Counted from the first letter of the stretch, positions 1 through 64,000 are shown. The stretch is DNA of 64,000 nt from Anaerolineales bacterium (GCA_048054495.1 JBGMQN010000071.1:9632-73631), one strand, 5' to 3'. Notes: generated by a model from the letters alone, not told the origin. Made by a program: numbers and translations.

Positions 1-1025
1 AGGGATCTCGGCTAGCTGCAGGGGAGGCGAGCGATCAGACCATGCTAGATTTCGCGATCTCCGCTGAAGCGGTTTGGGCCTGCACCTCGTGCGGTGCCTG
101 CGTGGAGGTGTGTCCCGTCGGAAACGAACCCATGCGGGATATCCTGGAGATCCGCCGGAACCTGGTTTTGATGGAGAACGAATTTCCGGAACAACTTCAA
201 ACCGCCTACCGGGGGATGGAAAGAACGGCCAATCCCTGGAACATCCCGGCGGAAGAACGTCTGAAATGGGCGGAGGGGCTGGACGTTCCGACCATTCAAC
301 AGAACCCAGAACCCGAGATATTGTGGTGGGTAGGCTGCGCGGCCGCGACGGACTCCCGGGCGCAGCGCACGGCCCGTGCATTTGCCAAGGTACTTAATAA
401 GGCCGGGGTCAACTTCGCGGTCCTGGGGACCCAGGAGAAATGCACCGGAGACGCCGCACGTCGATCCGGTAATGAATACCTTTTTAATGAGCTTGCGAGC
501 AGCAATGTGGAGATTCTAAACCGGGTCAACGCTCCACGTATCGTCGCTATCTGTCCCCACTGCCTGCATACGATAAAAACGGAGTATCCGGCCTTCGGTG
601 GAGAATATGAAGTTGTTCACCATTCAGAGTACATTCAAGAGTTGATCACCTCCGGTCGTTTGCAGTCCAATGGGGATCCGATCTTGGAGAACGTGACTTT
701 CCACGACCCCTGCTATTTGGGCCGGCAAAACGGCATTGTGGCGGCACCCCGGGAAGCGCTGGGACTGGTGGACATTCGACTCCATGAGATGCCGAGGAAT
801 GGAACCGATTCATTTTGCTGTGGGGCAGGAGGGGCCCAGTTCTGGAAGGAGGAAGAATCGGGTCAGGAGCGAGTCAGTGCGGATCGCATCCGGGAAGCGG
901 AGGGGACAGGCGCAAACACCTTGGCTGTGGGATGTCCGTTCTGCCTGATCATGCTCTCGGATGCATCGCAGAATGGGATGCAGGTACGCGACCTGGCCGA
1001 AATCGTGGCCGAGCGCGTGAGTTAA
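1..1025 (+). CDS. Fe-S oxidoreductase with HdrD/GlpC-like CCG domains (5' end probably outside window)
   Basis: The frame is open from base 3 up to the listed ATG at 42. Ferredoxin-type motif CTSCGACVEVCP is followed by Cys-rich CCG-type motifs (CPHC, HDPCYLGR, FCCGAGG, GCPFC). Confidence 0.75.
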   Translation, partial: GSRLAAGEASDQTMLDFAISAEAVWACTSCGACVEVCPVGNEPMRDILEIRRNLVLMENEFPEQLQTAYRGMERTANPWNIPAEERLKWAEGLDVPTIQQNPEPEILWWVGCAAATDSRAQRTARAFAKVLNKAGVNFAVLGTQEKCTGDAARRSGNEYLFNELASSNVEILNRVNAPRIVAICPHCLHTIKTEYPAFGGEYEVVHHSEYIQELITSGRLQSNGDPILENVTFHDPCYLGRQNGIVAAPREALGLVDIRLHEMPRNGTDSFCCGAGGAQFWKEEESGQERVSADRIREAEGTGANTLAVGCPFCLIMLSDASQNGMQVRDLAEIVAERVS

Positions 1026-1037
1026 AGGAGAAACTGA

Positions 1038-2045
1038 ATGGAAGCTCAGGAAGATCTCCAGGTCGATCTCAACAAGGAGAGCCTGCTTGAAATGTATTGG
1101 CTGATCGTGCTCTCCCGCCGGCTGGACGAACGAACCTGGGTGCTCCACCGACAGGGAAAGATCGCTTTTCACATCTCGGGCATTGGACACGAGGCGGCGC
1201 AGGTAGGCGCCGCCATGGCTCTACGCAGGGGGCAAGATTGGGTGGTGCCCTACTATCGCGACCTGGCCTTGATGCTTGCGCTCGGATTAACGCCGAAGGA
1301 ATTTATGCTCGGTGTGATGGGAAAGAAGGGCGAACCCAGTTCGGGCGCCCGACAGATGCCCAGCCACTGGAGTCTGAAGCGTATGAATGTAGTCAGCCAC
1401 TCATCACCGGTTGCCACCCAGGCGCCCCATGCCTCTGGAATAGGCTTTGCCATCAAAATGCGCGGCGATGATGTGGTCGTGCTCACTTCCATTGGGGAGG
1501 GATCAACCTCCCAGGGCGAGTGGTATGAGGCGGTCAACTGGGCCGCAGTGCATCAACTACCGGTCGTGTTCATGGTGGAGAACAACTTGTACGCGATCTC
1601 GGTCCGTCAGGAACGGCAGATGGCGGTCGAGCACGTGGCCGATAAGGCGGCCGGCCTGGGCCTGCCAGGTGTGACGGTAGATGGCCTGGATGCTTTGGCG
1701 GTCCATCAAGTGATGACGGAGGCTGTCGATCGCGCGCGTTCGGGAGGCGGTCCAACGGTCGTCGAAACCATGGTCAATCGAATGACCCCTCACTCCTCGG
1801 ATGATGACGATCGATCCTATCGAACGCGGGAAGAACTAGAAGCGCTCAAAGCTCAGGACCCGCTGGATTTGCATCGGGACAAGCTACTTGCCGCGGGTAT
1901 CCTCACCGAAGAGACGGAGCGCGAAGTACAGGCGCGGGCAAAGGGAGAGGTAGACGAGGCCGTGGCGTTCGCGACGGAAGCTCCTTATCCGGATATATCC
2001 GAGGCGAGTTATCCGGTGTACGCGGAGGACCGTAGAGATGACTGA
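1038..2045 (+). CDS. 2-oxoacid (branched-chain/pyruvate) dehydrogenase E1 alpha subunit, TPP-dependent
   Basis: Listed ORF. It has a TPP-binding region (GEGSTSQGEWYEAVNWAAVHQLPVVFMVENNLYAIS). It is the first gene of an E1a-E1b-E2-E3 series and overlaps the next gene by 8 nt. Confidence 0.9.
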   Translation: MEAQEDLQVDLNKESLLEMYWLIVLSRRLDERTWVLHRQGKIAFHISGIGHEAAQVGAAMALRRGQDWVVPYYRDLALMLALGLTPKEFMLGVMGKKGEPSSGARQMPSHWSLKRMNVVSHSSPVATQAPHASGIGFAIKMRGDDVVVLTSIGEGSTSQGEWYEAVNWAAVHQLPVVFMVENNLYAISVRQERQMAVEHVADKAAGLGLPGVTVDGLDALAVHQVMTEAVDRARSGGGPTVVETMVNRMTPHSSDDDDRSYRTREELEALKAQDPLDLHRDKLLAAGILTEETEREVQARAKGEVDEAVAFATEAPYPDISEASYPVYAEDRRDD

Positions 2046-3024
2046 GATGACTCTGATCGAAGGCCTGCGTCAGGGCATGGATGAAGAGCTCGAAAGAGAC
2101 GAGCGCGTTTTCATCGTAGGTGAAGATGTCGGGCCGCGCGGCGGCGTTTTTCGCGCCACTCAAGGTCTTTATGAGAAGTACGGCGAAGATCGAGTGGTCG
2201 ATTCACCCCTGGCCGAGCTATCGATTGTAGGAATCGGCATTGGGACTGCACTGTACGGGATGCGACCCATTTGCGAGATCCAGTTTGCAGACTTTATCTA
2301 TCCCGCCTTCAATCAGATTGTCAGTGAAGCGGCTCGCATGTGCTATCGATCCGGCGGCGAGTGGACCGTGCCCATGGTCATTCGTGCCCCCTATGGCGGG
2401 GGAATCGGCGGTGGGCTCTACCATTCGCAATCCGTCGAAGCGTTTTTCGCCCATGTTCCGGGATTGAAAGTCGTCGTTCCTTCCACGCCATACGACGCGA
2501 AGGGCCTGCTGAAGTCGGCGGTGCGGGATCCCAACCCGGTCATTTACCTGGAGCCGAAGAAAGGCTACCGGTTGATCCGAGGGGAAGTACCGGATGACGA
2601 GGAAGTGCTCGTGCCCATCGGGCCGGCACGCATATCACGAGAAGGAACGGATCTTTCGGTATTCGCCTACGGGATGATGCATCACTATTGTCTTGAGGCG
2701 GCTGAGAGGGTTTCCCAGGAAGGGATTGACACAGAACTGGTCGACCTGAGAACGCTCAAGCCGGTCGATCGTGAGGCCGTGCTGGCCTCTGTGGCCAAGA
2801 CGGGGAAGGCCTTGATCGTCCACGAAGACAATCTGACCGGAGGCTACGGGGCGGAAATCGCCGCCATCCTGGCGGAGGAAGCATTTGCAGACCTGGATGC
2901 TCCGGTGCGTAGACTGGCCGGACCAGACGTGCCCGCCATGCCTTACAGCCATCCGTTGCAGGACTGGTTTATGCCAGATGCGGATAGAATCGCAGATGCC
3001 ATTCGGGAGCTGGCTGCCTACTGA
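2038..3024 (+). CDS. 2-oxoacid dehydrogenase E1 beta subunit
   Basis: Transketolase-like pyrimidine-binding and C-terminal domains (FIVGEDVG..GGVFRAT, DSPLAE, EIQFADF). Position in the operon supports the call. Confidence 0.9.
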   Translation: MTEMTLIEGLRQGMDEELERDERVFIVGEDVGPRGGVFRATQGLYEKYGEDRVVDSPLAELSIVGIGIGTALYGMRPICEIQFADFIYPAFNQIVSEAARMCYRSGGEWTVPMVIRAPYGGGIGGGLYHSQSVEAFFAHVPGLKVVVPSTPYDAKGLLKSAVRDPNPVIYLEPKKGYRLIRGEVPDDEEVLVPIGPARISREGTDLSVFAYGMMHHYCLEAAERVSQEGIDTELVDLRTLKPVDREAVLASVAKTGKALIVHEDNLTGGYGAEIAAILAEEAFADLDAPVRRLAGPDVPAMPYSHPLQDWFMPDADRIADAIRELAAY

Positions 3025-3102
3025 CTCGCAGTCGGGCGTCAGCTGACAACCTGCGGAAGAATGGATTTATCAGGGCTAGAATGCTGCTAGACGGAGAGAA
3101 GC

Positions 3103-4413
3103 ATGACAACTGAGGTCATCATGCCCAAGCTCGGCGAATCCGTGGTGGAAGGCACCGTAACAAAGTGGCTCAGGCACCAAGACGACCGCATCGAGGAATT
3201 CGAACCGCTGGTAGAGATCAATACGGACAAGGTCGATACGGAGGTGCCATCGCCAGCCACGGGCACGATCCTGAAGTTGTTCGTCGCCGAAGGAGAAACG
3301 GTGAACGCGGGAACGCTGCTGGCGGTAATCGGTGAGCCGGGAGAAGAGCTCCCGGACGCGCCCCCGGCTCAGCGTCAGCCGGATGCGCCGCCGGCCGGCG
3401 GTCGCGATGGAGAAGTCCAGACGATGGCCGCGGAGGCCAGCGCCCCGGCGGTTCCAAAGGTCAGCGGCGGAGATCTCGGATTCATCTCCCCGGTCGTCGC
3501 CCGCATCGCTGCCGAACACAATATAGACCTCAGTCAGGTCTCTGGAACTGGAAGCGGAGGTCGGATCACAAAGAAAGACGTGCTGACTTACGTCGAGGGC
3601 CGTCAAACGGCCGCACCGTGGGAGGAACCGGCCTCGGGTGAGCTCTTCCGGCCCACCGAGGAGATCTTTGGCAAGAAGCCGCCCGCGGCAGCAGAGCCCG
3701 CTGCACGAGCAGGTACGGTCCTGCCTCTGGATGCCGTGCGCACACGGATTGCGGAGCACATGGTTCGCTCCAAGCGCACCAGCGCGCACGTTACGACGCT
3801 GATGGAGGCGGACCTGGGGCGTGTGATTGCCCACCGCAATGTCCGCAAGGAATCCTTCGAGCGCGAAGGTGTCAATCTGACCCTCACGGCCTATTTCGTC
3901 GCGGCCGCGGTCGAAGCATTGAAGGAAGTTCCTATCGTCAATTCCTCATGGAGCGAGGGTGGGATCGTGCTGCACAAGGCGGCGAACATCGGTGTGGCGG
4001 TTTCCCTCGGGGAAGCGGGATTGATCGTGCCAGTGGTCAAGAACGCCGAGCAATTGTCGCTGCTGGCGATCGCCAAGACGATCAATGACCTGGCCGAACG
4101 CGCCCGTGGTCACAAGCTGGTCCCGGATGAGGTTCAAGGCGGGACATTTACGATCACGAATCATGGTATAAGCGGCTCGCTTTTCGCTACACCGATCATC
4201 AATCAGCCCCAATGCGCCATTCTGGGTATTGGTGCACTTCAGAAACGCCCGGTGGTCATTGAGGGGATGTCACCCAGCGGCGAGCCAGAGGATTCGCTAG
4301 CGATACGCCCGATGATCTATCTCACGCTCACCTTCGACCACCGTATCATCGACGGCGCCATAGGGGATCGTTTTCTGGGCATCGTTGTGCAACGCCTGCA
4401 GTCCTGGGCCTGA
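3103..4413 (+). CDS. Dihydrolipoamide acyltransferase E2
   Basis: Lipoyl domain with lysine context EINTDKVDTEVPS, an Ala/Pro-rich linker, a subunit-binding domain (ISPVVARIAAEHNIDLSQVSGTGSGGRITKKDV), and the catalytic DHRIIDG motif. Confidence 0.92.
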   Translation: MTTEVIMPKLGESVVEGTVTKWLRHQDDRIEEFEPLVEINTDKVDTEVPSPATGTILKLFVAEGETVNAGTLLAVIGEPGEELPDAPPAQRQPDAPPAGGRDGEVQTMAAEASAPAVPKVSGGDLGFISPVVARIAAEHNIDLSQVSGTGSGGRITKKDVLTYVEGRQTAAPWEEPASGELFRPTEEIFGKKPPAAAEPAARAGTVLPLDAVRTRIAEHMVRSKRTSAHVTTLMEADLGRVIAHRNVRKESFEREGVNLTLTAYFVAAAVEALKEVPIVNSSWSEGGIVLHKAANIGVAVSLGEAGLIVPVVKNAEQLSLLAIAKTINDLAERARGHKLVPDEVQGGTFTITNHGISGSLFATPIINQPQCAILGIGALQKRPVVIEGMSPSGEPEDSLAIRPMIYLTLTFDHRIIDGAIGDRFLGIVVQRLQSWA

Positions 4414-4501
4414 GAACGGCCCGCAGAAATCCCGGATTTCCCGACTGCCACGATGAACAAAACATTGGGCGCGTCCTGGGCCCATTTTGGAGGGAAGCTA
4501 A

Positions 4502-5899
4502 ATGCCTGATTATGACGTCGTGGTGATAGGTGCGGGACCGGGAGGTTACGTCTGCGCCATCCGCGCTGCGCAGTTGGGGCTCAAGACGGCCATCGTAGAC
4601 CGCGAGTGGCTCGGGGGGGTTTGCCTCAATGTCGGATGTATCCCCTCCAAGGCGCTGCTGAAAAACGCTGAGCTGGCACATGTCCTAAGAGAAAGAGGCG
4701 AGGAATTCGGATTTGCAGTAGAGGGCCTGGAGCTAGATTACGGACGGGCGGTTGAGCGCAGCCGAGAAGTCGCCGATCGGTTGGTGAAGGGCGTCGGCTT
4801 CTTAATGAAGAAGAACGAAATCGACGTCCATATGGGCGAAGCGGTCCTGCGCACGTCCCATTCGATCGCGGTCACCAGTTCCGAGGGGGAAGAGACCGAA
4901 CTTGGGGCGAAGAACATCGTAATCGCCACCGGCGCGAGCGCGGCTTCCATCCCCGGAATGGAGATCGATGGGGAGCGAGTATTGACCTATCGCGAAGCCA
5001 TCCTTCAGACCCAGGCCCCGAAGTCGGTGCTGATTGTGGGGTCAGGTGCTGTGGGTCTCGAATTCGCCACCATCTGGAACGGCTACGGGGTCGAGGTGAG
5101 CATCGTGGAGATGCTTCCACGTATCGCTCCGCTTGAGGACGAAGATGTCAGCAAGGAGCTTGCCAAGGAGTTCCGCAAGCGCGGCATCAAGATCATGACA
5201 GGCACCAAGGTGGATAACATCGAGGTGCTCAAGACCAAGGTGAAGGCCACGGTTACCGGCGAATCGGGAGAGGAAATTCTCGAGGCCGAGCAGGCTTTGG
5301 TAGCGGTCGGCTTCCGACCCAACACTAAGGGGTTTGGATTGGAGGACCTCGGTGTGCAGCTTACTGAGTCGGGAATGGTGGAGATCGACGAGCGCATGGC
5401 CACTAACGTCCCGGGGATCTGGGCCATCGGCGATGTGACCGGGAAGCTACAACTGGCCCACGTCGCAATGGCGATGGGCATCGTGTGCTCCGAAAACATC
5501 GCAGGCGCAGAGACGATCGAACTCAATTACGAGATGATGCCGCGGGCCACGTATTCTCATCCTCAGGTTGCCTCTTTCGGCATGACGGAGGCCCAGGCCG
5601 AACAGCGAGGGTACGAGGTCCATATCGGCAGGTTCCCCTTCCTGGCCAACGGAAAATCGCTTGGAATGGGCGAAACTGCGGGGTGGATTAAACTAATCTC
5701 GGATGCACGCTACGGCGAGATTCTGGGAGCACACTTGATCGGACCGGAAGTAACCGAATTGCTGCCGGAACTGACACTCGCCCAGAGCATGGAACTTACG
5801 CTTGCCGAAATTGCACGTAATGTCCATGCGCATCCCACGCTAAGTGAAGCTATCATGGAGGCGGCACATGCCGCCGAGGGGGACGCAATTCATATGTAG
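4502..5899 (+). CDS. lpdA: Dihydrolipoyl dehydrogenase E3
   Basis: FAD motif GAGPGGY, redox disulfide GGVCLNVGCIPSK, and C-terminal HAHPTLSE interface motif. Confidence 0.93.
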   Translation: MPDYDVVVIGAGPGGYVCAIRAAQLGLKTAIVDREWLGGVCLNVGCIPSKALLKNAELAHVLRERGEEFGFAVEGLELDYGRAVERSREVADRLVKGVGFLMKKNEIDVHMGEAVLRTSHSIAVTSSEGEETELGAKNIVIATGASAASIPGMEIDGERVLTYREAILQTQAPKSVLIVGSGAVGLEFATIWNGYGVEVSIVEMLPRIAPLEDEDVSKELAKEFRKRGIKIMTGTKVDNIEVLKTKVKATVTGESGEEILEAEQALVAVGFRPNTKGFGLEDLGVQLTESGMVEIDERMATNVPGIWAIGDVTGKLQLAHVAMAMGIVCSENIAGAETIELNYEMMPRATYSHPQVASFGMTEAQAEQRGYEVHIGRFPFLANGKSLGMGETAGWIKLISDARYGEILGAHLIGPEVTELLPELTLAQSMELTLAEIARNVHAHPTLSEAIMEAAHAAEGDAIHM

Positions 5900-5985
5900 G
5901 AGGCTGCAGGCGGTTAGGTGAGGGAGTTTAACTCGGAAAAAAGAGAGATGGTAGCGGTGAGGGCCACCAGATAAGGAGAAAACAG

Positions 5986-7164
5986 ATGAGCGATCCCCAG
6001 ATCATTAGTGGTCTCGAGGGGGTTTTGGTAACTGAGACCCGTTTGAGCAAAGTCGATGGCACGGCAGGCGTGCTCACGATCGGCGGCTTTCCTTTGGAGG
6101 AACTAGCCCCCAACGCCACTTTCGAGGAAGTGCTCCACCTGCTGTGGTTCGATCGGCTGCCCACAGCCTCCGAACTGGAGGAGCTTCGAGTGGAGCTGGC
6201 CGGCCTGCGGATGATCCCGGAGCCGACCATCGATCTTTTGAAGGCGGCCGCGGAGAAGAAGCTCCCGACAATGGACGCGCTGCGCATGGGAGTCGATACG
6301 CTGGCCTTGGTCGACGCCGATCCTTCCGATGTGTCACCGGAGGCGGACGTGCTTCGCGCGAAGGCGGTCACGGCACGCATACCTACCGTGGTTGCGACCT
6401 ATTGGCGCCTGTTGCATGGCGAGGATCCCGTGCCGCCTAACGCGGAAATCGGGCACGCGGCCAATTACCTCTACATGTTGAAGGGGGAGGAAGCCCACCC
6501 CGATGCGGAGCGCGCACTCGAGACCTACATCAACTCGGTCGTTGATCATGGGATGAACAACTCCACCTTCACCTCACGCGTGATCATCAGTACCCGCTCC
6601 GACATCGTATCGGCGGTGGTTGGAGCGATCGGCTCGCTGAAGGGTCCGCTGCACGGCGGTGCTCCTGGTCCGGCGCTGGACATGGTATTCGAAATTCGGG
6701 CGCGGGCGGACGCCTCTGGCAAGGAGCTTAAAGAGGAGGCCGAGATCTGGACGCGTGATGTAGTGGAGGGTGGCGGCCGAATCATGGGATTTGGGCACCG
6801 AGTGTATAAGGTTCGAGATCCGCGTGCAGACGTGCTGGGAGCCGCCGCAGTGAAGCTGTTTGAAGGCGCCGGCGACACCGCACTGTATGACGATGCCATC
6901 GCGGTCGAAGATGTAGTGCTTGACGTGCTTGCAAAGTTGAAACCGGATCGCAGTATCAAGACCAATGTCGAGTTCTACACGGCTCTATTACTGCATGGCG
7001 TGGGCATGGAGACCGGACTGTTCTCGCCCACATTCGCCGTTGGGCGGGTGGGCGGCTGGACGGCCCACATTCTGGAGCAGATTGCGGAAGCGCGGTTGAT
7101 TCGCCCGCGGGCGGCATACGGCGGTGAGCTGGATCGTGTCTGGATTCCGATAGAGGAAAGGTGA
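5986..7164 (+). CDS. gltA: Citrate synthase (small, ~390 aa type)
   Basis: GFGHRVYKVRDPRA signature with overall citrate synthase layout. SD aaggaga lies upstream of the ATG. Confidence 0.9.
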   Translation: MSDPQIISGLEGVLVTETRLSKVDGTAGVLTIGGFPLEELAPNATFEEVLHLLWFDRLPTASELEELRVELAGLRMIPEPTIDLLKAAAEKKLPTMDALRMGVDTLALVDADPSDVSPEADVLRAKAVTARIPTVVATYWRLLHGEDPVPPNAEIGHAANYLYMLKGEEAHPDAERALETYINSVVDHGMNNSTFTSRVIISTRSDIVSAVVGAIGSLKGPLHGGAPGPALDMVFEIRARADASGKELKEEAEIWTRDVVEGGGRIMGFGHRVYKVRDPRADVLGAAAVKLFEGAGDTALYDDAIAVEDVVLDVLAKLKPDRSIKTNVEFYTALLLHGVGMETGLFSPTFAVGRVGGWTAHILEQIAEARLIRPRAAYGGELDRVWIPIEER

Positions 7165-7165
7165 A

Positions 7166-8173
7166 ATGGCGGTGGTCGAGGAGGTCAAACGAGCTAAGGA
7201 GCTGTCGAAGCACAGCATCCTCTCCAAACCCAACGTTGTAGGGGTAGGCTACGGCTATAAAGAGAAGGCTGGACGGCGCACGGCGGATCTGTGCGTCGTT
7301 GCCCTGGTGCGAGTGAAGCTGCCGAAATCCTCCCTGGCGCCACATGAGCTGGTACCTACGACTTTGGATGGCGTTTCGACAGACGTAGTCCAGGTTGGAG
7401 AAATCCGAGCGCTCCAGGAACGAACCGATCGCTGGCGCCCGGCTCCGGGCGGGATCAGCATCGGCCACTATCAGATCACCGCCGGCACTCTGGGAACCGT
7501 GGTGCGGGATGCGGCAACCAATGAGCGGCTGATCCTGTCGAACAACCATGTGCTCGCCAACAGCAACGATGCCGGGCTGGGAGATGCGATCCTTCAGCCG
7601 GGTCCGATCGACGGTGGAAACGTGGATTCCGATACCCTGGCGACACTCGAACGCTTCATCCCCATCAAATTCACAGGTGAGCCATCCGATTGCGGAGTCG
7701 CAAAGTGGGTGGCGGACGCGGCTAACTTCGTTGCCCGCCTCCTGGCCTCCCGTTCGAGACTTGTGCCCATCCGGGAAGATCCGGCGGCCGTCAACCAGGT
7801 GGACGCGGCCGTTGCGCGGCCAGTGGACGACGGCGACCTGCTCAATGAGGTCCTAGATATCGGAGAGGTCAGTGGCGTAGCGGAGCCAACGCTCGGCATG
7901 GCGGTAAGGAAGTCCGGCAGGACGACCGCCTTCACCACAGGCACGATCACCGTGCTCGAAGCAACCATCGACGTCACTTACGGAGAGGGTCGCAAGGCGC
8001 GCTTCGAGGGCCAGATCGTCAGCAGCCCCATGTCGCAAGGGGGCGATTCGGGCTCGCTGCTGGTTGCGGGAGACTCGCTGCAGGCAGTGGGCCTTCTCTA
8101 CGCAGGCTCGAATCAAGCCACAATCTTCAATCCTATAGGGGAAGTGCTGGCCGCGCTGAGGATCGAGCTGTGA
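7166..8173 (+). CDS. Chymotrypsin-fold (S1-like) serine protease with an ~85-aa N-terminal extra domain and no signal peptide
   Basis: His/Asp/Ser candidates appear in chymotrypsin order (SNNHVLAN, VDAAVARP, GGDSGSLLV). The gene starts 1 nt after the citrate synthase stop. Confidence 0.7.
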   Translation: MAVVEEVKRAKELSKHSILSKPNVVGVGYGYKEKAGRRTADLCVVALVRVKLPKSSLAPHELVPTTLDGVSTDVVQVGEIRALQERTDRWRPAPGGISIGHYQITAGTLGTVVRDAATNERLILSNNHVLANSNDAGLGDAILQPGPIDGGNVDSDTLATLERFIPIKFTGEPSDCGVAKWVADAANFVARLLASRSRLVPIREDPAAVNQVDAAVARPVDDGDLLNEVLDIGEVSGVAEPTLGMAVRKSGRTTAFTTGTITVLEATIDVTYGEGRKARFEGQIVSSPMSQGGDSGSLLVAGDSLQAVGLLYAGSNQATIFNPIGEVLAALRIEL

Positions 8174-8445
8174 GTACGGATCCGGCGCTCGAGCGCGCGC
8201 GTCAGATATCGCGCGCTCACTCCGATGCCTTGCTGGCCAAACCCAATGTAGTGGCCGTGGGGGTCGGGTATCGAGAAGGCTCACAATCGGAGCTGATGCT
8301 CGTGGTGATGGTCGAACAAAAGCTGCCGCTGAGCGCGCTCGCTGAAGATGAGATCGTGCCGAGTGAGATCGACGGACTGCCGGTTGACGTACGCGTGGTG
8401 GGGGAAGTGAGCGCGCAAGGGGAAGCAGGGAACCAGGAGCATTGA
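8170..8445 (+). CDS. Small protein paralogous to the N-terminal domain of the upstream protease
   Basis: Its GTG start overlaps the protease stop (GTGA). Residues KPNVVAVGVGYREG...VVMVEQKLPLSALAEDEIVPSEIDGLPVDVRVVGEV align by eye with protease residues ~20-85. Confidence 0.55.
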   Translation: MSTDPALERARQISRAHSDALLAKPNVVAVGVGYREGSQSELMLVVMVEQKLPLSALAEDEIVPSEIDGLPVDVRVVGEVSAQGEAGNQEH

Positions 8446-8569
8446 TGGCTCCGAGCGAGGCCTCCCAGGTTTCACATTGGAGATTGACTGTCCTTGCGAG
8501 GCAAGGGGCTGAGCTTGCGAGGCACGGGCTTGTCCTTTTGCGGCTGGATGCGCCGCCTGGATCCGAAAT

Positions 8570-10051
8570 TTGCCAAAGGATGACGTGATGAAATCGATTG
8601 AAGAGCAAACCGTCAAGGCGCTTTCATGGCAGATGATCTACGGAAATTATCGCCCCAAGTTGGGTGCCGAAAGGTGGGAGCGACTAGAGCAGACGGTTGG
8701 AGCGCCGGACTTCAAGCAGATGGACTCCGATGAAGATACGCCCATGGGCCCCTTCAATGAGGCGGTCTTGTTCATCGATCGCGAGTTGGGAGATGGCGAC
8801 GGTTCGATGGTGGAAGAGATCACCGTGGCCTCCGTCGACCGCTGGGCCAGCATCTTCAGAAACCTGGTCAAACAGCTTCAAGGTCGGCCGCAGAAGATGA
8901 TGGAGATTTTCTGCACCGAGGTGCATCCTTACTTTTTGAACGATTTTGGCGCGAGCGAGATCGTTGAGTCCGCGCCGGATCACTTCGTGCTCAAATTGGA
9001 CAACGGTCTGCTGGAAGGGTTCAAGATCGGCTTGATCGAAGGGTTCTGCGATATCGTCGGAGCGGAGGCGGTTACCGAGCGGCGCAACGGCGAATACCGT
9101 GTCCGCTGGCACATCCGGGAGGAGACCCCGGAGCCTTCACTCTGGGCGTTATTTGTGAACGCTACACGACTGCCCTTCCTGACCGCGACCCTGGTACCGG
9201 TCTTGCTTGGAACGGTGATCGCCTGGAACGATGGGTTCTTCAGCTTCGGGCTGTTTCTGCTGGCTTTGTTTGGGGCCGCGTTCTTCCACCTCGGCACCAA
9301 CGTGATGAACGACTACTTCGATCATACGAGTGGGGCAGATGAGGCCAATCTGACGCCTACCCCCTTCGCGGGCGGATCGAGGCTGATCCAGCGTGGCCTG
9401 GTCAAACCCACAAGCCTCCGCAATCTGGCCTGGGGGCTCTATGCTGCCGGTACGGTCGTTGGGCTCATATTGCTGGCCCTGACCGGCCCAGAGCTGCTGA
9501 TATTCGGCCTGGCGGGTTTCCTGCTCGGTTTCTTGTATACCGCGCCCCCCATACGTCTCGTTCATTATGGGGTGGGCGAGATCGCCATTGGATTGGGCTT
9601 TGGCCCGGTCATGGTCTTGGGCGCCTACTGGGTGCAAACGCAGCAGCTGAGCACCGCGGCCCTGTACGCCTCGATACCGGTCGGAATCCTGATTGCAGCC
9701 GTGCTCTACATCAATGAGATCCCGGATCGCATGTGGGACGAGAAGGCCGGCAAACGTACGTTGATCACCCGCATGTCGACGGATGCAGCGGTAACCGGTT
9801 ATGCAGTACTGATCACGGCGGCCTACTTGACGATCGTTCTGGGGGCGGCACTGGGCATCATGCCGCTGGCCACGCTGATCGGGCTGCTCACAATCCCAAT
9901 GGCGTGGAGTGCGTTCAAGACCCTACGCAGGCATCACGGTTTCCCGTATCGGCTGATCCCTGCGAATGCCAACACCGTGTTCCTACACTTCTTTACCGGG
10001 CTGCTTCTGGCCGCCGGCTACTTTGTAGCGGGCCTGATCCCCAGTCTCTGA
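8570..10051 (+). CDS. UbiA-superfamily (MenA-like) prenyltransferase with a ~190-aa soluble N-terminal domain
   Basis: The C-terminal ~300 aa is polytopic, with NVMNDYFDHTSGAD and YINEIPDRMWDEKAGKRT Asp-rich motifs. The N-terminal part has no TM segment. The listed start is TTG, and ATG at 8588 is an alternative. Confidence 0.75.
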   Translation: MPKDDVMKSIEEQTVKALSWQMIYGNYRPKLGAERWERLEQTVGAPDFKQMDSDEDTPMGPFNEAVLFIDRELGDGDGSMVEEITVASVDRWASIFRNLVKQLQGRPQKMMEIFCTEVHPYFLNDFGASEIVESAPDHFVLKLDNGLLEGFKIGLIEGFCDIVGAEAVTERRNGEYRVRWHIREETPEPSLWALFVNATRLPFLTATLVPVLLGTVIAWNDGFFSFGLFLLALFGAAFFHLGTNVMNDYFDHTSGADEANLTPTPFAGGSRLIQRGLVKPTSLRNLAWGLYAAGTVVGLILLALTGPELLIFGLAGFLLGFLYTAPPIRLVHYGVGEIAIGLGFGPVMVLGAYWVQTQQLSTAALYASIPVGILIAAVLYINEIPDRMWDEKAGKRTLITRMSTDAAVTGYAVLITAAYLTIVLGAALGIMPLATLIGLLTIPMAWSAFKTLRRHHGFPYRLIPANANTVFLHFFTGLLLAAGYFVAGLIPSL

Positions 10052-10077
10052 GCAGGCCTACCGACCTCTAGACAACG

Positions 10078-10106
10078 AAAGTGGCGGCCACCGAGCCGCC
10101 ACTTTT
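10078..10106. terminator. Bidirectional rho-independent terminator between convergent genes
   Basis: aaaGTGGCGGC-caccga-GCCGCCACtttt: an 8-bp GC stem flanked by an A-run and a T-run. Confidence 0.75.
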
Positions 10107-10182
10107 CGAATCCAACCAGGAATATCAATAGCGTGACTGCGATCGCGGGGGTCCAGTTAGCAGATTTCGTGGGGGTCTCCAT

Positions 10183-10980
10183 TTACGTTCGTTCGAGCAC
10201 CCAGAAGTGGGAGAGGCCAAGCGCGCGCAGCGGAGTGCGCTCGAGAAATTGTAGCGCGGTCCGCAACGAGCGGCCGAGCGTGGGCCAGCGGGCGATGAGG
10301 TTGTCGTAGGCGCCGTAGATCACACTCCGTTGAGCAATGCGGACCGGCAGCCCTTCAAAAAGCCGCGCGAGATCGCGGCCGGTGTAGACGCGTACGTGGG
10401 GAGCAAGCCTGTTGCGCAGCGAGGTCGGAAGGTAGTTGACCAGCGGAATGTTGCCGTATCTGTACCTGCCCCGCCAATAAATCCCATGGGTCTCGAATGG
10501 GTAGCCCCGGTTGGGTACGAACAGCACGAGGCGCCCGCCCGGTGTCTCTTCCGAAGGGAGGCGCAGGGCGCGCACCATTTCTGTCACCGCAGCTCGATCG
10601 TCATCCACATGCTCGATGACTTCATGCGAGAGGATGAGATCAAACACCGAGTCCGGGAAGGGAAGCCGTTCGCCGCGAGTGGACAGGACCTCCAACGGGC
10701 GATCGCGAGCGTACAGCGCCTGCAACGATCGATCGCGCGACTCAAGCAGACGACCGCGAGCTTCAGTCGCGCGATCGATATCGAACTCCAGCCCGATGGC
10801 GCGCTCCGCGAGTGGAGTGAGCCGCTCCAGGTAAGCACCAATTCCGCAGCCGTTGTCGAGCACCCAGCCGCGCTCCCGGCCGGCGGCCGCCTCCAGGATC
10901 ATACGCAACCGGCGCTCTTGACCCGCCCTCCACACTAAGGAGGGCTGACCTAGCGCCGCAGCCTTCTCAAGATTTGTCAC
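10183..10980 (-). CDS. Class I SAM-dependent methyltransferase
   Basis: SAM-binding motif VLDNGCGIGAY and a downstream acidic loop (GLEFD). Layout is typical of Methyltransf_11. Confidence 0.8.
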   Translation of the reverse strand: MTNLEKAAALGQPSLVWRAGQERRLRMILEAAAGRERGWVLDNGCGIGAYLERLTPLAERAIGLEFDIDRATEARGRLLESRDRSLQALYARDRPLEVLSTRGERLPFPDSVFDLILSHEVIEHVDDDRAAVTEMVRALRLPSEETPGGRLVLFVPNRGYPFETHGIYWRGRYRYGNIPLVNYLPTSLRNRLAPHVRVYTGRDLARLFEGLPVRIAQRSVIYGAYDNLIARWPTLGRSLRTALQFLERTPLRALGLSHFWVLERT

Positions 10981-11113
10981 TTCGGGTGAATTCTAAGGGG
11001 AGCAGGCCGAACGAGTCCAGCGAGCAATAAGCTGTGCCCGGGCCTTCCCGAAGACCAAACCGAATTCTATGGAGCCCAGGGTGGGCTGTTCGATCCAGTG
11101 AGCCGGCTTAACT

Positions 11114-11923
11114 CTAAGGCGCCCAGGGTGGGTCGGTCCAACCGTTGAGCCAGTAGAAGAGCGTCGCTAGCCCTTCGCGAATGGCCGCGTGACTGGCCCG
11201 CAGGGCACCCGGGTGCGGGAGCAGGCCGCCTCGCTCCACGATGTGTCCCTCCGAATGCTGGCTAGATGGAGACGGTATTGGATCGAGCCCCTGCGCGCGC
11301 ATCGTGGCCAGTGCGCGCCGCATATGGATGGGAGAGGTGACCAGAATGAAGTCCTCTATCTCATTCGCCTCGAGCAGCTTGCTTAGCTGCTCCGCCTGCT
11401 CGAGTGTGTTGCCAGAGAGAGACTCCAAGCGGATCCGATCCGGCGCCACTCCCAGGTCCAGCAACTCCTGTTGCATGGGAATGCTCTCTGGCGTCAACGC
11501 CTCGAGCAGCTCGTCTGCACCGCCCGACACGATCACCGCGGGGTTATCGAGCAAGTCGTAGAGGCGCGCTCCCTCCAGCACGCGCAGCGCAGTGGCGCCG
11601 CTGAGTTCGTTGATCTCATTGCCGCCGGCGCGGAACGTGGCGCTTCCTCCTCCCAAGACAACAATGGCCTCCGCGCCTCCGGCTTCCTCGACGGTCCGAA
11701 TGGGCTGAGATCCGTCTCGCAATGCGCGCTCGAAGGTTCGGGCGGTCAAAGGCAAGCTGAGCAAGAAATAGAGCACTGCCAGAAAGGCCAGCAAGCTGCT
11801 GCCCCAGAGCCGTGTGTCGCGATGCGCAAAGAGCAGTACCACTCCCAGGAAAAACCCAATGAGCAGGAATTCAAATGAGCCCGGGATCAGGTAGGCCTTG
11901 AAGATTTCAAAGATGGCTTCCAT
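11114..11923 (-). CDS. YdcF/ElyC-like DUF218 membrane protein
   Basis: Two N-terminal TM helices followed by DUF218-like motifs (IVVLGGG, VIVSGG, ILVTSPIHMRRA). Confidence 0.7.
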   Translation of the reverse strand: MEAIFEIFKAYLIPGSFEFLLIGFFLGVVLLFAHRDTRLWGSSLLAFLAVLYFLLSLPLTARTFERALRDGSQPIRTVEEAGGAEAIVVLGGGSATFRAGGNEINELSGATALRVLEGARLYDLLDNPAVIVSGGADELLEALTPESIPMQQELLDLGVAPDRIRLESLSGNTLEQAEQLSKLLEANEIEDFILVTSPIHMRRALATMRAQGLDPIPSPSSQHSEGHIVERGGLLPHPGALRASHAAIREGLATLFYWLNGWTDPPWAP

Positions 11924-11954
11924 GCTGGTTATGCGATTCGAGTTAAGACCCGAT

Positions 11955-12446
11955 TCAACCGAGTGGAATCGTCAGCCGAGGAATGTACGGCGCCGTCTGA
12001 TCTTCAGGCGATCCGACATAGATGCGGATCGAGTCGACCTGAAATGCAAATGAAGGAGGGTCTGGGAGCGGGATCTGGGAAGGATCCTTGGCCCTTCCCA
12101 GGGTGAGATGCGGATGGTAATCGCCTCGCGCGTAGTCCGGGTAGGCCTCCGCCAGCGACCGGTAGAGCTCGATCAGCGGCTCGGGATCGGAGGGCTCGAG
12201 GAATACGACCTCGTCAAACTGCCCGTACCGTTCAAGGGTCACATCGAAAGGGGAGTGCTGGGCGCAAATCGGCCCAAGCACCTCGGCCGTCTCATCCGAC
12301 GTTTCGGCGGGTACAAAAGGGTAGAAGATCGTGAAATGCGCAGGCACCTTTGCGAACGAATCGGGGTCGTACTCCTCCCGCAAGGAATAGGCAAAGGCCT
12401 GCACCGGCTTTGGAGGGATGATGAGCAGTGCGCTCTCAAATTTCAC
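11955..12446 (-). CDS. 2H phosphoesterase superfamily protein (LigT-like)
   Basis: Two H-x-T/S-x motifs (HFTIF and HLTLG) at the spacing typical of 2',5' RNA ligase/cyclic phosphodiesterase proteins. Confidence 0.65.
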   Translation of the reverse strand: MKFESALLIIPPKPVQAFAYSLREEYDPDSFAKVPAHFTIFYPFVPAETSDETAEVLGPICAQHSPFDVTLERYGQFDEVVFLEPSDPEPLIELYRSLAEAYPDYARGDYHPHLTLGRAKDPSQIPLPDPPSFAFQVDSIRIYVGSPEDQTAPYIPRLTIPLG

Positions 12447-12514
12447 GGCGGGCTGAGTCTAGCATGTTTCCGCCTGGGGCTGCTGATAGTAAGTGAGAGC
12501 TATAATGCTCTGCT

Positions 12515-13159
12515 ATGAAATGCTGCCAGTGCGAGGGAATTGAACGTGAGTTCAATGCCGAAGACGTGGAAAACGAGATCCATGCATACCGCACGGAGGG
12601 TCCGGCCGAGACCACTCAGCTGCTGATCGATGCGCTCACCGAGCGGGGAGTGGAGGGATGCACATTGCTGGATATCGGCGGAGGAGTGGGAGCAATCCAA
12701 CACGCCCTGCTGAGCGCCGGGGCGAGCACCGCGACCGCGGTGGAGGCTTCTACTGCCTTTGCCGAGGCGGCGGAAGACCAGGCCCGTGAATTGGGCTGGA
12801 GTGAACAGGTAGCGGTCAGACACGGCGACTTCGTTGATTTGGCCGAATCCCTACCACCGCACGACGTCGTCACCCTCGACCGCGTGATCTGCTGCTACCA
12901 TGACATGAGATCGTTGGTGCGTCTCTCCGCGGCCCGTGCCAGCAAGCTGTATGGTGTGGTGTACCCGCGAGATGTGTGGTGGAACAAGATCGCACTGCGC
13001 TTCATGAATCTCTTCTTCTGGATCGGCCGCAGCCCGTTTCGGGTCTTCATACACTCCGATGCGGGGGTGCAGCGCATACTCGATCAGGTGGGCCTGGCGA
13101 GGGTCTACTATAAGAGGACGTTCATCTGGCAGGTCGTAGTCTACGCGCGCGCAAGCTAA
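12515..13159 (+). CDS. SAM-dependent methyltransferase
   Basis: LLDIGGGVGAI glycine-rich SAM motif. The N-terminus is Cys-rich (MKCCQCEG). Confidence 0.7.
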   Translation: MKCCQCEGIEREFNAEDVENEIHAYRTEGPAETTQLLIDALTERGVEGCTLLDIGGGVGAIQHALLSAGASTATAVEASTAFAEAAEDQARELGWSEQVAVRHGDFVDLAESLPPHDVVTLDRVICCYHDMRSLVRLSAARASKLYGVVYPRDVWWNKIALRFMNLFFWIGRSPFRVFIHSDAGVQRILDQVGLARVYYKRTFIWQVVVYARAS

Positions 13160-13296
13160 CGAAGACGGCATGAGCCAGCATGCCCTCCTGCGAACAGACA
13201 GCTGGTGGCCCGCAAGCTCGATTCAATTTCCGCTCGCAGAAGAGGGCGGTCGCGCGACTATATTGTGTAGCCCTCGCATGTAATGGAGCGGCTAAA

Positions 13297-15003
13297 TTAG
13301 GCGGAGGCGGACAATTGGTGAATGCCGGTAGCGCCGTCGGGGCGCACGGGATTCGACTCGAGGACCTGAGGTTCTCCTAACCCATCATAGGCCCGTACCT
13401 TGAAGACGTGCCTTCCGGTCTCGCGGGGCCAATCATATCGCCACTGGACCCAGGTGAGCGGACTTAGAGACGGAGCACGCAGATCGGCTTCCGCCCAGGG
13501 TCCGTCATCGACCTGCAGCTCAACCTTGCTAATCCCATTCGCGCCTGCATAGGCAATGCCGCCTACGGGGACCGTCCCCCTCTCCTCGTCCGTGGCTTCG
13601 GGGGCCACGTTATCGATCACCGAGGTCGTCCTGACGAAGGCCTCGGGGCTCCAACCCCGTTCGACCCAATAGCCTCGACCTTCGCGGTCCAGCACTTCCA
13701 TATTCACGATCCATTTGGGCTGCTTCATACCGTAGCGATGCGGAATAATGATTCGCAGCGGATACCCGTTTGCCTCTGGCAGGGGTGCGCCGTTCATGGC
13801 ATAGGCGAAAATCGTGCGGTCGCCCATGAGGTCCGACATCGGAACGCTCTCATAAAAGCCATCCGCAGCCTCGATGAAGAGCTCTTCTGCCGTAGAGTGC
13901 ATGCCCGCCAGTTCGAGTACGTCGCGAACGCGAACACCCGTCCATCGGGTCGTGCTGATCAGATCTCCGCCGATCCGATTCGATATGCAAGCAAGCGTGT
14001 GGTGGTAGCTGAGAGGGGGCATGGCCCGGATCTCGTCCAGCGTGAGGCTCAAGGGTCGATCCACGAGGCCCTTCAGCTCCAGTCGCCAGGTCTCCGGAAC
14101 CAAGCGCGGCTTACGGGTGTTGATGTCGATACGGTAGAAGTCTTGGTTGGGTGTGATCTCGAGTCGCGTGCCGGGCGCCGGGCTGATGCGGGCGGCGAGA
14201 GCCTCCGCCGAGGGTGAGTCGGCTAAGGTGCTGGTGTCCAGGATCTCAACTCTAACCGGCGCGGGCGGGTCTTCCTTTTCCAGGAGCGATGCCACTCCCC
14301 AGGAACCAACAGAAATGGTGACGACACCTCCGCCCAGCAGACCCACGAATTCGCGCCTTGATAGGCTGGAGCTTGGATCACCTGCTAGGGCGGGTCCTGC
14401 CCGCTGGATCAACCATCCAAGGCTCCATCCCCAGGACATATACAGAATCGCAAACCACAATCCGATCCACAGCACGTTCACCTGAGCGAATCCGACCGCG
14501 GCCGAAACCAGCCAAAACGCGCCAAACAACACCGCCCCGGCCCGCACTCCATAGCCCGTTAGCTGGCGAAGATCGTCCCTTCCCAGCCAGCGCAGCAAGA
14601 CTCCGAAGGCCCCGCCAATGGCCACAAACATGAGCAGGGCCATGCTCTGCTCAGCAGTCTTGGCCACCTCTGAGGTTGGGCCGATATTAAGCACGGTGAT
14701 CACCGAGACCAGCGCATCGATTCCGATCGTCAGAAGTGCGCCGGGCAGAATGCGAGCCATTCCGTCAAAGAGATCGAACGGAGTGAAGGGCAGACCGGCG
14801 ACGGTTTCGGCCAGGTAGCCCAACGCCAGGACCGGAATGCTGGTCAGCGTCCCTATAGCGGCGGCTTTGACATACGAGGTGCGAGTGGGTTCCAGCTCGC
14901 CTTCCGCATGATTTTCCTGGCTCATCCCGCTCTCTTCTTTATTTGCGCGTTCAAGATCGCGATCACTCATTTCTTTATCCATCTCAACCGATACTCTTGG
15001 CAA
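13297..15003 (-). CDS. Sulfite-oxidase-family molybdopterin oxidoreductase fused to an N-terminal polytopic membrane domain
   Basis: Moco-binding Cys context HTLACISNRIGG, the TTRWTGVRVRDVL motif and a C-terminal Ig-like dimerisation domain. The N-terminal ~230 aa contains several hydrophobic helices. The listed start is TTG, and ATG at 14982 is an alternative. Confidence 0.8.
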   Translation of the reverse strand: MPRVSVEMDKEMSDRDLERANKEESGMSQENHAEGELEPTRTSYVKAAAIGTLTSIPVLALGYLAETVAGLPFTPFDLFDGMARILPGALLTIGIDALVSVITVLNIGPTSEVAKTAEQSMALLMFVAIGGAFGVLLRWLGRDDLRQLTGYGVRAGAVLFGAFWLVSAAVGFAQVNVLWIGLWFAILYMSWGWSLGWLIQRAGPALAGDPSSSLSRREFVGLLGGGVVTISVGSWGVASLLEKEDPPAPVRVEILDTSTLADSPSAEALAARISPAPGTRLEITPNQDFYRIDINTRKPRLVPETWRLELKGLVDRPLSLTLDEIRAMPPLSYHHTLACISNRIGGDLISTTRWTGVRVRDVLELAGMHSTAEELFIEAADGFYESVPMSDLMGDRTIFAYAMNGAPLPEANGYPLRIIIPHRYGMKQPKWIVNMEVLDREGRGYWVERGWSPEAFVRTTSVIDNVAPEATDEERGTVPVGGIAYAGANGISKVELQVDDGPWAEADLRAPSLSPLTWVQWRYDWPRETGRHVFKVRAYDGLGEPQVLESNPVRPDGATGIHQLSASA

Positions 15004-15067
15004 TTTTAGTGAGCAAGCCTTAAGAGAGCATTATGAGCTCAAATCACCTTGTTATAATCGCCACCTT

Positions 15068-16327
15068 GTGACGAGCAGCCAGCGCCTTAGGAGGGTGCTG
15101 TGGTTTGTAGTCGGGGCGCTGGCGGCAGCGGCTCTCCTGCTGCTAGCCTACCAGATCCCTCCAGTGAAATTCCGGCTCGAATGGCGCCTGGATGCCGCCT
15201 CGGGGATCGTCCGAGGCTGGATCCGGCCTTACCAGACGCTACCCACCCCCGCCAGCGTGTCGATGAATTCTTTCCAGCCGCTGGTCTTGCCAACCCGCGC
15301 CGTGAGGTCCGCTGAGCCTGGGCAAGGCGAGATCCTTGCCACACCGGCTCCCTCGCCCACGGCGCTGCCGGCCGCCATCACTCTGCCGCCGCCGGAGTGG
15401 GAGGGCCAGGACTGGAACAACTGTGGGCCGGCCACACTGGCGCTGGGCCTGCGCTTTTACGGCTGGGAAGGGGATCAGTTCACGATCTCAGACCTGCTCA
15501 AGCCCGATCGAGGGGATAAGAACGTCAATATCGAAGAGCTGGTCTTCTATGTACGCACTCAAGCTGGTTGGCTGAACACCGATTTTCGCGTTGGCGGCAC
15601 CATCGAGCGGCTCAAGAGTTTCCTTGCCGCCGGATTTCCGGTGATCGTGGAAAAGGGGTTCATTCTGGGCGAGGGGGATGGCGGGGGCGGCTGGGCCGGC
15701 CACTATGTGCTGTTGACAGGCTACGATGATGAGACGCAGAGCTTTATCGCTCAGGACACGAATCCGGGCACGGGCGGGGCGGACCGCACGGTCTCATATG
15801 AAGAATTGGATGTTGGCTGGCGTCAATTTAACCGGGTCTACATGTATATCTACCCGCCACAGGATGAAGCCCGGATTCAATCCATCCTCGGCGAGGATGC
15901 GGATTTCGATCGCAATCGCGCCGCCGCACTCGAGACGGCTCAGGATGAGATCGAATCAGATCCGCAAGATCCCTACGGTTGGTTCAATTTGGGAACCAAC
16001 CTGGTCTTTTTCAAGCGTTACGGAGAGGCCTCACAGGCCTTCGACAATGCCCTGGCGCTCGGACTTCCCTGGCGATTCACCCGCTACCAGTTTGGACCGT
16101 ACATCGCCTATTTCAACCAGGGCCGGTTTCAAGACGTCGTTGACCTGGCGGATGCAACCCTTTTCCGGACTTACAAGGCCGAGGAATCCTTGCTCTGGCG
16201 TGGTTGGGCCAAATTCCGACTTGGAGATCTCAACAGTGCAGTCACCGACTGGCGCGAGGCTCTGGAATACAACCCGTATTATCAGGATGCACAGTACGCG
16301 CTGGAGTACGTCGGGTTGACTCCCTGA
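15068..16327 (+). CDS. Membrane-anchored peptidase C39-like domain protein with C-terminal TPR repeats
   Basis: N-terminal TM (VLWFVVGALAAAALLLLAY), a C39-like Cys context (WNNCGPATLALGL) with a later GHYVLLTGYD motif, and TPR-like repeats near the C-terminus. Confidence 0.7.
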   Translation: MTSSQRLRRVLWFVVGALAAAALLLLAYQIPPVKFRLEWRLDAASGIVRGWIRPYQTLPTPASVSMNSFQPLVLPTRAVRSAEPGQGEILATPAPSPTALPAAITLPPPEWEGQDWNNCGPATLALGLRFYGWEGDQFTISDLLKPDRGDKNVNIEELVFYVRTQAGWLNTDFRVGGTIERLKSFLAAGFPVIVEKGFILGEGDGGGGWAGHYVLLTGYDDETQSFIAQDTNPGTGGADRTVSYEELDVGWRQFNRVYMYIYPPQDEARIQSILGEDADFDRNRAAALETAQDEIESDPQDPYGWFNLGTNLVFFKRYGEASQAFDNALALGLPWRFTRYQFGPYIAYFNQGRFQDVVDLADATLFRTYKAEESLLWRGWAKFRLGDLNSAVTDWREALEYNPYYQDAQYALEYVGLTP

Positions 16328-16394
16328 TCCCGAACGAGGAGCTGCCTCGGTGCGGTATGATTGACCTGCATACGAAAGGGACCAAGGTGTACGA

Positions 16395-16889
16395 ATGCTT
16401 ATCAGCGACAAGATAAACCAGGCGATGAACGATCAAATCGGAAGCGAGCTTGGCGCTTCCAACCAATACCTGCAGCTTGCCTCATACTTCGCCGGCGAAG
16501 ATCTTCCAGAGTTGGAGGCCTTCTTCTTTCGCCAGTCAGATGAGGAACGCGCGCATGCCATGAAATTCGTGCATTACATACTGGATGCCGGGGGAAAGGT
16601 TAGGGTCCCCGCGCTAGAGGCAGCCCCACAGGACGTGGACTCCGCGGAACAGGCGGTCCAGATGGCGCTCGACTGGGAGAAGACCGTTACGGAGCAAATC
16701 AATAGCCTACAGGCATTGGCGACGCAGGAGGGGGATTATGCGGCTCAGGGATTCCTAAATTGGTTCTCTACCGAACAGATCGAGGAAGTCTCATCCATGA
16801 GCGAATTACTGCGCACGATACAGCGCGCGGGAGATCAGCTGCTGCTGGTCGAAGACTTTGTCTCGCGCCGCGGCGATCCGCACGCGTAA
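16395..16889 (+). CDS. ftn: Ferritin (non-heme)
   Basis: Ferritin-like four-helix pattern: NDQIGSELGASNQYLQLASYF, EERAHAMKFVHY and LALDWEKTVTEQI. Confidence 0.85.
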   Translation: MLISDKINQAMNDQIGSELGASNQYLQLASYFAGEDLPELEAFFFRQSDEERAHAMKFVHYILDAGGKVRVPALEAAPQDVDSAEQAVQMALDWEKTVTEQINSLQALATQEGDYAAQGFLNWFSTEQIEEVSSMSELLRTIQRAGDQLLLVEDFVSRRGDPHA

Positions 16890-16916
16890 ATTCGCTGCTT
16901 TGGCATTGCCTACGGT

Positions 16917-16951
16917 CCCGCCCACACTGACTTGTGGGCGGGTTCTGTTTT
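16917..16951 (+). terminator. Rho-independent terminator after ferritin
   Basis: CCCGCCCAC-actgactt-GTGGGCGGG followed by ttctgtttt. Confidence 0.75.
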
Positions 16952-17071
16952 CCGAAGACATAGAGGTAATAAAGGCTTAAGCTTTGAGAGTCAAACTTGG
17001 AATGGCGATCCGCGTGAAACCCAACAGCGCCGCTCCGCACAGCCCTCCATAAACCCATTCGAGAGAGAGAT

Positions 17072-17752
17072 TTGATCCCACAAAAGGACATCCTGGTCGT
17101 CGAGGACGAAGACAACATTCGAGAGGTTATTGGCCGATACCTGGAGCGCGAGGGCTTCAGTGTGCGCGAGGCGGCCGACGGATATGCCGCGCTGGATGCC
17201 ATTGAGCAGCAGGAGCCTGATCTGATCGTCATGGATCTCATGCTGCCGGGCATTGACGGCCTCACCCTCACGCGGCAGGTGCAGCAGCAATCCGGTATCC
17301 CGATCATTATTCTGACTGCGCGCGGAGACACAAGCGATCGGATCCGCGGCCTCGACTGGGGGGCAGACGACTATATTCCCAAGCCTTTCAGCCCCCGCGA
17401 GCTCGTGTCCAGGATTCATGCTGTGCTGCGAAGGGTAGGAGAGCCAACCGCCTCCGAGTTGACGTTTGGAGAAGTCACAATTGCCTACGAGTCAAGGCAG
17501 GTGCATAGGAACGGCGAACCGGTTTCGCTGACCGCCAGGGAATTCGACCTGCTGTGGTTCCTGGCCAGCCACCGCGGGCAGGTTTTCAGTCGCGAAAATC
17601 TGCTTGACAACGTCTGGGGCCTAGATTTTTCTGGGGATCCTTCCACGGTGACGGTGCACATGCGCCATCTGCGCGAGAAGGTAGAGCCGGAGCCCTCTTC
17701 ACCGCGGCACCTGATCACCGTGTGGGGGGTAGGCTATCGTTTTGAGAAGTGA
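17072..17752 (+). CDS. OmpR-family response regulator
   Basis: Receiver domain (ILVVEDE, DLIVMDLMLPG, KPF) plus a winged-helix output domain (LTAREFDLLWFL, GVGYRF). Confidence 0.92.
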   Translation: MIPQKDILVVEDEDNIREVIGRYLEREGFSVREAADGYAALDAIEQQEPDLIVMDLMLPGIDGLTLTRQVQQQSGIPIIILTARGDTSDRIRGLDWGADDYIPKPFSPRELVSRIHAVLRRVGEPTASELTFGEVTIAYESRQVHRNGEPVSLTAREFDLLWFLASHRGQVFSRENLLDNVWGLDFSGDPSTVTVHMRHLREKVEPEPSSPRHLITVWGVGYRFEK

Positions 17753-18981
17753 CTGACCGAAGACTGAACTTCCTAATCACTCTCAGTCTGGCGCTGGCTG
17801 CAACGTTGGGCCTGGCGGTGCTGGTCATGCGCCCGAGCCCGCAAGAGCTGCTCGATCTGGCGATCATGTTTACTGTCGCCGGACTAGGAGCTTCACTCGT
17901 AGGATTCCTGTCGGTTCAGACGGGCTGGTGGCGCCGCGCTACCAGCCTCACGCAGACTTTGACCGTGGGCCACGTACTGGCGGCACTTTTCGGTCTGGTG
18001 ATCGTGCTGCTTGCGGCCAGCCTGATGTTCATCAACGCCCACGACCTGGCCCTTGCAAGTGTGCTGTTGTTTTTTGCCAGCGGTGTTGCGGTGTCGTTCG
18101 GCTACTTCTTTTCAAATTCCATAACGCAGAGGCTCAAGGAACTCGGTCGTGGGGCCAGCCTCCTGAGCGTGGGCGACTTCTCTGTGCGAGTGGCGGTTGA
18201 GGGCCGGGATGAAGTGGCGGAACTGGGCCTGGCTTTCAATGCGATGGCCGAACGTCTCGAGCTGGCGGAGCGCGAGGCCGAACGATTGGAGCAGGCGCGA
18301 CGGGATTTCATAGCGGGGGCCTCGCATGACCTGCGCACCCCGTTGTCCTCGCTGCGGGCCATGCTGGAGGCGATCGCGGATGGAGTGGTTGAGGATCCCG
18401 CCGACTATATTCGTCGTAGCCAGCGCGTGATCACCCAAATGAGCAACCTGACGGACGACCTTGTCGAATTGGCGACCCTAGACAGCGGGGCAGCCCTCAT
18501 GGAGCGGTCACCAGGCTCGATCGAGGAAGTCATTGAGACTGCTATGGAAGGCGCAGCCCACAGGGCGCAAGCGAAGGGTGTTGAGCTTACCGCCCCGGCC
18601 TACAGCAAACTCCCCTTGATCCCGATGGCCGCCGACAAGATCGGCCGGGTCGTTCAAAATCTGCTTGACAATGCCATCGACCATACCGGATCGGGTGGGG
18701 AGGTAAGCATTTTGGCCACGGAACGAAATGGCACGGTGGAAGTGACAGTGCGGGACACGGGGGAGGGCATCCGCGCGGAAAGCTTGCCCTATATCTTCGA
18801 GCGGTTTTATCGCGGGGACGAGAGTCGACCGCGAACAGACAGCGAAGCCGGAGGGGTGGGGCTCGGCCTGGCAATCGCTAAGGAGCTGGTCGAAGCGCAC
18901 GGGGGGAGTATATGGGCCGAGACTGGCGCAGAACGCGGGACTCGCATCACATTTTCGCTGCCAACGGAGCAGGCCCCGTGA
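17749..18981 (+). CDS. Sensor histidine kinase (2 TM, HAMP, HisKA, HATPase_c)
   Basis: H-box ASHDLRTPL, N-box QNLLDNAIDHT, and G-boxes DTGEGI and GGVGLGLAI. Its start overlaps the regulator stop by 4 nt. Confidence 0.92.
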   Translation: MTDRRLNFLITLSLALAATLGLAVLVMRPSPQELLDLAIMFTVAGLGASLVGFLSVQTGWWRRATSLTQTLTVGHVLAALFGLVIVLLAASLMFINAHDLALASVLLFFASGVAVSFGYFFSNSITQRLKELGRGASLLSVGDFSVRVAVEGRDEVAELGLAFNAMAERLELAEREAERLEQARRDFIAGASHDLRTPLSSLRAMLEAIADGVVEDPADYIRRSQRVITQMSNLTDDLVELATLDSGAALMERSPGSIEEVIETAMEGAAHRAQAKGVELTAPAYSKLPLIPMAADKIGRVVQNLLDNAIDHTGSGGEVSILATERNGTVEVTVRDTGEGIRAESLPYIFERFYRGDESRPRTDSEAGGVGLGLAIAKELVEAHGGSIWAETGAERGTRITFSLPTEQAP

Positions 18982-19189
18982 AGTCCGATCGAGAATTAGA
19001 GCAACGTGCGCCTTCAACACATAGGCGAAGGGCGATGCCGGGAAGCTGAAGCAGCGATCCAATCGTTGCTGGCGGAACATTCCCCCCAGTCGCAAATCAA
19101 TCTAGATTCCCCGGTCCGTTCGCCGACACGCGGGAAATATTCCAGCAGAATCCCCCCATAAAGAGGGCTCGTAGCGTTAAAGGGCGGTT

Positions 19190-19432
19190 GTGCTATACTG
19201 CCGCGCTGTGGATGCCGGAGGAGAGACCACGCAACGTGCCGTGGTCTGGCTACGCCACCTGGGTTTGGATTCGCTGGTGGCGGACATCCTAGAGGCCGCT
19301 GGCCCCTTTACAACGTTCTTAGCGCAGCTCAGCTATATGGCCGTACCGTTCCTTGGGGATGGCTTGAACGACGTTGGGCGCTCGCTAGAGCAGCCAGAGG
19401 GGCTTATTCAAGAGTTAAGGGAAGGCTCATGA
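19190..19432 (+). CDS. Small hypothetical protein (first gene of the uncharacterised operon; start uncertain)
   Basis: Listed ORF whose stop overlaps the next start (ATGA). The listed GTG overlaps the candidate -10 box, so GTG at 19208 or 19241 may be the true start. Confidence 0.4.
   Translation: MLYCRAVDAGGETTQRAVVWLRHLGLDSLVADILEAAGPFTTFLAQLSYMAVPFLGDGLNDVGRSLEQPEGLIQELREGS
19191..19199 (+). promoter_or_regulatory. Candidate extended -10 promoter (TGcTATACT) for the 19.2-27.0 kb operon
   Basis: TGcTATACT is read directly. The same TGnTAnnnT style is seen upstream of both tRNA units, the small ORF at 42.9 kb and the GTPase operon. Confidence 0.4.
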
Positions 19433-20178
19433 CGGCCGTCGATCTGCAGGGCTTGCTGTTGCTCTTCGCATTCCTGGGGCTGATGCTGGGATCAGCTGCC
19501 ATCAGCCGACGCTGGCCCGCGACTTTCCGGCAAATCTCCGCCTTTGAAGGTCTGGGAAAGGCCATTGAGCGTGCCGTCGAAGCGGGCGAACGCGTCCATG
19601 TATCTCTCGGCACAGGTTCCGTAATTGGCCCTGAAAGCGCTCCCGCTTTTGCGGGATTAGCGGCACTCACGCGGATCGCTCGAGCGACCTCCATGAGCGA
19701 TCGCCCCGCGGTGGTTACCGCGGGCGACGGCGCCATGGCAATCCTTGCTCGCGATACGCTGCGCAGCTCCTACGGCGAGATGGGTGCCTCTGACCTCTAC
19801 GACCCTACTTCTGGCCGCCTTCTTGGGCCTACCCCCTTTTCCTATGCCGCTGGTTTACCCAGCGTACTTTCCAACGAGAACGTGTCCGTGCACATGCTCA
19901 GTGGCTTTTATGGTTTCGAGGCCGGTCTGGCAGCCGAGTTTGGCGAGCGGGCGCGGGCCTTTGTCATCGGCGGGACCAACGAGGTCCAGTCGCAAGCCTT
20001 GCTCTACGCGGTCGCACGGAATCCTTTGATAGGTGAAGAAGTGTTTGCCAGTGGCGCCTATTTAGGGGCAGGGGAGCTGCACAAGGCCAGCCTGCGAGCA
20101 CAGGACATTATTCGGATTGGTCTCATCGTGCTGATCTTGCTGGGCGTAATCATGGCTACCTTCGAGGATCTGATATGA
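19429..20178 (+). CDS. Hypothetical membrane protein (N- and C-terminal TM helices flanking a ~190-aa domain)
   Basis: TM segments LLLLFAFLGLMLGSAAI and IIRIGLIVLILLGVIMATF. 4-nt overlaps with both neighbouring genes. Confidence 0.6.
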   Translation: MTAVDLQGLLLLFAFLGLMLGSAAISRRWPATFRQISAFEGLGKAIERAVEAGERVHVSLGTGSVIGPESAPAFAGLAALTRIARATSMSDRPAVVTAGDGAMAILARDTLRSSYGEMGASDLYDPTSGRLLGPTPFSYAAGLPSVLSNENVSVHMLSGFYGFEAGLAAEFGERARAFVIGGTNEVQSQALLYAVARNPLIGEEVFASGAYLGAGELHKASLRAQDIIRIGLIVLILLGVIMATFEDLI

Positions 20179-20807
20179 GGCTCTTCCGGATCTCTGCGTT
20201 GTGGGCTGCGGTGGCGGCCGCCATAGGGATCTTTGTCCTGTTGGGCTACTTTGTAAATTTCGATTTCATCCAAAATATCCGCTTGCTATTCATGCGGTGG
20301 GCGGCGCTCCTGGCCGCGGCCGCCCTGCTGGTTGGCCTGGCGAACCTGGTACAGGTGCACTGGCGCAAGCTGAGTCTGACGGAGGAGGGCTGGATCTACA
20401 GCGCGGTTCTTATCCTGGCATTCCTGGTCACGCTAATCCTGGCTCTGTCCTTTGGACCGGATAATCCGGTTGCGCTGTTTATTTTTAGGTACTTCCAGAT
20501 TCCGCTCGAAGCGGGACTCATGGCTCTTCTCTCAGTGATACTGCTCGTGGCCGGGTTCCGATTGGTGACCCGGCGGCGGGACGCCTTCAGTATTCTGTTC
20601 TTAGCAACCGCACTGCTTGTCATGTTTGGAACGGGACCGGCAGTGACGGAGGGACCGGTAACAGTCGTCATGCGAGATCTGCGAGCCTGGATTTCACAGG
20701 TGTGGTCGGCCGGGGGAGCGCGTGGGATCGCGCTCGGGGTTGCCCTCGGGGCAACGACAACCGGCTTGCGGGTATTGCTGGGTTCCGATAGGCCTTATGG
20801 ATCCTGA
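20175..20807 (+). CDS. Hypothetical polytopic membrane protein (~5-6 TM)
   Basis: Hydrophobic helices run throughout the ORF. It is coupled to its neighbours. Confidence 0.6.
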   Translation: MRLFRISALWAAVAAAIGIFVLLGYFVNFDFIQNIRLLFMRWAALLAAAALLVGLANLVQVHWRKLSLTEEGWIYSAVLILAFLVTLILALSFGPDNPVALFIFRYFQIPLEAGLMALLSVILLVAGFRLVTRRRDAFSILFLATALLVMFGTGPAVTEGPVTVVMRDLRAWISQVWSAGGARGIALGVALGATTTGLRVLLGSDRPYGS

Positions 20808-20810
20808 CTA

Positions 20811-22706
20811 GTGGAAGAAATTCGCTGCCCGATGTGCGGCAAACCCAATCCTGGGGAAGCCGAAGAATGTGTGCACTGTGGGGCGCGCCTCAAGCCGCTC
20901 GAGGCGGGCGGAAACTCCGAGCATGCGGAAGATTGGCTTGACCGCATGCGGGAAAAGGCGGAGGCGCAACCCACTGATTCAGACTCGGGTGAGGCGGCTC
21001 CTTCGGAGTCAGAATCCGAGCTGGATTTCGATCGGCTGAGGGCTGATGCAGAGCTACCGGGGCAGGCCGATGAGCAGGTTCCGGAGTGGCTGCAGCGCAT
21101 TAGAGAAAAGCAGGCAGAGGAACCGAAAGATATCTCGGCTTCCGGGGAACCGGCACCGGAGGAAGCCCTGCGAGCGGCAGCGACGCAAGCAGACGAGGTT
21201 CAAATAGAGCAGACAGACCCAGCGCCGGAGGGTGATCTCAGGCCCGCAGATGAACCTGCACCAGAGCAGGCCCTGAGAGCTGCGGCGACTCAGGCAGACG
21301 AAACTCAAGAAGAGCAGACAGACCTGCCGCGCTCAGCTGATCTCAGGCCCGCAGGTGAACCAGAGCCCGCATCGGAGTCTCCGGACTGGCTCGAGGGTGC
21401 GGAAGATCAGGGTGCGGAGGCGATTCCACATGTCCCAGCTCTGATTGGTGGGGCGGACGAATCTGCTGACGTCGAATTGGGCGATCTAGGTCTGCCCGAT
21501 TGGTTGGGGGAGATCGAGCCCCTCGAAGACGAGCAGCCACCCCGAGCCGCACCGGACCTGGCCCCGGCAACGCTCCCGAATTGGCTGGAAGCTATGCGTC
21601 CGGTCGAGACCTTTCGGTCCGTCGTCGAAATCGAATCAGAAGATGATCAAGCGGTCGAATCGGTGGGACCGCTTGCCGGGCTGAGCGGCGTTCTGCTCGC
21701 TGAGCCCGTTGTGGCGATGCCGCGCACCTCAAGCGTCGGTTCTATGCAGCTCGAAGTTTCAGAGCGCCAATACGCTCAGGCAGAGTTGCTTCATCGCTTG
21801 GTCGATGAAGAAGAGCGAGAAGCGCCGGCCAAGCCGAAGCGCAGGACTCGGTTGGCGGTTTTCCGCTGGGCCATTGGGGCCATTGTTCTGGTGGCCGTTT
21901 CGCTCCCCATTGTCACAGGCGCGCCCAGCTTCGCCCTGCCCGGTCTCGAGCCCCGAGAACTCGGGGCGCTGTTCGATCTGGTGGAGCAACTGCCGGGAGA
22001 GCAGCCGGTGCTTGTCGTGTTCGATTACGAGCCCGGGTATGCCGGTGAGCTCGAGGCGGTTTCTGGGGCATTTCTGGATCAGATGATGGCCCGAGGGCTG
22101 CCCCTTGCGAGTATGTCTACTCGCCCAACGGGACCCGCGTTAGCCATGCGCGCGACGGATCCCTATGTTGATCGCTACGACTACGAAAACGGCCAGGGGA
22201 TCGTGCATTTGGGCTACTTGTCTGGAGGACCGACCGCGGTGCAGCTCTTTGCGGTCAATCCACGCGAGGCCGTAATCGAGGGATTTGCGCTGCCCGAAGA
22301 GCTGAAGGTGGCCGGCCTCACCGCCTGGGATACGCCTGTGCTGGATCAAGTTCAAGCTCTCTCGGACTTCGGCATGGTGGCCGTTATTACTGCCGATAGT
22401 GAGTCGGCACGCGTATGGGCGGAACAGGCCCGCCCCAACATGGGCGACACACCGCTGGTGGTAGTGCTGTCCGCGGGCGCGGAGCCTCTCATTCGACCCT
22501 ACTTTGAGAGCGACGACCCCAAGGTAGGTGGAATTCTGTCGGGGCTGCCGGCGGCTGCCGCCTACGAGCTACGCAACGGCCGCCGCGGCCTCGCGCAGGA
22601 GCGCTGGGACGCATTTGGCACCGCGATGCTGGCGGCCGAGTTCGTGCTGCTCGCGGGTATAGGCTATGGCCTTCTAATTTGGTGGAGAAGCCGGAGCCTG
22701 GCGTAG
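20811..22706 (+). CDS. Zinc-ribbon protein with acidic repeat region, central TM and large C-terminal domain
   Basis: N-terminal CPMCGKPNPGEAEECVHCG zinc ribbon. There are five [DEN]WL motifs and a 2 x 35-aa tandem repeat. TM segments are WAIGAIVLVAVSLPIV and a C-terminal MLAAEFVLLAGIGYGLLIWW. Confidence 0.65.
   Translation: MEEIRCPMCGKPNPGEAEECVHCGARLKPLEAGGNSEHAEDWLDRMREKAEAQPTDSDSGEAAPSESESELDFDRLRADAELPGQADEQVPEWLQRIREKQAEEPKDISASGEPAPEEALRAAATQADEVQIEQTDPAPEGDLRPADEPAPEQALRAAATQADETQEEQTDLPRSADLRPAGEPEPASESPDWLEGAEDQGAEAIPHVPALIGGADESADVELGDLGLPDWLGEIEPLEDEQPPRAAPDLAPATLPNWLEAMRPVETFRSVVEIESEDDQAVESVGPLAGLSGVLLAEPVVAMPRTSSVGSMQLEVSERQYAQAELLHRLVDEEEREAPAKPKRRTRLAVFRWAIGAIVLVAVSLPIVTGAPSFALPGLEPRELGALFDLVEQLPGEQPVLVVFDYEPGYAGELEAVSGAFLDQMMARGLPLASMSTRPTGPALAMRATDPYVDRYDYENGQGIVHLGYLSGGPTAVQLFAVNPREAVIEGFALPEELKVAGLTAWDTPVLDQVQALSDFGMVAVITADSESARVWAEQARPNMGDTPLVVVLSAGAEPLIRPYFESDDPKVGGILSGLPAAAAYELRNGRRGLAQERWDAFGTAMLAAEFVLLAGIGYGLLIWWRSRSLA
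21147..21356 (+). repeat. In-frame tandem repeat, 2 x 105 bp (35 aa each), with the start of a third partial copy
   Basis: Unit 1 is gaaccggcaccggaggaagccctgcgagcggcagcgacgcaagcagacgag... and unit 2 starts at 21252 as gaacctgcaccagagcaggccctgagagctgcggcgactcaggcagacgaa.... The peptides are EPAPEEALRAAATQADEVQIEQTD... and EPAPEQALRAAATQADETQEEQTD.... Confidence 0.9.
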
Positions 22707-22710
22707 AACC

Positions 22711-23445
22711 ATGGATACTGCAGACCTGATCGCGAGTTTCATAGCTTCACTGCTGACCATCATGGTTCTCAGTTACTTGATAGGCGACAACCCGTTCTTC
22801 AAGCTCGCAATGCACTTATTGATCGGGGTGGCTGCCGGCTATGTGGGAGCGGTTGCGGTGCACAATGTGTTGATACCAGGGTTGGTCAAACCGGTCCTGG
22901 AAGCGGGCCTCACGGGTTTGGCAGACCCCCAGCTGATCGTCACCGTGATCGTTCCGCTCATCCTGGTCCTCTTGCTTTTCTTGAAGGTTGCTCCGTCAAC
23001 CGCTCGTTACGGCACGATCTCCATGGTGTTGCTGGTAGGAGTCGGTGCGGCAGTCATCGTGGGGGGTGCAATAACAGGAAGCCTCATTCCGCTAACGCTG
23101 GAATCGATGGATTCCTTGAACCCCACCGTCATCAATCAACTCACCGGGGAATCAGGCTTGGAGCGCCTGCTTAATGTCATCATCATGCTCGTTGGCACGA
23201 TTGCCGCGCTCTTTTACTTTCGATTCACCGTCCGGCGGGGGGAAGGGGAGGCGCCGCTTGTCGTTGTCGCAGGTGCAAGCATCCCAGGTCCGCTGACGAT
23301 GCTGAGGGGAATCGGCAAGGGATTCATCGCGGTGACATTCGGGGTGATGTACGCCGGAGCCGTAGCAGCCACGCTGATCGTTCTTGGCGAACGGGTGCAG
23401 TTCATCTGGGACACAGTTACGGGCGTGATAGGCAGCATCGGATAG
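22711..23445 (+). CDS. Hypothetical polytopic membrane protein (~6-7 TM)
   Basis: Hydrophobic helices throughout, with 4-nt gaps to both neighbouring genes. Confidence 0.6.
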   Translation: MDTADLIASFIASLLTIMVLSYLIGDNPFFKLAMHLLIGVAAGYVGAVAVHNVLIPGLVKPVLEAGLTGLADPQLIVTVIVPLILVLLLFLKVAPSTARYGTISMVLLVGVGAAVIVGGAITGSLIPLTLESMDSLNPTVINQLTGESGLERLLNVIIMLVGTIAALFYFRFTVRRGEGEAPLVVVAGASIPGPLTMLRGIGKGFIAVTFGVMYAGAVAATLIVLGERVQFIWDTVTGVIGSIG

Positions 23446-23449
23446 AAGC

Positions 23450-25207
23450 ATGAGCACGATACTTGAGGCTGATACCCTGCTGGCCGTTGATGTGGGAACG
23501 GTAAACACTCGCGCTAGCTTATTTGACGTGGTGGACGGGCGATACCGAATGGTGGCCACGGGTCGCGCGTCATCGACGGCTGGGGCACCGCTGTTCGATG
23601 TTCGAGAGGGCATGCAGGTCGCCCTGGACGAAGTGAGTGAGATCACGGGAAGGCCCTTTTTCGACGAATCCGAAGCGCTCGTCATGCCCACCACCGCCAG
23701 CGGAGCCGGGGTGGATGCATTTGTCTCTACTGCTTCCGCCGGGCCCCTTGTTCGGACGGTGCTGGTTGGACTCATGCCTGGCGTTTCGATAGAAAGCGCC
23801 CGTCGACTCGCTAGCTCAACTTACCTGAATGTAGTAGACGAGATCGGCCTGATGGATCGAAGGCGGGAAGAGGCGCAAATCGATGTGATACTCGCCGCGA
23901 AGCCGGATCTCATCCTGATGGTGGGTGGCACCGACGGCGGCGCTACCGCCAGCGTAGTTCGACAGATCGAGACGGTGAGTCTGGCCACGAGTCTGCTCCC
24001 CACCGCTCGGCGCCCCGCGCTTGTATTTGCAGGTAACACCAGCCTCGGAGCAGCGGTAATGGAGCATTTTCAGAACAGCTCGGCGGTGGCGGTGGTGCCG
24101 AATATCCGTCCCGACCTGGAGCAGGAAGAGCTCGGACCGGCGCGCCTGAAGCTTGCTGAGATCGTCAATAAACTTCGCTCGCAGCGCATCGCTGGATTCG
24201 ATGACCTCAACGGATGGTCTGGCGGATACACAATGCTCACAGCGGACGCCTTCAATCGCGTGGTGCGCTACCTGAGTCAGGTGTACGACCCTGATAAAGG
24301 TGTATTGGGGATCGATGTCGGTGCGGCTCATGTAACCGTGGCGGCGGCTTTTGATGGCAAGCTAAACAGCAAGGTGCACTCGGACCTGGGTCTTGGGATT
24401 TCCCTCCCGGGTCTCCTTCGCTACGCATCCGTTTCCGATGTTTCTCGCTGGCTCCCCACGGATCTCTCAGAGGCTGATGTACGTGACTACATCTTCAACA
24501 AAGCTATTTACCCTGGCACGATTCCCGCGCAGCTGTCCGATCTCCATATCGAATACGCGCTTCTCAGGGAACTGGTTCGAGCTGGCATTTCGCTCTCCAG
24601 AGGCGACTGGGCGGAGGGTGCCTCCTCCGAATTGATGCCGCCTCTGGAACCCATCATCGCCAGTGGCGGGGCGATCGCTCGCGCTCCTCGGCCTGGATAC
24701 GCAGCGCTTGCGCTGCTGGACGCCGTTCAACCGCGCGGCATTACCACCTTGGTGCTGGATCCCTATAACTTAATTCCCGCGGTGGGTGCTGCGGCGAGCT
24801 TGCTGCCGATGATCACAGTTCAGGTGCTGGAGTCCGGCAGCTTCGTCAGCCTGGGAACGGTTGTTTCGCCGGTTGGACGGGGCCGACCGGGCCGACAGGT
24901 GCTCCGCATCCGCATCGATCCTGAGAGCGGCGGCGAGCCGATCGAAGGAATCGTTCGCTACGGCCAGCTTGTCCTGCTTCCACTTCGCCAGGGTGAACAT
25001 GCTCGCATGACATTGAGGCCGGAAAAAGGATTTGACGTAGGTTTTGGCGGACGAGGCAAGGCAGGAGCGCTGCGAATTACGGGAGGGGCGTTAGGAGTCA
25101 TTATTGACGCGCGCGGCCGGCCGATCGAATTGTCCAAAGATCCCGAACGTCGTAGAGAGCTCAATCAGAAGTGGCTCTACGATATTGGAGCTATGCTCCA
25201 GAGCTAA
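23450..25207 (+). CDS. Actin-fold (ASKHA) ATPase-like protein, GlmL/MutL-like
   Basis: Two phosphate-binding-type motifs, one per lobe: LLAVDVGTVNTRASLFD near the N-terminus and VLGIDVGAAHVTVAAAFDG near residue 285. A MVGGTDGG motif lies between them. No glutamate mutase genes are nearby. Confidence 0.55.
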   Translation: MSTILEADTLLAVDVGTVNTRASLFDVVDGRYRMVATGRASSTAGAPLFDVREGMQVALDEVSEITGRPFFDESEALVMPTTASGAGVDAFVSTASAGPLVRTVLVGLMPGVSIESARRLASSTYLNVVDEIGLMDRRREEAQIDVILAAKPDLILMVGGTDGGATASVVRQIETVSLATSLLPTARRPALVFAGNTSLGAAVMEHFQNSSAVAVVPNIRPDLEQEELGPARLKLAEIVNKLRSQRIAGFDDLNGWSGGYTMLTADAFNRVVRYLSQVYDPDKGVLGIDVGAAHVTVAAAFDGKLNSKVHSDLGLGISLPGLLRYASVSDVSRWLPTDLSEADVRDYIFNKAIYPGTIPAQLSDLHIEYALLRELVRAGISLSRGDWAEGASSELMPPLEPIIASGGAIARAPRPGYAALALLDAVQPRGITTLVLDPYNLIPAVGAAASLLPMITVQVLESGSFVSLGTVVSPVGRGRPGRQVLRIRIDPESGGEPIEGIVRYGQLVLLPLRQGEHARMTLRPEKGFDVGFGGRGKAGALRITGGALGVIIDARGRPIELSKDPERRRELNQKWLYDIGAMLQS

Positions 25208-25210
25208 ATC

Positions 25211-26278
25211 ATGATCGCCAATCATCTGCCGCGTATCAGACATATTCTGCCCATGACAAGGGTGCAGCGCGAGCGGAAGCTCGACGGACACGGTGTTTTG
25301 ACCGTCAGGGTAAGGGAGAAAGTGCAGTCGACGGATGTGATCGGCGAAGTGCAGCCGCAGCCGCAACATCACTTTCTCGATCTGGCCTCCGCCTTGGGCG
25401 TTTCGGATGCGGAGGCGGCGCGCCTGCTGCGGGTGGACCCGGGGAGCGACGTGGAGGCGGGCCAAGTGTTGGCGGGCCCGGTCGGGATCGCCAGGCGTAC
25501 GGTACGTGCCCCAGCCAATGGCAAGGTGCTTTCCCTCTCCAGAGGCCGAGTGCTGTTTGAGGCTCGCGAAGGGGCGCGCGCAGTTCATGCAGGGGTGCCG
25601 GGGGAGGTCACCGCCTCGGATGGCGCGAGCTCGATCATCATCTCGGCCGTCGGGGCGCTTGTCCAAGGAGCATGGGGAAACGGTCGCCGGGGATGGGGAG
25701 TATTGCGTGACGTGGGTGAAAGCCGGAGTGCGCGGTTGGAGCCTAGCGAACTCGACATGATTCTTCGAGGCGCGGTTGTACTGGTAGGTGTCGTCGACAA
25801 TCCCAAATCCCTTCATCAAGCCACGGAAATTCCCATCCGCGGCCTGGTATGTGGAAGTATGGCGTCGGAGCTCATTCCCACCGCACTGCACATGCCATAC
25901 CCGATCTTGTTGACGGAGGGTTTTGGGGCAATCCCGATGAACTCCCCGACCTACGACCTGCTGAGCACCAATGCGGGAAGGGAAGCGAACGTGGAAGCGT
26001 CGCTGCTGGAACCCTATAAGCCCCAACAGCCCGAAATCCTGGTACCGCTACCTGCCACGCAGGACCTTAAGAGTCCGGAACGAATCGTGCAACTGGTGCC
26101 TGGAGTGCGAGTGCGGGCCTTGAGAGCGCCTCATGTCGGGGCGGTCGGAAGCTTGCTGCATTTGATGCCGGGGGTCGAGTCCTTCCCAAGCGGCATATTG
26201 GCGCGCAGCGCGATGATCGAGCTGGAGGGAATTGGCTCTGTCGCCGTGCCGCTGAGTAACCTGGAAGTGATTGCTTGA
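25211..26278 (+). CDS. Hypothetical soluble protein (possible N-terminal barrel-sandwich/lipoyl-like hybrid domain)
   Basis: Listed ORF starting 3 nt after the previous stop. The segment DVEAGQVLAGPVGIARRTVRAPANGKVLSLSRGRVLFEA resembles barrel-sandwich hybrid motifs, but the match is weak. Confidence 0.45.
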   Translation: MIANHLPRIRHILPMTRVQRERKLDGHGVLTVRVREKVQSTDVIGEVQPQPQHHFLDLASALGVSDAEAARLLRVDPGSDVEAGQVLAGPVGIARRTVRAPANGKVLSLSRGRVLFEAREGARAVHAGVPGEVTASDGASSIIISAVGALVQGAWGNGRRGWGVLRDVGESRSARLEPSELDMILRGAVVLVGVVDNPKSLHQATEIPIRGLVCGSMASELIPTALHMPYPILLTEGFGAIPMNSPTYDLLSTNAGREANVEASLLEPYKPQQPEILVPLPATQDLKSPERIVQLVPGVRVRALRAPHVGAVGSLLHLMPGVESFPSGILARSAMIELEGIGSVAVPLSNLEVIA

Positions 26279-26370
26279 TGGAACATGGTTCGGAACTTGC
26301 AACTTATGGCGTACCCGATCGCGTTGTGTCGCGTTCACGCGGATCTTCTTGGGCGTGAGGGGAGGAAATT

Positions 26371-26961
26371 ATGGCAGAAGACTTTGAAGTTACTGGGGGG
26401 CTGCCCGAGGACGATGAGAATCGCACCTTTGTAATTGCGGCCGCTGGGCTCGGGGGCTTGATCGTGCTGAGTCTCATATGTCTGGGGGTCTACGCCCTGG
26501 TCTTGCAGCCACGGCAGCGCGAAGCTGCCTTGCAGCAACCGACCAGTATCGTTCTCACAAATACGGCTGTAGCGCTTGGTCTGACGCAGACCGCGGAGGC
26601 AGCGGATTTTACGCCAATACCCACGGAGCCGCCTCCGACATTCACACCTGCGCCCATTGACACGGATACTCCGGTGCCGACTCAGGTGGTTGTGCTGCCA
26701 ACCGACACACCTACTCCTACCCCATTTACGACGTTGCCAACGGTGGCGCCCCTAACGGCCACCGCCGCGGCCCAGATGACGCAGACCGCTTTGGCGATCG
26801 CGGGCGGGGCCGGGTCGCCCACACCTCATCCAACGGAGCTCCCCGTGGCCGGCTTTGCTGATGATGTCGGACTGCCCGGACTGGTGGGCCTGGCGGCAAT
26901 ATTCCTGGCGGCGATTTTCCTCACCAGAAGGTTGCGGTCGAGAACCACGCCTGCAAGCTGA
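26371..26961 (+). CDS. Bitopic Thr/Pro-rich protein with a C-terminal anchor-like tail
   Basis: SD gggagga upstream. N-terminal TM (FVIAAAGLGGLIVLSLICLGVYALVL), a T/P-rich low-complexity middle, and a C-terminal LPVAG...GLVGLAAIFLAAIFLTRRLRSR tail. Confidence 0.6.
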   Translation: MAEDFEVTGGLPEDDENRTFVIAAAGLGGLIVLSLICLGVYALVLQPRQREAALQQPTSIVLTNTAVALGLTQTAEAADFTPIPTEPPPTFTPAPIDTDTPVPTQVVVLPTDTPTPTPFTTLPTVAPLTATAAAQMTQTALAIAGGAGSPTPHPTELPVAGFADDVGLPGLVGLAAIFLAAIFLTRRLRSRTTPAS

Positions 26962-26977
26962 TTGAATAGCGAATCAT

Positions 26978-27011
26978 AAAAGGGGCCGCGCAGCCATGCG
27001 CGGCCCCTTTT
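26978..27011. terminator. Bidirectional rho-independent terminator
   Basis: aaaaGGGGCCGCGC-agccat-GCGCGGCCCCtttt: a 10-bp GC stem with an A-run upstream and a T-run downstream. It sits between convergent operons. Confidence 0.85.
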
Positions 27012-27033
27012 CGATTTCAATTTCAGCGTTAGG

Positions 27034-27537
27034 TTAGTCTGGCAGGCTGAGCTTGGCCAACGTTTCGAACAGCTGCGCGACGCCGTTTCCGTCCAGCGCG
27101 CTGGTCTCCAGATATGGGGCCTGGAGAGAGTTGGCAAATTCCTGCGCTTGCTCTGGCCGTTGGGTGCGTTCCAGATCAATCTTGTTGCCCACCACGATGA
27201 ACGGTTGCTGCTCAACCGCCTCGAGAATCTCGTCCCTCCAGCGGGCGAGGCTAATGAAGGATTCGGGTTCCGTCACGTCGTATACAAGGGCTGCGGCTCG
27301 GCTCCCGCGATAGAAGCCCGCGCGTATTATCTGGAAGCGATCCTGGCCCGCCATGTCCCAGATCGAAAGCTTGACGGTTTGTCCGGACAGATCCACAGTC
27401 TGTGTCTGAAAATCGACCCCAATCGTGGCCACGCGGGTCTGTTCGAATTTCCCTTCACAGAAGCGCCGAATCAGCGACGTCTTACCGACGTTGCCGTTGC
27501 CTGCGACGACTACCTTCAGGACGGGAATGCTGCTCAA
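27034..27537 (-). CDS. Rab/Ras-like small GTPase (not the MglA type)
   Basis: G1 GNGNVGKT, switch I TIGVDF, G3 WDMAGQDRF, YRGSRAAALVYDVT, G4 GNKIDL and G5 ETSAL. 167 aa with no C-terminal Cys prenylation motif. Confidence 0.85.
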   Translation of the reverse strand: MSSIPVLKVVVAGNGNVGKTSLIRRFCEGKFEQTRVATIGVDFQTQTVDLSGQTVKLSIWDMAGQDRFQIIRAGFYRGSRAAALVYDVTEPESFISLARWRDEILEAVEQQPFIVVGNKIDLERTQRPEQAQEFANSLQAPYLETSALDGNGVAQLFETLAKLSLPD

Positions 27538-27540
27538 AGG

Positions 27541-28272
27541 CTACTGGTGACGACCGAGAAAATACTTATGGGGAAATACGAGTTCATCCGGATCGACGGG
27601 TGGGTTGCCTAGCAAGGTTCGGTTGGCTCGCTCAAATAGCAGATGAAGTTCCTCGAGCGATTCCAGCTGATCGGTGGCGGGATCCGTCGAAAATAAGGTC
27701 ATTAGGGTCGTGAACTCTCCCGGCATATAGGCAAGCCACCGCCCGCCTTCGATCTGAGTCGACTGCATGCCCGCGCCGAAGATCTCCTTTGTGGCGGCCC
27801 GGTAGGAAGAAAGCATCGGAACGGCCAGTTCCGCCTCGATCTGGAATTCTCCGATGGTGTTGAGTGGCATACCGGAATCGTTATCATAGACCGAATACCC
27901 AAGCACCTTTGCCACGTTCTTCTGGCGGATGACTATACTCTTGCCTTCGGTGGTGGCCGCTTTCCATTCCTCTGAGTCCGGCGACATTTCGACGTACCGC
28001 TTCACAGTCTGCTGCTCGCGGCGATAGTGGTCATACAGTTCTTGAAATTGGGTGCGGTTTATCTCACCCGTGGCAAACTCCTCGGCCAGCTTATTGATTT
28101 TGCCCTGAACACGCTCCAAGTACTCCTGAGGGTTCTCAAGCGAGGATGGATCGCTGTCTGTAGTAGGTTGGGGGGGAGTTGCCTCAGCGGCCCCTTGCTG
28201 AGGTGCTGCGGGGGCCGTCGGTGACTGGGGCTGAGTTGCGCCCGAAATGAGGTCGCGTAGGCGTTGAAACAT
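27541..28272 (-). CDS. Hypothetical protein with a disordered P/Q-rich N-terminus, a helical region and a Roadblock/LC7-like C-terminal domain (tentative)
   Basis: Start moved to ATG 28272 (MFQRLRDLISG), which lies downstream of a TGcTATAAT promoter. The stop is 3 nt before the GTPase start. The C-terminal ~110 aa (VAKVLGYSVYDNDSGMPLNTIG...GGRWLAYMPGEFTTLMTLFS...) has an alpha-beta pattern reminiscent of MglB/Roadblock. Confidence 0.5.
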   Translation of the reverse strand: MFQRLRDLISGATQPQSPTAPAAPQQGAAEATPPQPTTDSDPSSLENPQEYLERVQGKINKLAEEFATGEINRTQFQELYDHYRREQQTVKRYVEMSPDSEEWKAATTEGKSIVIRQKNVAKVLGYSVYDNDSGMPLNTIGEFQIEAELAVPMLSSYRAATKEIFGAGMQSTQIEGGRWLAYMPGEFTTLMTLFSTDPATDQLESLEELHLLFERANRTLLGNPPVDPDELVFPHKYFLGRHQ

Positions 28273-28293
28273 AACGATTGCCCGATCGCGGGC

Positions 28294-28302
28294 ATTATAG
28301 CA
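28294..28302 (-). promoter_or_regulatory. Extended -10 promoter TGcTATAAT for the Roadblock-like/GTPase operon
   Basis: The reverse complement of attatagca gives TGCTATAAT, ending 21 nt upstream of ATG 28272. Confidence 0.55.
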
Positions 28303-28336
28303 TGGGGGGCATATGCATAAGAAATGGGAAGAGAGT

Positions 28337-29785
28337 CTAGTCCGCTTGAGCCACCTGACGGCCGTATTCGAGCAAAGACTCGAGGGCTCCGGGCTCGCGA
28401 GCCTCAGCGTAAACACGGAGCAGCGGCTCCGTTCCGGAGGGTCGGACGAGCAGCCAGGAATCGTCGTCCATATGGAATTTCACCCCATCCCGGTTGCTAA
28501 CGCGCTCCACCTGGAGCTTACCGATAGCCTCTGGAGCGCCGTCAAGGAGCCGCGCGGAGAGCTGTTCCCTGGGAACCGGTCGCGACAGCCGCAGGTCCAG
28601 TCGCCCGTAGTGCGAGGGCCCAACATCCTTCAGGAGCCCATCGACCAGATCTTTCAACGTCGATCCAGTTGAGGCAACCATTTCCAATACCAGCAGGCTG
28701 ATGAGGATTCCATCGCCCTCCGGGATATGGCCCTTGAAAGATATACCTCCAGACTCCTCGCCGCCGATAAGTACGTCTTCGCGGAGCATACAATCGGCGA
28801 TGTGGTCGAATCCGACCGGGGTCTCTATGACCTCCAGACCATACTTTTTGCCGAGCCGATTGATCATCTGGGTCGTCGATACGGTCTTGACGATTTTGCC
28901 GCTCCAACCCCGGTGCTCCACCAGGTATTTCAACGCCAACGACATCAGGCGGTGAGGATCGACGAACTCTCCCCGCCCATCCATGGCTCCGATTCGATCC
29001 GCATCGCCATCCGTAGCCAGACCAAGCTCACCGTGACCTGCCGCGATGCATCCAGCCAGCGCTCCCAGATAGCGAGCGATGGGCTCGGGGTGAATACCTC
29101 CGAAACCGGGGTTCATCTCCCCTCGCACCTCCGTTACTTCGCAACCCGTTCCCTGGAGGATTCCCTTGATCTGACCGCGACCGGATCCGTACATGGAATC
29201 CACCGCAAGGTGCTGAGGATTTTCGGCAATAGCATCGAAATCGATCAGGGAGCGCAAGTGATCATGGTAGATCGAAGTGGGATTGAAACGTTCGATCAAT
29301 CCCGTTTCCTTCGCTTGCCCGTAGTCCATCAGGTTCGGACCCCGACCGCGAGATTCGTTATCGTTGAAGTAGAACTCGACCCGGCGGCACTGTTCCCTAG
29401 CGGCGGCGCCTCCGTAGGCGGCCTTGAGCTTGAGCCCGTTGTAGCGCGGTGCATTGTGTGAGGCGGTGATCATGATGCCCGCGATCGCGCCCAGGTGACG
29501 CACGGCATACGAAATACAGGGGGTCGGAACGTCGGCGCTGGTCAAATACACCTTGATGCCATTCCCAGCCAAGACGCGTGCCGCCTCGACCGCGAACCTA
29601 TCGGAGAGGAAGCGTGTGTCAAACCCGATAACCACTCGTCGCGCATCCGGAGTCAAGGTCCCGTTAAGCCATTCATCTGCCGCAACCGCGTCCGCAATTG
29701 ACTGGCTCACGAGACGCACGTTGTGGAAAGTAAAGGTATCCGAGATGACTCCCCGCCAGCCATCGGTTCCAAAGGTTATGGGCAT
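28337..29785 (-). CDS. Phosphoglucomutase/phosphomannomutase family protein
   Basis: True start is MPITFGTDGWRG at 29785. Active-site TASHNAPRYNGLK, metal site ATDGDADR, and GGEESGG sugar-binding loop. Confidence 0.9.
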   Translation of the reverse strand: MPITFGTDGWRGVISDTFTFHNVRLVSQSIADAVAADEWLNGTLTPDARRVVIGFDTRFLSDRFAVEAARVLAGNGIKVYLTSADVPTPCISYAVRHLGAIAGIMITASHNAPRYNGLKLKAAYGGAAAREQCRRVEFYFNDNESRGRGPNLMDYGQAKETGLIERFNPTSIYHDHLRSLIDFDAIAENPQHLAVDSMYGSGRGQIKGILQGTGCEVTEVRGEMNPGFGGIHPEPIARYLGALAGCIAAGHGELGLATDGDADRIGAMDGRGEFVDPHRLMSLALKYLVEHRGWSGKIVKTVSTTQMINRLGKKYGLEVIETPVGFDHIADCMLREDVLIGGEESGGISFKGHIPEGDGILISLLVLEMVASTGSTLKDLVDGLLKDVGPSHYGRLDLRLSRPVPREQLSARLLDGAPEAIGKLQVERVSNRDGVKFHMDDDSWLLVRPSGTEPLLRVYAEAREPGALESLLEYGRQVAQAD

Positions 29786-29808
29786 TCTTGGTCCTCCGGG
29801 TCGGGATT

Positions 29809-31122
29809 CTAACCGCGGTATTTGAGTCCGAGGGCGATATCGTTCAGATTCGTACCCGTCGGCCCGATCTTGATCAATGCTCCGATCGCATCGAGCAGTG
29901 GATAGGCGTCGTTCCGCGCCAGCGCCGCGTCCGGGTGAAAACCTCGCTCTTTCGCGCGCTGAATGCTTTTTGCATCGATCTGGGCCCCAGCCGCGTCGGT
30001 CGGACCGTCGACGCCATCGGTGGCCAGCGACATCAGTGCGAACCCGCTCTCCCCCTCCAACGCGGTGGCCGCTCCGAGAGCAAGCTCTTGATTGCGACCC
30101 CCAAGCCCATCCCCTCGAATCCTGACCGTGGTCTCTCCTCCTATGATCAAGCAGTCGCCGGGGTCGGCCGCGCTTAAGCGCGACGCCAGATGCCAACCGG
30201 CAACTCTGGCTTCCCCGCGTAGGTTCCCTGCCAGGATCTTGGGCCTAAAACCGAGCTGCCTGGCCTTCTCCGCCACGGCCTCAAGGACCACTCGATTGGA
30301 GCCCACGAGGACATGGATCGGTCGGCGCGCGGGCGATGGCTTTGAGCGGGGTCTTTCAAGCGCCTCCCGGATAGCCATCGGTACTGCCTCCCATATTCCG
30401 TACTCTCGCAGGACTTGTACGGCTTGCTCTGGACGGCGCTTACGGACCACGGTTGGCCCGGAACCTATCGAGCCGAGACGATCACCGACTACATCGGAGA
30501 GAATGAGAGAGACCACTCGCGCGGGAGCCGCAAGCCGGGCCAGCCCGCCAGACTTGAGTTGCGAGAGCGCCCCACGTACCTGATTGACTTCTTCGATGGG
30601 CGCTCCGGATGCCAAAAGCAGTTGGTTAGTAACTCGAAGCTCCTCCAGCTTAACCCCTCGAAGCGGTAGCTCGATCATGGCCGAAGCGCCTCCAGAGACC
30701 AAAACCAGCACAAGGTCGTCTTCGCCGGTTTCGGCCAACAGGGCGGCTGCGGTGACGCCAGCATCCAGACTGCCTGGGCCGGGTAGCGGGTGCTCCGTCA
30801 CGATCGACTGAAAAGCCCGGGACAGCTTGGCCTTCGGGCCGCCGCCCTCGATCCCCGGGTATCGCGGTTCCGTGACCAGCCCTTCCGTCACTCTTCTTTT
30901 AAGCAGGGCAGAGCTCGCCGAGGCCATTGCGGGTGCGGCCTTCCCAATGGCAATCACGTAGATCTTCCCATTTGGGTGAAGATCTATACGGCGATCGCCC
31001 GCATGAAGGACCTGGCTCTCCAGGCTCAGATGCTGCCGCACCGCAGCCGAAGCGTCGGCTGCCGCGAGCGCGGCCTTTCGAAGGGCGGTCAGGTGGCTCT
31101 TGCGTTTCGTGTATTCAGTCAA
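29809..31122 (-). CDS. Glycerate 2-kinase (DUF4147/MOFRL family)
   Basis: Typical layout: N-terminal IYVIAIGKAA, VLVSGGASAM, C-terminal LIIGGETTV and SLATDGVDGPTDAAGA. Confidence 0.85.
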   Translation of the reverse strand: MTEYTKRKSHLTALRKAALAAADASAAVRQHLSLESQVLHAGDRRIDLHPNGKIYVIAIGKAAPAMASASSALLKRRVTEGLVTEPRYPGIEGGGPKAKLSRAFQSIVTEHPLPGPGSLDAGVTAAALLAETGEDDLVLVLVSGGASAMIELPLRGVKLEELRVTNQLLLASGAPIEEVNQVRGALSQLKSGGLARLAAPARVVSLILSDVVGDRLGSIGSGPTVVRKRRPEQAVQVLREYGIWEAVPMAIREALERPRSKPSPARRPIHVLVGSNRVVLEAVAEKARQLGFRPKILAGNLRGEARVAGWHLASRLSAADPGDCLIIGGETTVRIRGDGLGGRNQELALGAATALEGESGFALMSLATDGVDGPTDAAGAQIDAKSIQRAKERGFHPDAALARNDAYPLLDAIGALIKIGPTGTNLNDIALGLKYRG

Positions 31123-31162
31123 CGGAATGTGTCTCGACCTTCAGATGGATGAATGCTCGGAA

Positions 31163-32392
31163 CTAGGAACCGTCTATATCGGACACAGCCTGAGCTGCAG
31201 CCGCCTCGGCGTCTAGCCGACCGGTCATGACTGCCTGCACCGCCTCGGCCAGTGGAGGTCCGATGGCCTTCAATAAGGAGCCTTGGGGCTTGGCCACCGC
31301 AACTGAGACGAGACGACTAGCGGTCGCGGCCTCCGAACCATCCGTCCACTGCCCCAGCACCTTCGGCTGAGTGGGGAGTAGCCCGAGAGCTTGAGACCAC
31401 TTTGCCAGGAATGCCGGTTCAGCCAGCCACTCAATCAGATCGGCCGACAACTCTTTGTGCTCGGGGTTTGCCACTGCCCACGACCATGGCGCGGCAAGCG
31501 CGATCCCTAGCCCGTTCCTTGTAGGGAGTGGCCCCAGGGCATGCATCCCGGAAGCATGGGACGCGAAAAAGGCGCCATAGGGTGCCTGCGCAGCCTCGGA
31601 GCGTTGTTCTTGAAGTGCCAGCCAGGTCTCTCCGGAGGTGGATAAATCGAGGGAGGCCGGGGATAGGTTTCCAGATTCGGAAGCGGTCGCCAAGAAGTCG
31701 AGCGCCTCAGCAAGAATATTCTCATCGAGTCCCGTATCTCCACTGAACTCTCCTCCGAGGGACAGGTACTGCGCAATAAGAAATGCAGCCTCCGGGTCTG
31801 CGGCCGGGATAATAAACCTATTGGCCTCGACGATCAGGTCGGTCCAATTGAGGGGCACTGCTTCAAAGGCCGCTATTTCCGAGGCAAAGGTCTCCATCTC
31901 GCTCGCAAAGGGTTGCCCGTAGCGAATTCCGTCCACGCGTGAGGTGTCCTCTGCAAAGGCGTAATTATCCGAGGGATTGCCAAGTTCCGGTAACGGCGAG
32001 AGCAGACCCGTCAGGGCCATAGTGCCAAGCGCTTCGGGATCGAGCGTTACGAGATGAGGCAACGTGGCAGGCGCCGCCCGACTAGCAGCCGAAAGGGACT
32101 CCATGACGCCTCCTGGGCCTCTCTCCGCCTTTGTCCGAACGATCACCCGGATATCGGGATTTTCGTTCTGAAAGGTCTCCAAGCGTTCCAGCAGTACCAT
32201 CCCCGCCGGCGTTTCGGGATTCGGTGCGAATGCGGGAGCTACCCAGAGGATGAGCTCTATCGGCACCACGGCCGTTGAAGTGGGAGGGATTGGCGCTGAA
32301 GTAGGAGTTGGGAGGGGGGTAGAGGCCGGTGTTTGCGGCGCGTTGGCGCAGCCCGCCAACAGGAAAAGCCCCAACAGTAGGGCTGGACGCAT
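31163..32392 (-). CDS. ABC transporter substrate-binding lipoprotein
   Basis: Lipobox LLAGC at the N-terminus. Size and composition fit a family-1 extracellular solute-binding protein. No permease genes are adjacent. Confidence 0.7.
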   Translation of the reverse strand: MRPALLLGLFLLAGCANAPQTPASTPLPTPTSAPIPPTSTAVVPIELILWVAPAFAPNPETPAGMVLLERLETFQNENPDIRVIVRTKAERGPGGVMESLSAASRAAPATLPHLVTLDPEALGTMALTGLLSPLPELGNPSDNYAFAEDTSRVDGIRYGQPFASEMETFASEIAAFEAVPLNWTDLIVEANRFIIPAADPEAAFLIAQYLSLGGEFSGDTGLDENILAEALDFLATASESGNLSPASLDLSTSGETWLALQEQRSEAAQAPYGAFFASHASGMHALGPLPTRNGLGIALAAPWSWAVANPEHKELSADLIEWLAEPAFLAKWSQALGLLPTQPKVLGQWTDGSEAATASRLVSVAVAKPQGSLLKAIGPPLAEAVQAVMTGRLDAEAAAAQAVSDIDGS

Positions 32393-32435
32393 GGTGCGTC
32401 ATTATACTTGGGCGCCATGCTACAATCGCGCCGAC

Positions 32436-34283
32436 ATGCCCGAAGTCATGCTTGAAGGGATCCCCGCCAAGCCCGGCTGCTATCTCATGAAGGATAAGAC
32501 AGGCCGGGTGATCTATGTCGGCAAGGCGGTTAATCTCCGCAGCCGAGTTCGCTCCTACTTTCACGCTTCAGCTGCACAGGATCGGAAGACGACGATTCTC
32601 GTTGCGCGCATAGCGGATATCGAGTGGATCGTCGTCGATTCGGAACTCGAGGCCTTGATTCTCGAGATGAATCTGATCAAACGGCACAAGCCGAAGTACA
32701 ACGTGCGTCTCAAAGACGACAAACGCTATCCTTATGTCAAGGTGCACTGGGCGGATCCCTTCCCGAAAGTCACAATGACCCGTCGCATTACCAACGATGG
32801 CAGCCGCTACTACGGCCCCTATACAAGTGTGTGGGCTGTGCATCAGACCCTGGATGTCTTGCGGAAAATCTTCCCCTATCTGACCTGCGATCGAGTTATC
32901 ACGGGTGCGGATCTGAGGGCCTGCCTGTACCATGACATCAGGCTGTGCCTGGCGCCCTGTATCGGCGTCGTTAACCGGACGGGCTATCGTGCGATGATTG
33001 CAGATCTATGCAGGTTTCTTGAGGGGCAAACGGAACCTATCCTTGAGCGGCTTGAGAACGAGATGGAGCGCGCTTCCGCCGCGACGAAATATGAGCGTGC
33101 GGCGGCCATCCGCGATCAGCTGACCGCTATCGAAAAAGTAGTGGAAGGCCAAAAGGTCGTTTCCAAAGATAGGATGGATTCGGACGTGATTGCCTTCGCC
33201 AGGGACGATCGAAACGCCTGCGTCCAAGTCTTCTTCATTCGACGTGGAAAGATGATCGGCCGGGAATACTTCATACTGGAGGGAACTAGCCAGGCCAATG
33301 ATGAAGAAGTCGTACGAGCCTTTGTGAAGCAGTTCTACGCGAATTCGGCGACTCTCCCGCAACGAGTGCTGCTCCCGCTGGAAATCGAGGAAGCCACTAT
33401 CATCGAAAGCTGGTTGAATCGCCGAAGTGAGCATCGTAAAGTCAAGATCACGGTGCCGCGACGAGGGGTGAAGAAGGAGCTGGTGGCGATGGCGGCCGAC
33501 AATGCGGCCGAGACGCTGACCATGCTCAGGGCACAATGGGAGGCCGATCGAAGCAAGCATGTACAGGCGCTCTCAGAGTTGAAAGAGGCACTGAGCCTTG
33601 CAGGTCCGCCCAATCGGATTGAAGGCTACGACATCTCGAATCTTCAAGGCACCGCCGCAGCCGGCTCTATGGTAGTTTTCGAGCAGGGTTCACCGAACAA
33701 GTCACTGTATCGCAAATACACCATCAAGTCCGTTCAGGGTCAGGATGATTTCGCGAGCATGGAGGAGCTGCTGGATCGCCGGTTTCGCAGATGGGAGCTC
33801 TCCCAGGAGGCTGTGAAGGGCCCCGGGGCCAAGCTCGATCGTGCATTCGGCTTCCTGCCAGATTTGATATTGATCGACGGAGGCAAGGGCCAGCTCAGGA
33901 GAGCGGCCGATGTGCTGAGGTCCTTTGGCTTGGAAGACCAGGTTCCCATCGTGAGTTTGGCCAAGCGGCATGAAGAGCTGTACCGACCGAATCGTCCAGA
34001 CCCGGTCATCCTGCCCAGGAACTCCCATGCTCTATTTCTGGTCCAGAGGGTACGGGACGAATCCCATCGCTTCGCGCTCAGCCACCACCGGTCACAGCGA
34101 AGGCGGAGCGGGCTTACTTCGCGGCTCGATACGATCCAGGGGATCGGCCCCGCTCGCCGGAAGGCACTCCTGCAGACCTTCGGCGATCTGGAAGGAATAC
34201 GTTCAGCGGAAGTGGAGGAGATCGAAACCGTTCGCGGCATCAATAGGGAGCTGGCGGAGCGAGTCAAATCCGAGATCGCTTAA
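32436..34283 (+). CDS. uvrC: Excinuclease ABC subunit C
   Basis: GIY-YIG motif (GCYLMKDKTGRVIYVGKA...YF), UVR domain, endonuclease V-like domain and C-terminal HhH2. Start moved to ATG 32436, because the listed 32250 start would overlap the upstream gene. TACAAT lies at 32421-32426, only 9 nt before the ATG. Confidence 0.93.
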   Translation: MPEVMLEGIPAKPGCYLMKDKTGRVIYVGKAVNLRSRVRSYFHASAAQDRKTTILVARIADIEWIVVDSELEALILEMNLIKRHKPKYNVRLKDDKRYPYVKVHWADPFPKVTMTRRITNDGSRYYGPYTSVWAVHQTLDVLRKIFPYLTCDRVITGADLRACLYHDIRLCLAPCIGVVNRTGYRAMIADLCRFLEGQTEPILERLENEMERASAATKYERAAAIRDQLTAIEKVVEGQKVVSKDRMDSDVIAFARDDRNACVQVFFIRRGKMIGREYFILEGTSQANDEEVVRAFVKQFYANSATLPQRVLLPLEIEEATIIESWLNRRSEHRKVKITVPRRGVKKELVAMAADNAAETLTMLRAQWEADRSKHVQALSELKEALSLAGPPNRIEGYDISNLQGTAAAGSMVVFEQGSPNKSLYRKYTIKSVQGQDDFASMEELLDRRFRRWELSQEAVKGPGAKLDRAFGFLPDLILIDGGKGQLRRAADVLRSFGLEDQVPIVSLAKRHEELYRPNRPDPVILPRNSHALFLVQRVRDESHRFALSHHRSQRRRSGLTSRLDTIQGIGPARRKALLQTFGDLEGIRSAEVEEIETVRGINRELAERVKSEIA

Positions 34284-34319
34284 TCGACCCACGTTCGGGG
34301 GAGGCAAACACCGGATCAA

Positions 34320-34688
34320 ATGAGACAAGCCTGGATCATTGACGACGACGACGAAATGAGCCATGCCGTGCGGCTGATGCTGGAGCTGCTGGAATTCCAG
34401 GTACGCACCCATCGGGAGGCTCGCGGAGCAGCCCAAGTGCTGCTCGCAGGCGAACGTCCCGATCTGATCGTACTGGACATCAACATGCCGGAAGTGACCG
34501 GCATGGATTTCCTGGAGTTTCTCGGCATGCGTACCGAGCTGAAGGATCTCCCGGTCATCATGCTCTCCACTGAAGCTTCCGATGTGCGAGTGGATGAGGC
34601 CATGAAATTGGGGGCCAAGGGCTTCGTATCAAAACCGGTCACAATCGAGGAATTGGAGACGGTGATCGCGAAAGTACTCCCAGAATAG
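34320..34688 (+). CDS. Single-domain (CheY-like) response regulator
   Basis: Receiver motifs IIDDDDE, DLIVLDINMPE and SKP. There is no output domain. Confidence 0.88.
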   Translation: MRQAWIIDDDDEMSHAVRLMLELLEFQVRTHREARGAAQVLLAGERPDLIVLDINMPEVTGMDFLEFLGMRTELKDLPVIMLSTEASDVRVDEAMKLGAKGFVSKPVTIEELETVIAKVLPE

Positions 34689-34713
34689 CGAAAACCCATT
34701 AGAGGAGGTACCA

Positions 34714-35133
34714 ATGCCAGTTAGACATGCCTCTGCCACCTGGCACGGCAGCATCCAGGAGGGCCATGGGCACATACAGTTCGGCGACTACGAGGGTTCG
34801 TATTCGGTTCCCTCACGATTTGAGGAAGCGGACGGGACGAATCCGGAGGAGTTGCTCGGAGCGGCCCACGCCGGGTGTTTCTCTATGGCGCTGTCCTCCG
34901 GATTGAGTGCCGCCGGCCATCCACCAAACTCCGTACAAACCTCCGCTCAAGTGCACATCGACAAGCTAAAAACGGGCTGGACCGTGACACGTGTGCATCT
35001 CGTTACAAAGGTAGAGGCCGCAGGTCTCGAGGCTGAGGCTTTTCAGGAATTCGCGGAGAAGGCCAAGTCAACTTGCCCAATCTCGCGCGCACTGGCGGGG
35101 GTCGAGATCACGATGGAGGCCAGCTTGTCCTGA
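34714..35133 (+). CDS. osmC: OsmC-family peroxiredoxin
   Basis: Two conserved Cys contexts, AAHAGCFSMAL and KSTCPISRAL. 139 aa. Confidence 0.88.
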   Translation: MPVRHASATWHGSIQEGHGHIQFGDYEGSYSVPSRFEEADGTNPEELLGAAHAGCFSMALSSGLSAAGHPPNSVQTSAQVHIDKLKTGWTVTRVHLVTKVEAAGLEAEAFQEFAEKAKSTCPISRALAGVEITMEASLS

Positions 35134-35201
35134 CGATCTCGCAGGGCTTGTCCTGATGAGCTCTCAGGGCCTGTCGGGATAAGTTTGCGGTCGGTCCCAA
35201 G

Positions 35202-36803
35202 CTATTTAGGATCTCGCTTGGGTTGCTCCCGCGGAGTACCGATGAGCAATCCCAGCCGAACGGCAGCCTCTTGAAGTTGGCGCCAGTGAAGGGGATCGAC
35301 CACCACGCTATTGGACCCTAGCTGCTCCCTCAAATAGCGACGGGTGCTTGGCGCCTTCAACAGCAGGTCGAGTATTTGTGGGTCCTCCACATGAAGGATG
35401 GTCTGCCGCTCGATTCTCGCCTCCATCCCGGCCCGCTCCCACCGCTCAAGCGCATTGAGAACGCCTTCTGGCGCTCCCATCTCAGCTAGAGCATTGCGTG
35501 CATGAGCGGCGGTTAGCCCATGGTCTTCAGCGGCATGTAAAGATTGGGCCGTCAGCCGATAATAATAGGCGCCCCCATCCATCCGCTCCCACGAGCAAAG
35601 CCGGGCGAGCTGATAGCGCAGCGTGCGATCCGCATCGCGCGCGATCCGAATGCGACCGTCAGGCCACGCCACCGCCTCACCTTCCTTCGACACGCTCATG
35701 TGCGCATCTGACCCCATGGCCGCTATGAGGCGAAAAGCGGACGGATCGTGGCCAATATCGGCAAGCCCCAGCCATAGCATCGGGCCCGCGATCAAGCGTC
35801 TTAGGTATTGCCCCTCGACCTTGTCCCAGGCCTCGAAGCCATGCAAACTGCTGCCATCTTCGGCGAGTTGCAGGTACCAGCTATCGAATCCTCCGGCCGG
35901 GCGCATGAAGCCTGGATCCACCGCATGCACCGCGTCTACGAAGCTGGATGGCGACCACCAGGTGTTGGCCGGGACCGTGTCAATCAAGTCGAGCGCCGCG
36001 CGCCTGCCTGCCAGCGGATCGTTGGGCCAATCGCCGGTGGGGCTGATTACGCCGGGAGTCTGGGAGAGATCGTTCCATTCGGTCGAGCTCTGCCAGGTAT
36101 CCTGCAGGTGCTCCAATGCTTGATCGCGAGCCATTTGCAGGAAGTCGCGTATGCGCTCTGGGGATCCGAAGATATCCGCTTCTTGCAGCAGACCCTCTAT
36201 CAAAGCCATCGAATCCGGCTGTCGGAGGAAGTCCGACAACCATCTGCGATCTAGCTCTCCTGCCCGACGGTGGGCGGCCAAAATTGTTGTCGCGTCGTCC
36301 ACTGCATAGGTATTCGATGGGATGATTTGTTTCGGATGTGGGGCGGGCTCCCCTAACGGGCGACGCTCAGGGCGGCTCACCTCGGGCAACTTGTCCAACA
36401 GGTCGTCGGGGACGAAACCATATTCTTGAGGTCCTCCGGTGGAGTCGGCGAAGGCCTTTGCCATAAGCCCCCGATACCAGAGCATTTCCAAGGGAGAGGC
36501 CGGCTCCTTCCACGGCTCCAGGCGGTCTCTCTTGCCCGGCCCCATTTCCCTGATCGGGCCAAATTGGCGGACGAGCACCTCCATCGGAGCCCGCCCTCCG
36601 CTCTCAAGCAAGCGTTCCAAGGCATGCCTCGCGTCCCCAGGCAGGGTCTCTAAGATCTCCGGGGTTCGATCCAGCATGGCGCTGGACAGGCCCTGAACCG
36701 TTACGGAGTGTTGATCATTTGGGAGTTCCAGCCCCCAGAGACGGGCGATGACCTTCAGGTGGCCCCGGTCGTGATCCTGGAGGGTCTGGGCGAGCATCTG
36801 CAC
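35202..36803 (-). CDS. Hypothetical 533-aa soluble protein
   Basis: Long ORF with coding-like composition and no motif I can assign. It sits 11 nt downstream of the diacylglycerol-kinase-like gene on the same strand. Confidence 0.55.
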   Translation of the reverse strand: MQMLAQTLQDHDRGHLKVIARLWGLELPNDQHSVTVQGLSSAMLDRTPEILETLPGDARHALERLLESGGRAPMEVLVRQFGPIREMGPGKRDRLEPWKEPASPLEMLWYRGLMAKAFADSTGGPQEYGFVPDDLLDKLPEVSRPERRPLGEPAPHPKQIIPSNTYAVDDATTILAAHRRAGELDRRWLSDFLRQPDSMALIEGLLQEADIFGSPERIRDFLQMARDQALEHLQDTWQSSTEWNDLSQTPGVISPTGDWPNDPLAGRRAALDLIDTVPANTWWSPSSFVDAVHAVDPGFMRPAGGFDSWYLQLAEDGSSLHGFEAWDKVEGQYLRRLIAGPMLWLGLADIGHDPSAFRLIAAMGSDAHMSVSKEGEAVAWPDGRIRIARDADRTLRYQLARLCSWERMDGGAYYYRLTAQSLHAAEDHGLTAAHARNALAEMGAPEGVLNALERWERAGMEARIERQTILHVEDPQILDLLLKAPSTRRYLREQLGSNSVVVDPLHWRQLQEAAVRLGLLIGTPREQPKRDPK

Positions 36804-36814
36804 CGCAGGTAGCC

Positions 36815-37729
36815 TCAGACGATGAGATGGATAGCTTCGGGGAGCACCTGCACGGTGAGCTCGCGCACGTTGTTCGTAGCGTTGGCGAAGATCTCTCCGT
36901 CCGTGTGAATGAGCAGTGGCTGATCCGCTTCGAGCTCAAGCTCCCGGAATCGCCCAATGTGGACTTCCTTGAAGCGTCCGTGCGTGCCGCGCATGAATTC
37001 AGGGATCATGCGAAACATCCTGGGGCGCGACAGCCACTCCACCATCGCATAATCGAGCACGCCGTCATCCGGCAGGGCCTCCGGTGCAAGGATGAAACCG
37101 CCCCCCTCACGCCGACCGTTACAGAAGGTAATCAGAAGGAACTCGTTCTCGATCTCTTCCGAGTCGGTGCGGATCTTGAAATGGGGAGCGTGGTGATCTC
37201 GAAGTATGGTCTTCACCGCGGCCACGAAATACATGGGAGTGCCCTGGAGGCGAGTGATGGTATGGGAATTGATGACCGCGGCAGCGTCAAAGCCAATACC
37301 GAGGGAGTTGTCCCAATATTCGGTGCGGCCTGACCCGTCCCGCACCATTCCGATATCCAGACCTCTCGGCTCTCCGGAAAAGGCTCGCAGGATTGCCGCG
37401 GCAGGATCCGATTCAAGCCCGACATTGGCACAGAAATCGTTTCCATTACCTATCGGTACCGCGGCCAGCATGGGACGGATTTCGGAACCAACCTGCATCA
37501 ACCCATTGATGACCTCGTGCACCGTGCCATCGCCTCCAACGGCCACCACGATGTCAAAGCCGTCCTGCGCTGCTTTTAAGGCCAATTCTGTCGCATGGGT
37601 GGGATACTCGGTGCCGGTCCATTCCGCGCCTCCCATGTGTTCGATGGTCGCCTGCAGCGAGGAGGCGATCCGCCATCCACGGCCGTTGTCAGCATGGTGG
37701 TTATAGATTAGCTTAACGCGGCGATCCAC
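36815..37729 (-). CDS. Diacylglycerol kinase-family lipid kinase (YegS/DgkB-like)
   Basis: DAGK catalytic motif VVAVGGDGTVHEVINGL, followed by PIGNGNDF. Confidence 0.88.
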   Translation of the reverse strand: MDRRVKLIYNHHADNGRGWRIASSLQATIEHMGGAEWTGTEYPTHATELALKAAQDGFDIVVAVGGDGTVHEVINGLMQVGSEIRPMLAAVPIGNGNDFCANVGLESDPAAAILRAFSGEPRGLDIGMVRDGSGRTEYWDNSLGIGFDAAAVINSHTITRLQGTPMYFVAAVKTILRDHHAPHFKIRTDSEEIENEFLLITFCNGRREGGGFILAPEALPDDGVLDYAMVEWLSRPRMFRMIPEFMRGTHGRFKEVHIGRFRELELEADQPLLIHTDGEIFANATNNVRELTVQVLPEAIHLIV

Positions 37730-37884
37730 GCGTTCAATTGTCCTTTGAAGGTGGCAATCGGGATGATGGAAGCGATTATAGCCGATGCGCGAACCACTTC
37801 TTTATGCACATGCCTCGTACCCGGAGCTGCACGATGTGTATGATCAAAGCGCCTCAGTAGTACCTTTTTTAAGCGTAAAGTGGA

Positions 37885-37913
37885 TTGACTCTTAGGCCGA
37901 GTCTGCGTAGAGT
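37885..37913 (+). promoter_or_regulatory. Sigma-70-type promoter TTGACT-17 nt-TAGAGT with no downstream ORF
   Basis: TTGACT at 37885-37890, an exact 17-nt spacer, and TAGAGT at 37908-37913. It lies inside a 463-bp gap between two minus-strand genes. Confidence 0.55.
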
Positions 37914-37919
37914 CGGGGT

Positions 37920-38135
37920 AGTAAGAGCCTCAGGCCACCAAAGGACTGCTATACCCCCGTCGGCCGTGGCGCTACTCTGACCAAACAGCCCAAGCCATTC
38001 AGTGGGTGGCGAAGGGAAAGTAGTACGCCGGTCGGTCGGAGTTCCGCCCTTCCCTGCGGCGAACAGATGTGGGGCCTTCCGGTAAGAGCGGCAGTGCCGG
38101 CCGTCCGGCGGATTGGCAGGGGGCTCTGCTTCTTT
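37920..38135 (+). ncRNA. Candidate structured RNA of unknown class
   Basis: Starts just downstream of the promoter. A long-range helix pairs AGAGCCTC (37924-37931) with GGGGCTCT (38120-38127). Local hairpins include GCCAC(37934)/GTGGC(37966) and GCCGG-ccgt-CCGGC (38096-38109). Only short, spurious-looking ORFs are present. The 3' end is approximate. Confidence 0.35.
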
Positions 38136-38192
38136 GTATAACCTCTATTCATAACCCCCAAAACACACGCGAGATTCGGGCAAGCAGGAATC

Positions 38193-39962
38193 CTACGCGC
38201 GGCTGTCGAGTCGCGAGGGGGAGGGAGAGAGATCGGATGTTCGGCCCAGGACCCGGTAGGCGGTCGAGCCTTCACCTGTTCCGTCAGGCTCAAAGCTAAA
38301 TTGGTGTTGGGCCGGCTCCAGGTATTCGTGGGTGCGTTCGCTGATCCATAATTCCCCGTCTGCAGCACGACTTTGCAGCCTGCGCGCGGTTCTCACCAAA
38401 TCTCCGGTGATTGTGAGTTCTTGCCCGATCCTGATGCCTTGACCCAGCGCGCGATTCGGGAGATGGGGGCCCACCGTGACCTCCCCGGTGTCGATCCCAA
38501 TGCCGATGCCTGGCGCAGGGAGATCAGGGCCCCCGTCGGCCGATTCGACATGCTCAAGTAGCGCTAGCGCGGCGTGGGTCGCGAGCAGGGCGCTCACTTG
38601 AGGAGGTGCGCGATTCGGCGGTACCCCAAAGGTCGCGGTCAATGCCGATTGCTCTGCGAGACCTACGGTTCCGCCGTGTTGCTGAACAATCTCCGCACTC
38701 TCTGCGAGAAGTGATTCATCAACCGATGCAGAAAACCTCGCATGCAGTACCGAGACTTTCTCGGCATTCCCGATCGTTGGAATGGTGGTCGCATCGCTGG
38801 CCGACGGCTGTCGTTTGGATAGCGGCGGCAACCGCAATTTGAACCAGGCCGGCAGGATAAGAAGGGATCCAATTGCGACCGTGACTAAAAATGGATAAAC
38901 CGGCCCGAAGAGCTCCCAGATCTGGCTTCCGATCCAGGGGGACGGGAGAGAGAAGATACTGACTGAAGTCGCAAACAAGCCATATGCGACTCCCCTTAGG
39001 TGTCGGGGGACCGCTTTTGAGATGAGCGAGCTTCCTGAAGGGGCAAACAGCCCGAAGCCAATTCCCTGCAGAGCGAACGAGAGCGTAAATCCCAACAAAT
39101 CGCCCGACATCGCAAGCACTAATCGCGATCCGACGCCCGCGAGTAAGGCCAACGCGATGACCGTTCGTTCGCTGGTCCGGTCGACCAGCCATCCCGCCGG
39201 ATAGAGCGTGAGCAGAAGAGCCAGCCCGTACATCCCGTCCATGAAACCGATGCTCTCCAGGCGAATCTCCTGGATGTCCGTCAGGTATACAGGGATTAAA
39301 TCGATCGAGAGCGTCATGGCGATATCCCGCACTCCATCGATGATCAAGACCCAGGCGATAATGCCGCCCGCGGCGACCAAGGCCCACATTTGAGCGAACG
39401 AGCTCTTGAGCGATTCCCAAGAGACCTGCTGGCTAGAGAGCTTCAGAGAGGGGGCCGTACGCAAAAGGAAGAAGAAGATGACGGCCGCAATTGCAAAGGC
39501 AACCATTGCGACCCCGAACATGAATTGGAAGCCAACCGCGGCTGCTAGCACGCCGCCGATCATCGGGGCGACGACGCCCGATCCTCGATAGACAGATTGC
39601 GAAACCCCGAACATCCGTCCTCGGGACGGCTCCGGAGTGATATCGGCGATGTAAGCCGCGAAGGCCGGGATTGTGAGCGAGGAAGTGATGGCCATCAACG
39701 CCGGAGCTAGCAGCGCGGCTTCCCAGGTTGGGGCGAGGGCGTAGACGGTGAAAGTCAGTACCCCCGTCACGCTCCCGATAAGAATTACCTGCAAGCGACC
39801 AACGACATCCGATAGCCAGCCGCCCAGAAGCTTTACCAGGATGGGGAAGATCATGGAGATGGTAAAGAACAATCCCAATTGAGTGATGCTGGCGCCCAGC
39901 TCCCGGATGTAGACCGGAATCAGCACAACCGGCATGGTGACGGCGAAATTCGTCAGCGCCAT
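38193..39962 (-). CDS. MFS transporter fused to a C-terminal degenerate class III nucleotidyl-cyclase homology domain
   Basis: ~12 TM helices span residues 1-390. The C-terminal ~190 aa follows the cyclase pattern (VSVLHARF.., QHGGTVG.., GIGIGIDTGEVTVG, ITGDLVRTARRLQS, GELWISERT) but lacks both metal-binding Asp and the Asn of the N..R pair. Confidence 0.7.
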   Translation of the reverse strand: MALTNFAVTMPVVLIPVYIRELGASITQLGLFFTISMIFPILVKLLGGWLSDVVGRLQVILIGSVTGVLTFTVYALAPTWEAALLAPALMAITSSLTIPAFAAYIADITPEPSRGRMFGVSQSVYRGSGVVAPMIGGVLAAAVGFQFMFGVAMVAFAIAAVIFFFLLRTAPSLKLSSQQVSWESLKSSFAQMWALVAAGGIIAWVLIIDGVRDIAMTLSIDLIPVYLTDIQEIRLESIGFMDGMYGLALLLTLYPAGWLVDRTSERTVIALALLAGVGSRLVLAMSGDLLGFTLSFALQGIGFGLFAPSGSSLISKAVPRHLRGVAYGLFATSVSIFSLPSPWIGSQIWELFGPVYPFLVTVAIGSLLILPAWFKLRLPPLSKRQPSASDATTIPTIGNAEKVSVLHARFSASVDESLLAESAEIVQQHGGTVGLAEQSALTATFGVPPNRAPPQVSALLATHAALALLEHVESADGGPDLPAPGIGIGIDTGEVTVGPHLPNRALGQGIRIGQELTITGDLVRTARRLQSRAADGELWISERTHEYLEPAQHQFSFEPDGTGEGSTAYRVLGRTSDLSPSPSRLDSRA

Positions 39963-40089
39963 GCCGATGAGAAAAATGAGCGTGGGTCGGTTGATTACAA
40001 GCTTGTCAGATATGTCCCACTCCTGGCGTCAGGTCGACGGGGTCCTCAGATCTTGGCAATCCCGTGTTGTTCTTCCAAGAGCAAGTGGT

Positions 40090-40734
40090 TCAGTTACCTA
40101 TCAGGCGGTCCACCTCCGCTATGGCCTGACTACGGCTGCGGAATAGGACCGCGTGCATTCCGATCTCCGCGGCTGCGGAGATGTTGTTCTCAAAGTCATC
40201 GACGAATACCGCGCGATCTGCTCGGACCTCCAGCCTATCGAGCGCAAGTCGGTATATTGCAGGATCTGGCTTCCTCAGACCGACCTCGGCCGAGATGACC
40301 AGATCATCAAATGCGTCGTCGATGCGCCAGTGACGCACAAGCTGCTCGCGAAGCTCGAGCCAAGCGTTCGAAATGAGTCCGGTCTGGAATTGCGCCCTCA
40401 ATCCTCGGATATAGCCTACCAATTCCGGATCGAGGTCATCACCCTGCCAGAAGTCCCGAGTCAGCTGCTGCCCTTCTTCTTGGCTCAGATCCAATTCCTG
40501 GCGCACCCATTCCCAAACCTCATGCGCGTGGACTTTACCTAGGGAAGCCTTCCTACCCATTTCTCCGCCAAAGATAAACCGATCCAGCTGGCGCGGCTCC
40601 ATCCCCAAACGCTGCTCCCAACGCTCGCGCTTGGTTCGATCTTCCGTACGTACGATGACGCCGCCGAGATCCCAGAAGACGGTTTCAATCATGGCTTCGC
40701 GCATTCTCGTTGAAGTGTATCCGAAGGGACTCAA
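40090..40734 (-). CDS. HAD-superfamily hydrolase (subfamily IA-like)
   Basis: Motif I VFWDLGGVIV, motif II LISNA and motif IV FVDDFENN. The listed start is TTG, and ATG at 40704 or 40692 are alternatives. Confidence 0.8.
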   Translation of the reverse strand: MSPFGYTSTRMREAMIETVFWDLGGVIVRTEDRTKRERWEQRLGMEPRQLDRFIFGGEMGRKASLGKVHAHEVWEWVRQELDLSQEEGQQLTRDFWQGDDLDPELVGYIRGLRAQFQTGLISNAWLELREQLVRHWRIDDAFDDLVISAEVGLRKPDPAIYRLALDRLEVRADRAVFVDDFENNISAAAEIGMHAVLFRSRSQAIAEVDRLIGN

Positions 40735-40753
40735 ACCTTACAAAGGGCGTGTT

Positions 40754-41770
40754 TCAGTCGGGCAGGCCGAGGTTCATCAATTCCTTGCCCGGCCGAAGCT
40801 CCTTGGCATAGGTATCCCACTGAAGGGAGATCTTCATGCCGGCCTTCTCATAAAGTCGCGTGGCCCCCGTAGGGTTCTGACCATCGACACCGAGGCCAAC
40901 CTTTAGTGTGTTGCGTCGCCAGAATTCTCCAAATGAATGCTGAAGGAGCGCGAGCGCAAGCCCTTGCCTTCGCCACGGACGGCGCACACTAAGCGTGCGG
41001 ATCCAACCCATCTCGGGATCATCGTCGGCGCTTGGCCGAGCACGCGCCAGGCCCGCGATCTGATCACCGTCCCAGGCGATGAACCATAACCCGGGATCGT
41101 AAGCAGATTCGTGGAAACTCGAGTGCGACCATCGTTCAAACCCTCGCTCGAATGACTCGGGCACATGTCCCCAGTGATCCTCGAAGGCTTCATCTTCGGC
41201 ACGGTAAACCGCCTCCGCATCCCGGTCACGATCAAACGGCTTGAGTTGGATGTCGTGCGGCCATTTGGGAGACCCAGGGGGTTCTTCAAGATCGATCGTC
41301 ATACGCCAGAAGAAACGGTCCGCGGTATAGCCTCGATCTTCCAGTAGCCGTGCGGAAGGTTGGTGGCCATGGTAGGTGCCGACGCTCATTACGACCCGTG
41401 CGTCGTCAGGCACCCGGTCGAGGACTTGGGCCGCGCGCTGCTCGGCCCACCCTATCAGATAACTGCCGATACCGAGTCCTTCGTGATCTAGGTGCACATT
41501 GCCGAACACCCATGGATGCACAGGAATCTCAGAGGTATCCCAAATCCCAGTCGCACCGACGAGCTCGCCCGGGGCGCTCTCGACAAGCCGGATATTTGAC
41601 TGAGGATCAAACCCGGGCGTTTCCCAATCTGCGCGTGCGTGATCCGCGTTTGTTTCATCGGCGCCAATCACCGCGTTGGCAAAGGCATTGGTGAACTCTA
41701 CGACTCGCTCCAGATCGGCCATGGAGGCTGGGCGGGAAGAATATCCATCGGGTAAAGGATCCACGATCAC
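40754..41770 (-). CDS. Double-GNAT N-acetyltransferase (MshD-like architecture)
   Basis: Two acetyltransferase halves. The C-terminal acetyl-CoA motif is SVRRPWRRQGLALALL. The GTG start overlaps the stop of the upstream paralog (GTGA). Confidence 0.75.
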   Translation of the reverse strand: MIVDPLPDGYSSRPASMADLERVVEFTNAFANAVIGADETNADHARADWETPGFDPQSNIRLVESAPGELVGATGIWDTSEIPVHPWVFGNVHLDHEGLGIGSYLIGWAEQRAAQVLDRVPDDARVVMSVGTYHGHQPSARLLEDRGYTADRFFWRMTIDLEEPPGSPKWPHDIQLKPFDRDRDAEAVYRAEDEAFEDHWGHVPESFERGFERWSHSSFHESAYDPGLWFIAWDGDQIAGLARARPSADDDPEMGWIRTLSVRRPWRRQGLALALLQHSFGEFWRRNTLKVGLGVDGQNPTGATRLYEKAGMKISLQWDTYAKELRPGKELMNLGLPD

Positions 41771-42771
41771 TCCTCAAGCGGCTTACGATAATCCGTCCAA
41801 CGCTTCACTTTTTCGAAACCCATGCTTTCGTAGAGACGAAAGGCGCCGCTGAGGTTCTGAGTGTCCACGCTCAGGGCGGCCTGCTCCATTCCCAGATCAC
41901 TTAACAAGTGGAAGCTCTGCGCGATCAGCGCGCGTGCCAGGCCGCGGCGGCGCCAGGGACGCCGCACGCTGATGCTTTCTGTGTAGCCCCGCTTGCGGTT
42001 GTACTCTTCGTTCTCACGCTCGTCGATGAAATTGAGCACCATGCCGGCCACTCGATCGCCGTCCCAGGCGACCTTCCAGAGCTCGGTGTTGAAAGTTGGC
42101 TCCTCGAGCCATTCTTGAAATGCCTCCTCTGTTTGAGTTGAGTAGCCCCAATGGTCCCTGAAAGCCTCCGCACTGGCATCCCAGATGGGACGAATATGCT
42201 CGTCCCTTACCGGACGGACTTCGAGATCGGGAGGCGTCGGCAGATCGGGCAGTTTGCCATCCAGAGCGCGCGCCATTTCGACCTCGTACCGCACTGGCTC
42301 ATAGCCCTCGCTCCGGTACAGAGCCGCTTTTCCAAGCTCGGTGTCTGCCCCAAAGGTCTGCAAGTAGCGCTCACTGCCTTGCGGATGGCCGGAAGCTATT
42401 TGCAGGAGGCGATGCTCGCACCACCTCAGCATCGTCCTTCCGATCCCTTTTCTTCGCCACTCTGGCAACAGGGTGCCATAGTGCCAATAGATACGATCCC
42501 CCTCAAGCAGTTTTTCCCAGAAGACGCGGCAGTACGCGATCGGTTCGCTGTCAGCTTCAGCGAACAGCATGTCCTGGAAGGGGTCACAGTTCCTAAGATG
42601 GGAGTACGATCGCTGGATGTCCTCAAGTGAGGTCACCTGCTTGATCTGGTCGAAATCCTTTGAGCCCTCGACGATGGCTACGATAGCCGGGTAGTCGAGC
42701 TCTCCCCGGAATCCTCGGAACGTAAGGCCTTCGATCTCTGGCGCATCTTGCAGTTCGACTTGCTGCTGCAT
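41767..42771 (-). CDS. Double-GNAT N-acetyltransferase, paralog of the downstream gene
   Basis: LPEWRRKGIGRTML in the first half and SVRRPWRRRGLARALI in the second. SD aaggaga upstream. Confidence 0.75.
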   Translation of the reverse strand: MQQQVELQDAPEIEGLTFRGFRGELDYPAIVAIVEGSKDFDQIKQVTSLEDIQRSYSHLRNCDPFQDMLFAEADSEPIAYCRVFWEKLLEGDRIYWHYGTLLPEWRRKGIGRTMLRWCEHRLLQIASGHPQGSERYLQTFGADTELGKAALYRSEGYEPVRYEVEMARALDGKLPDLPTPPDLEVRPVRDEHIRPIWDASAEAFRDHWGYSTQTEEAFQEWLEEPTFNTELWKVAWDGDRVAGMVLNFIDERENEEYNRKRGYTESISVRRPWRRRGLARALIAQSFHLLSDLGMEQAALSVDTQNLSGAFRLYESMGFEKVKRWTDYRKPLEE

Positions 42772-42830
42772 CAGGTTCTCCTTAACAATTATGGGCCGCT
42801 AACTTCTCGCGGCCCACCCGTTCTATCAGG

Positions 42831-42859
42831 AAAACAAAAACCGCGGGGGAGGCCCGCGG
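42831..42859 (-). terminator. Rho-independent terminator following the 25-codon ORF
   Basis: Minus strand reads CCGCGGG-cctcc-CCCGCGG followed by tttttgtttt. Confidence 0.75.
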
Positions 42860-42881
42860 CGCGTTGTTTCAGGGTTTCAAT

Positions 42882-42959
42882 TCAACCCGCGGCAGGCGCA
42901 ATCCACTCAGGCAGGGCGATGCCCGATGCCTCAGCGATGTCAGGAAGTTGAATTGTCAT
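42882..42959 (-). CDS. Small ORF, 25 aa (MTIQLPDIAEASGIALPEWIAPAAG)
   Basis: Translated by hand, as it is below the ORF-track cutoff. AGGAGG lies 5 nt upstream of the ATG. It has its own promoter upstream and a terminator 22 nt after the stop. Confidence 0.5.
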   Translation of the reverse strand: MTIQLPDIAEASGIALPEWIAPAAG

Positions 42960-42987
42960 GTGCACCTCCTGTACCGGACCGAAGCGC

Positions 42988-43016
42988 AGTCTAGCACCGG
43001 CCATAAGGCGTGTCAA
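42988..43016 (-). promoter_or_regulatory. Strong sigma-70-type promoter TTGACA-17 nt-(TGc)TAGACT
   Basis: The minus strand reads TTGACAcgccttatggccggTGcTAGACT. The -35 box is at 43011-43016 and the -10 box at 42988-42993. Confidence 0.6.
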
Positions 43017-43147
43017 TGAGAGGGGCATCCATGAGCTGCGATCGCGCACCATGATCTACTTTGAGCGCGGGTCCCAGGTCAGCTACCCACAAGCCGGGCG
43101 AATGGTCTAACCAAGGAATATGCAAACTCGAGTGGAGCATGAATGGA

Positions 43148-44176
43148 TCACTCGGCTCTCACCGCGTTAAGCAAATCTGCGAACATCCCATATGCGGTCG
43201 TATCCGGACCCGGATCCGCGCCCATGATCGTGAGATCGCCAAGAACATCGCTGGTGAACGTGATCAGGGATGAGGTCCCACGCACGTGATAGAGTGGGTC
43301 TTCGGGACCGACCCGTTCAGGATGTACCCTGCCTAGCGCCATGCCATTTTCACGCCAACCGCTGCATACCAGCCTCCAGCGCAGCCCGCCTTGCGTGGCG
43401 GCGCGGATCTGAGTTGCATCGATCTCGCCAATTCCGCCACGCTCCACATCTTGGATGCCCAGCGGAAGGTCCATTAGCACGGTTGCCACCGCGGCAACTT
43501 TGATGGCCGCGTCCCAGCCATCGATATCCCCTGAAGGATCGGTCTCCGCGACGCCGATGGCCTGGGCTTCCTCCAGAGCGGTATCAAACGACTTTCCGTC
43601 CTCCATTTCAGACAGCAGGAAGTTTGTCGTCGAATTCAGCACACCCCGAAATGAAGTCAGCTGTGCACCCGGCATGCACTCGCGCCAGGTCGAAAATAAT
43701 GGCGTTCCATCCATTACCGTAGACTCAAAAAGAAATCGCCGGCTCTGGGCTCTTGCGAGCTCGGACAGTGCCTGATATGCATGCACCACGGGACCTTTAT
43801 TGGCCGTGATAGCGTGCATCCCGCGCCGCAGCGCGGTCTCAAGGTAGCCAATCGCCGGCTGCCCGGACTGGTAGTTGACCGGTATGCTTTCAAGGATCGC
43901 CTCCGCCTCGATCTTCTCCAGCAGTTCGGTGATGTCGTTGGAGGCTTGGGCGTGTGTAAGCTCAGAGAGGCTCCCCGCGCTCCGCTTTATTTCGAGCGCA
44001 CGCGCCAGGTCCAATCCTGCTTCATCGTACGCCGCTCCATGCCGTCCAGTGGCTATTGCGACTACGCGCAGGTCCAGCCCGTAGCGTTCTTGAACCTCTG
44101 CGTGCTTGGCTACGATCAGACGCGCAAGCGCTCCGCCCACGTTTCCAAACCCGAGCAGAACCAGCCGTTCCGTCAT
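43148..44176 (-). CDS. hom: Homoserine dehydrogenase (no ACT domain)
   Basis: NAD-binding LLGFGNVGGALARL, and a catalytic-domain pattern (ANKGPV, GVLNSTTNF). Confidence 0.85.
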   Translation of the reverse strand: MTERLVLLGFGNVGGALARLIVAKHAEVQERYGLDLRVVAIATGRHGAAYDEAGLDLARALEIKRSAGSLSELTHAQASNDITELLEKIEAEAILESIPVNYQSGQPAIGYLETALRRGMHAITANKGPVVHAYQALSELARAQSRRFLFESTVMDGTPLFSTWRECMPGAQLTSFRGVLNSTTNFLLSEMEDGKSFDTALEEAQAIGVAETDPSGDIDGWDAAIKVAAVATVLMDLPLGIQDVERGGIGEIDATQIRAATQGGLRWRLVCSGWRENGMALGRVHPERVGPEDPLYHVRGTSSLITFTSDVLGDLTIMGADPGPDTTAYGMFADLLNAVRAE

Positions 44177-44303
44177 CCTAGAATAGTAGTCCCGCCAGCG
44201 CAGACTTGAGAAGGGTCGAATCTCCCCTCCTATGCTCCTCTTTCAATGATTTCATCACTAGCTCGAGTGTGGTGCACACAATCGGTTTCAGCCTTGAAAG
44301 AGA

Positions 44304-45023
44304 TCAGACCGGCGGCCAAGGATAGTTACGCCGCGGCCCGGGCTCGGGAAAGTGTGATTCTCGAAGTAGCCAGGAATTCCGCTCCCACAGGGCCCGAATT
44401 TCATTGGAGGAGAGCAACCCTGCGAGTTCCAAGCTAAGTGTCCCCTGATCTTCGAGTTTGGAGCTCAGAGCTTGCAGATCCTTGAGCAAGGCCGATGGGA
44501 TGGCCTCACCTGCAAAGTCCCAGATAACTGTTCGAAGCTTGTGCTCCTCATGAAAGCAAACGCCGTGATCGATCAAATGGATATGGCCCTCCGGCATATG
44601 GATTACGTGCCCAGCCTTGCGATCGGCATTATTTATCAGCACATCGAAGACCGCCGCGGGCCTTAGCAGCTGCTTCTCATCTTCCGAAAAGGTGAAGTAG
44701 TTACGAGTTGGCTTCACATCAAGGTAAAGCTGGAGCGATCCGCCGCCTGCAGGACCGTCCTCGCGAAGGATCGTGGGTGGAACCAGGTCCCATCCGAGAG
44801 CCTCACTGGTTTTGAAGGCAGCCACTTCCCGAAGCGCCAGTGTGCTGCCTGGAAAATCCCAAAGCGGCTGTTCTCCACCCGAGGGCTTGTAAACGGCCGA
44901 CACGGGCCCATTCACGGTGTTTACGTCGACCAGGAATGTGTGGTTAGATCCGACAGCAAACTGTCCCTGGAAAATAATCTCACCCGTGCGCAGGGAATGC
45001 AGAACGGAGGCGTCGGATCTCAT
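44304..45023 (-). CDS. PI3/PI4-kinase-like protein (SCO1664-family-like)
   Basis: Start moved to ATG 45023, because the listed start overlaps the upstream gene by 122 nt. Catalytic-loop-like DVLINNADRKAGHVI and activation-segment-like HLIDHGVCF. Confidence 0.7.
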   Translation of the reverse strand: MRSDASVLHSLRTGEIIFQGQFAVGSNHTFLVDVNTVNGPVSAVYKPSGGEQPLWDFPGSTLALREVAAFKTSEALGWDLVPPTILREDGPAGGGSLQLYLDVKPTRNYFTFSEDEKQLLRPAAVFDVLINNADRKAGHVIHMPEGHIHLIDHGVCFHEEHKLRTVIWDFAGEAIPSALLKDLQALSSKLEDQGTLSLELAGLLSSNEIRALWERNSWLLRESHFPEPGPRRNYPWPPV

Positions 45024-45036
45024 CTTGGAGGGGGAA

Positions 45037-45546
45037 CTAAATCTTGTGCCCGTTGCTCTTGGGACAGAAGTGCCCTTCGGGATCCTTCGGCTCGCCGCAA
45101 TTGCCGCAAATGGGTCGACCTTGACTTGCGACTTCGAGTCCCCAGGTACACATAGCACGGAGCTGTGACCGTGTACACCAGAAGCGGACGACTTCCGATC
45201 CCTCGTCTTCGGATTCGAGCTGACGCGCTACGAGCACCAGCCGGTCGTTCTCTTCGTCGTAACCCAAACCGATGTTACCGACCCGAAACATTGGATCCAG
45301 TGGCTGCTCCAGCTCCATCTCATCGCTGTTGTAATCGGCAGAGGCTTCCGATAGCTCCGGCAATCGTTCACCCAGTTCGTCGAGGAACTCCTCCAAGCCA
45401 ATTGCGAGGGACTGTACCTGATGCTTTTCGACGAGCAGCGTCACGAGTTGGCTCCCCTTGCGCGCCTGAATGTAGAAGACGCGCTTTCCGGGAGGACCGA
45501 CGGCCCCAGCGGTGATCCGGCTGACTGGGTTTAGCTCAACATCCAT
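45037..45546 (-). CDS. DUF3090-like protein with C-terminal zinc ribbon
   Basis: N-terminal FYIQARKGSQLVTLLVEKHQV pattern and C-terminal CGNCGEPKDPEGHFCPKSNGH. Confidence 0.65.
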   Translation of the reverse strand: MDVELNPVSRITAGAVGPPGKRVFYIQARKGSQLVTLLVEKHQVQSLAIGLEEFLDELGERLPELSEASADYNSDEMELEQPLDPMFRVGNIGLGYDEENDRLVLVARQLESEDEGSEVVRFWCTRSQLRAMCTWGLEVASQGRPICGNCGEPKDPEGHFCPKSNGHKI

Positions 45547-45564
45547 GGTGAGGCTTGAGACGTG

Positions 45565-46170
45565 CTACGGGGGCGACGATCGAAGTATAACATTCAGATG
45601 AATAAGCCTGGCGGACCTATCTTCAATGGACAATTCAGAAATCGAGGCCGGCCTAACATCAAGCCGCTGGAACGAATCGATAGGCAAGCCGATGTAGTGA
45701 GCAATGGCCAGCTTGATCGGATCAGCGTGAGAAACGCAGGCGATGGAGCCAGAGTGTTTTGAGCGTAGCCCCTCCAACGTCTCCACGATGCGTGACTGCG
45801 CCTCAAGGAATGATTCCCCTTCCGGAAATCGTGCCAGGGAGGGAGTATATTGGATGGTTGGCCACAGCTTTCGTCGGCGCGCAGCTCGCAAACTAAGCCC
45901 CTCCCAGCGGCCGATCCTCATCTCGCCCAGACCCTGCAGAACGATGACATTCAATCCCTGGATGGCCGCAATCTCATCGGCAGTTTCCGTCGCTCGCTCC
46001 AGCGGACTTGAGTAGACGGCCTGCAACCTTACCGCCCGCAGCATTTCGGCTGCCTCTGCCGCCTGCTCCTTGCCAGCGGCATTCAGGTGCACCCCAGGAA
46101 GCCATCCGGCCAGCTTGCCCTTTTCTACATAGTCGTTCTGGCCGTGCCTGACGAGGTAAATCGTCGTCAT
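45565..46170 (-). CDS. Histidine phosphatase (phosphoglycerate-mutase-like) family protein
   Basis: RHG motif IYLVRHGQNDY, and a second His in CVSHADPIK. The ATG overlaps the rarA stop (ATGA). Confidence 0.8.
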   Translation of the reverse strand: MTTIYLVRHGQNDYVEKGKLAGWLPGVHLNAAGKEQAAEAAEMLRAVRLQAVYSSPLERATETADEIAAIQGLNVIVLQGLGEMRIGRWEGLSLRAARRRKLWPTIQYTPSLARFPEGESFLEAQSRIVETLEGLRSKHSGSIACVSHADPIKLAIAHYIGLPIDSFQRLDVRPASISELSIEDRSARLIHLNVILRSSPP

Positions 46171-47597
46171 GTAGTGCTGCGATCACGGGTGTGGTGCCGC
46201 TTTAGGCTCTGAATCTCGGATTCCGGAAGATCGGGGATTTCAATGAAATTCTCCAGCTCGAGCGCCTGACGCTGGGCACGCCTCCACCGGTCGAGTCGAT
46301 CGGCGACCTGCTGCTCGTAGCCTAGATCTGAGGGGTGGTAGAAGTAGGTGCCGAGCAGCTCTTCTGGCAGGTAGCCTTGGCCGACGAAATGAGCGGTGTG
46401 CTCATGAGGATAGTCATACCCGGCCCCATGGCCCAGGGCAGCCGCATCGCGGCTTGGGTCCTTGAGGTGGTTCGGAACTTCAACTGCCCCCTGTTCTTCG
46501 ATCGATTTAAGGGCTTTGAAGTAGGCCCCCGCGGAGTTGGACTTCGGCGCGGTCGACAAGTACAGCGTGGCTTCCACGAGTGGATATATTCCTTCGGGCA
46601 GACCAACAAATTGGAATGCTTGCATGGCGGCGGAAGTCACCACCAGACCCATTGGATCTGCCAGTCCAATATCCTCAGAAGCCAGGATCAACAGCCTTCT
46701 AAGAATGAAGCGCGGATCCTCCCCGGCATACAGCATCTTCGCCAGCCAAAACAGAGCGGCGTCTGGATCGGAACCGCGTACTGACTTGATGTAGGCCGAA
46801 ATAGTGTCGTAGTGGGCGTCGCCATCCTTGTCATACAGCACGGCTCTGCGCTGAATCGATTCCTGAGCGACTTCGAGCGTGATGTTAATCGTGTCCTCAT
46901 GGGTGGATTCAACCGCCAGTTCCAGCGCATTGAGCGCGTTGCGGGCGTCCCCGCCAGCCACGCGCACCAAGTGAGCCAGGGCATCCGACTCAATCGTCAC
47001 GTTCCTCGTGCCGTAGCCGCGCTGCTCGTCCGCCAGGGCCGCTCGAATAATGCGTTCGACCTCGTCGTCCTGCAGCGGTCGCAGCTGAAATACACGGGAA
47101 CGGGAGACCAGCGCGCCGATGACCTCGAAATGAGGATTTTCAGTGGTTGCTCCGATGAGAGTGATCATCCCCTGTTCGACCTGAGGGAGAAGGGCATCCT
47201 GCTGGGCTTTGTTCCAGCGGTGCACTTCGTCCACGAAAAGAATGGTTCTTTGGCCGTGGTACTTGCGGCGCTCCTGTGCGGCGCTAATGACCCTGCGGAG
47301 CTCGGCCTTGCCGGCCAGGACGGCAGACAGGTTCTCAAAGGCTGAAGCGGTCGTGTTGGCAATGATCATTGCCAGCGTTGTCTTACCCGTACCGGGAGCT
47401 CCCCACAGAATTATGGAGGAGAACAATCGATCGCTCTCGATCGCTCTGCGGAGCAAGCGGCCTTCGCCAATAATGTGTTCTTGGCCTTCGAATTCACTGA
47501 GCTTCTTAGGCCGCATGCGAGCGGCGAGCGGTGCCTCTATGACAAAACGCTCGTCTAAAGCGTGGTCAAAGAGGTCCTTGGAGCGCATATCGCGCAT
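46167..47597 (-). CDS. rarA: Replication-associated recombination protein A (AAA+ ATPase)
   Basis: Walker A GAPGTGKTT, Walker B LFVDEVHRWNK, and a MgsA C-terminal pattern (YDxxSAxxKSxRGSDPDAALFWLAKML). Start moved to ATG 47597 or 47588 to remove an Arg-rich extension. Confidence 0.9.
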   Translation of the reverse strand: MRDMRSKDLFDHALDERFVIEAPLAARMRPKKLSEFEGQEHIIGEGRLLRRAIESDRLFSSIILWGAPGTGKTTLAMIIANTTASAFENLSAVLAGKAELRRVISAAQERRKYHGQRTILFVDEVHRWNKAQQDALLPQVEQGMITLIGATTENPHFEVIGALVSRSRVFQLRPLQDDEVERIIRAALADEQRGYGTRNVTIESDALAHLVRVAGGDARNALNALELAVESTHEDTINITLEVAQESIQRRAVLYDKDGDAHYDTISAYIKSVRGSDPDAALFWLAKMLYAGEDPRFILRRLLILASEDIGLADPMGLVVTSAAMQAFQFVGLPEGIYPLVEATLYLSTAPKSNSAGAYFKALKSIEEQGAVEVPNHLKDPSRDAAALGHGAGYDYPHEHTAHFVGQGYLPEELLGTYFYHPSDLGYEQQVADRLDRWRRAQRQALELENFIEIPDLPESEIQSLKRHHTRDRSTT

Positions 47598-47629
47598 TGT
47601 ACCAGTCGCTATGATAAGATGACGGCGTT

Positions 47630-48280
47630 TTGCAGGAAGCGGAGATCGTGCTGGCCTCCGCCTCGCCTCGCAGGCAGGAACTAATCGCACTGACGGGCTG
47701 GGATGTGAGAATAGCAGCGGCGGAGGTAGATGAGCGCAGGCAGCAGGACGAGGGCCCGCGGGATATGACGCGGCGGCTGGCCTTAGCCAAGGCGAAGGCC
47801 GCGGGCGGCGAAGCCGGTCTGATTCTCGGAGCAGACACAGTGGTGGTCGTTGGAGAGCAGCTGCTCGGCAAGCCGCTGGACCTTGGGGATGCCAGGCAGA
47901 TGCTTGAGGCTCTGAGGGGTCGCAGCCATCGGGTGGTCACCAGCATCGCGCTCCTCGATCTGGATTCTGGCATGCAAGTCGTAGATACCTGTGAAAGTCG
48001 TGTTCCAATGAGACGATTCAATGAGGCCGATCTAGATCGCTACCTGGCCGGCGGCAATCCGCTCGACAAGGCCGGATCCTATGCCATCCAAGATAAGGAA
48101 TTCAGGCCGGTCGATGCGGCCCGCATGGAAGATTGCTTCGCGAATGTAATGGGACTGCCACTCTGCCACGTCGTGCGGAATCTCCCCCAGGCGCCCCCGG
48201 TCGACGTTCCGGTCGCATGCCAGGCACACACAGGTTACGAGTGCCCAATCTATTCAGAAGTTCTCGAGGGAAACCTATGA
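47630..48280 (+). CDS. maf: Maf-like nucleoside triphosphate pyrophosphatase
   Basis: IVLASASPRRQELI, GADTVVV and KAGSYAIQ motifs. The stop overlaps the PBP start (ATGA). Confidence 0.88.
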   Translation: MQEAEIVLASASPRRQELIALTGWDVRIAAAEVDERRQQDEGPRDMTRRLALAKAKAAGGEAGLILGADTVVVVGEQLLGKPLDLGDARQMLEALRGRSHRVVTSIALLDLDSGMQVVDTCESRVPMRRFNEADLDRYLAGGNPLDKAGSYAIQDKEFRPVDAARMEDCFANVMGLPLCHVVRNLPQAPPVDVPVACQAHTGYECPIYSEVLEGNL

Positions 48281-50511
48281 AGTTGATCGGGATTGCATTC
48301 ATGGCATTCGTCCTGGCGGCTTGCGGGACGGCCACGACTTCCCCACCCTCCCCCCCTGGGGAACTGCCCGACCCGTTGGTGCTCACCGAATCGGCCCCCG
48401 ATCCTGAGGCCGCCGCTCGCGAATTCCTGGAGGCATGGAAGGTTCGCGACTATGCCACGATGTACGACATGCTCAGTCCGCTGACGCAGGACAGCATCAC
48501 CCCAGAAGCGTTCGCGGAGAGATACGATGACATATGGCGCAGCGCTGCACTGACCGGCCTTGACTACGAGATCGTGTCCTCCTTTATCCTGAATCCACGG
48601 CAGTCTCAGGTTCGCTTGCAGACCGCACTCCACAGCCTCGCGGCCGGAGATATCAACCGAGACTTGCAGATGGATCTGACCCTGGTCGATGACGCCTGGA
48701 CCGTGGCCTGGAGCGATGGGTTGATCCTTCCGGAACTGGAAAACGGCAGCAACTTATTCCTGGATGTCGTTACGCCCACCCGGGCCAATATCTATGACCG
48801 CAACGGACTGGCTCTGGCCGCGGATTCGGAGGCAGTCGCGCTCTGGATCGTGCCCAATCAGATCGGCGATGAGGACGCGGAACTTGACATGCTCAGCACG
48901 CTCCGGCGGCTGATGGATTACCCGTCGAACGACTCCATTCAGCTTCTCTACGATCAGATCCGGGACACCAACTTCCGGGTAAACCTGGGGGAGGTACCGC
49001 TGGAAGCATTCCAACAGGTGCAGGGCATTCTGTCGGAGGTGGGTGGCGTACAGTGGGGCACCTACGACACGCGGCTGTACTTCGCGGGTGGCCTGGCGCC
49101 GCACGCGATGGGCTACATCAGCTGGATCCAAGAAGAGGATCTGCAAGATTACTTACTGAGCGGATATCAGGGCGACGAATACGTCGGACAGATCGGATTG
49201 GAATACTGGTATGAGGAGGCTCTTCGCGGTCGGCCCGGCGGTACTCTGTATACGACCGACGCTGCGGGGCGCCCGGACACCGTCATCGCCTCACAAGAAT
49301 CGGAACCTCCCTTTGCCGTGTACACCACACTCGATCGCGAATTGCAGCGCCACGCCCAGCAGGCGCTTGAGGACAGCGACCTCACCGGTGCAGTCATCGT
49401 TCTGGAGCGGGATACCGGCGCGGTGCTGGCGATGGCATCAACGCCGGATTTTAACCCCAATCTCTTCGACACGAATAATCCCAACAGCGCCTCCGGTTTG
49501 TCGGAGCTCCTTCAGATTCCGAAAGACCCGCTGCTCAACCGAGCCACGGTTGGCGCCTATCCTCTCGGATCGGTCTTCAAGACCGTCACCATGGCGGCCG
49601 CCCTAGAATCGGGCTTTTACGACGCAGACACGATCTACAACTGCGGGCTCGAGTTTAGGGAGCTGCCCGGGATAACACTCTATGACTGGCGCTATGAGAA
49701 GGAGTTACCGGCTTCAGGAGAGATCACGCTTCAGGAAGCGCTGGTGCGATCGTGCAACCCCTACTTCTTCCGCATCGGCCTGGATTTGTACAACCGGGGG
49801 CTGGAGACGGCCATTTCCGATATGGCGAAGGGCTTTGGGTTCGGCGAGCCAACCGGCATAGAGATTGGTGAGCAAGCGGGCCTGGTGCCGGATCCCGAGA
49901 CTAAGCTGGCATTGTTCGACGACGAATGGGCGCCGAGGGATTCTGTGCAGCTGGCGATCGGACAAAGCTTCCTGCAAGCCACTCCGATCCAGGTGGCGCG
50001 TATGGTCGCCGCCATCGGAAACGGCGGTACGCTTTATCAGCCACAGATTGTTGACCGGGTTCAGAGCGCAGAAGGCGAGGTCCTTTCGCAGTTTGAGCCT
50101 ATCGTACAGGGAACGCTGCCGGTCAGCTCTGAAAACGTGGAGGTCATCCAGGAGGCCATGGTCGGGGTCGTTCGCGATCCCCGGGGTACCGCGCGAAAAG
50201 TGTTCCTCGGCCTCAATCTCGACATAGCCGGCAAGACGGGCACGGCCCAGACAAGCGATTTTACGCCACCACACGCCTGGTTTGCGGCCTATACCTTCGA
50301 GGAGCGTGAGGACATTCCCGATATCGCGGTGGTTGTGGTCCTGGAGTTTCAGGGCGAAGGATCGGAATGGGCCGCGCCGGTTGCCAGACGCGTCATTGAA
50401 TCCTACTTTCTGGGACGACCGACCAAGCTGTATCCCTGGGAAGCTCGCATCCGAATCCCAGCAACCCCCGAGCCGGAATCCGAAGAGGACGCCGGCGAGC
50501 AAGGGGGCTGA
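48277..50511 (+). CDS. Class B penicillin-binding protein (PBP2/FtsI-type transpeptidase), lipoprotein with an NTF2-like N-terminal domain
   Basis: Start moved to MKLIGIAFMAFVLAACG (lipobox LAAC). SxxK LGSVFK, SxN RSCN and KTG KTGTA motifs. Confidence 0.88.
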   Translation: MKLIGIAFMAFVLAACGTATTSPPSPPGELPDPLVLTESAPDPEAAAREFLEAWKVRDYATMYDMLSPLTQDSITPEAFAERYDDIWRSAALTGLDYEIVSSFILNPRQSQVRLQTALHSLAAGDINRDLQMDLTLVDDAWTVAWSDGLILPELENGSNLFLDVVTPTRANIYDRNGLALAADSEAVALWIVPNQIGDEDAELDMLSTLRRLMDYPSNDSIQLLYDQIRDTNFRVNLGEVPLEAFQQVQGILSEVGGVQWGTYDTRLYFAGGLAPHAMGYISWIQEEDLQDYLLSGYQGDEYVGQIGLEYWYEEALRGRPGGTLYTTDAAGRPDTVIASQESEPPFAVYTTLDRELQRHAQQALEDSDLTGAVIVLERDTGAVLAMASTPDFNPNLFDTNNPNSASGLSELLQIPKDPLLNRATVGAYPLGSVFKTVTMAAALESGFYDADTIYNCGLEFRELPGITLYDWRYEKELPASGEITLQEALVRSCNPYFFRIGLDLYNRGLETAISDMAKGFGFGEPTGIEIGEQAGLVPDPETKLALFDDEWAPRDSVQLAIGQSFLQATPIQVARMVAAIGNGGTLYQPQIVDRVQSAEGEVLSQFEPIVQGTLPVSSENVEVIQEAMVGVVRDPRGTARKVFLGLNLDIAGKTGTAQTSDFTPPHAWFAAYTFEEREDIPDIAVVVVLEFQGEGSEWAAPVARRVIESYFLGRPTKLYPWEARIRIPATPEPESEEDAGEQGG

Positions 50512-50579
50512 GTGGGCCAGCGGATCGTCTGCCTCCAAGCACTCCATCGCAACTCCACCAGCCGCACAGTCACCTGCCT

Positions 50580-51473
50580 ATGAATGAACCCGCACTTGGA
50601 CTCGTGCTGCGCGCCCGAGCGGGCTTCTATGACGTGGAAACCGAAACGGGTGTGGTTCAAGCGCAGCTCAGAGGACGCCTGAGACGGGAGAGCGATGAGA
50701 TCGCGATCGGTGACCGAGTGTTGGTACGCGTCACAGAAGGCGGCAAGGTGATGATTGAATCCATGCAGCCGCGAGAACGAGTGCTGTCTCGGCGCGATCC
50801 CGGCCGGGAGGCGGAGCAGGTGCTGATCGCCAATCCAGATCAAGCTGTTTTTGTTTTCGCTTGCGCCGACCCGGATCCAAATTTTCGATTGATGGATCGG
50901 CTGCTGGTGATGGCAGAAAGCGTCGCGATTCCCTCGCTCATCTGTGCCAACAAGGTCGACCTGGTGAAACCTAAGAGCGCCAAAGAGGAGTTCGGCGAGT
51001 ACCGCGATATGGGCTACCCCGTGCTCTACACGTCGGCCTTGAAAGGCAAAGGAGTCAAGGCGCTGCGCAAGCGGCTAAAGGACAAGATCTCCGTGTTCGC
51101 CGGCCCATCTGGAGTAGGTAAGTCCACGCTTCTAAATGCGATTCAGCCCGGGCTGGGGCTGCGGACTGAGGAAGTCAGCGACATTGGGCTGGGCGCACAC
51201 ACCACGGTGGTTCGGGAACTGCTGCCGTTGGAGAGCGGAGGCTATGTGGCCGACTCGCCCGGGCTGCGAGCCTTTGCGCTCTGGGACATCGAGCCAGAGG
51301 AACTGGACGGATACATGCCAGACCTGGCGGCGCTCGTTGATCAGTGTGAATTCAGCGATTGCACACACATTCATGAGCCGGGTTGTGCCGTCGTGGCCGC
51401 GGTGGAAGCCGGTCAGATCAGCCCTGAGCGGTACGACTCTTACTTGAGAATGCGTGAGGGGGCCATCGACTGA
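50580..51473 (+). CDS. rsgA: Ribosome small-subunit-dependent GTPase A
   Basis: OB-fold N-terminus, circularly permuted GTPase (NKVDL ... GPSGVGKSTL) and zinc knuckle CEFSDCTHIHEPGCAV. Confidence 0.9.
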   Translation: MNEPALGLVLRARAGFYDVETETGVVQAQLRGRLRRESDEIAIGDRVLVRVTEGGKVMIESMQPRERVLSRRDPGREAEQVLIANPDQAVFVFACADPDPNFRLMDRLLVMAESVAIPSLICANKVDLVKPKSAKEEFGEYRDMGYPVLYTSALKGKGVKALRKRLKDKISVFAGPSGVGKSTLLNAIQPGLGLRTEEVSDIGLGAHTTVVRELLPLESGGYVADSPGLRAFALWDIEPEELDGYMPDLAALVDQCEFSDCTHIHEPGCAVVAAVEAGQISPERYDSYLRMREGAID

Positions 51474-51494
51474 GCAGGGGAGCGGTGGAGCAGA

Positions 51495-51522
51495 GGGGCT
51501 GGGGAGCAGGGGAGCTGGAGGG
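51495..51522 (+). other. G-quadruplex-forming motif in a convergent intergenic region
   Basis: GGGG-ct-GGGG-agca-GGGG-agctgga-GGG, with a further GGGG at 51477-51480. The GGGGAGC unit occurs three times. Confidence 0.5.
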
Positions 51523-51531
51523 CGAAAGCCT

Positions 51532-52665
51532 CTAGAGCGGTCTCAGGACCCGGTCTTCCTTCAAGCGTTTGAACCAGAGTGACGAACCACGCGGCATCGA
51601 TTCCATGGCAGCCTCCTGCCAGGCACGGACGCCCAGGCCCTGTACGGTTTGAGGCCGGTAGCCAACTCCTCGCCAGGCGGCGGCGTGCTGCGCCAGGTAC
51701 GGCGGGAGGAACAGCAACGAGGCCTCACTCTGCAGTTCATTGGATGCCGATTCCACCTGGTTCATCAGCGCTGGAATGGCTTCATCCAACGGAAGGTTGG
51801 GCGCGAAGTACAGCTCATCGATACGAGTTACCAGATTCTCGACCTGCCAGCCCGCAATGCCGGCGGTGTGACTGTCGCGCTCAATCATGAGAAAGGCCTT
51901 CTCACCGAAAGCCGCCATGACATCTTCGCGGTTCATCTTCTTCTTGCCATGGGTAACTTGAGTGATGAACCGCGCGATATCGTCGGCATCCTGCGGGCGG
52001 CCACGCCGCACCACGAGCTGCCCAGGTTGCGCCTCGGGCGGTTGCTCCAGAAGGGGTTCCTTGGGCTTCGGTAGCTCCGCCCAGGCGGCCTGAACCTGTT
52101 CCCAGGTGTTTTCGAAGGAACCCTCATTGCGGATCACGACCGAAGCTGCGCGCTCCTTGCTCGTTTGCGGCGATTGGGCCGAAATGCGCTGCTTGGAGGC
52201 GGCTTCAGAAAGCTTGCGCTTGTGCATCAGGCGCGATACCTGAAGCTTTTCCGCTGCGGATACTACCCATACGCTGTCACAACCCGCCGCCAGATCGGTC
52301 TCCAGCAATTTGATCGCTTCGATCACCACCACACTGTGTTTCGCGCGTCGGATCAGCAGATCGATGGCGTGCGTTACCAGCGGATGAACGATGTTTTCGA
52401 GTTTTTCGAGCGCCCCTGGATCCGAGAACACGATCTTCGCCAGTCGGGCGCGGTCGATCTGGCCCTCATCATCCACGATCCACTCGCCAAATGCCTTCAG
52501 AACCAACGGAAAGCCGGGCGCACCCTTGGCCATCGCGCGATGCGCTAGAGCATCGGCATCAATGCCGTAGGCCCCAAGATGCTCCAGCATCTTGCGCACC
52601 ACACTCTTACCCGTGGCAATATTGCCCGTGAGACCAATTACGTACTTGCCGGGCCAGCGACTCAA
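51532..52665 (-). CDS. coaE: Dephospho-CoA kinase fused to a ~170-aa GNAT-like C-terminal domain
   Basis: The N-terminal ~200 aa carries P-loop GLTGNIATGKS and CoaE layout. The C-terminal half (LVVRRGRPQDADDIARFI ... IAGWQVENLVTRIDELYF ...) resembles an acetyltransferase fold, but the match is weak. Confidence 0.75.
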   Translation of the reverse strand: MSRWPGKYVIGLTGNIATGKSVVRKMLEHLGAYGIDADALAHRAMAKGAPGFPLVLKAFGEWIVDDEGQIDRARLAKIVFSDPGALEKLENIVHPLVTHAIDLLIRRAKHSVVVIEAIKLLETDLAAGCDSVWVVSAAEKLQVSRLMHKRKLSEAASKQRISAQSPQTSKERAASVVIRNEGSFENTWEQVQAAWAELPKPKEPLLEQPPEAQPGQLVVRRGRPQDADDIARFITQVTHGKKKMNREDVMAAFGEKAFLMIERDSHTAGIAGWQVENLVTRIDELYFAPNLPLDEAIPALMNQVESASNELQSEASLLFLPPYLAQHAAAWRGVGYRPQTVQGLGVRAWQEAAMESMPRGSSLWFKRLKEDRVLRPL

Positions 52666-52728
52666 ATCATCACTCCATAAAGGGCAGGTGGATTGTAGCT
52701 TTCAGAATTGGGGTTGTCAAAGATCGGC

Positions 52729-54975
52729 TCAGCGGCCGAGTTGAGCGAAGTAAATCTGATCCCCGGCTGCCACAAATAGATCATTGGGAGGCGCCGCGGT
52801 GATGGCAGTTACCTCGGCTTCGAAGGTCGTGGGGTATTGCGCCTGATATACGAGCCGCATACTGTAGTGGAAGACCGTACCTTCCATCCCGTCCAGGAAG
52901 AACAGCGAAGGTTCTGGAGGCGGGGAGTATACGGAGCTTATGGGTTCGGCGCCCAAGATCGTGGCCTGTGGACCGAATCCGGCTCGTTCGTCCTGAAACT
53001 GTGGCTTCGATTCGCATTCGACTCGAATGCGAACGTTGCCTTCTACCGTGCTCTCTACTTCCCTGCGACATCGATCAATTCCGCCATCCGCGTATAGGAT
53101 GATAAGCTCGTCTTGGGCAAGTGCCAAGTCAATCGCCGTTCCTAGTTCTCGAACTTCTTCGACGAAGTAAAGGGCGGGGGAACCACTAAAAAGGCCGTCG
53201 GCTGCGTCGTAGATCCAGACCGCGTTCCTAACTGGATCCAGGACGTAAAGGTCGTCACCGAATACTTCTATGGCTTGAATCCTTCCCCATCCTACATCGG
53301 GTGCAGCTAGCTGGCCGGTGAGCGGATCGGCTCCGGGAGCACAGTACAGAAGGGAGGCGTTTGCATCGATTGCTACCACTCCTTCCGTGCCCAGGGCGCC
53401 GGGCTCGCGCTGGATCACCATGCCAACCGGCTGGCCAAAGTCAGGAATACTGTCAGCGCCGGCCAGGCACTGAAACTGGTTATCGATCTCATATCCACGC
53501 CCTGTGGCCCAGGCGTGCCAGATGGTCATCGTCCCTCGGTCATAGGCGTAGAGGTCGGTTGCCGTAGCCGCAACGGAGACCAGCTCGGCCTTCGGTCCGA
53601 AGCCCCCACTCACCGCAGGCACAAAGTTTAATCGGACAACCCGATCCAGCCCGTCCATTGCCGCTTGTACCTCGCTGCGAAGGGAGATCGATCCGTCCGT
53701 GGTCTGATAGCTCTCAGCCAGGTCGAGCCACTGAGAGGCCGTAACCCAATCTGGCCGCGATTCCTCACCGGGCGGCTTGAGTTGGGCGGCGATTACGGAT
53801 GATTGCGCCTGAGCCAGGTAACTATCAAATTGCTCTACACGGCCCTGCTTGAAGTAAATTAGGCTGGAAATGCCGACTACGAGGATCGGCACTGCCGCGG
53901 CCGTGAAGGCCAGCAAGTTGGGCGAAAATTCATCAAACTTCTGGGGGTCTAGCGTCCCGGGAATCAAGCGGACGATAACCTCAATCATGAGGCGCGAGGC
54001 TCGCCTTGTGATGATCCTCAGTCGGAAGGCCAGCTGGCGGGCCCAGATCCTGGGTGTGTCGTTCTCGAAGTCAGCGGGATCGTCCTTTGGGGTTTTAGTA
54101 TCCTGTACCTTGGACCGTGGACCCGATCCAACAACCCCGATTGCGGGAGGCTGGTCAGGTGAATGCCCACCCGCTGGTTCATGCTCAACCGCTTGGGAAC
54201 CAGGAGTGCTTACACTCGCAGGCCTGGCTTGGACAGCGGGAGAGGGGTGGCTGGGATACGAAGGCCCTGCCGGCTGCTTTTGAACCTGGGCCGCCGCCGA
54301 AACCGTCGCGCCTGGCCGGGATTCTCCTGCAGCGGATCGCGCCGAGGGTTTCCCCGGGACCTGGATCACCAAGCCCGTGATGTCTCGATCGGCTCCGGCC
54401 ACCAAACGATCGGATACCTGTTCAAGGCCCAGGCTGGCGAGTCCCGTGAGGGAAACGTCGGACCACGGTACGTCGTCTGCCGCGGTGAGAATGATGAGAT
54501 CGGAGGGCTGCAGCTCGAGATGCTGGAACTGAATCATCGGGGCCAGCGAGCTGCCGAGGGGACGCTTGGAGCCATTCATGCGACTCACGGTTCCCGATCG
54601 AATCAAAATCGTCGCACCTGCTCCGCACTCCGAGAAGTACAGGTCCTGGCCGCGGAGCGCACCCACCACCATGCTTGCTTCAAGAGCGCCATCGAGCAGC
54701 ACTTGATTCACAGCCAAGGTTGCCTGACGCAAAGCAGCGGTAACGGATCCAGGAGTTCTAAAGAAGGCTTGCGCGCCGACCTGCGCCAGCCTCGAAGCAC
54801 GACCTTCACCCGCATTACCGAGTAGTTTGAGGCTGACAAAGAGAAAATCGTGGCTGCGCCCTCGCGCCGCTTTGCGTGGGGGCGACAGCGCAAGCGTGCC
54901 GGGCGGAGGGGAACTCCGTCCCTCTCCGCCTGCGATGTGCAACAGGCTGATGTTTGCTTTTACAGGCTTAGTCAC
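52729..54975 (-). CDS. Large membrane protein: N-terminal PP2C/SpoIIE-like (apparently degenerate) domain, Pro-rich linker, TM, and C-terminal beta-propeller-like domain
   Basis: GTG start. The N-terminal pattern is FVSLKL...GSVTAALRQATLAVNQ...MVVGALRGQDLYFSECGAGATILIRSG.. with no obvious metal-binding Asp pairs. One TM is LLAFTAAAVPILVVGISSLIYF. The C-terminal part has repeated blade-like segments (DLYAYD, LLYCAPG, DLYVLD, LIILYADG, LFFLDG, DLFVAAG). Confidence 0.5.
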   Translation of the reverse strand: MTKPVKANISLLHIAGGEGRSSPPPGTLALSPPRKAARGRSHDFLFVSLKLLGNAGEGRASRLAQVGAQAFFRTPGSVTAALRQATLAVNQVLLDGALEASMVVGALRGQDLYFSECGAGATILIRSGTVSRMNGSKRPLGSSLAPMIQFQHLELQPSDLIILTAADDVPWSDVSLTGLASLGLEQVSDRLVAGADRDITGLVIQVPGKPSARSAAGESRPGATVSAAAQVQKQPAGPSYPSHPSPAVQARPASVSTPGSQAVEHEPAGGHSPDQPPAIGVVGSGPRSKVQDTKTPKDDPADFENDTPRIWARQLAFRLRIITRRASRLMIEVIVRLIPGTLDPQKFDEFSPNLLAFTAAAVPILVVGISSLIYFKQGRVEQFDSYLAQAQSSVIAAQLKPPGEESRPDWVTASQWLDLAESYQTTDGSISLRSEVQAAMDGLDRVVRLNFVPAVSGGFGPKAELVSVAATATDLYAYDRGTMTIWHAWATGRGYEIDNQFQCLAGADSIPDFGQPVGMVIQREPGALGTEGVVAIDANASLLYCAPGADPLTGQLAAPDVGWGRIQAIEVFGDDLYVLDPVRNAVWIYDAADGLFSGSPALYFVEEVRELGTAIDLALAQDELIILYADGGIDRCRREVESTVEGNVRIRVECESKPQFQDERAGFGPQATILGAEPISSVYSPPPEPSLFFLDGMEGTVFHYSMRLVYQAQYPTTFEAEVTAITAAPPNDLFVAAGDQIYFAQLGR

Positions 54976-55075
54976 GGCCAGCTATTTTACAGTTACGACC
55001 TGCGGTCAGCAATCGGGTTGCAAGAAGCAGACCCGCGGATTTGTCATTCGGGGAAGCGGCGTTGAGAGTGGGCTG

Positions 55076-56005
55076 CTATGGCCAGAAACCTAAGTAGAAA
55101 CTGAGGCCCAGGCCGATTGCTACGAGGATTAGAAGCAGGACGCTGGCGGTCGCCAATACCAGGCCTGACCGCAGGCAGCCGCTAGAGCGCGCGGCGTCCG
55201 TATCCGGCACTTCGACGATAACCAGAGTGATATTGTCGTGTCCGCCCCGCGCCCTGGCCATATCGACCAAGGCGCTCGCGGCCTCTTCTGGAGAATGCTC
55301 GGACAACGCCTCTAATATCTCCTGATCTTCCACGAGATCAATCAGTCCGTCGGAGCAAAGCAGAATTTGGTCGTGAGCGGTCAGCTTCAGGCCTTGATTG
55401 GCTTCGGATGCTTCATCGCTTTCATCGGTAGATAGTCGCAACCGTACGTCAGGTATGGGATCTTGATCGCCGCCCAGATGCCGGTGAAGCACGTGTGCAT
55501 TTGGATGGTTTCGAGCCTCTTCCGGCGTCAAAATACCGTGGATGATGGCTTCCTGGACCCAGGTGTGATCGATAGATATCTGTTGGATCTCGCCGGACCG
55601 TATGAGATAGGTCCTGCTATCGCCAACTGAGACGGTATACAACCGGTGCCCGACCACCATCGCCGTAGCGATGGTAGAGCCCATGCCTTGCAGTGCTTCG
55701 TCCTGCATCGAAGATTTGGATATGGACCGACCCGCGCCGATGATGGCTTCTGAGAGCTCCGCAACGGGGTGGTCGCCGCTGGCGTCAGCCATGGCACCGG
55801 AGACTTCATCCACCGTGATTTGCGCCGCCACTTCGCCCGCTTGATGGCCGCCGATCCCATCCGCGACGATGGCCAGCGTGACCGGCATTTGGTCCGAATC
55901 TCGCTTGTAGTAGGTAACTGAGTAGCGGTCCTCGTTGATCTCCCGGGCCTCGCCCGGATGAGACAAAGCGGCAACCGTAAGATGTGATTTATCGGTGGTG
56001 ATCAT
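55076..56005 (-). CDS. PP2C-family Ser/Thr phosphatase with C-terminal TM anchor
   Basis: NEDRY, VADGIGGHQAGEVA, VGDSRTY, DHTW, CSDGL and GGHDNITL motifs. C-terminal hydrophobic helix. The ATG overlaps the FHA gene stop (ATGA). Confidence 0.9.
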   Translation of the reverse strand: MITTDKSHLTVAALSHPGEAREINEDRYSVTYYKRDSDQMPVTLAIVADGIGGHQAGEVAAQITVDEVSGAMADASGDHPVAELSEAIIGAGRSISKSSMQDEALQGMGSTIATAMVVGHRLYTVSVGDSRTYLIRSGEIQQISIDHTWVQEAIIHGILTPEEARNHPNAHVLHRHLGGDQDPIPDVRLRLSTDESDEASEANQGLKLTAHDQILLCSDGLIDLVEDQEILEALSEHSPEEAASALVDMARARGGHDNITLVIVEVPDTDAARSSGCLRSGLVLATASVLLLILVAIGLGLSFYLGFWP

Positions 56006-57804
56006 GCAGTGGGTGACCCCTCGTCCGGCGAGATCCGAATCTTTCGTGGAGGATGATCTCCGGGTAGCTGAAACCGGAATTCGACACGTCCTAACTGAAT
56101 ATGATCGCCGTGCTGAAGGCGCTGTCCGGATTTTGGAACAAGCTCGTAATTGATCCAGGTCCCGGCGACGCTGCCCTGGTCCCGCAGCAAGTAATCGCCA
56201 TCGGCCTGGCGGATCAGCCGCGCATGCATCCGCTCCACAGATGGATCGTCCAGAACGATAGCAGCCAGTGACGCGTCTCTCCCAAGTACGACATCTACGC
56301 CGGTCAGCGGAACCGGATCACCCGATGGCCGCAGTGGGATAAGCAGGGCTTCGGGTGGGCCAGTGCTCTGGAGCCTCATGCGCTTGACCGGGTTCAGCCG
56401 GACTCCGGCGGCTGGCTCCGGGAGCGGTGCCCGCCGAATGAGGGTTGTGAGACCAATGACGAGCACCATGCCTGCCACGATTACGGCCAGCACCGCCACC
56501 AGCGAATCCAGCGCCGGGCGAAGCGCGGAGAGGCCTTCCTCCGGCCTGGAAACCACTACCTGGACCGGATGCTCGATCGTTTCTGCCTCCAGGCCGAGAG
56601 TATCCTCTACGAGGACTTTGAGAGTATGGGCGCCGCTCCGGCGGTACTGCGTCAGATCCCACTCGAATCGATCAAACGGCGCTTCACGCCGCACGTCAGC
56701 GACTTCTTCGTCAACCAGCAATGAGCTCCGCTCAATACTGCGAGCATACCCGTCCGGGAACGTAGTCAATATCTGGAGGTCGAAGGAGGTCGGAGTAATA
56801 TCCTCCACCCTCAGCTCCGGGTCATCTGTCTGTCGCACGATTTCGTTTGGCGGCTGGATGAATGCCACTTCGGGAGGCCGTACGTCGATCTCGTAGCGGA
56901 TTGGTGGTGAGCTCGTCTGAAAACCTTCATCCTTGACCTGTACCTGTATCAGATGGGTCCCTGGCGTATCTGCCTGTGAAGAGAATGTGACCTTGTATTG
57001 GAACCGCTGATCCAGGATGCGATCGGCGACCGCCCCCATTCCATCCTCCGGGTCAAAGGCCAGAAACTGGCCACCGGTGGACTCTGCAAGCTCCCTCAAG
57101 GGCTCAACTTCGGGCTGCTCCAAACCCTGCTCGGTGGAGAATAAGACTGGAAAGATGGCGGTGCCAGAATCGCTCGCACGGGAGATCGCGTTCGCGATCG
57201 GTAGATCCCGCGGGGTTTCAATGAGTGGCGTCATGAAGACAAGCGAGCTCGGAAGCGTCGCATCCTCCGGAGGATCAGACGAGAAATCCAGCGCCAGCAG
57301 AAGCAAATCAAACCCGGATATGCTTCCTTCAAACGTTGGCTCCATTTGGTCCAGGGAGGCCGCAAGCTCGGCGGCCGAGTTGGAGTGCTGAATGAGCAAG
57401 CCGTCCGAGGTCAGCAGGCTGAGGTCGTCTATGCCGATCAAGCTGGCATCCGGGTCGCGCCAATAATCGAGCAGCTCCTCCCTGGCGAGGTCGAATCGCG
57501 TTCGACCGTGAGAGTCGCGCACCCCCAGGCCGGGAGCGGTATTGATGACGAAAACCTGGCGGGTGCCAATCAATACCTCCTCGACCACTAAGTCGTCCAC
57601 CGGTCGCTCATCCTCGAGAATTTTGAAGTTGTCAGCAGTGAGGCCTGGAATGCGCCGGCCTGCTTCATCCGAAACGCTTACCAGCAGGCTTATAGACGGA
57701 AAGGCCCGTGTATCCGGCTCGGTCCAGCTGAGAGAGGGTTGAAGCTGGGCAGTTGGGCGGAGCGCTATAGCCAGGAGAAGGCTGAGACGCCCCCAGCGGT
57801 GCAT
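56002..57804 (-). CDS. Bitopic membrane protein: extracytoplasmic vWA-like/Ig-like region, TM, and cytoplasmic FHA domain
   Basis: The signal/anchor at the N-terminus and the central TM (LVAVLAVIVAGMVLVIGLTTLI) are read directly. The C-terminal FHA pattern is VVLGRDASLAAIVLDDPSVERMHARLI...YLLRDQGSVAGTWIN...LQHGDHIQLGRVEFRF. Confidence 0.8.
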   Translation of the reverse strand: MHRWGRLSLLLAIALRPTAQLQPSLSWTEPDTRAFPSISLLVSVSDEAGRRIPGLTADNFKILEDERPVDDLVVEEVLIGTRQVFVINTAPGLGVRDSHGRTRFDLAREELLDYWRDPDASLIGIDDLSLLTSDGLLIQHSNSAAELAASLDQMEPTFEGSISGFDLLLLALDFSSDPPEDATLPSSLVFMTPLIETPRDLPIANAISRASDSGTAIFPVLFSTEQGLEQPEVEPLRELAESTGGQFLAFDPEDGMGAVADRILDQRFQYKVTFSSQADTPGTHLIQVQVKDEGFQTSSPPIRYEIDVRPPEVAFIQPPNEIVRQTDDPELRVEDITPTSFDLQILTTFPDGYARSIERSSLLVDEEVADVRREAPFDRFEWDLTQYRRSGAHTLKVLVEDTLGLEAETIEHPVQVVVSRPEEGLSALRPALDSLVAVLAVIVAGMVLVIGLTTLIRRAPLPEPAAGVRLNPVKRMRLQSTGPPEALLIPLRPSGDPVPLTGVDVVLGRDASLAAIVLDDPSVERMHARLIRQADGDYLLRDQGSVAGTWINYELVPKSGQRLQHGDHIQLGRVEFRFQLPGDHPPRKIRISPDEGSPTA

Positions 57805-57824
57805 GTGCAGATTTTAGCATGATG

Positions 57825-59348
57825 CTATTCCCATTCGATCGTCGCGGGCGGCTTGCTCGTGATGTCATAAACCACGCGATTAATGCCGGAGACCTCGTTG
57901 ACGATCCGACTGCTGATCCGAGCAAGCAGATCGTGTGGTAAGCGAGCCCAGTCGGCCGTCATGAAGTCCTCCGTTGCCACGACTCGCAAAGCAATCGTCT
58001 CTCCATAAGTGCGCTGGTCTCCCATCACACCCACCGATCGCACGGGCAATAGCACAGCAAACGCCTGAGACACTTCATGCGAATGCAATTCGTCCGTAAG
58101 GATTCGATCCGCCGCACGCAGTTGCTCGAGTCGAGGCGGCGTGACCTCGCCCAAACACCTGATGGCGAGACCCGGGCCAGGGAACGGATGGCGCTCCAGC
58201 AGCTCGTCCGGCAAGCCGAGCTCGCGCCCCACTTTGCGGACCTCATCTTTAAAGAGCGATCGCAGAGGTTCGACAAGCGCGAAGTCCATGTCCGCCGGTA
58301 GCCCTCCCACGTTGTGATGGGTCTTGATCCGAGCTGCCACTTCACGATCTCTGCCGCTAGATTCAACGACATCCGGGTAGATCGTGCCCTGCACTAGGAA
58401 GCGCGGACGCTCGATACGTTCAGCGGCCTCTTCAAATACTCGAATGAACTGCTCGCCGATGACCCGGCGCTTCTGCTCGGGATCGGTGACACCAGTCAGG
58501 CTGTCCAGAAATCTTTCAGATGCATCAATTACCTGCAGTTGGCCGCCAAGCAGCGGACCCAGGCTCGCTGCAACCATGGCCTGTTCGCCGCTGCGAAGCA
58601 AGCCCGTGTCCACAAACACACACTCGAGTCGTTCTCCCAGGGCTCGATAAGCCAGTACGGACGCCACAGCAGAATCGACGCCACCGCTTACAGCCGCGAC
58701 CGCGCTTCCCTCGTCCACCTGCTGCTGAATGCTCCGAATGGCTTGAGGAACTATGGAAGAAGGGGACCAATCGGTGCTTGCCCCGCATATATCCACTGCG
58801 AATCGGCGCAATATTTCGCCGCCCCCCTGCGTATGTTCGACCTCGGGGTGGAATTGCAGTCCATAAATCCGAGCGATCCGATTACCCATCGCCGCGTGGG
58901 GCGAATTCTTCGAGCTGGCTATGACCTGAAATCCGCTGGGCAAAACATCCACACGGTCGCCGTGCGACATCCAGACCTGATGCGATCCATGTTCAAGAAG
59001 GCCGTCTCCATCAACGACAATGATCTCCGCCGCTCCGTACTCGCGAGATTGGGCAGGAGCGACTGTCCCTCCTAGCGCGTCGGCGAGAGCCTGCATTCCG
59101 TAACAGATCCCCAGGATCGGTTGCCCAGACTCGAGAACGAAACCAGGTATGCGAGGCGCTTCTTCTTCGTAGATGGAGGCCGGTCCGCCAGACAGGATGT
59201 AGCCGGAGGGATTTACGGCCAGAATATCTTCGGCGGGTGCGTCATACGGAAAGAGCTCACAATAGACCTGAGCCTCTCGCACTCGGCGCGCGATCAGATG
59301 TGAGGTTTGGGATCCGAAGTCGAGGATGGCGATCGTGTCGATCATCAA
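57825..59348 (-). CDS. guaA: GMP synthase (glutamine-hydrolysing)
   Basis: GATase motif [10 protein letters not shown]-PPase SGGVDS, and a conserved C-terminal ...KPPATIEWE. Confidence 0.95.
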
Positions 59349-59351
59349 GGA

Positions 59352-59927
59352 CTATTCGCCCTCAAATACGATCTTGCCATCGCTCATATCGGTGATTACC
59401 GCCAGGGCTTCAATAGGCACTTCCAGATGGCCCAGCAGGTCGCGGCCGCCCTCAAATTGCTTCTCGATCAAGGCGCCGATGCCGACCACCGAAGCCCCTG
59501 CCGCGCTGGCCAACCGTACCAATCCCATGATGGTCTGGCCAGAGGCAAGGAAATCATCGATGATCAACACCCTTTCCTCGAGGCCCAAATACTCAGGCGA
59601 GACGATCAGCTCCACCGTTCGCCCCTTGGTGTGCGAAGGAGCCAGCGTCAGAAAAATCTGATCCGGCATGGTGATGGGTTTGGACTTCCGCGCGTAAACT
59701 ACGGGCAAGCCCAGTTCGGCGGCCGTGGTCAAGGCAGGAGCGATGCCTGAAATCTCGGCTGTCAGTACTTTGGAGGCGGATACCCCGTGAAAGCGCTTTG
59801 CGAGTTCCTTTCCGCATGCAACCATCAAGCCGGGATCGACCTGATGGTTGATGAATCCGTCGACTTTTAGGATGCCTCCACCGAGGTTGGCGCCATCTTG
59901 CAGGATTCGCTGTTCGAGGAGTTTCAT
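59352..59927 (-). CDS. xpt: Xanthine phosphoribosyltransferase
   Basis: N-terminal LLEQRILQDGANLGGGILKVDGFINHQVDP and PRPP motif VLIIDDFLASGQT. 3-nt gap to guaA. Confidence 0.88.
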   Translation of the reverse strand: MKLLEQRILQDGANLGGGILKVDGFINHQVDPGLMVACGKELAKRFHGVSASKVLTAEISGIAPALTTAAELGLPVVYARKSKPITMPDQIFLTLAPSHTKGRTVELIVSPEYLGLEERVLIIDDFLASGQTIMGLVRLASAAGASVVGIGALIEKQFEGGRDLLGHLEVPIEALAVITDMSDGKIVFEGE

Positions 59928-60016
59928 GCTCTTGATCTCAGTAGGGTTGCTCGATTTTACAACCGGCGCAATGTGCGGCCAAGCTCAGCACAAGAATCCA
60001 ATGGCACACATTTCAC

Positions 60017-60059
60017 TTGACATAGAACGGATGTTCCGCTAGAATACGAACAAGCGTGC
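60017..60059 (+). promoter_or_regulatory. lexA promoter (TTGACA-17 nt-TAGAAT) with an embedded SOS box GAAC-N4-GTTC and a second imperfect box
   Basis: TTGACA at 60017-60022 and TAGAAT at 60040-60045. The palindrome aGAACggatGTTCc at 60024-60037 lies inside the spacer. An imperfect GAACaagcGTGC lies at 60048-60059. Confidence 0.75.
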
Positions 60060-60092
60060 GGATTTCCGCGCAAGCCGCGCAAGGAGGCTGCA

Positions 60093-60743
60093 ATGGCTCG
60101 AGGCAAGCTGTCGGATCGCCAACGCAAAATGCTCGATTTTATACGAATGTTCAGTCTGCAGCGTGGTTATCCGCCTTCCATTCGAGAGATCGGGGCGGCG
60201 GTAGATATCTCGTCGACATCCGTTGTGAATTACAACCTGAACCGTCTGGTCGACCAGGGATACCTGGATCGTGACCAGAATGTCTCACGTGGCCTTCGGC
60301 TAACGGAGAAACTCTCTTCGCAGGTGAGCGGCATTGTGCGCGTACCGCTGGTGGGCCGGATCTTTGCCAGCGAGCCGGTGCCGATTCCGAGCTCCGATTC
60401 TCCGATGTTTGGGGCAGATGAGGCGATTGAGATCACGCAGGACTTGCTCAGCACCACGGAAGACCTCTTCGCGCTTGAGGTGAAGGGAGACTCGATGATC
60501 GACGCCATGATCAGCGAAGGGGATATTGTGGTTATGCAGCGGAGGTCGGAATGGTCGAATGGGGACATGGTCGCGGTTTGGCTCAAAGATAAGGAAGAGA
60601 CCACGCTCAAGCATATCTATCGCGAGGGAAATACCGTGCGATTGCAGCCTGCCAATCCCACCATGAAGCCGATCCTCATTGAGAACCCGGAGAACTTGGA
60701 AGTTCAGGGCAAGGTGATGCTGGTCCTGCGGCAGCTCGATTGA
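60093..60743 (+). CDS. lexA: LexA repressor
   Basis: N-terminal winged HTH (LSDRQRKMLDFI...GYPPSIREIG), a candidate Ala-Gly-type cleavage region, S24 peptidase Ser (VKGDSM) and a Lys further downstream. Confidence 0.92.
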   Translation: MARGKLSDRQRKMLDFIRMFSLQRGYPPSIREIGAAVDISSTSVVNYNLNRLVDQGYLDRDQNVSRGLRLTEKLSSQVSGIVRVPLVGRIFASEPVPIPSSDSPMFGADEAIEITQDLLSTTEDLFALEVKGDSMIDAMISEGDIVVMQRRSEWSNGDMVAVWLKDKEETTLKHIYREGNTVRLQPANPTMKPILIENPENLEVQGKVMLVLRQLD

Positions 60744-60874
60744 AGCTGTAGCCCGAGGACTTTTAATGTTGCCTGGCGAATCCAGGTCGCTGGGTTTCTG
60801 ATTCGGTCGCGCCCTTCGAACCCAGGGAACTTAGATCCGAGTTCAGGCTCTTGCGGTGAGATGTCGCTCAGGAG

Positions 60875-61663
60875 CTAGGTGATGGAGGCTAGTTCAGCCC
60901 TGGCTTGCGCGATCTCAAGCTCAAGATCCTTGGCAGTCTGACCCAGCAGGTCCTGGCCGGATTGGCGGGCCATACTCACATCGAGCTGAAGCTGGACCAG
61001 CGCCGAACTGGAAAGCTCATCCAGCTGCCGATTGAGTACCGCGATAAGTTGGTCAAGTCTCAGGACCTCAGCCGCCATTTCTGCCAGGAGTTCTTCTCGA
61101 GACCGGGTCACTTTCTGGGGCGGACGATCGGGCCGCTGCTGCAGCTCGAGAAGGGCATTGAGATCCTGTCCCTCGTACGCGGCATTGACCGCAGCCATCA
61201 TCTCCTCCCGCCACTCCTTTTCCTCCGCATCAGTGGTCAAATCCGGATGAAAGCGCTTGGCCAGCTCCCGATACAGAGCTTTTAGCTCCGACTGCTCTGG
61301 CGGGGGAGCCGTGCGGGGCCGTTCAGTCTGCGGCCTGCGTGGGGTCCAGGCGCGTTCAAATTGTTGGACCACATCCGGCGCCTGCTCCAGGTCCTTTCCC
61401 CATTGTGCGCGCCGTTCGGCCGCGTGCCGCGATTTGCGTAGCTGAGCCTGTAGGTCGGCAAGCTGATGTTCGAGTGGCCGGATGCGTACTTCGAGCTGTC
61501 TCTCAAATTCCGCCAGAGATACGCGCATATCGAAGAGCTCGAGCTCCAGCTCGGCTACGGTTTCCTGTTGCATGGAGATTTTGGCCCGCAGGGATCTTAG
61601 TTCGGGGTCAGTGGCTTCGCGGATCGCACTGGAAAGCGAGGATCGATTGCGGCGACCGAACAT
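60875..61663 (-). CDS. J-domain protein flanked by coiled coils
   Basis: A central LKALYRELAKRFHPDL (HPD motif) lies between heptad-like Leu/Glu/Gln-rich segments. No Zn-finger or DnaJ C-terminal domains are present. Confidence 0.7.
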   Translation of the reverse strand: MFGRRNRSSLSSAIREATDPELRSLRAKISMQQETVAELELELFDMRVSLAEFERQLEVRIRPLEHQLADLQAQLRKSRHAAERRAQWGKDLEQAPDVVQQFERAWTPRRPQTERPRTAPPPEQSELKALYRELAKRFHPDLTTDAEEKEWREEMMAAVNAAYEGQDLNALLELQQRPDRPPQKVTRSREELLAEMAAEVLRLDQLIAVLNRQLDELSSSALVQLQLDVSMARQSGQDLLGQTAKDLELEIAQARAELASIT

Positions 61664-61690
61664 TCGTTGGATTGTACACGAAGCGCTGCC

Positions 61691-62470
61691 CTAGGATCTC
61701 GCGCGATGATTATTGCGTGAGACGAATCGGGAAGAGGTTTCCAGGTGGGCGGGTGCTGCCCAAAGGTCGAGGAACAAGGCCCGCTCTTGAGCAAGCGCCT
61801 CGGCGGGGGGAAGCTCGATTCCAGCTTGCAGTAGCCGTTTGACGCTGCGAACAGCATCAGGATCTCTCTGCGCTATCTCCTCGGCTATTAGGGAACCGGC
61901 TTCCAGAGCCTGCCCCTTGGTAACGATGCGATTCACGAGTCCGTACTCTTGGGCCTCGGAGGAGGAGAGCACGCGTCCGATAGCCAGCCACTCCATCGCA
62001 CGACTATATCCCACGATGCGCATCAGGCGCTGTCCCCCGCCCCACGCAGGAGTAATCCCAAGTCGAATGTGCATGCATCCGAGGGAGGCGCCCTCCGCCA
62101 TGATTCGAAGGTCGCATGCAAGTGCGACCTTCGCGCCGCCACCCAATGCTGGGCCCTCGATCGCGGCGATCGTGGGGAAGGGAAGCGATTCCAGTGCCAC
62201 TAGCGCATCCCCCATTGTGCCCACCAGTCGAGCGCCGTCCAGTCGGTCGGGGTACTTGTCGAGCTCATACAGATCGCCGCCGGTACAAAACGTGCCATTA
62301 GCCCCGGTCACGATCAAGACCCGCAAATCAGGCTCCTTGTGCGCTGAGCTCACAGCGGCAGAAAAGCTTTCCATCGCCTTCCAATTGAGCGCATTGCGCA
62401 GCTGAGGCCGGTTGATGGTCAGCAGGCCAACGCCGGTGGAAGTCCTCTCAAACAGAATGCTGGTTGTCAG
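61691..62470 (-). CDS. Enoyl-CoA hydratase/isomerase (crotonase) family protein; 5' end lacks a canonical start
   Basis: Crotonase motifs (LTINRPQLRNALN, VLIVTGANGTFCTGGDL, AAIEGPALGGG). The NRP..NAL segment lies upstream of the first ATG (62374), in an open frame that contains no ATG, GTG or TTG. CTG at 62470 is the nearest plausible start. Confidence 0.7.
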   Translation of the reverse strand: MTTSILFERTSTGVGLLTINRPQLRNALNWKAMESFSAAVSSAHKEPDLRVLIVTGANGTFCTGGDLYELDKYPDRLDGARLVGTMGDALVALESLPFPTIAAIEGPALGGGAKVALACDLRIMAEGASLGCMHIRLGITPAWGGGQRLMRIVGYSRAMEWLAIGRVLSSSEAQEYGLVNRIVTKGQALEAGSLIAEEIAQRDPDAVRSVKRLLQAGIELPPAEALAQERALFLDLWAAPAHLETSSRFVSRNNHRARS

Positions 62471-62493
62471 AAAAAGCTCTCCTTGAACCGCTC

Positions 62494-62502
62494 TGGTATA
62501 CT
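62494..62502 (+). promoter_or_regulatory. Extended -10 promoter TGgTATACT for tRNA-Pro
   Basis: Read directly. It ends 10 nt before the tRNA 5' end. Confidence 0.45.
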
Positions 62503-62512
62503 CGTCGCCGGC

Positions 62513-62588
62513 CGGGGTGTGGCGCAGTTGGAAGCGCGCCGCGTTTGGGACGCGGAGGTCGGCGGTTCAAGTCCGCCCACCCCGACCA
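62513..62588 (+). tRNA. tRNA-Pro (anticodon TGG), CCA encoded
   Basis: Hand-folded. Acceptor CGGGGTG/CACCCCG with C1-G72, D arm GCGC-AGTTGGAA-GCGC, anticodon arm CCGCG-TTTGGGA-CGCGG, T arm GGCGG-TTCAAGT-CCGCC, discriminator A, then CCA. Confidence 0.9.
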
Positions 62589-62646
62589 TCTCAGTACCCC
62601 TTAGGCGCAACTTATCAATATAACCCGGATTCAATGAGAAGGTGCG

Positions 62647-62970
62647 GTGCGCGGGAAGCGGAGTTCGATCGCTAGAACCAAAATCGATTTGGTGCTTGTT
62701 AGCGCGCGCTACGAGCCGGAAACAAGGAGACTGATCTTCGCGCGTGGTTTCGCGCGCCGCGGGCAGGTGTGGACGGACATCAAGCTTTTTGACCGCGCAA
62801 GTCTCGTTGAGGGCTTGAAGAAGGGCCAGAAGATCGTGACGGGCCGGAGCTCAGCTCTCGCAGGCGATTTCGAAAACCTTTCTCCCATTCACGTGGGCTC
62901 GGAAGAACAACTCTTTGCCGGAGGGGTGAGCGAGCACGCCGGTGACGACTTAAGGCTTCCTATCTTTTAG
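62647..62970 (+). CDS. Hypothetical small protein (107 aa)
   Basis: Listed ORF with a GTG start between tRNA genes. No recognisable motif. Confidence 0.35.
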   Translation: MRGKRSSIARTKIDLVLVSARYEPETRRLIFARGFARRGQVWTDIKLFDRASLVEGLKKGQKIVTGRSSALAGDFENLSPIHVGSEEQLFAGGVSEHAGDDLRLPIF

Positions 62971-63015
62971 GGATCGATCCCCGATTGCGGCGTCAGATAA
63001 GTAGATTGGTCCGCG

Positions 63016-63024
63016 TGGTAGAAT
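63016..63024 (+). promoter_or_regulatory. Extended -10 promoter TGgTAGAAT for the tRNA-Gly/tRNA-Met unit
   Basis: Read directly, 23 nt upstream of tRNA-Gly. Confidence 0.5.
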
Positions 63025-63047
63025 GCCCGCGCTTCCTCTCCCTCCAG

Positions 63048-63122
63048 GCGGGCATAGCTCAGTTGGTAGAGCGCGGGCCTTCCAAGCCCGATGCACGGGT
63101 TCGAATCCCGTTGCCCGCTCCA
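63048..63122 (+). tRNA. tRNA-Gly (anticodon TCC), CCA encoded
   Basis: Acceptor GCGGGCA/TGCCCGC, D arm GCTC-AGTTGGTA-GAGC, anticodon loop CTTCCAA, T arm ACGGG-TTCGAAT-CCCGT, discriminator T, then CCA. Confidence 0.9.
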
Positions 63123-63133
63123 TTTTAGGGAAA

Positions 63134-63209
63134 GGGCCCGTAGCTCAGTGGTTAGAGCGGCCGGCTCATAACCGGTTGGTCGCAGGTTCGAGTCCTGCCG
63201 GGCCCACCA
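63134..63209 (+). tRNA. tRNA with CAT anticodon (elongator Met, or Ile2 if lysidine-modified), CCA encoded
   Basis: Acceptor GGGCCCG/CGGGCCC with G1-C72, so it is not an initiator. Anticodon loop CTCATAA, T arm GCAGG-TTCGAGT-CCTGC, discriminator A, then CCA. Confidence 0.85.
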
Positions 63210-63213
63210 AATA

Positions 63214-63238
63214 CCCGCCTTCTGGCGGGCCTTTTATT
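63214..63238 (+). terminator. Rho-independent terminator after the tRNA unit
   Basis: CCCGCC-ttct-GGCGGG followed by ccttttatt. Confidence 0.8.
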
Positions 63239-63342
63239 CCTTAGTCGCACAAATGGCGGTCTGCACGGAAATAGGAATCAAGGGGAGTTTGGAGTTCGGT
63301 TTTATGTGTGCGAGAATAACCGAGCACAGGTGAAATCTACAC

Positions 63343-64000
63343 ATGGATGAAAAGAAGGAAGATGTGGGCTTATTAGGACGCATTGCCGGATGGTTTAGGG
63401 GCCGGAGAGAGGACCAAGGTCCGGAACCTGACCTGGCTGATACGGCGCCGCTCAGTCCCGACAATCTCGATCAGATCCCCGGTGGAAAGATACGCGAGAT
63501 CCTAGAGGCGGGAAGTGCACAGTCGGTAGGATTAGAGCGTGAAAACAACGAGGATTCGGTCTTCGTGATGTATGGGGCTTCGTATGGTGAGGAGCCGCTC
63601 CCGGAATTTGGCTTGTTTTGCGTAGCCGATGGGGCAGGGGGATTGGGACATGGAGAGCTGGCAAGCTCGATCGCGCTGAAGGCCGTGGTCAGCAGCCTGA
63701 TGGAAAATGCGGTGCTAAAAGCGCTGCAACTCGATCAGACCGACCCGGCACCGAGCATTGAGGACATCGCGCGGCAGGCCATGGAGCATGCCAATGAGGA
63801 GGTTATTGATTCGGCCAACGGTGGCGTAACGACGCTGACCGTGGCGATGATCCTCAACGGGCAAATGGTTATTGGCCACGTCGGTGATAGCCGAGCGTAC
63901 CTGGTTGAAAATGGCAAATCACGTGTGCTGACCCGTGACCACTCTTACTCATGGCGCCTGGTCGAAATCGGGCAGATCACCCCAGAAGAAGCGATGGAGC
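63343..64000 (+). CDS. PP2C-family phosphatase (3' end beyond window)
   Basis: Translated by hand, as it is absent from the ORF track because no stop falls in the window. Sequence reads MDEKKEDVGLL...ENNEDSVFV...FCVADGAGGLGHGELAS...GHVGDSRAYLVENGKSRVLTRDHS. About 60 aa precede the catalytic domain. Confidence 0.8.
   Translation, partial: MDEKKEDVGLLGRIAGWFRGRREDQGPEPDLADTAPLSPDNLDQIPGGKIREILEAGSAQSVGLERENNEDSVFVMYGASYGEEPLPEFGLFCVADGAGGLGHGELASSIALKAVVSSLMENAVLKALQLDQTDPAPSIEDIARQAMEHANEEVIDSANGGVTTLTVAMILNGQMVIGHVGDSRAYLVENGKSRVLTRDHSYSWRLVEIGQITPEEAME

Follow-up and report, generated by a model that had tools for sequence, protein, structure and literature searches.

The window analyzed here is a stretch of 64,000 nucleotides from an Anaerolineales MAG (Chloroflexota). 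By the ORF listing and the sequence itself, positions 44304-47597 hold four co-directional minus-strand genes: rarA (46167-47597, 476 aa counted from the ATG), a His_Phos_1 histidine phosphatase of the branch 1, PGAM type (45565-46170, 201 aa), a DUF3090 gene (45037-45546, 169 aa), and a kinase-like gene of the SCO1664 family (44304-45023, 239 aa, with its ATG at 45023). The TGA stop of rarA and the ATG of the phosphatase gene overlap as ATGA at 46167-46170, a gap of 18 nt (45547-45564) separates the phosphatase gene from the DUF3090 gene, and one of 13 nt (45024-45036) separates the DUF3090 gene from the kinase gene. A sequence-only reading had described this same chain, overlap and spacing, and the motifs it quoted, NNADRKAGH and IDHG in the kinase-like protein, CGNCG...HFCPKSNGH in the DUF3090 protein and LVRHGQ in the phosphatase, are all present in the translations. 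A Logan contig with an identical region, whose genes were called independently, yields the same four products, at 476, 201, 169 and 239 aa. An alternative start would give the kinase a longer, GTG-initiated ORF that reaches 45158 and overlaps the DUF3090 gene.

Downstream of the kinase gene, 127 nt away and on the same minus strand, lies a homoserine dehydrogenase gene (hom, 43148-44176), whose product scores 309.9 bits against NF004912 and does not reach the cut-off of 373. A consensus scan found no terminator-like hairpin between rarA and hom. The first on the minus strand comes after hom, at 42840-42860, where a GC-rich stem is followed by TTTTGTTTT; it is a pattern match only, in a region where the count of terminator-like sites is not above shuffle expectation. 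The co-directional run here probably extends to hom, which may be co-transcribed with the set.

Profile searches identify the last three genes of the chain with the families of a three-gene set described for Actinobacteria. The kinase scores 261.1 bits against TIGR03843 (curated cut-off 172.4), and the DUF3090 protein scores 168.6 bits against TIGR03847 (cut-off 117.25) and 161.2 bits against PF11290 (cut-off 27), along its full length. The phosphatase reaches 174.5 bits against TIGR03848, below the cut-off of 203.85 but still its top family by 60 bits, and it matches Pfam His_Phos_1 over its full length with 166 bits. The three TIGRFAMs accessions proposed in the sequence-only reading were the correct ones, the kinase and DUF3090 assignments standing above cut-off and the phosphatase assignment standing as a best match only. 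RarA is supported by Pfam matches to MgsA_C (203.6 bits), AAA_assoc_2 (103 bits) and AAA (50 bits), and by 703 bits against NF009881. In NCBI, the MAG proteins already carry the names "SCO1664 family protein" and "DUF3090 domain-containing protein".

Gene neighborhoods were compared across a sample of 83 loci, and the counts that follow refer to 79, 73 or 65 of them. The kinase gene lies directly downstream of the DUF3090 gene, on the same strand, in all 79 loci scored, and within 250 bp in 73, an adjacency far beyond chance that makes DUF3090 the constant partner of the kinase gene. The phosphatase gene is directly upstream of the DUF3090 gene in 23 of 73 loci, which span the Anaerolineales, Chloroflexaceae, Herpetosiphonaceae and Actinobacteria, and is not adjacent in the other 50. 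The constant unit in Chloroflexota is a pair, DUF3090 plus kinase, rather than a trio, and the phosphatase is a third, less tightly linked component. The order His_Phos_1, DUF3090, SCO1664, packed or overlapping, recurs in actinobacterial contigs as well as in Tsukamurella and Nonomuraea. Synteny of the set thus extends beyond this genome, to Chloroflexota loci and actinobacterial contigs alike, in support of the sequence-only reading. The earlier remark that its presence outside Actinobacteria is notable loses its force, since a single peptide pattern matches no fewer than 599 loci among species-representative genomes, of which the 80 best are all from Chloroflexota. The pair occurs once, in a conserved housekeeping chromosomal context, at every locus examined in the two phyla, and its neighbors are metabolic or housekeeping genes rather than mobile or defense genes. 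The only matches labeled "plasmid" or "phage" are mislabelled chromosomal fragments.

The coupling to rarA had likewise been singled out as notable, a point that the wider sample does not bear out. Upstream rarA was found in 13 of the 65 loci with enough flank, all from close Anaerolineales relatives (adjoining in 11 and nearby in two more), and in each of the 13 RarA stands alone as a protein of about 475 aa. No rarA lies beside four other Chloroflexota loci that retain the phosphatase (L027, L033, L076 and L081) or beside the three loci from Actinobacteria within the 65; nor do gene tables and annotation for the other loci of that phylum place a RarA-type gene next to the trio. With this narrow distribution, rarA is a lineage-specific upstream neighbor that probably lies outside the system. 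A commoner neighbor is the hom gene, which in 48 of 73 loci follows the kinase gene in the same orientation. Both are most likely housekeeping neighbors that share a direction of transcription here, not parts of the system.

In the kinase, the catalytic Lys46 sits within AVYKP, the catalytic loop NNADRKAGH supplies D134 and H139, and the Mg-binding motif IDHG supplies D152. In an alignment spanning Chloroflexota and Actinobacteria, 59 positions are invariant, all the catalytic ones among them (K46, D134-R135-K136, H139 and D152-H153-G154). Its AF2 model (pLDDT 85.6) finds its best PDB matches, by Foldseek, in PI4KII-alpha and -beta (4hnd; E 6.7e-8, TMq 0.59-0.63), and the protein kinases CtkA and Rio1 and eukaryotic-like kinases are also among the structural matches. 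An hhalign comparison with a verified PI4K2A catalytic fragment gives E 2.4e-5 and a probability of 75% over only 70 columns, which cover the catalytic loop and the DxG region. From these models, the protein is classed as a minimal one with a predicted type II PI 4-kinase-like catalytic fold. The catalytic Lys, Asp and His residues being invariant across phyla, and fold and catalytic-loop alignment being PI4KII-like, it is most likely an active ATP-dependent enzyme.

The DUF3090 protein is modeled confidently (AF2 pLDDT 94.7) as two beta-sheet-plus-helix repeats followed by a C-terminal CxxC...HxC zinc knuckle (C147, C150, H159 and C161) and then N165-G166-H167. The knuckle is optional, since the Cys ligands are absent from about 8 of 63 family representatives while N165 and G166 are retained in 62-63 of the 63; the terminal NGH is near-invariant. 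The protein is acidic (pI 4.7, against a family median of 4.8, with a family median net charge of -10), and its retention of the conserved basic residues R22, K41, R121 and R144 is a pattern that would suit a putative anion- or phosphate-binding site, if the conserved Arg, Lys, Glu and Asn residues are assumed to form one cluster. No Ser, Thr or Tyr is invariant; the nearest approach is at T36 (Ser/Thr in 90% of sequences) and T125 (81%), which occupy structurally equivalent positions of the two repeats. Searched against solved structures, the model gave no significant match, the top non-significant ones being Whirly ssDNA-binding proteins (E at least 0.09, TM-score at most 0.42).

The phosphatase translation contains LVRHGQ, LERA, GEMR and SHAD, so the histidine phosphatase core is present; by the standard assignment for the family, the catalytic residues are RHG (R9-H10), R59, E83 and H148. 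Phosphatases adjacent to DUF3090 score 191-243 bits against TIGR03848 in other Chloroflexota and 284-302 bits in Actinobacteria, and by its sequence the protein here is classed as a putative divergent member of the MSMEG_4193 family, of branch-1 PGAM type. Its nearest characterized relatives, the phosphoserine phosphatase PspA, PhoE and CobC, are small-molecule enzymes; PspA is the closest with a solved structure (E 2e-17), only marginally nearer than PhoE or CobC. Fusions of His_Phos_1 to DUF3090 occur in two independent 50%-identity clusters, P0247 and P0373. A literature search returned no published function for the set and no paper that fixes its biochemical role, in line with the sequence-only reading; the sole biochemistry concerns Rv2135c of M. 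tuberculosis, a weak acid phosphatase of low specificity that showed no mutase activity and whose Km was about 10 mM on each of the small substrates assayed (PMC3866925). These properties fit a specific metabolite outside the tested panel and a macromolecular substrate equally.

We favor, tentatively and at somewhat less than an even chance, a reading in which kinase and phosphatase work in a cycle on a single hydroxyl substrate, likely a metabolite, and in which DUF3090 is an obligate partner of theirs. The kinase would phosphorylate a hydroxyl on a soluble metabolite such as a polyol, a sugar or a hydroxy amino acid, DUF3090 would be a required subunit, not itself a kinase, for binding or presenting the ligand or its phosphorylated form, and the histidine phosphatase would remove the phosphate, or shift it as a mutase, the three proteins together making up a controlled cycle of phosphorylation and dephosphorylation. 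What is observed comprises the family identities, the fold, the conservation of catalytic residues, and the linkage and fusions of the genes; that the trio shares one substrate, that this substrate is a metabolite, and what DUF3090 does are points that we infer. We prefer a metabolite to a protein substrate because PspA, PhoE and CobC act on small molecules, because Rv2135c hydrolyzes small phosphoesters, though weakly, because DUF3090 offers no invariant Ser, Thr or Tyr and, while acidic, keeps its four basic residues, and because the gene neighbors are metabolic or housekeeping rather than mobile or defense genes. Counting against a metabolite cycle are the high Km of Rv2135c on small substrates and its lack of mutase activity, the protein kinases among the structural matches of the kinase, and the fact that an ever-present, non-enzymatic-looking partner, gene overlaps and an enzyme-partner fusion would be expected also of a protein-level switch. 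In 50 of 73 loci, moreover, the phosphatase gene does not adjoin the pair.

A switch of that kind, in which the kinase would phosphorylate DUF3090 or, with DUF3090 as adaptor, a third protein, and the PGAM-type enzyme would reset it, seems to us rather unlikely, yet it draws on the unbroken DUF3090-kinase adjacency, often with overlapping stop and start codons, on the phosphatase-DUF3090 fusions, on the related-fold kinases CtkA and Rio1, and on the poor activity of Rv2135c toward small molecules. The histidine phosphatase superfamily also includes the protein phosphatases SixA, Sts-1 and PGAM5. The switch is harder to reconcile with a DUF3090 in which even T36 and T125 fall short of invariance, with a kinase whose nearest structural relatives are lipid head-group kinases rather than protein kinases, and with the many Chloroflexota loci, the majority, that have no phosphatase beside the pair. 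Inositol-conjugate metabolism we regard as improbable. Here the kinase would act on the inositol ring of PI, GlcN-Ins or mycothiol precursors, and the phosphatase would be MshA2 (acting on GlcNAc-Ins-P), a PIP-to-PI phosphatase, or both. In its favor, bacterial PI is made via PIP and subsequent dephosphorylation, as reportedly described by Morii et al. in 2010 and 2014. A point against it is that mycothiol, to our knowledge, has not been reported in Chloroflexota, where the set is widespread. The top fold match, a type II PI 4-kinase with catalytic motifs in common, agrees with the proposal, but the kinase lacks the palmitoylated insert and the membrane-binding parts of PI4KII, and the proposal gives DUF3090 no role. 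Gene context is divided: in Tsukamurella the distance between mshC and the trio is 3.2 kb, and in one locus (L084) the set adjoins a gene of a mycothiol-dependent isomerase family, whereas in the Streptosporangiales-like contigs examined no mshC was found up to 8 kb from the trio. Close linkage of SCO1664 to mshC has been reported for actinobacteria (PMC4255298), and current papers name MshA2 merely as "a phosphatase".

Very unlikely, in our estimate, is a kinase that makes O-phosphohomoserine or O-phosphoserine, with the phosphatase reversing the reaction and so tuning Thr/Met/Cys branch points. The frequent position of hom directly downstream, here with no terminator-like hairpin between, would fit, but this linkage is confined to the Anaerolineae, where it may reflect a gene order passed down by descent; PspA as nearest solved relative of the phosphatase would fit too, but is just marginally closer than PhoE or CobC. 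In favor of it, Actinobacteria have metH, and some of them mshC (Cys ligase), a few kb away; against it, they have a canonical thrB, and no PI3/4-kinase-fold enzyme is known to act on amino acids. We would give very little credence to the idea that the trio acts alongside RarA in restarting replication or in DNA metabolism, with DUF3090 as a phosphorylation-regulated Whirly/PUR-like nucleic-acid binder. The stop/start overlap with rarA here and the rarA genes adjoining or near related loci would fit, but the linkage is restricted to close relatives and absent from the other Chloroflexota and the actinobacterial loci compared, and the Whirly matches that recommend it are not significant. DUF3090 is, moreover, strongly acidic family-wide and therefore unfavorable for nucleic-acid binding. 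BCG transposon mutants in Rv2134c are depleted under sub-MIC rifampicin, as uvrA and rnhC mutants are, which would be in keeping with such a role. No more credible to us is a toxin-antitoxin-like module, in which a HipA-like growth-arresting kinase would be neutralized by DUF3090, a small acidic protein whose gene directly precedes that of the kinase. A gene for a small acidic protein does lie immediately upstream of that of a PI3/4-kinase-fold kinase, overlapping it in actinobacterial contigs, and a few family members carry precomputed Pfam PF20613, a putatively HipA-like family; yet searches of Pfam and NCBIfam with the trio proteins gave no HipA family match. Among PADLOC defense models, none match DUF3090 or the phosphatase; the kinase has only a weak, 20-bit match, to the candidate PDC-M66A (E 7e-5), which would fit the module. 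The occurrence of the pair just once per locus, in a housekeeping setting in two phyla, with "plasmid" and "phage" matches that are only mislabelled chromosomal fragments, also argues against such a module.

With the HipA and CtkA Ser/Thr kinases, the kinase here shares an atypical kinase fold (CtkA, Foldseek E 1.1e-4) and a small partner gene upstream, as in toxin-antitoxin pairs, but it is much smaller and its setting is the conserved core genome rather than mobile or patchy. To PI4KII-alpha and -beta it is linked by the AV[FY]KP lysine, the GS[FL]QL[FY] strand, the N[NT][AT]DR loop and the ID[HN]G metal motif. It differs from them in its length of 239 aa, with neither the CCPCC palmitoylation insert nor lipid-binding elements, in a catalytic loop that ends in His rather than Asn, in its constant pairing with DUF3090, and in a Pfam PI3_PI4_kinase score of 23.6 bits, under the gathering score of 27.1. 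Rv2135c, like the phosphatase here, is a branch 1 histidine phosphatase in the equivalent trio position, but has RHA in place of the RHG of the Chloroflexota enzyme. The closest counterpart is the actinobacterial set as a whole (TIGR03843/03847/03848; Rv2133c-Rv2135c). Its neighbors are uppP, mshC, PAC2 and metH rather than rarA and hom, four of five aligned actinobacterial kinases have a basic Pro-rich N-terminal extension that the kinase here lacks, and the phosphatase here falls below the TIGR03848 cut-off. Gene order (phosphatase, DUF3090, kinase) and tight spacing are nevertheless the same, and the kinase and DUF3090 protein pass that set's curated cut-offs. The set is already known as gene families, and the locus described here represents in Chloroflexota what the conserved SCO1664 / DUF3090 / MSMEG_4193 genes are in Actinobacteria.

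Four genes follow one another on the minus strand of the window: rarA (46167-47597, 476 aa), a histidine phosphatase gene (45565-46170, 201 aa), a DUF3090 gene (45037-45546, 169 aa) and a kinase-like gene (44304-45023, 239 aa from the ATG at 45023). The chaining described in the sequence-only reading is borne out by ORFs and sequence alike: the rarA stop and the phosphatase start overlap in an ATGA (46167-46170), and the next two gaps span 18 nt and 13 nt; the motifs quoted there are all found in the window translations. A public contig of identical sequence carries the same four gene calls. An alternative, longer kinase ORF with a GTG start would overlap the DUF3090 gene, and independent gene calls do not back such a start.

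A search with NCBIfam HMMs found that the accessions named in that reading, TIGR03843, TIGR03847 and TIGR03848, are the right families, and the matches uphold the identity of the three genes as this set. Models TIGR03843 for the kinase (261.1 bits, cut-off 172.4) and TIGR03847 for the DUF3090 protein (168.6 bits, cut-off 117.25) score above threshold; TIGR03848 is the top match for the phosphatase, yet at 174.5 bits it falls below its cut-off of 203.85. Pfam models DUF3090 (161 bits), His_Phos_1 (166 bits) and MgsA_C (204 bits) were also matched, while PI3_PI4_kinase reached 23.6 bits on the kinase, slightly below gathering. The first terminator-like hairpin met on the minus strand 3' of rarA, a pattern match only, lies at 42860-42840, past the homoserine dehydrogenase gene (hom, 43148-44176, minus strand), which suggests that the co-directional run may be five genes long, through hom. 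At the other end, rarA and the divergent maf are separated by about 50 nt (47598-47647) if Maf starts as in its 210-aa gene call. Promoters for both directions would have very little space in this gap, where no sigma-70-like site turned up.

A library-wide HMMER search placed DUF3090 relatives in 1787 clusters at 50% identity. A scan of one genome per GTDB species yielded at least 599 confirmed loci with a single conserved peptide pattern, which was built from a 14-sequence subset, the diverse 63-sequence alignment being too variable. The best 80 of the at least 599 loci, kept as the most similar and hence no gauge of breadth across phyla, all belong to Chloroflexota (Anaerolineales, Bellilinea, Roseilinea, Thermoflexales, Chloroflexaceae, and Herpetosiphonaceae). 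Finding the set outside Actinobacteria is thus commonplace, not notable as it had been taken to be.

Homologs of window proteins were placed by tblastn in these 80 loci plus three from Actinobacteria, and neighbors were counted wherever the flank was long enough. The kinase gene lies 3' of DUF3090 on the same strand in 79 of 79 loci, within 250 bp in 73 of them. The phosphatase gene is directly 5' of DUF3090 in 23 of 73, so that the synteny of all three genes does hold in other genomes, including the actinobacterial contigs. Homoserine dehydrogenase is encoded on the same strand, after the kinase, in 48 of 73. Where the phosphatase gene is missing, the 5' gene varies (Asp/Glu racemase plus C26 peptidase, a divergent methylmalonyl-CoA mutase, Fic or GGDEF), and more distant genes differ between loci and are unrelated. 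The pair of DUF3090 and kinase genes is conserved and vertically inherited, and it is the two-gene core of the set.

Two features of these neighborhoods are recorded as side observations. Bellilinea-type loci (L017-L020) have an Asp/Glu racemase gene directly 5' of DUF3090, often together with a C26 gamma-glutamyl peptidase gene, and the representative of DUF3090 cluster P0246 is an apparent Asp_Glu_race-DUF3090 fusion, either real or an artefact of gene calling. The frequent hom neighbor, together with a metH gene a few kb 3' of the trio in Actinobacteria, hints at a homoserine/methionine theme, which may carry meaning or may be inherited gene order.

The coupling to rarA, also singled out in the sequence-only reading, proved to be a clade-specific gene order. 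A rarA gene lies 5' of DUF3090 in 13 of 65 loci, directly adjacent in 11, and all of these are among the closest Anaerolineales relatives; none was found beside the phosphatase-carrying loci of other Chloroflexota (L027, L033, L076, L081) or of Actinobacteria. The window RarA scores above the cut-off of NF009881 (PRK13341.1-2), matching positions 2-443 of the 736-position profile, and lacks the C-terminal part of about 290 residues that belongs to this "fusion" family. A RarA-phosphatase fusion was rejected, as each of the 14 loci with a near-full-length rarA match encodes a stand-alone RarA of about 475 aa. The gene can be dropped from a working model of the set.

The AlphaFold2 model of the kinase (pLDDT 85.6) finds its best structural matches in the catalytic domains of human type II PI 4-kinases (E 6.7e-8, TMq 0.59-0.63), followed by PI3Ks, PI4KIII, Rio1 and the HipA-like CtkA. 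In a profile comparison (E 2.4e-5) with a PI4K2A fragment checked against 4hnd, GSLQLF...NNADRKxGH...IDHGxCF of the kinase aligns to GSFQLF...RNTDRGNDN...IDNGLAF; by eye, AVYKP corresponds to AVFKP of PI4K2A, which holds the ATP-binding lysine. Fifty-nine positions are invariant across Chloroflexota and Actinobacteria, including K46, D134-R135-K136, H139, and D152-H153-G154 (numbering of the window kinase), and with these catalytic residues the protein appears to be a working kinase, not a pseudokinase. Unlike PI4KII, it lacks the palmitoylated insert, and it is a minimal type II PI4K-like enzyme with its catalytic residues intact. A literature search on bacterial type II PI4K homologs returned nothing usable.

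The DUF3090 model (pLDDT 94.7) consists of two repeats, one of four strands and a helix and the other of three strands and a helix, and carries a CxxC...HxC knuckle C-terminal to them. Foldseek found no significant relative among solved structures (the best, Whirly ssDNA-binding proteins, had E of 0.09 or more and TM-score of 0.42 or less), a sequence-profile search of PDB gave nothing under E 0.06, and the predicted fold is apparently new. Residues R22, Q27, E40, K41, Q43, D97, R121, R144, N165, and G166 of the window protein are conserved; the Cys ligands are missing in about one in eight members, with NG(H) kept. DUF3090 has been listed as a putative metal-binding protein.

TIGR03848 scores of DUF3090-adjacent phosphatases form a continuum, from 284-302 bits in Actinobacteria through 191-243 in other Chloroflexota to the score of the window enzyme, which we therefore treat as a probable divergent ortholog that fails the formal cut-off. 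A PGAM-type phosphatase is often encoded beside the pair and is at times fused: His_Phos_1-DUF3090 fusions occur in two independent clusters, P0247 and P0373, which speaks for these proteins being linked physically or in function. No such fusion was seen among the loci fetched for synteny. The mycobacterial family member Rv2135c is a weak acid phosphatase (Km about 10 mM on pNPP, PEP, fructose-6-phosphate, and glycerol-1-phosphate) that lacks phosphoglycerate mutase activity (PMC3866925).

The window is ordinary chromosomal DNA and shows no signs of a mobile element or defence island. It encodes a 2-oxoacid dehydrogenase complex, citrate synthase, UvrC, LexA, GuaA, a PBP2-like penicillin-binding protein (from its Pfam domains), RsgA, CoaE, Maf, homoserine dehydrogenase, and two tandem-GNAT proteins. 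The nearest database proteins come from Anaerolineales and Anaerolineae MAGs, where NCBI already gives the names "DUF3090 domain-containing protein" and "SCO1664 family protein". A defence system was rejected, PADLOC having returned just one 20-bit match of the kinase to a candidate model. A mobile element was likewise rejected, since the three matches in plasmid and phage collections all look chromosomal: the "plasmid" records NZ_LT559118.1 (11.85 Mb) and NZ_LR134462.1, a mislabelled Nonomuraea chromosome and a Tsukamurella chromosomal fragment, and MT835969.1 ("UNVERIFIED: Bacteriophage sp."; locus L091), 14.9 kb at 72% GC with a histidine phosphatase gene and an overlapping DUF3090-kinase pair, which looks like an actinobacterial chromosomal fragment, not phage.

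Other genes in the window deserve mention. The tandem-GNAT proteins (40754-41770 and 41767-42771, adjoining and overlapping) weakly resemble MshD (38 bits, cut-off 163), and such a pair also lies 3' of hom in related Anaerolineales loci; we know of no report of mycothiol from Chloroflexota. A mostly plus-strand run at 19429-28416, with scant or no family assignment, could be an uncharacterised multi-gene system; it comprises a DUF6754 ORF (19429-20178), no-hit ORFs at 20175-20807, 20811-22706 (631 aa) and 22711-23445, a PF13941 "MutL protein" ORF (23450-25207), and further no-hit ORFs at 25211-26278, 26371-26961 and, on the minus strand, 27541-28416. Two minus-strand ORFs, of 748 aa (52729-54975, near PP2C phosphatase and FHA-domain genes) and 533 aa (35202-36803), have respectively no Pfam family on record and no NCBIfam match.

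That the set is functionally undefined, as first claimed, still stands: the searchable open literature, subscription journals not being covered, yielded no functional study of Rv2133c, Rv2134c, SCO1664-1666 or DUF3090. Sub-MIC rifampicin mildly depletes Rv2134c mutants. A transposon mutant of MSMEG_4192 was over-represented under dibucaine in one screen, and a second screen picked up MSMEG_4192 as a ClpC1 interactor. Small stand-alone kinases of the PI3/4-kinase superfamily and bacterial branch-1 histidine phosphatases are mostly small-molecule enzymes. For this reason, and because the neighbors are metabolic genes, we tentatively favor a reading, somewhat short of even odds, in which kinase, DUF3090 protein and phosphatase would act on one substrate, the hydroxyl group of a metabolite. 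The main rival, a protein phospho-switch in which DUF3090 would serve as substrate or adaptor, is a good deal less probable. DUF3090 has no invariant Ser, Thr or Tyr, with either Ser or Thr at position T36 in 90% of sequences, yet this acidic protein keeps a presumed patch of conserved cationic residues, which again favors a metabolite.

Two narrower readings are a cycle of inositol conjugates, which we consider improbable, and a cycle of hydroxy amino acids, more doubtful still. A DNA function linked to RarA would draw on the gene overlap in the window, but the linkage is confined to one clade, and the strong acidity of the DUF3090 family (median pI 4.8, median net charge -10) argues against nucleic-acid binding; we consider it very unlikely, and equally so that the two core genes form a toxin-antitoxin-like pair. 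If the substrate were an inositol conjugate, this would close a recognised gap in the biosynthesis of mycothiol or phosphatidylinositol and would bear on the origin of eukaryotic PI4KII. It is a long shot that all of the following hold jointly: the pair is a prokaryotic PI4KII counterpart that targets the inositol ring in an inositol conjugate of bacteria, the phosphatase is the long-missing MshA2 of mycothiol synthesis and/or the PIP-to-PI phosphatase, and DUF3090 is a new ligand-presenting subunit with a fold not in solved structures. Nothing usable was found in the literature on Anaerolineae inositol lipids or on the PIP phosphatase. The window does not solve the function of the set, but the comparison focuses tests on the DUF3090-kinase pair.

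In the actinobacterial contigs, His_Phos_1 and DUF3090 genes are followed, with 5-nt gaps or overlaps, by a gene for a 230-283-aa protein that has no Pfam match and is 41-43% identical to the window kinase. The annotated Tsukamurella context reads uppP ... histidine phosphatase-DUF3090-SCO1664 ... mshC (3.2 kb off)-PAC2-metH, whereas in Streptosporangiales-like contigs the trio is followed by PAC2 and metH, with no mshC found within 8 kb. SCO1664 has been said to be "invariably closely linked" to mshC (PMC4255298); with mshC more than 8 kb away or absent in the latter contigs, that wording is too strong, and the association is real in some orders. The locus in the window is another member of a known, uncharacterised set, to which we add the two-gene core, the relationship of the kinase to type II PI4K, the apparently new fold and the acidity of DUF3090, and the phosphatase fusions. 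Actinobacteria, M. tuberculosis (Rv2133c-Rv2135c) among them, carry this set as a core-genome signature, and it is widespread in Chloroflexota as well.
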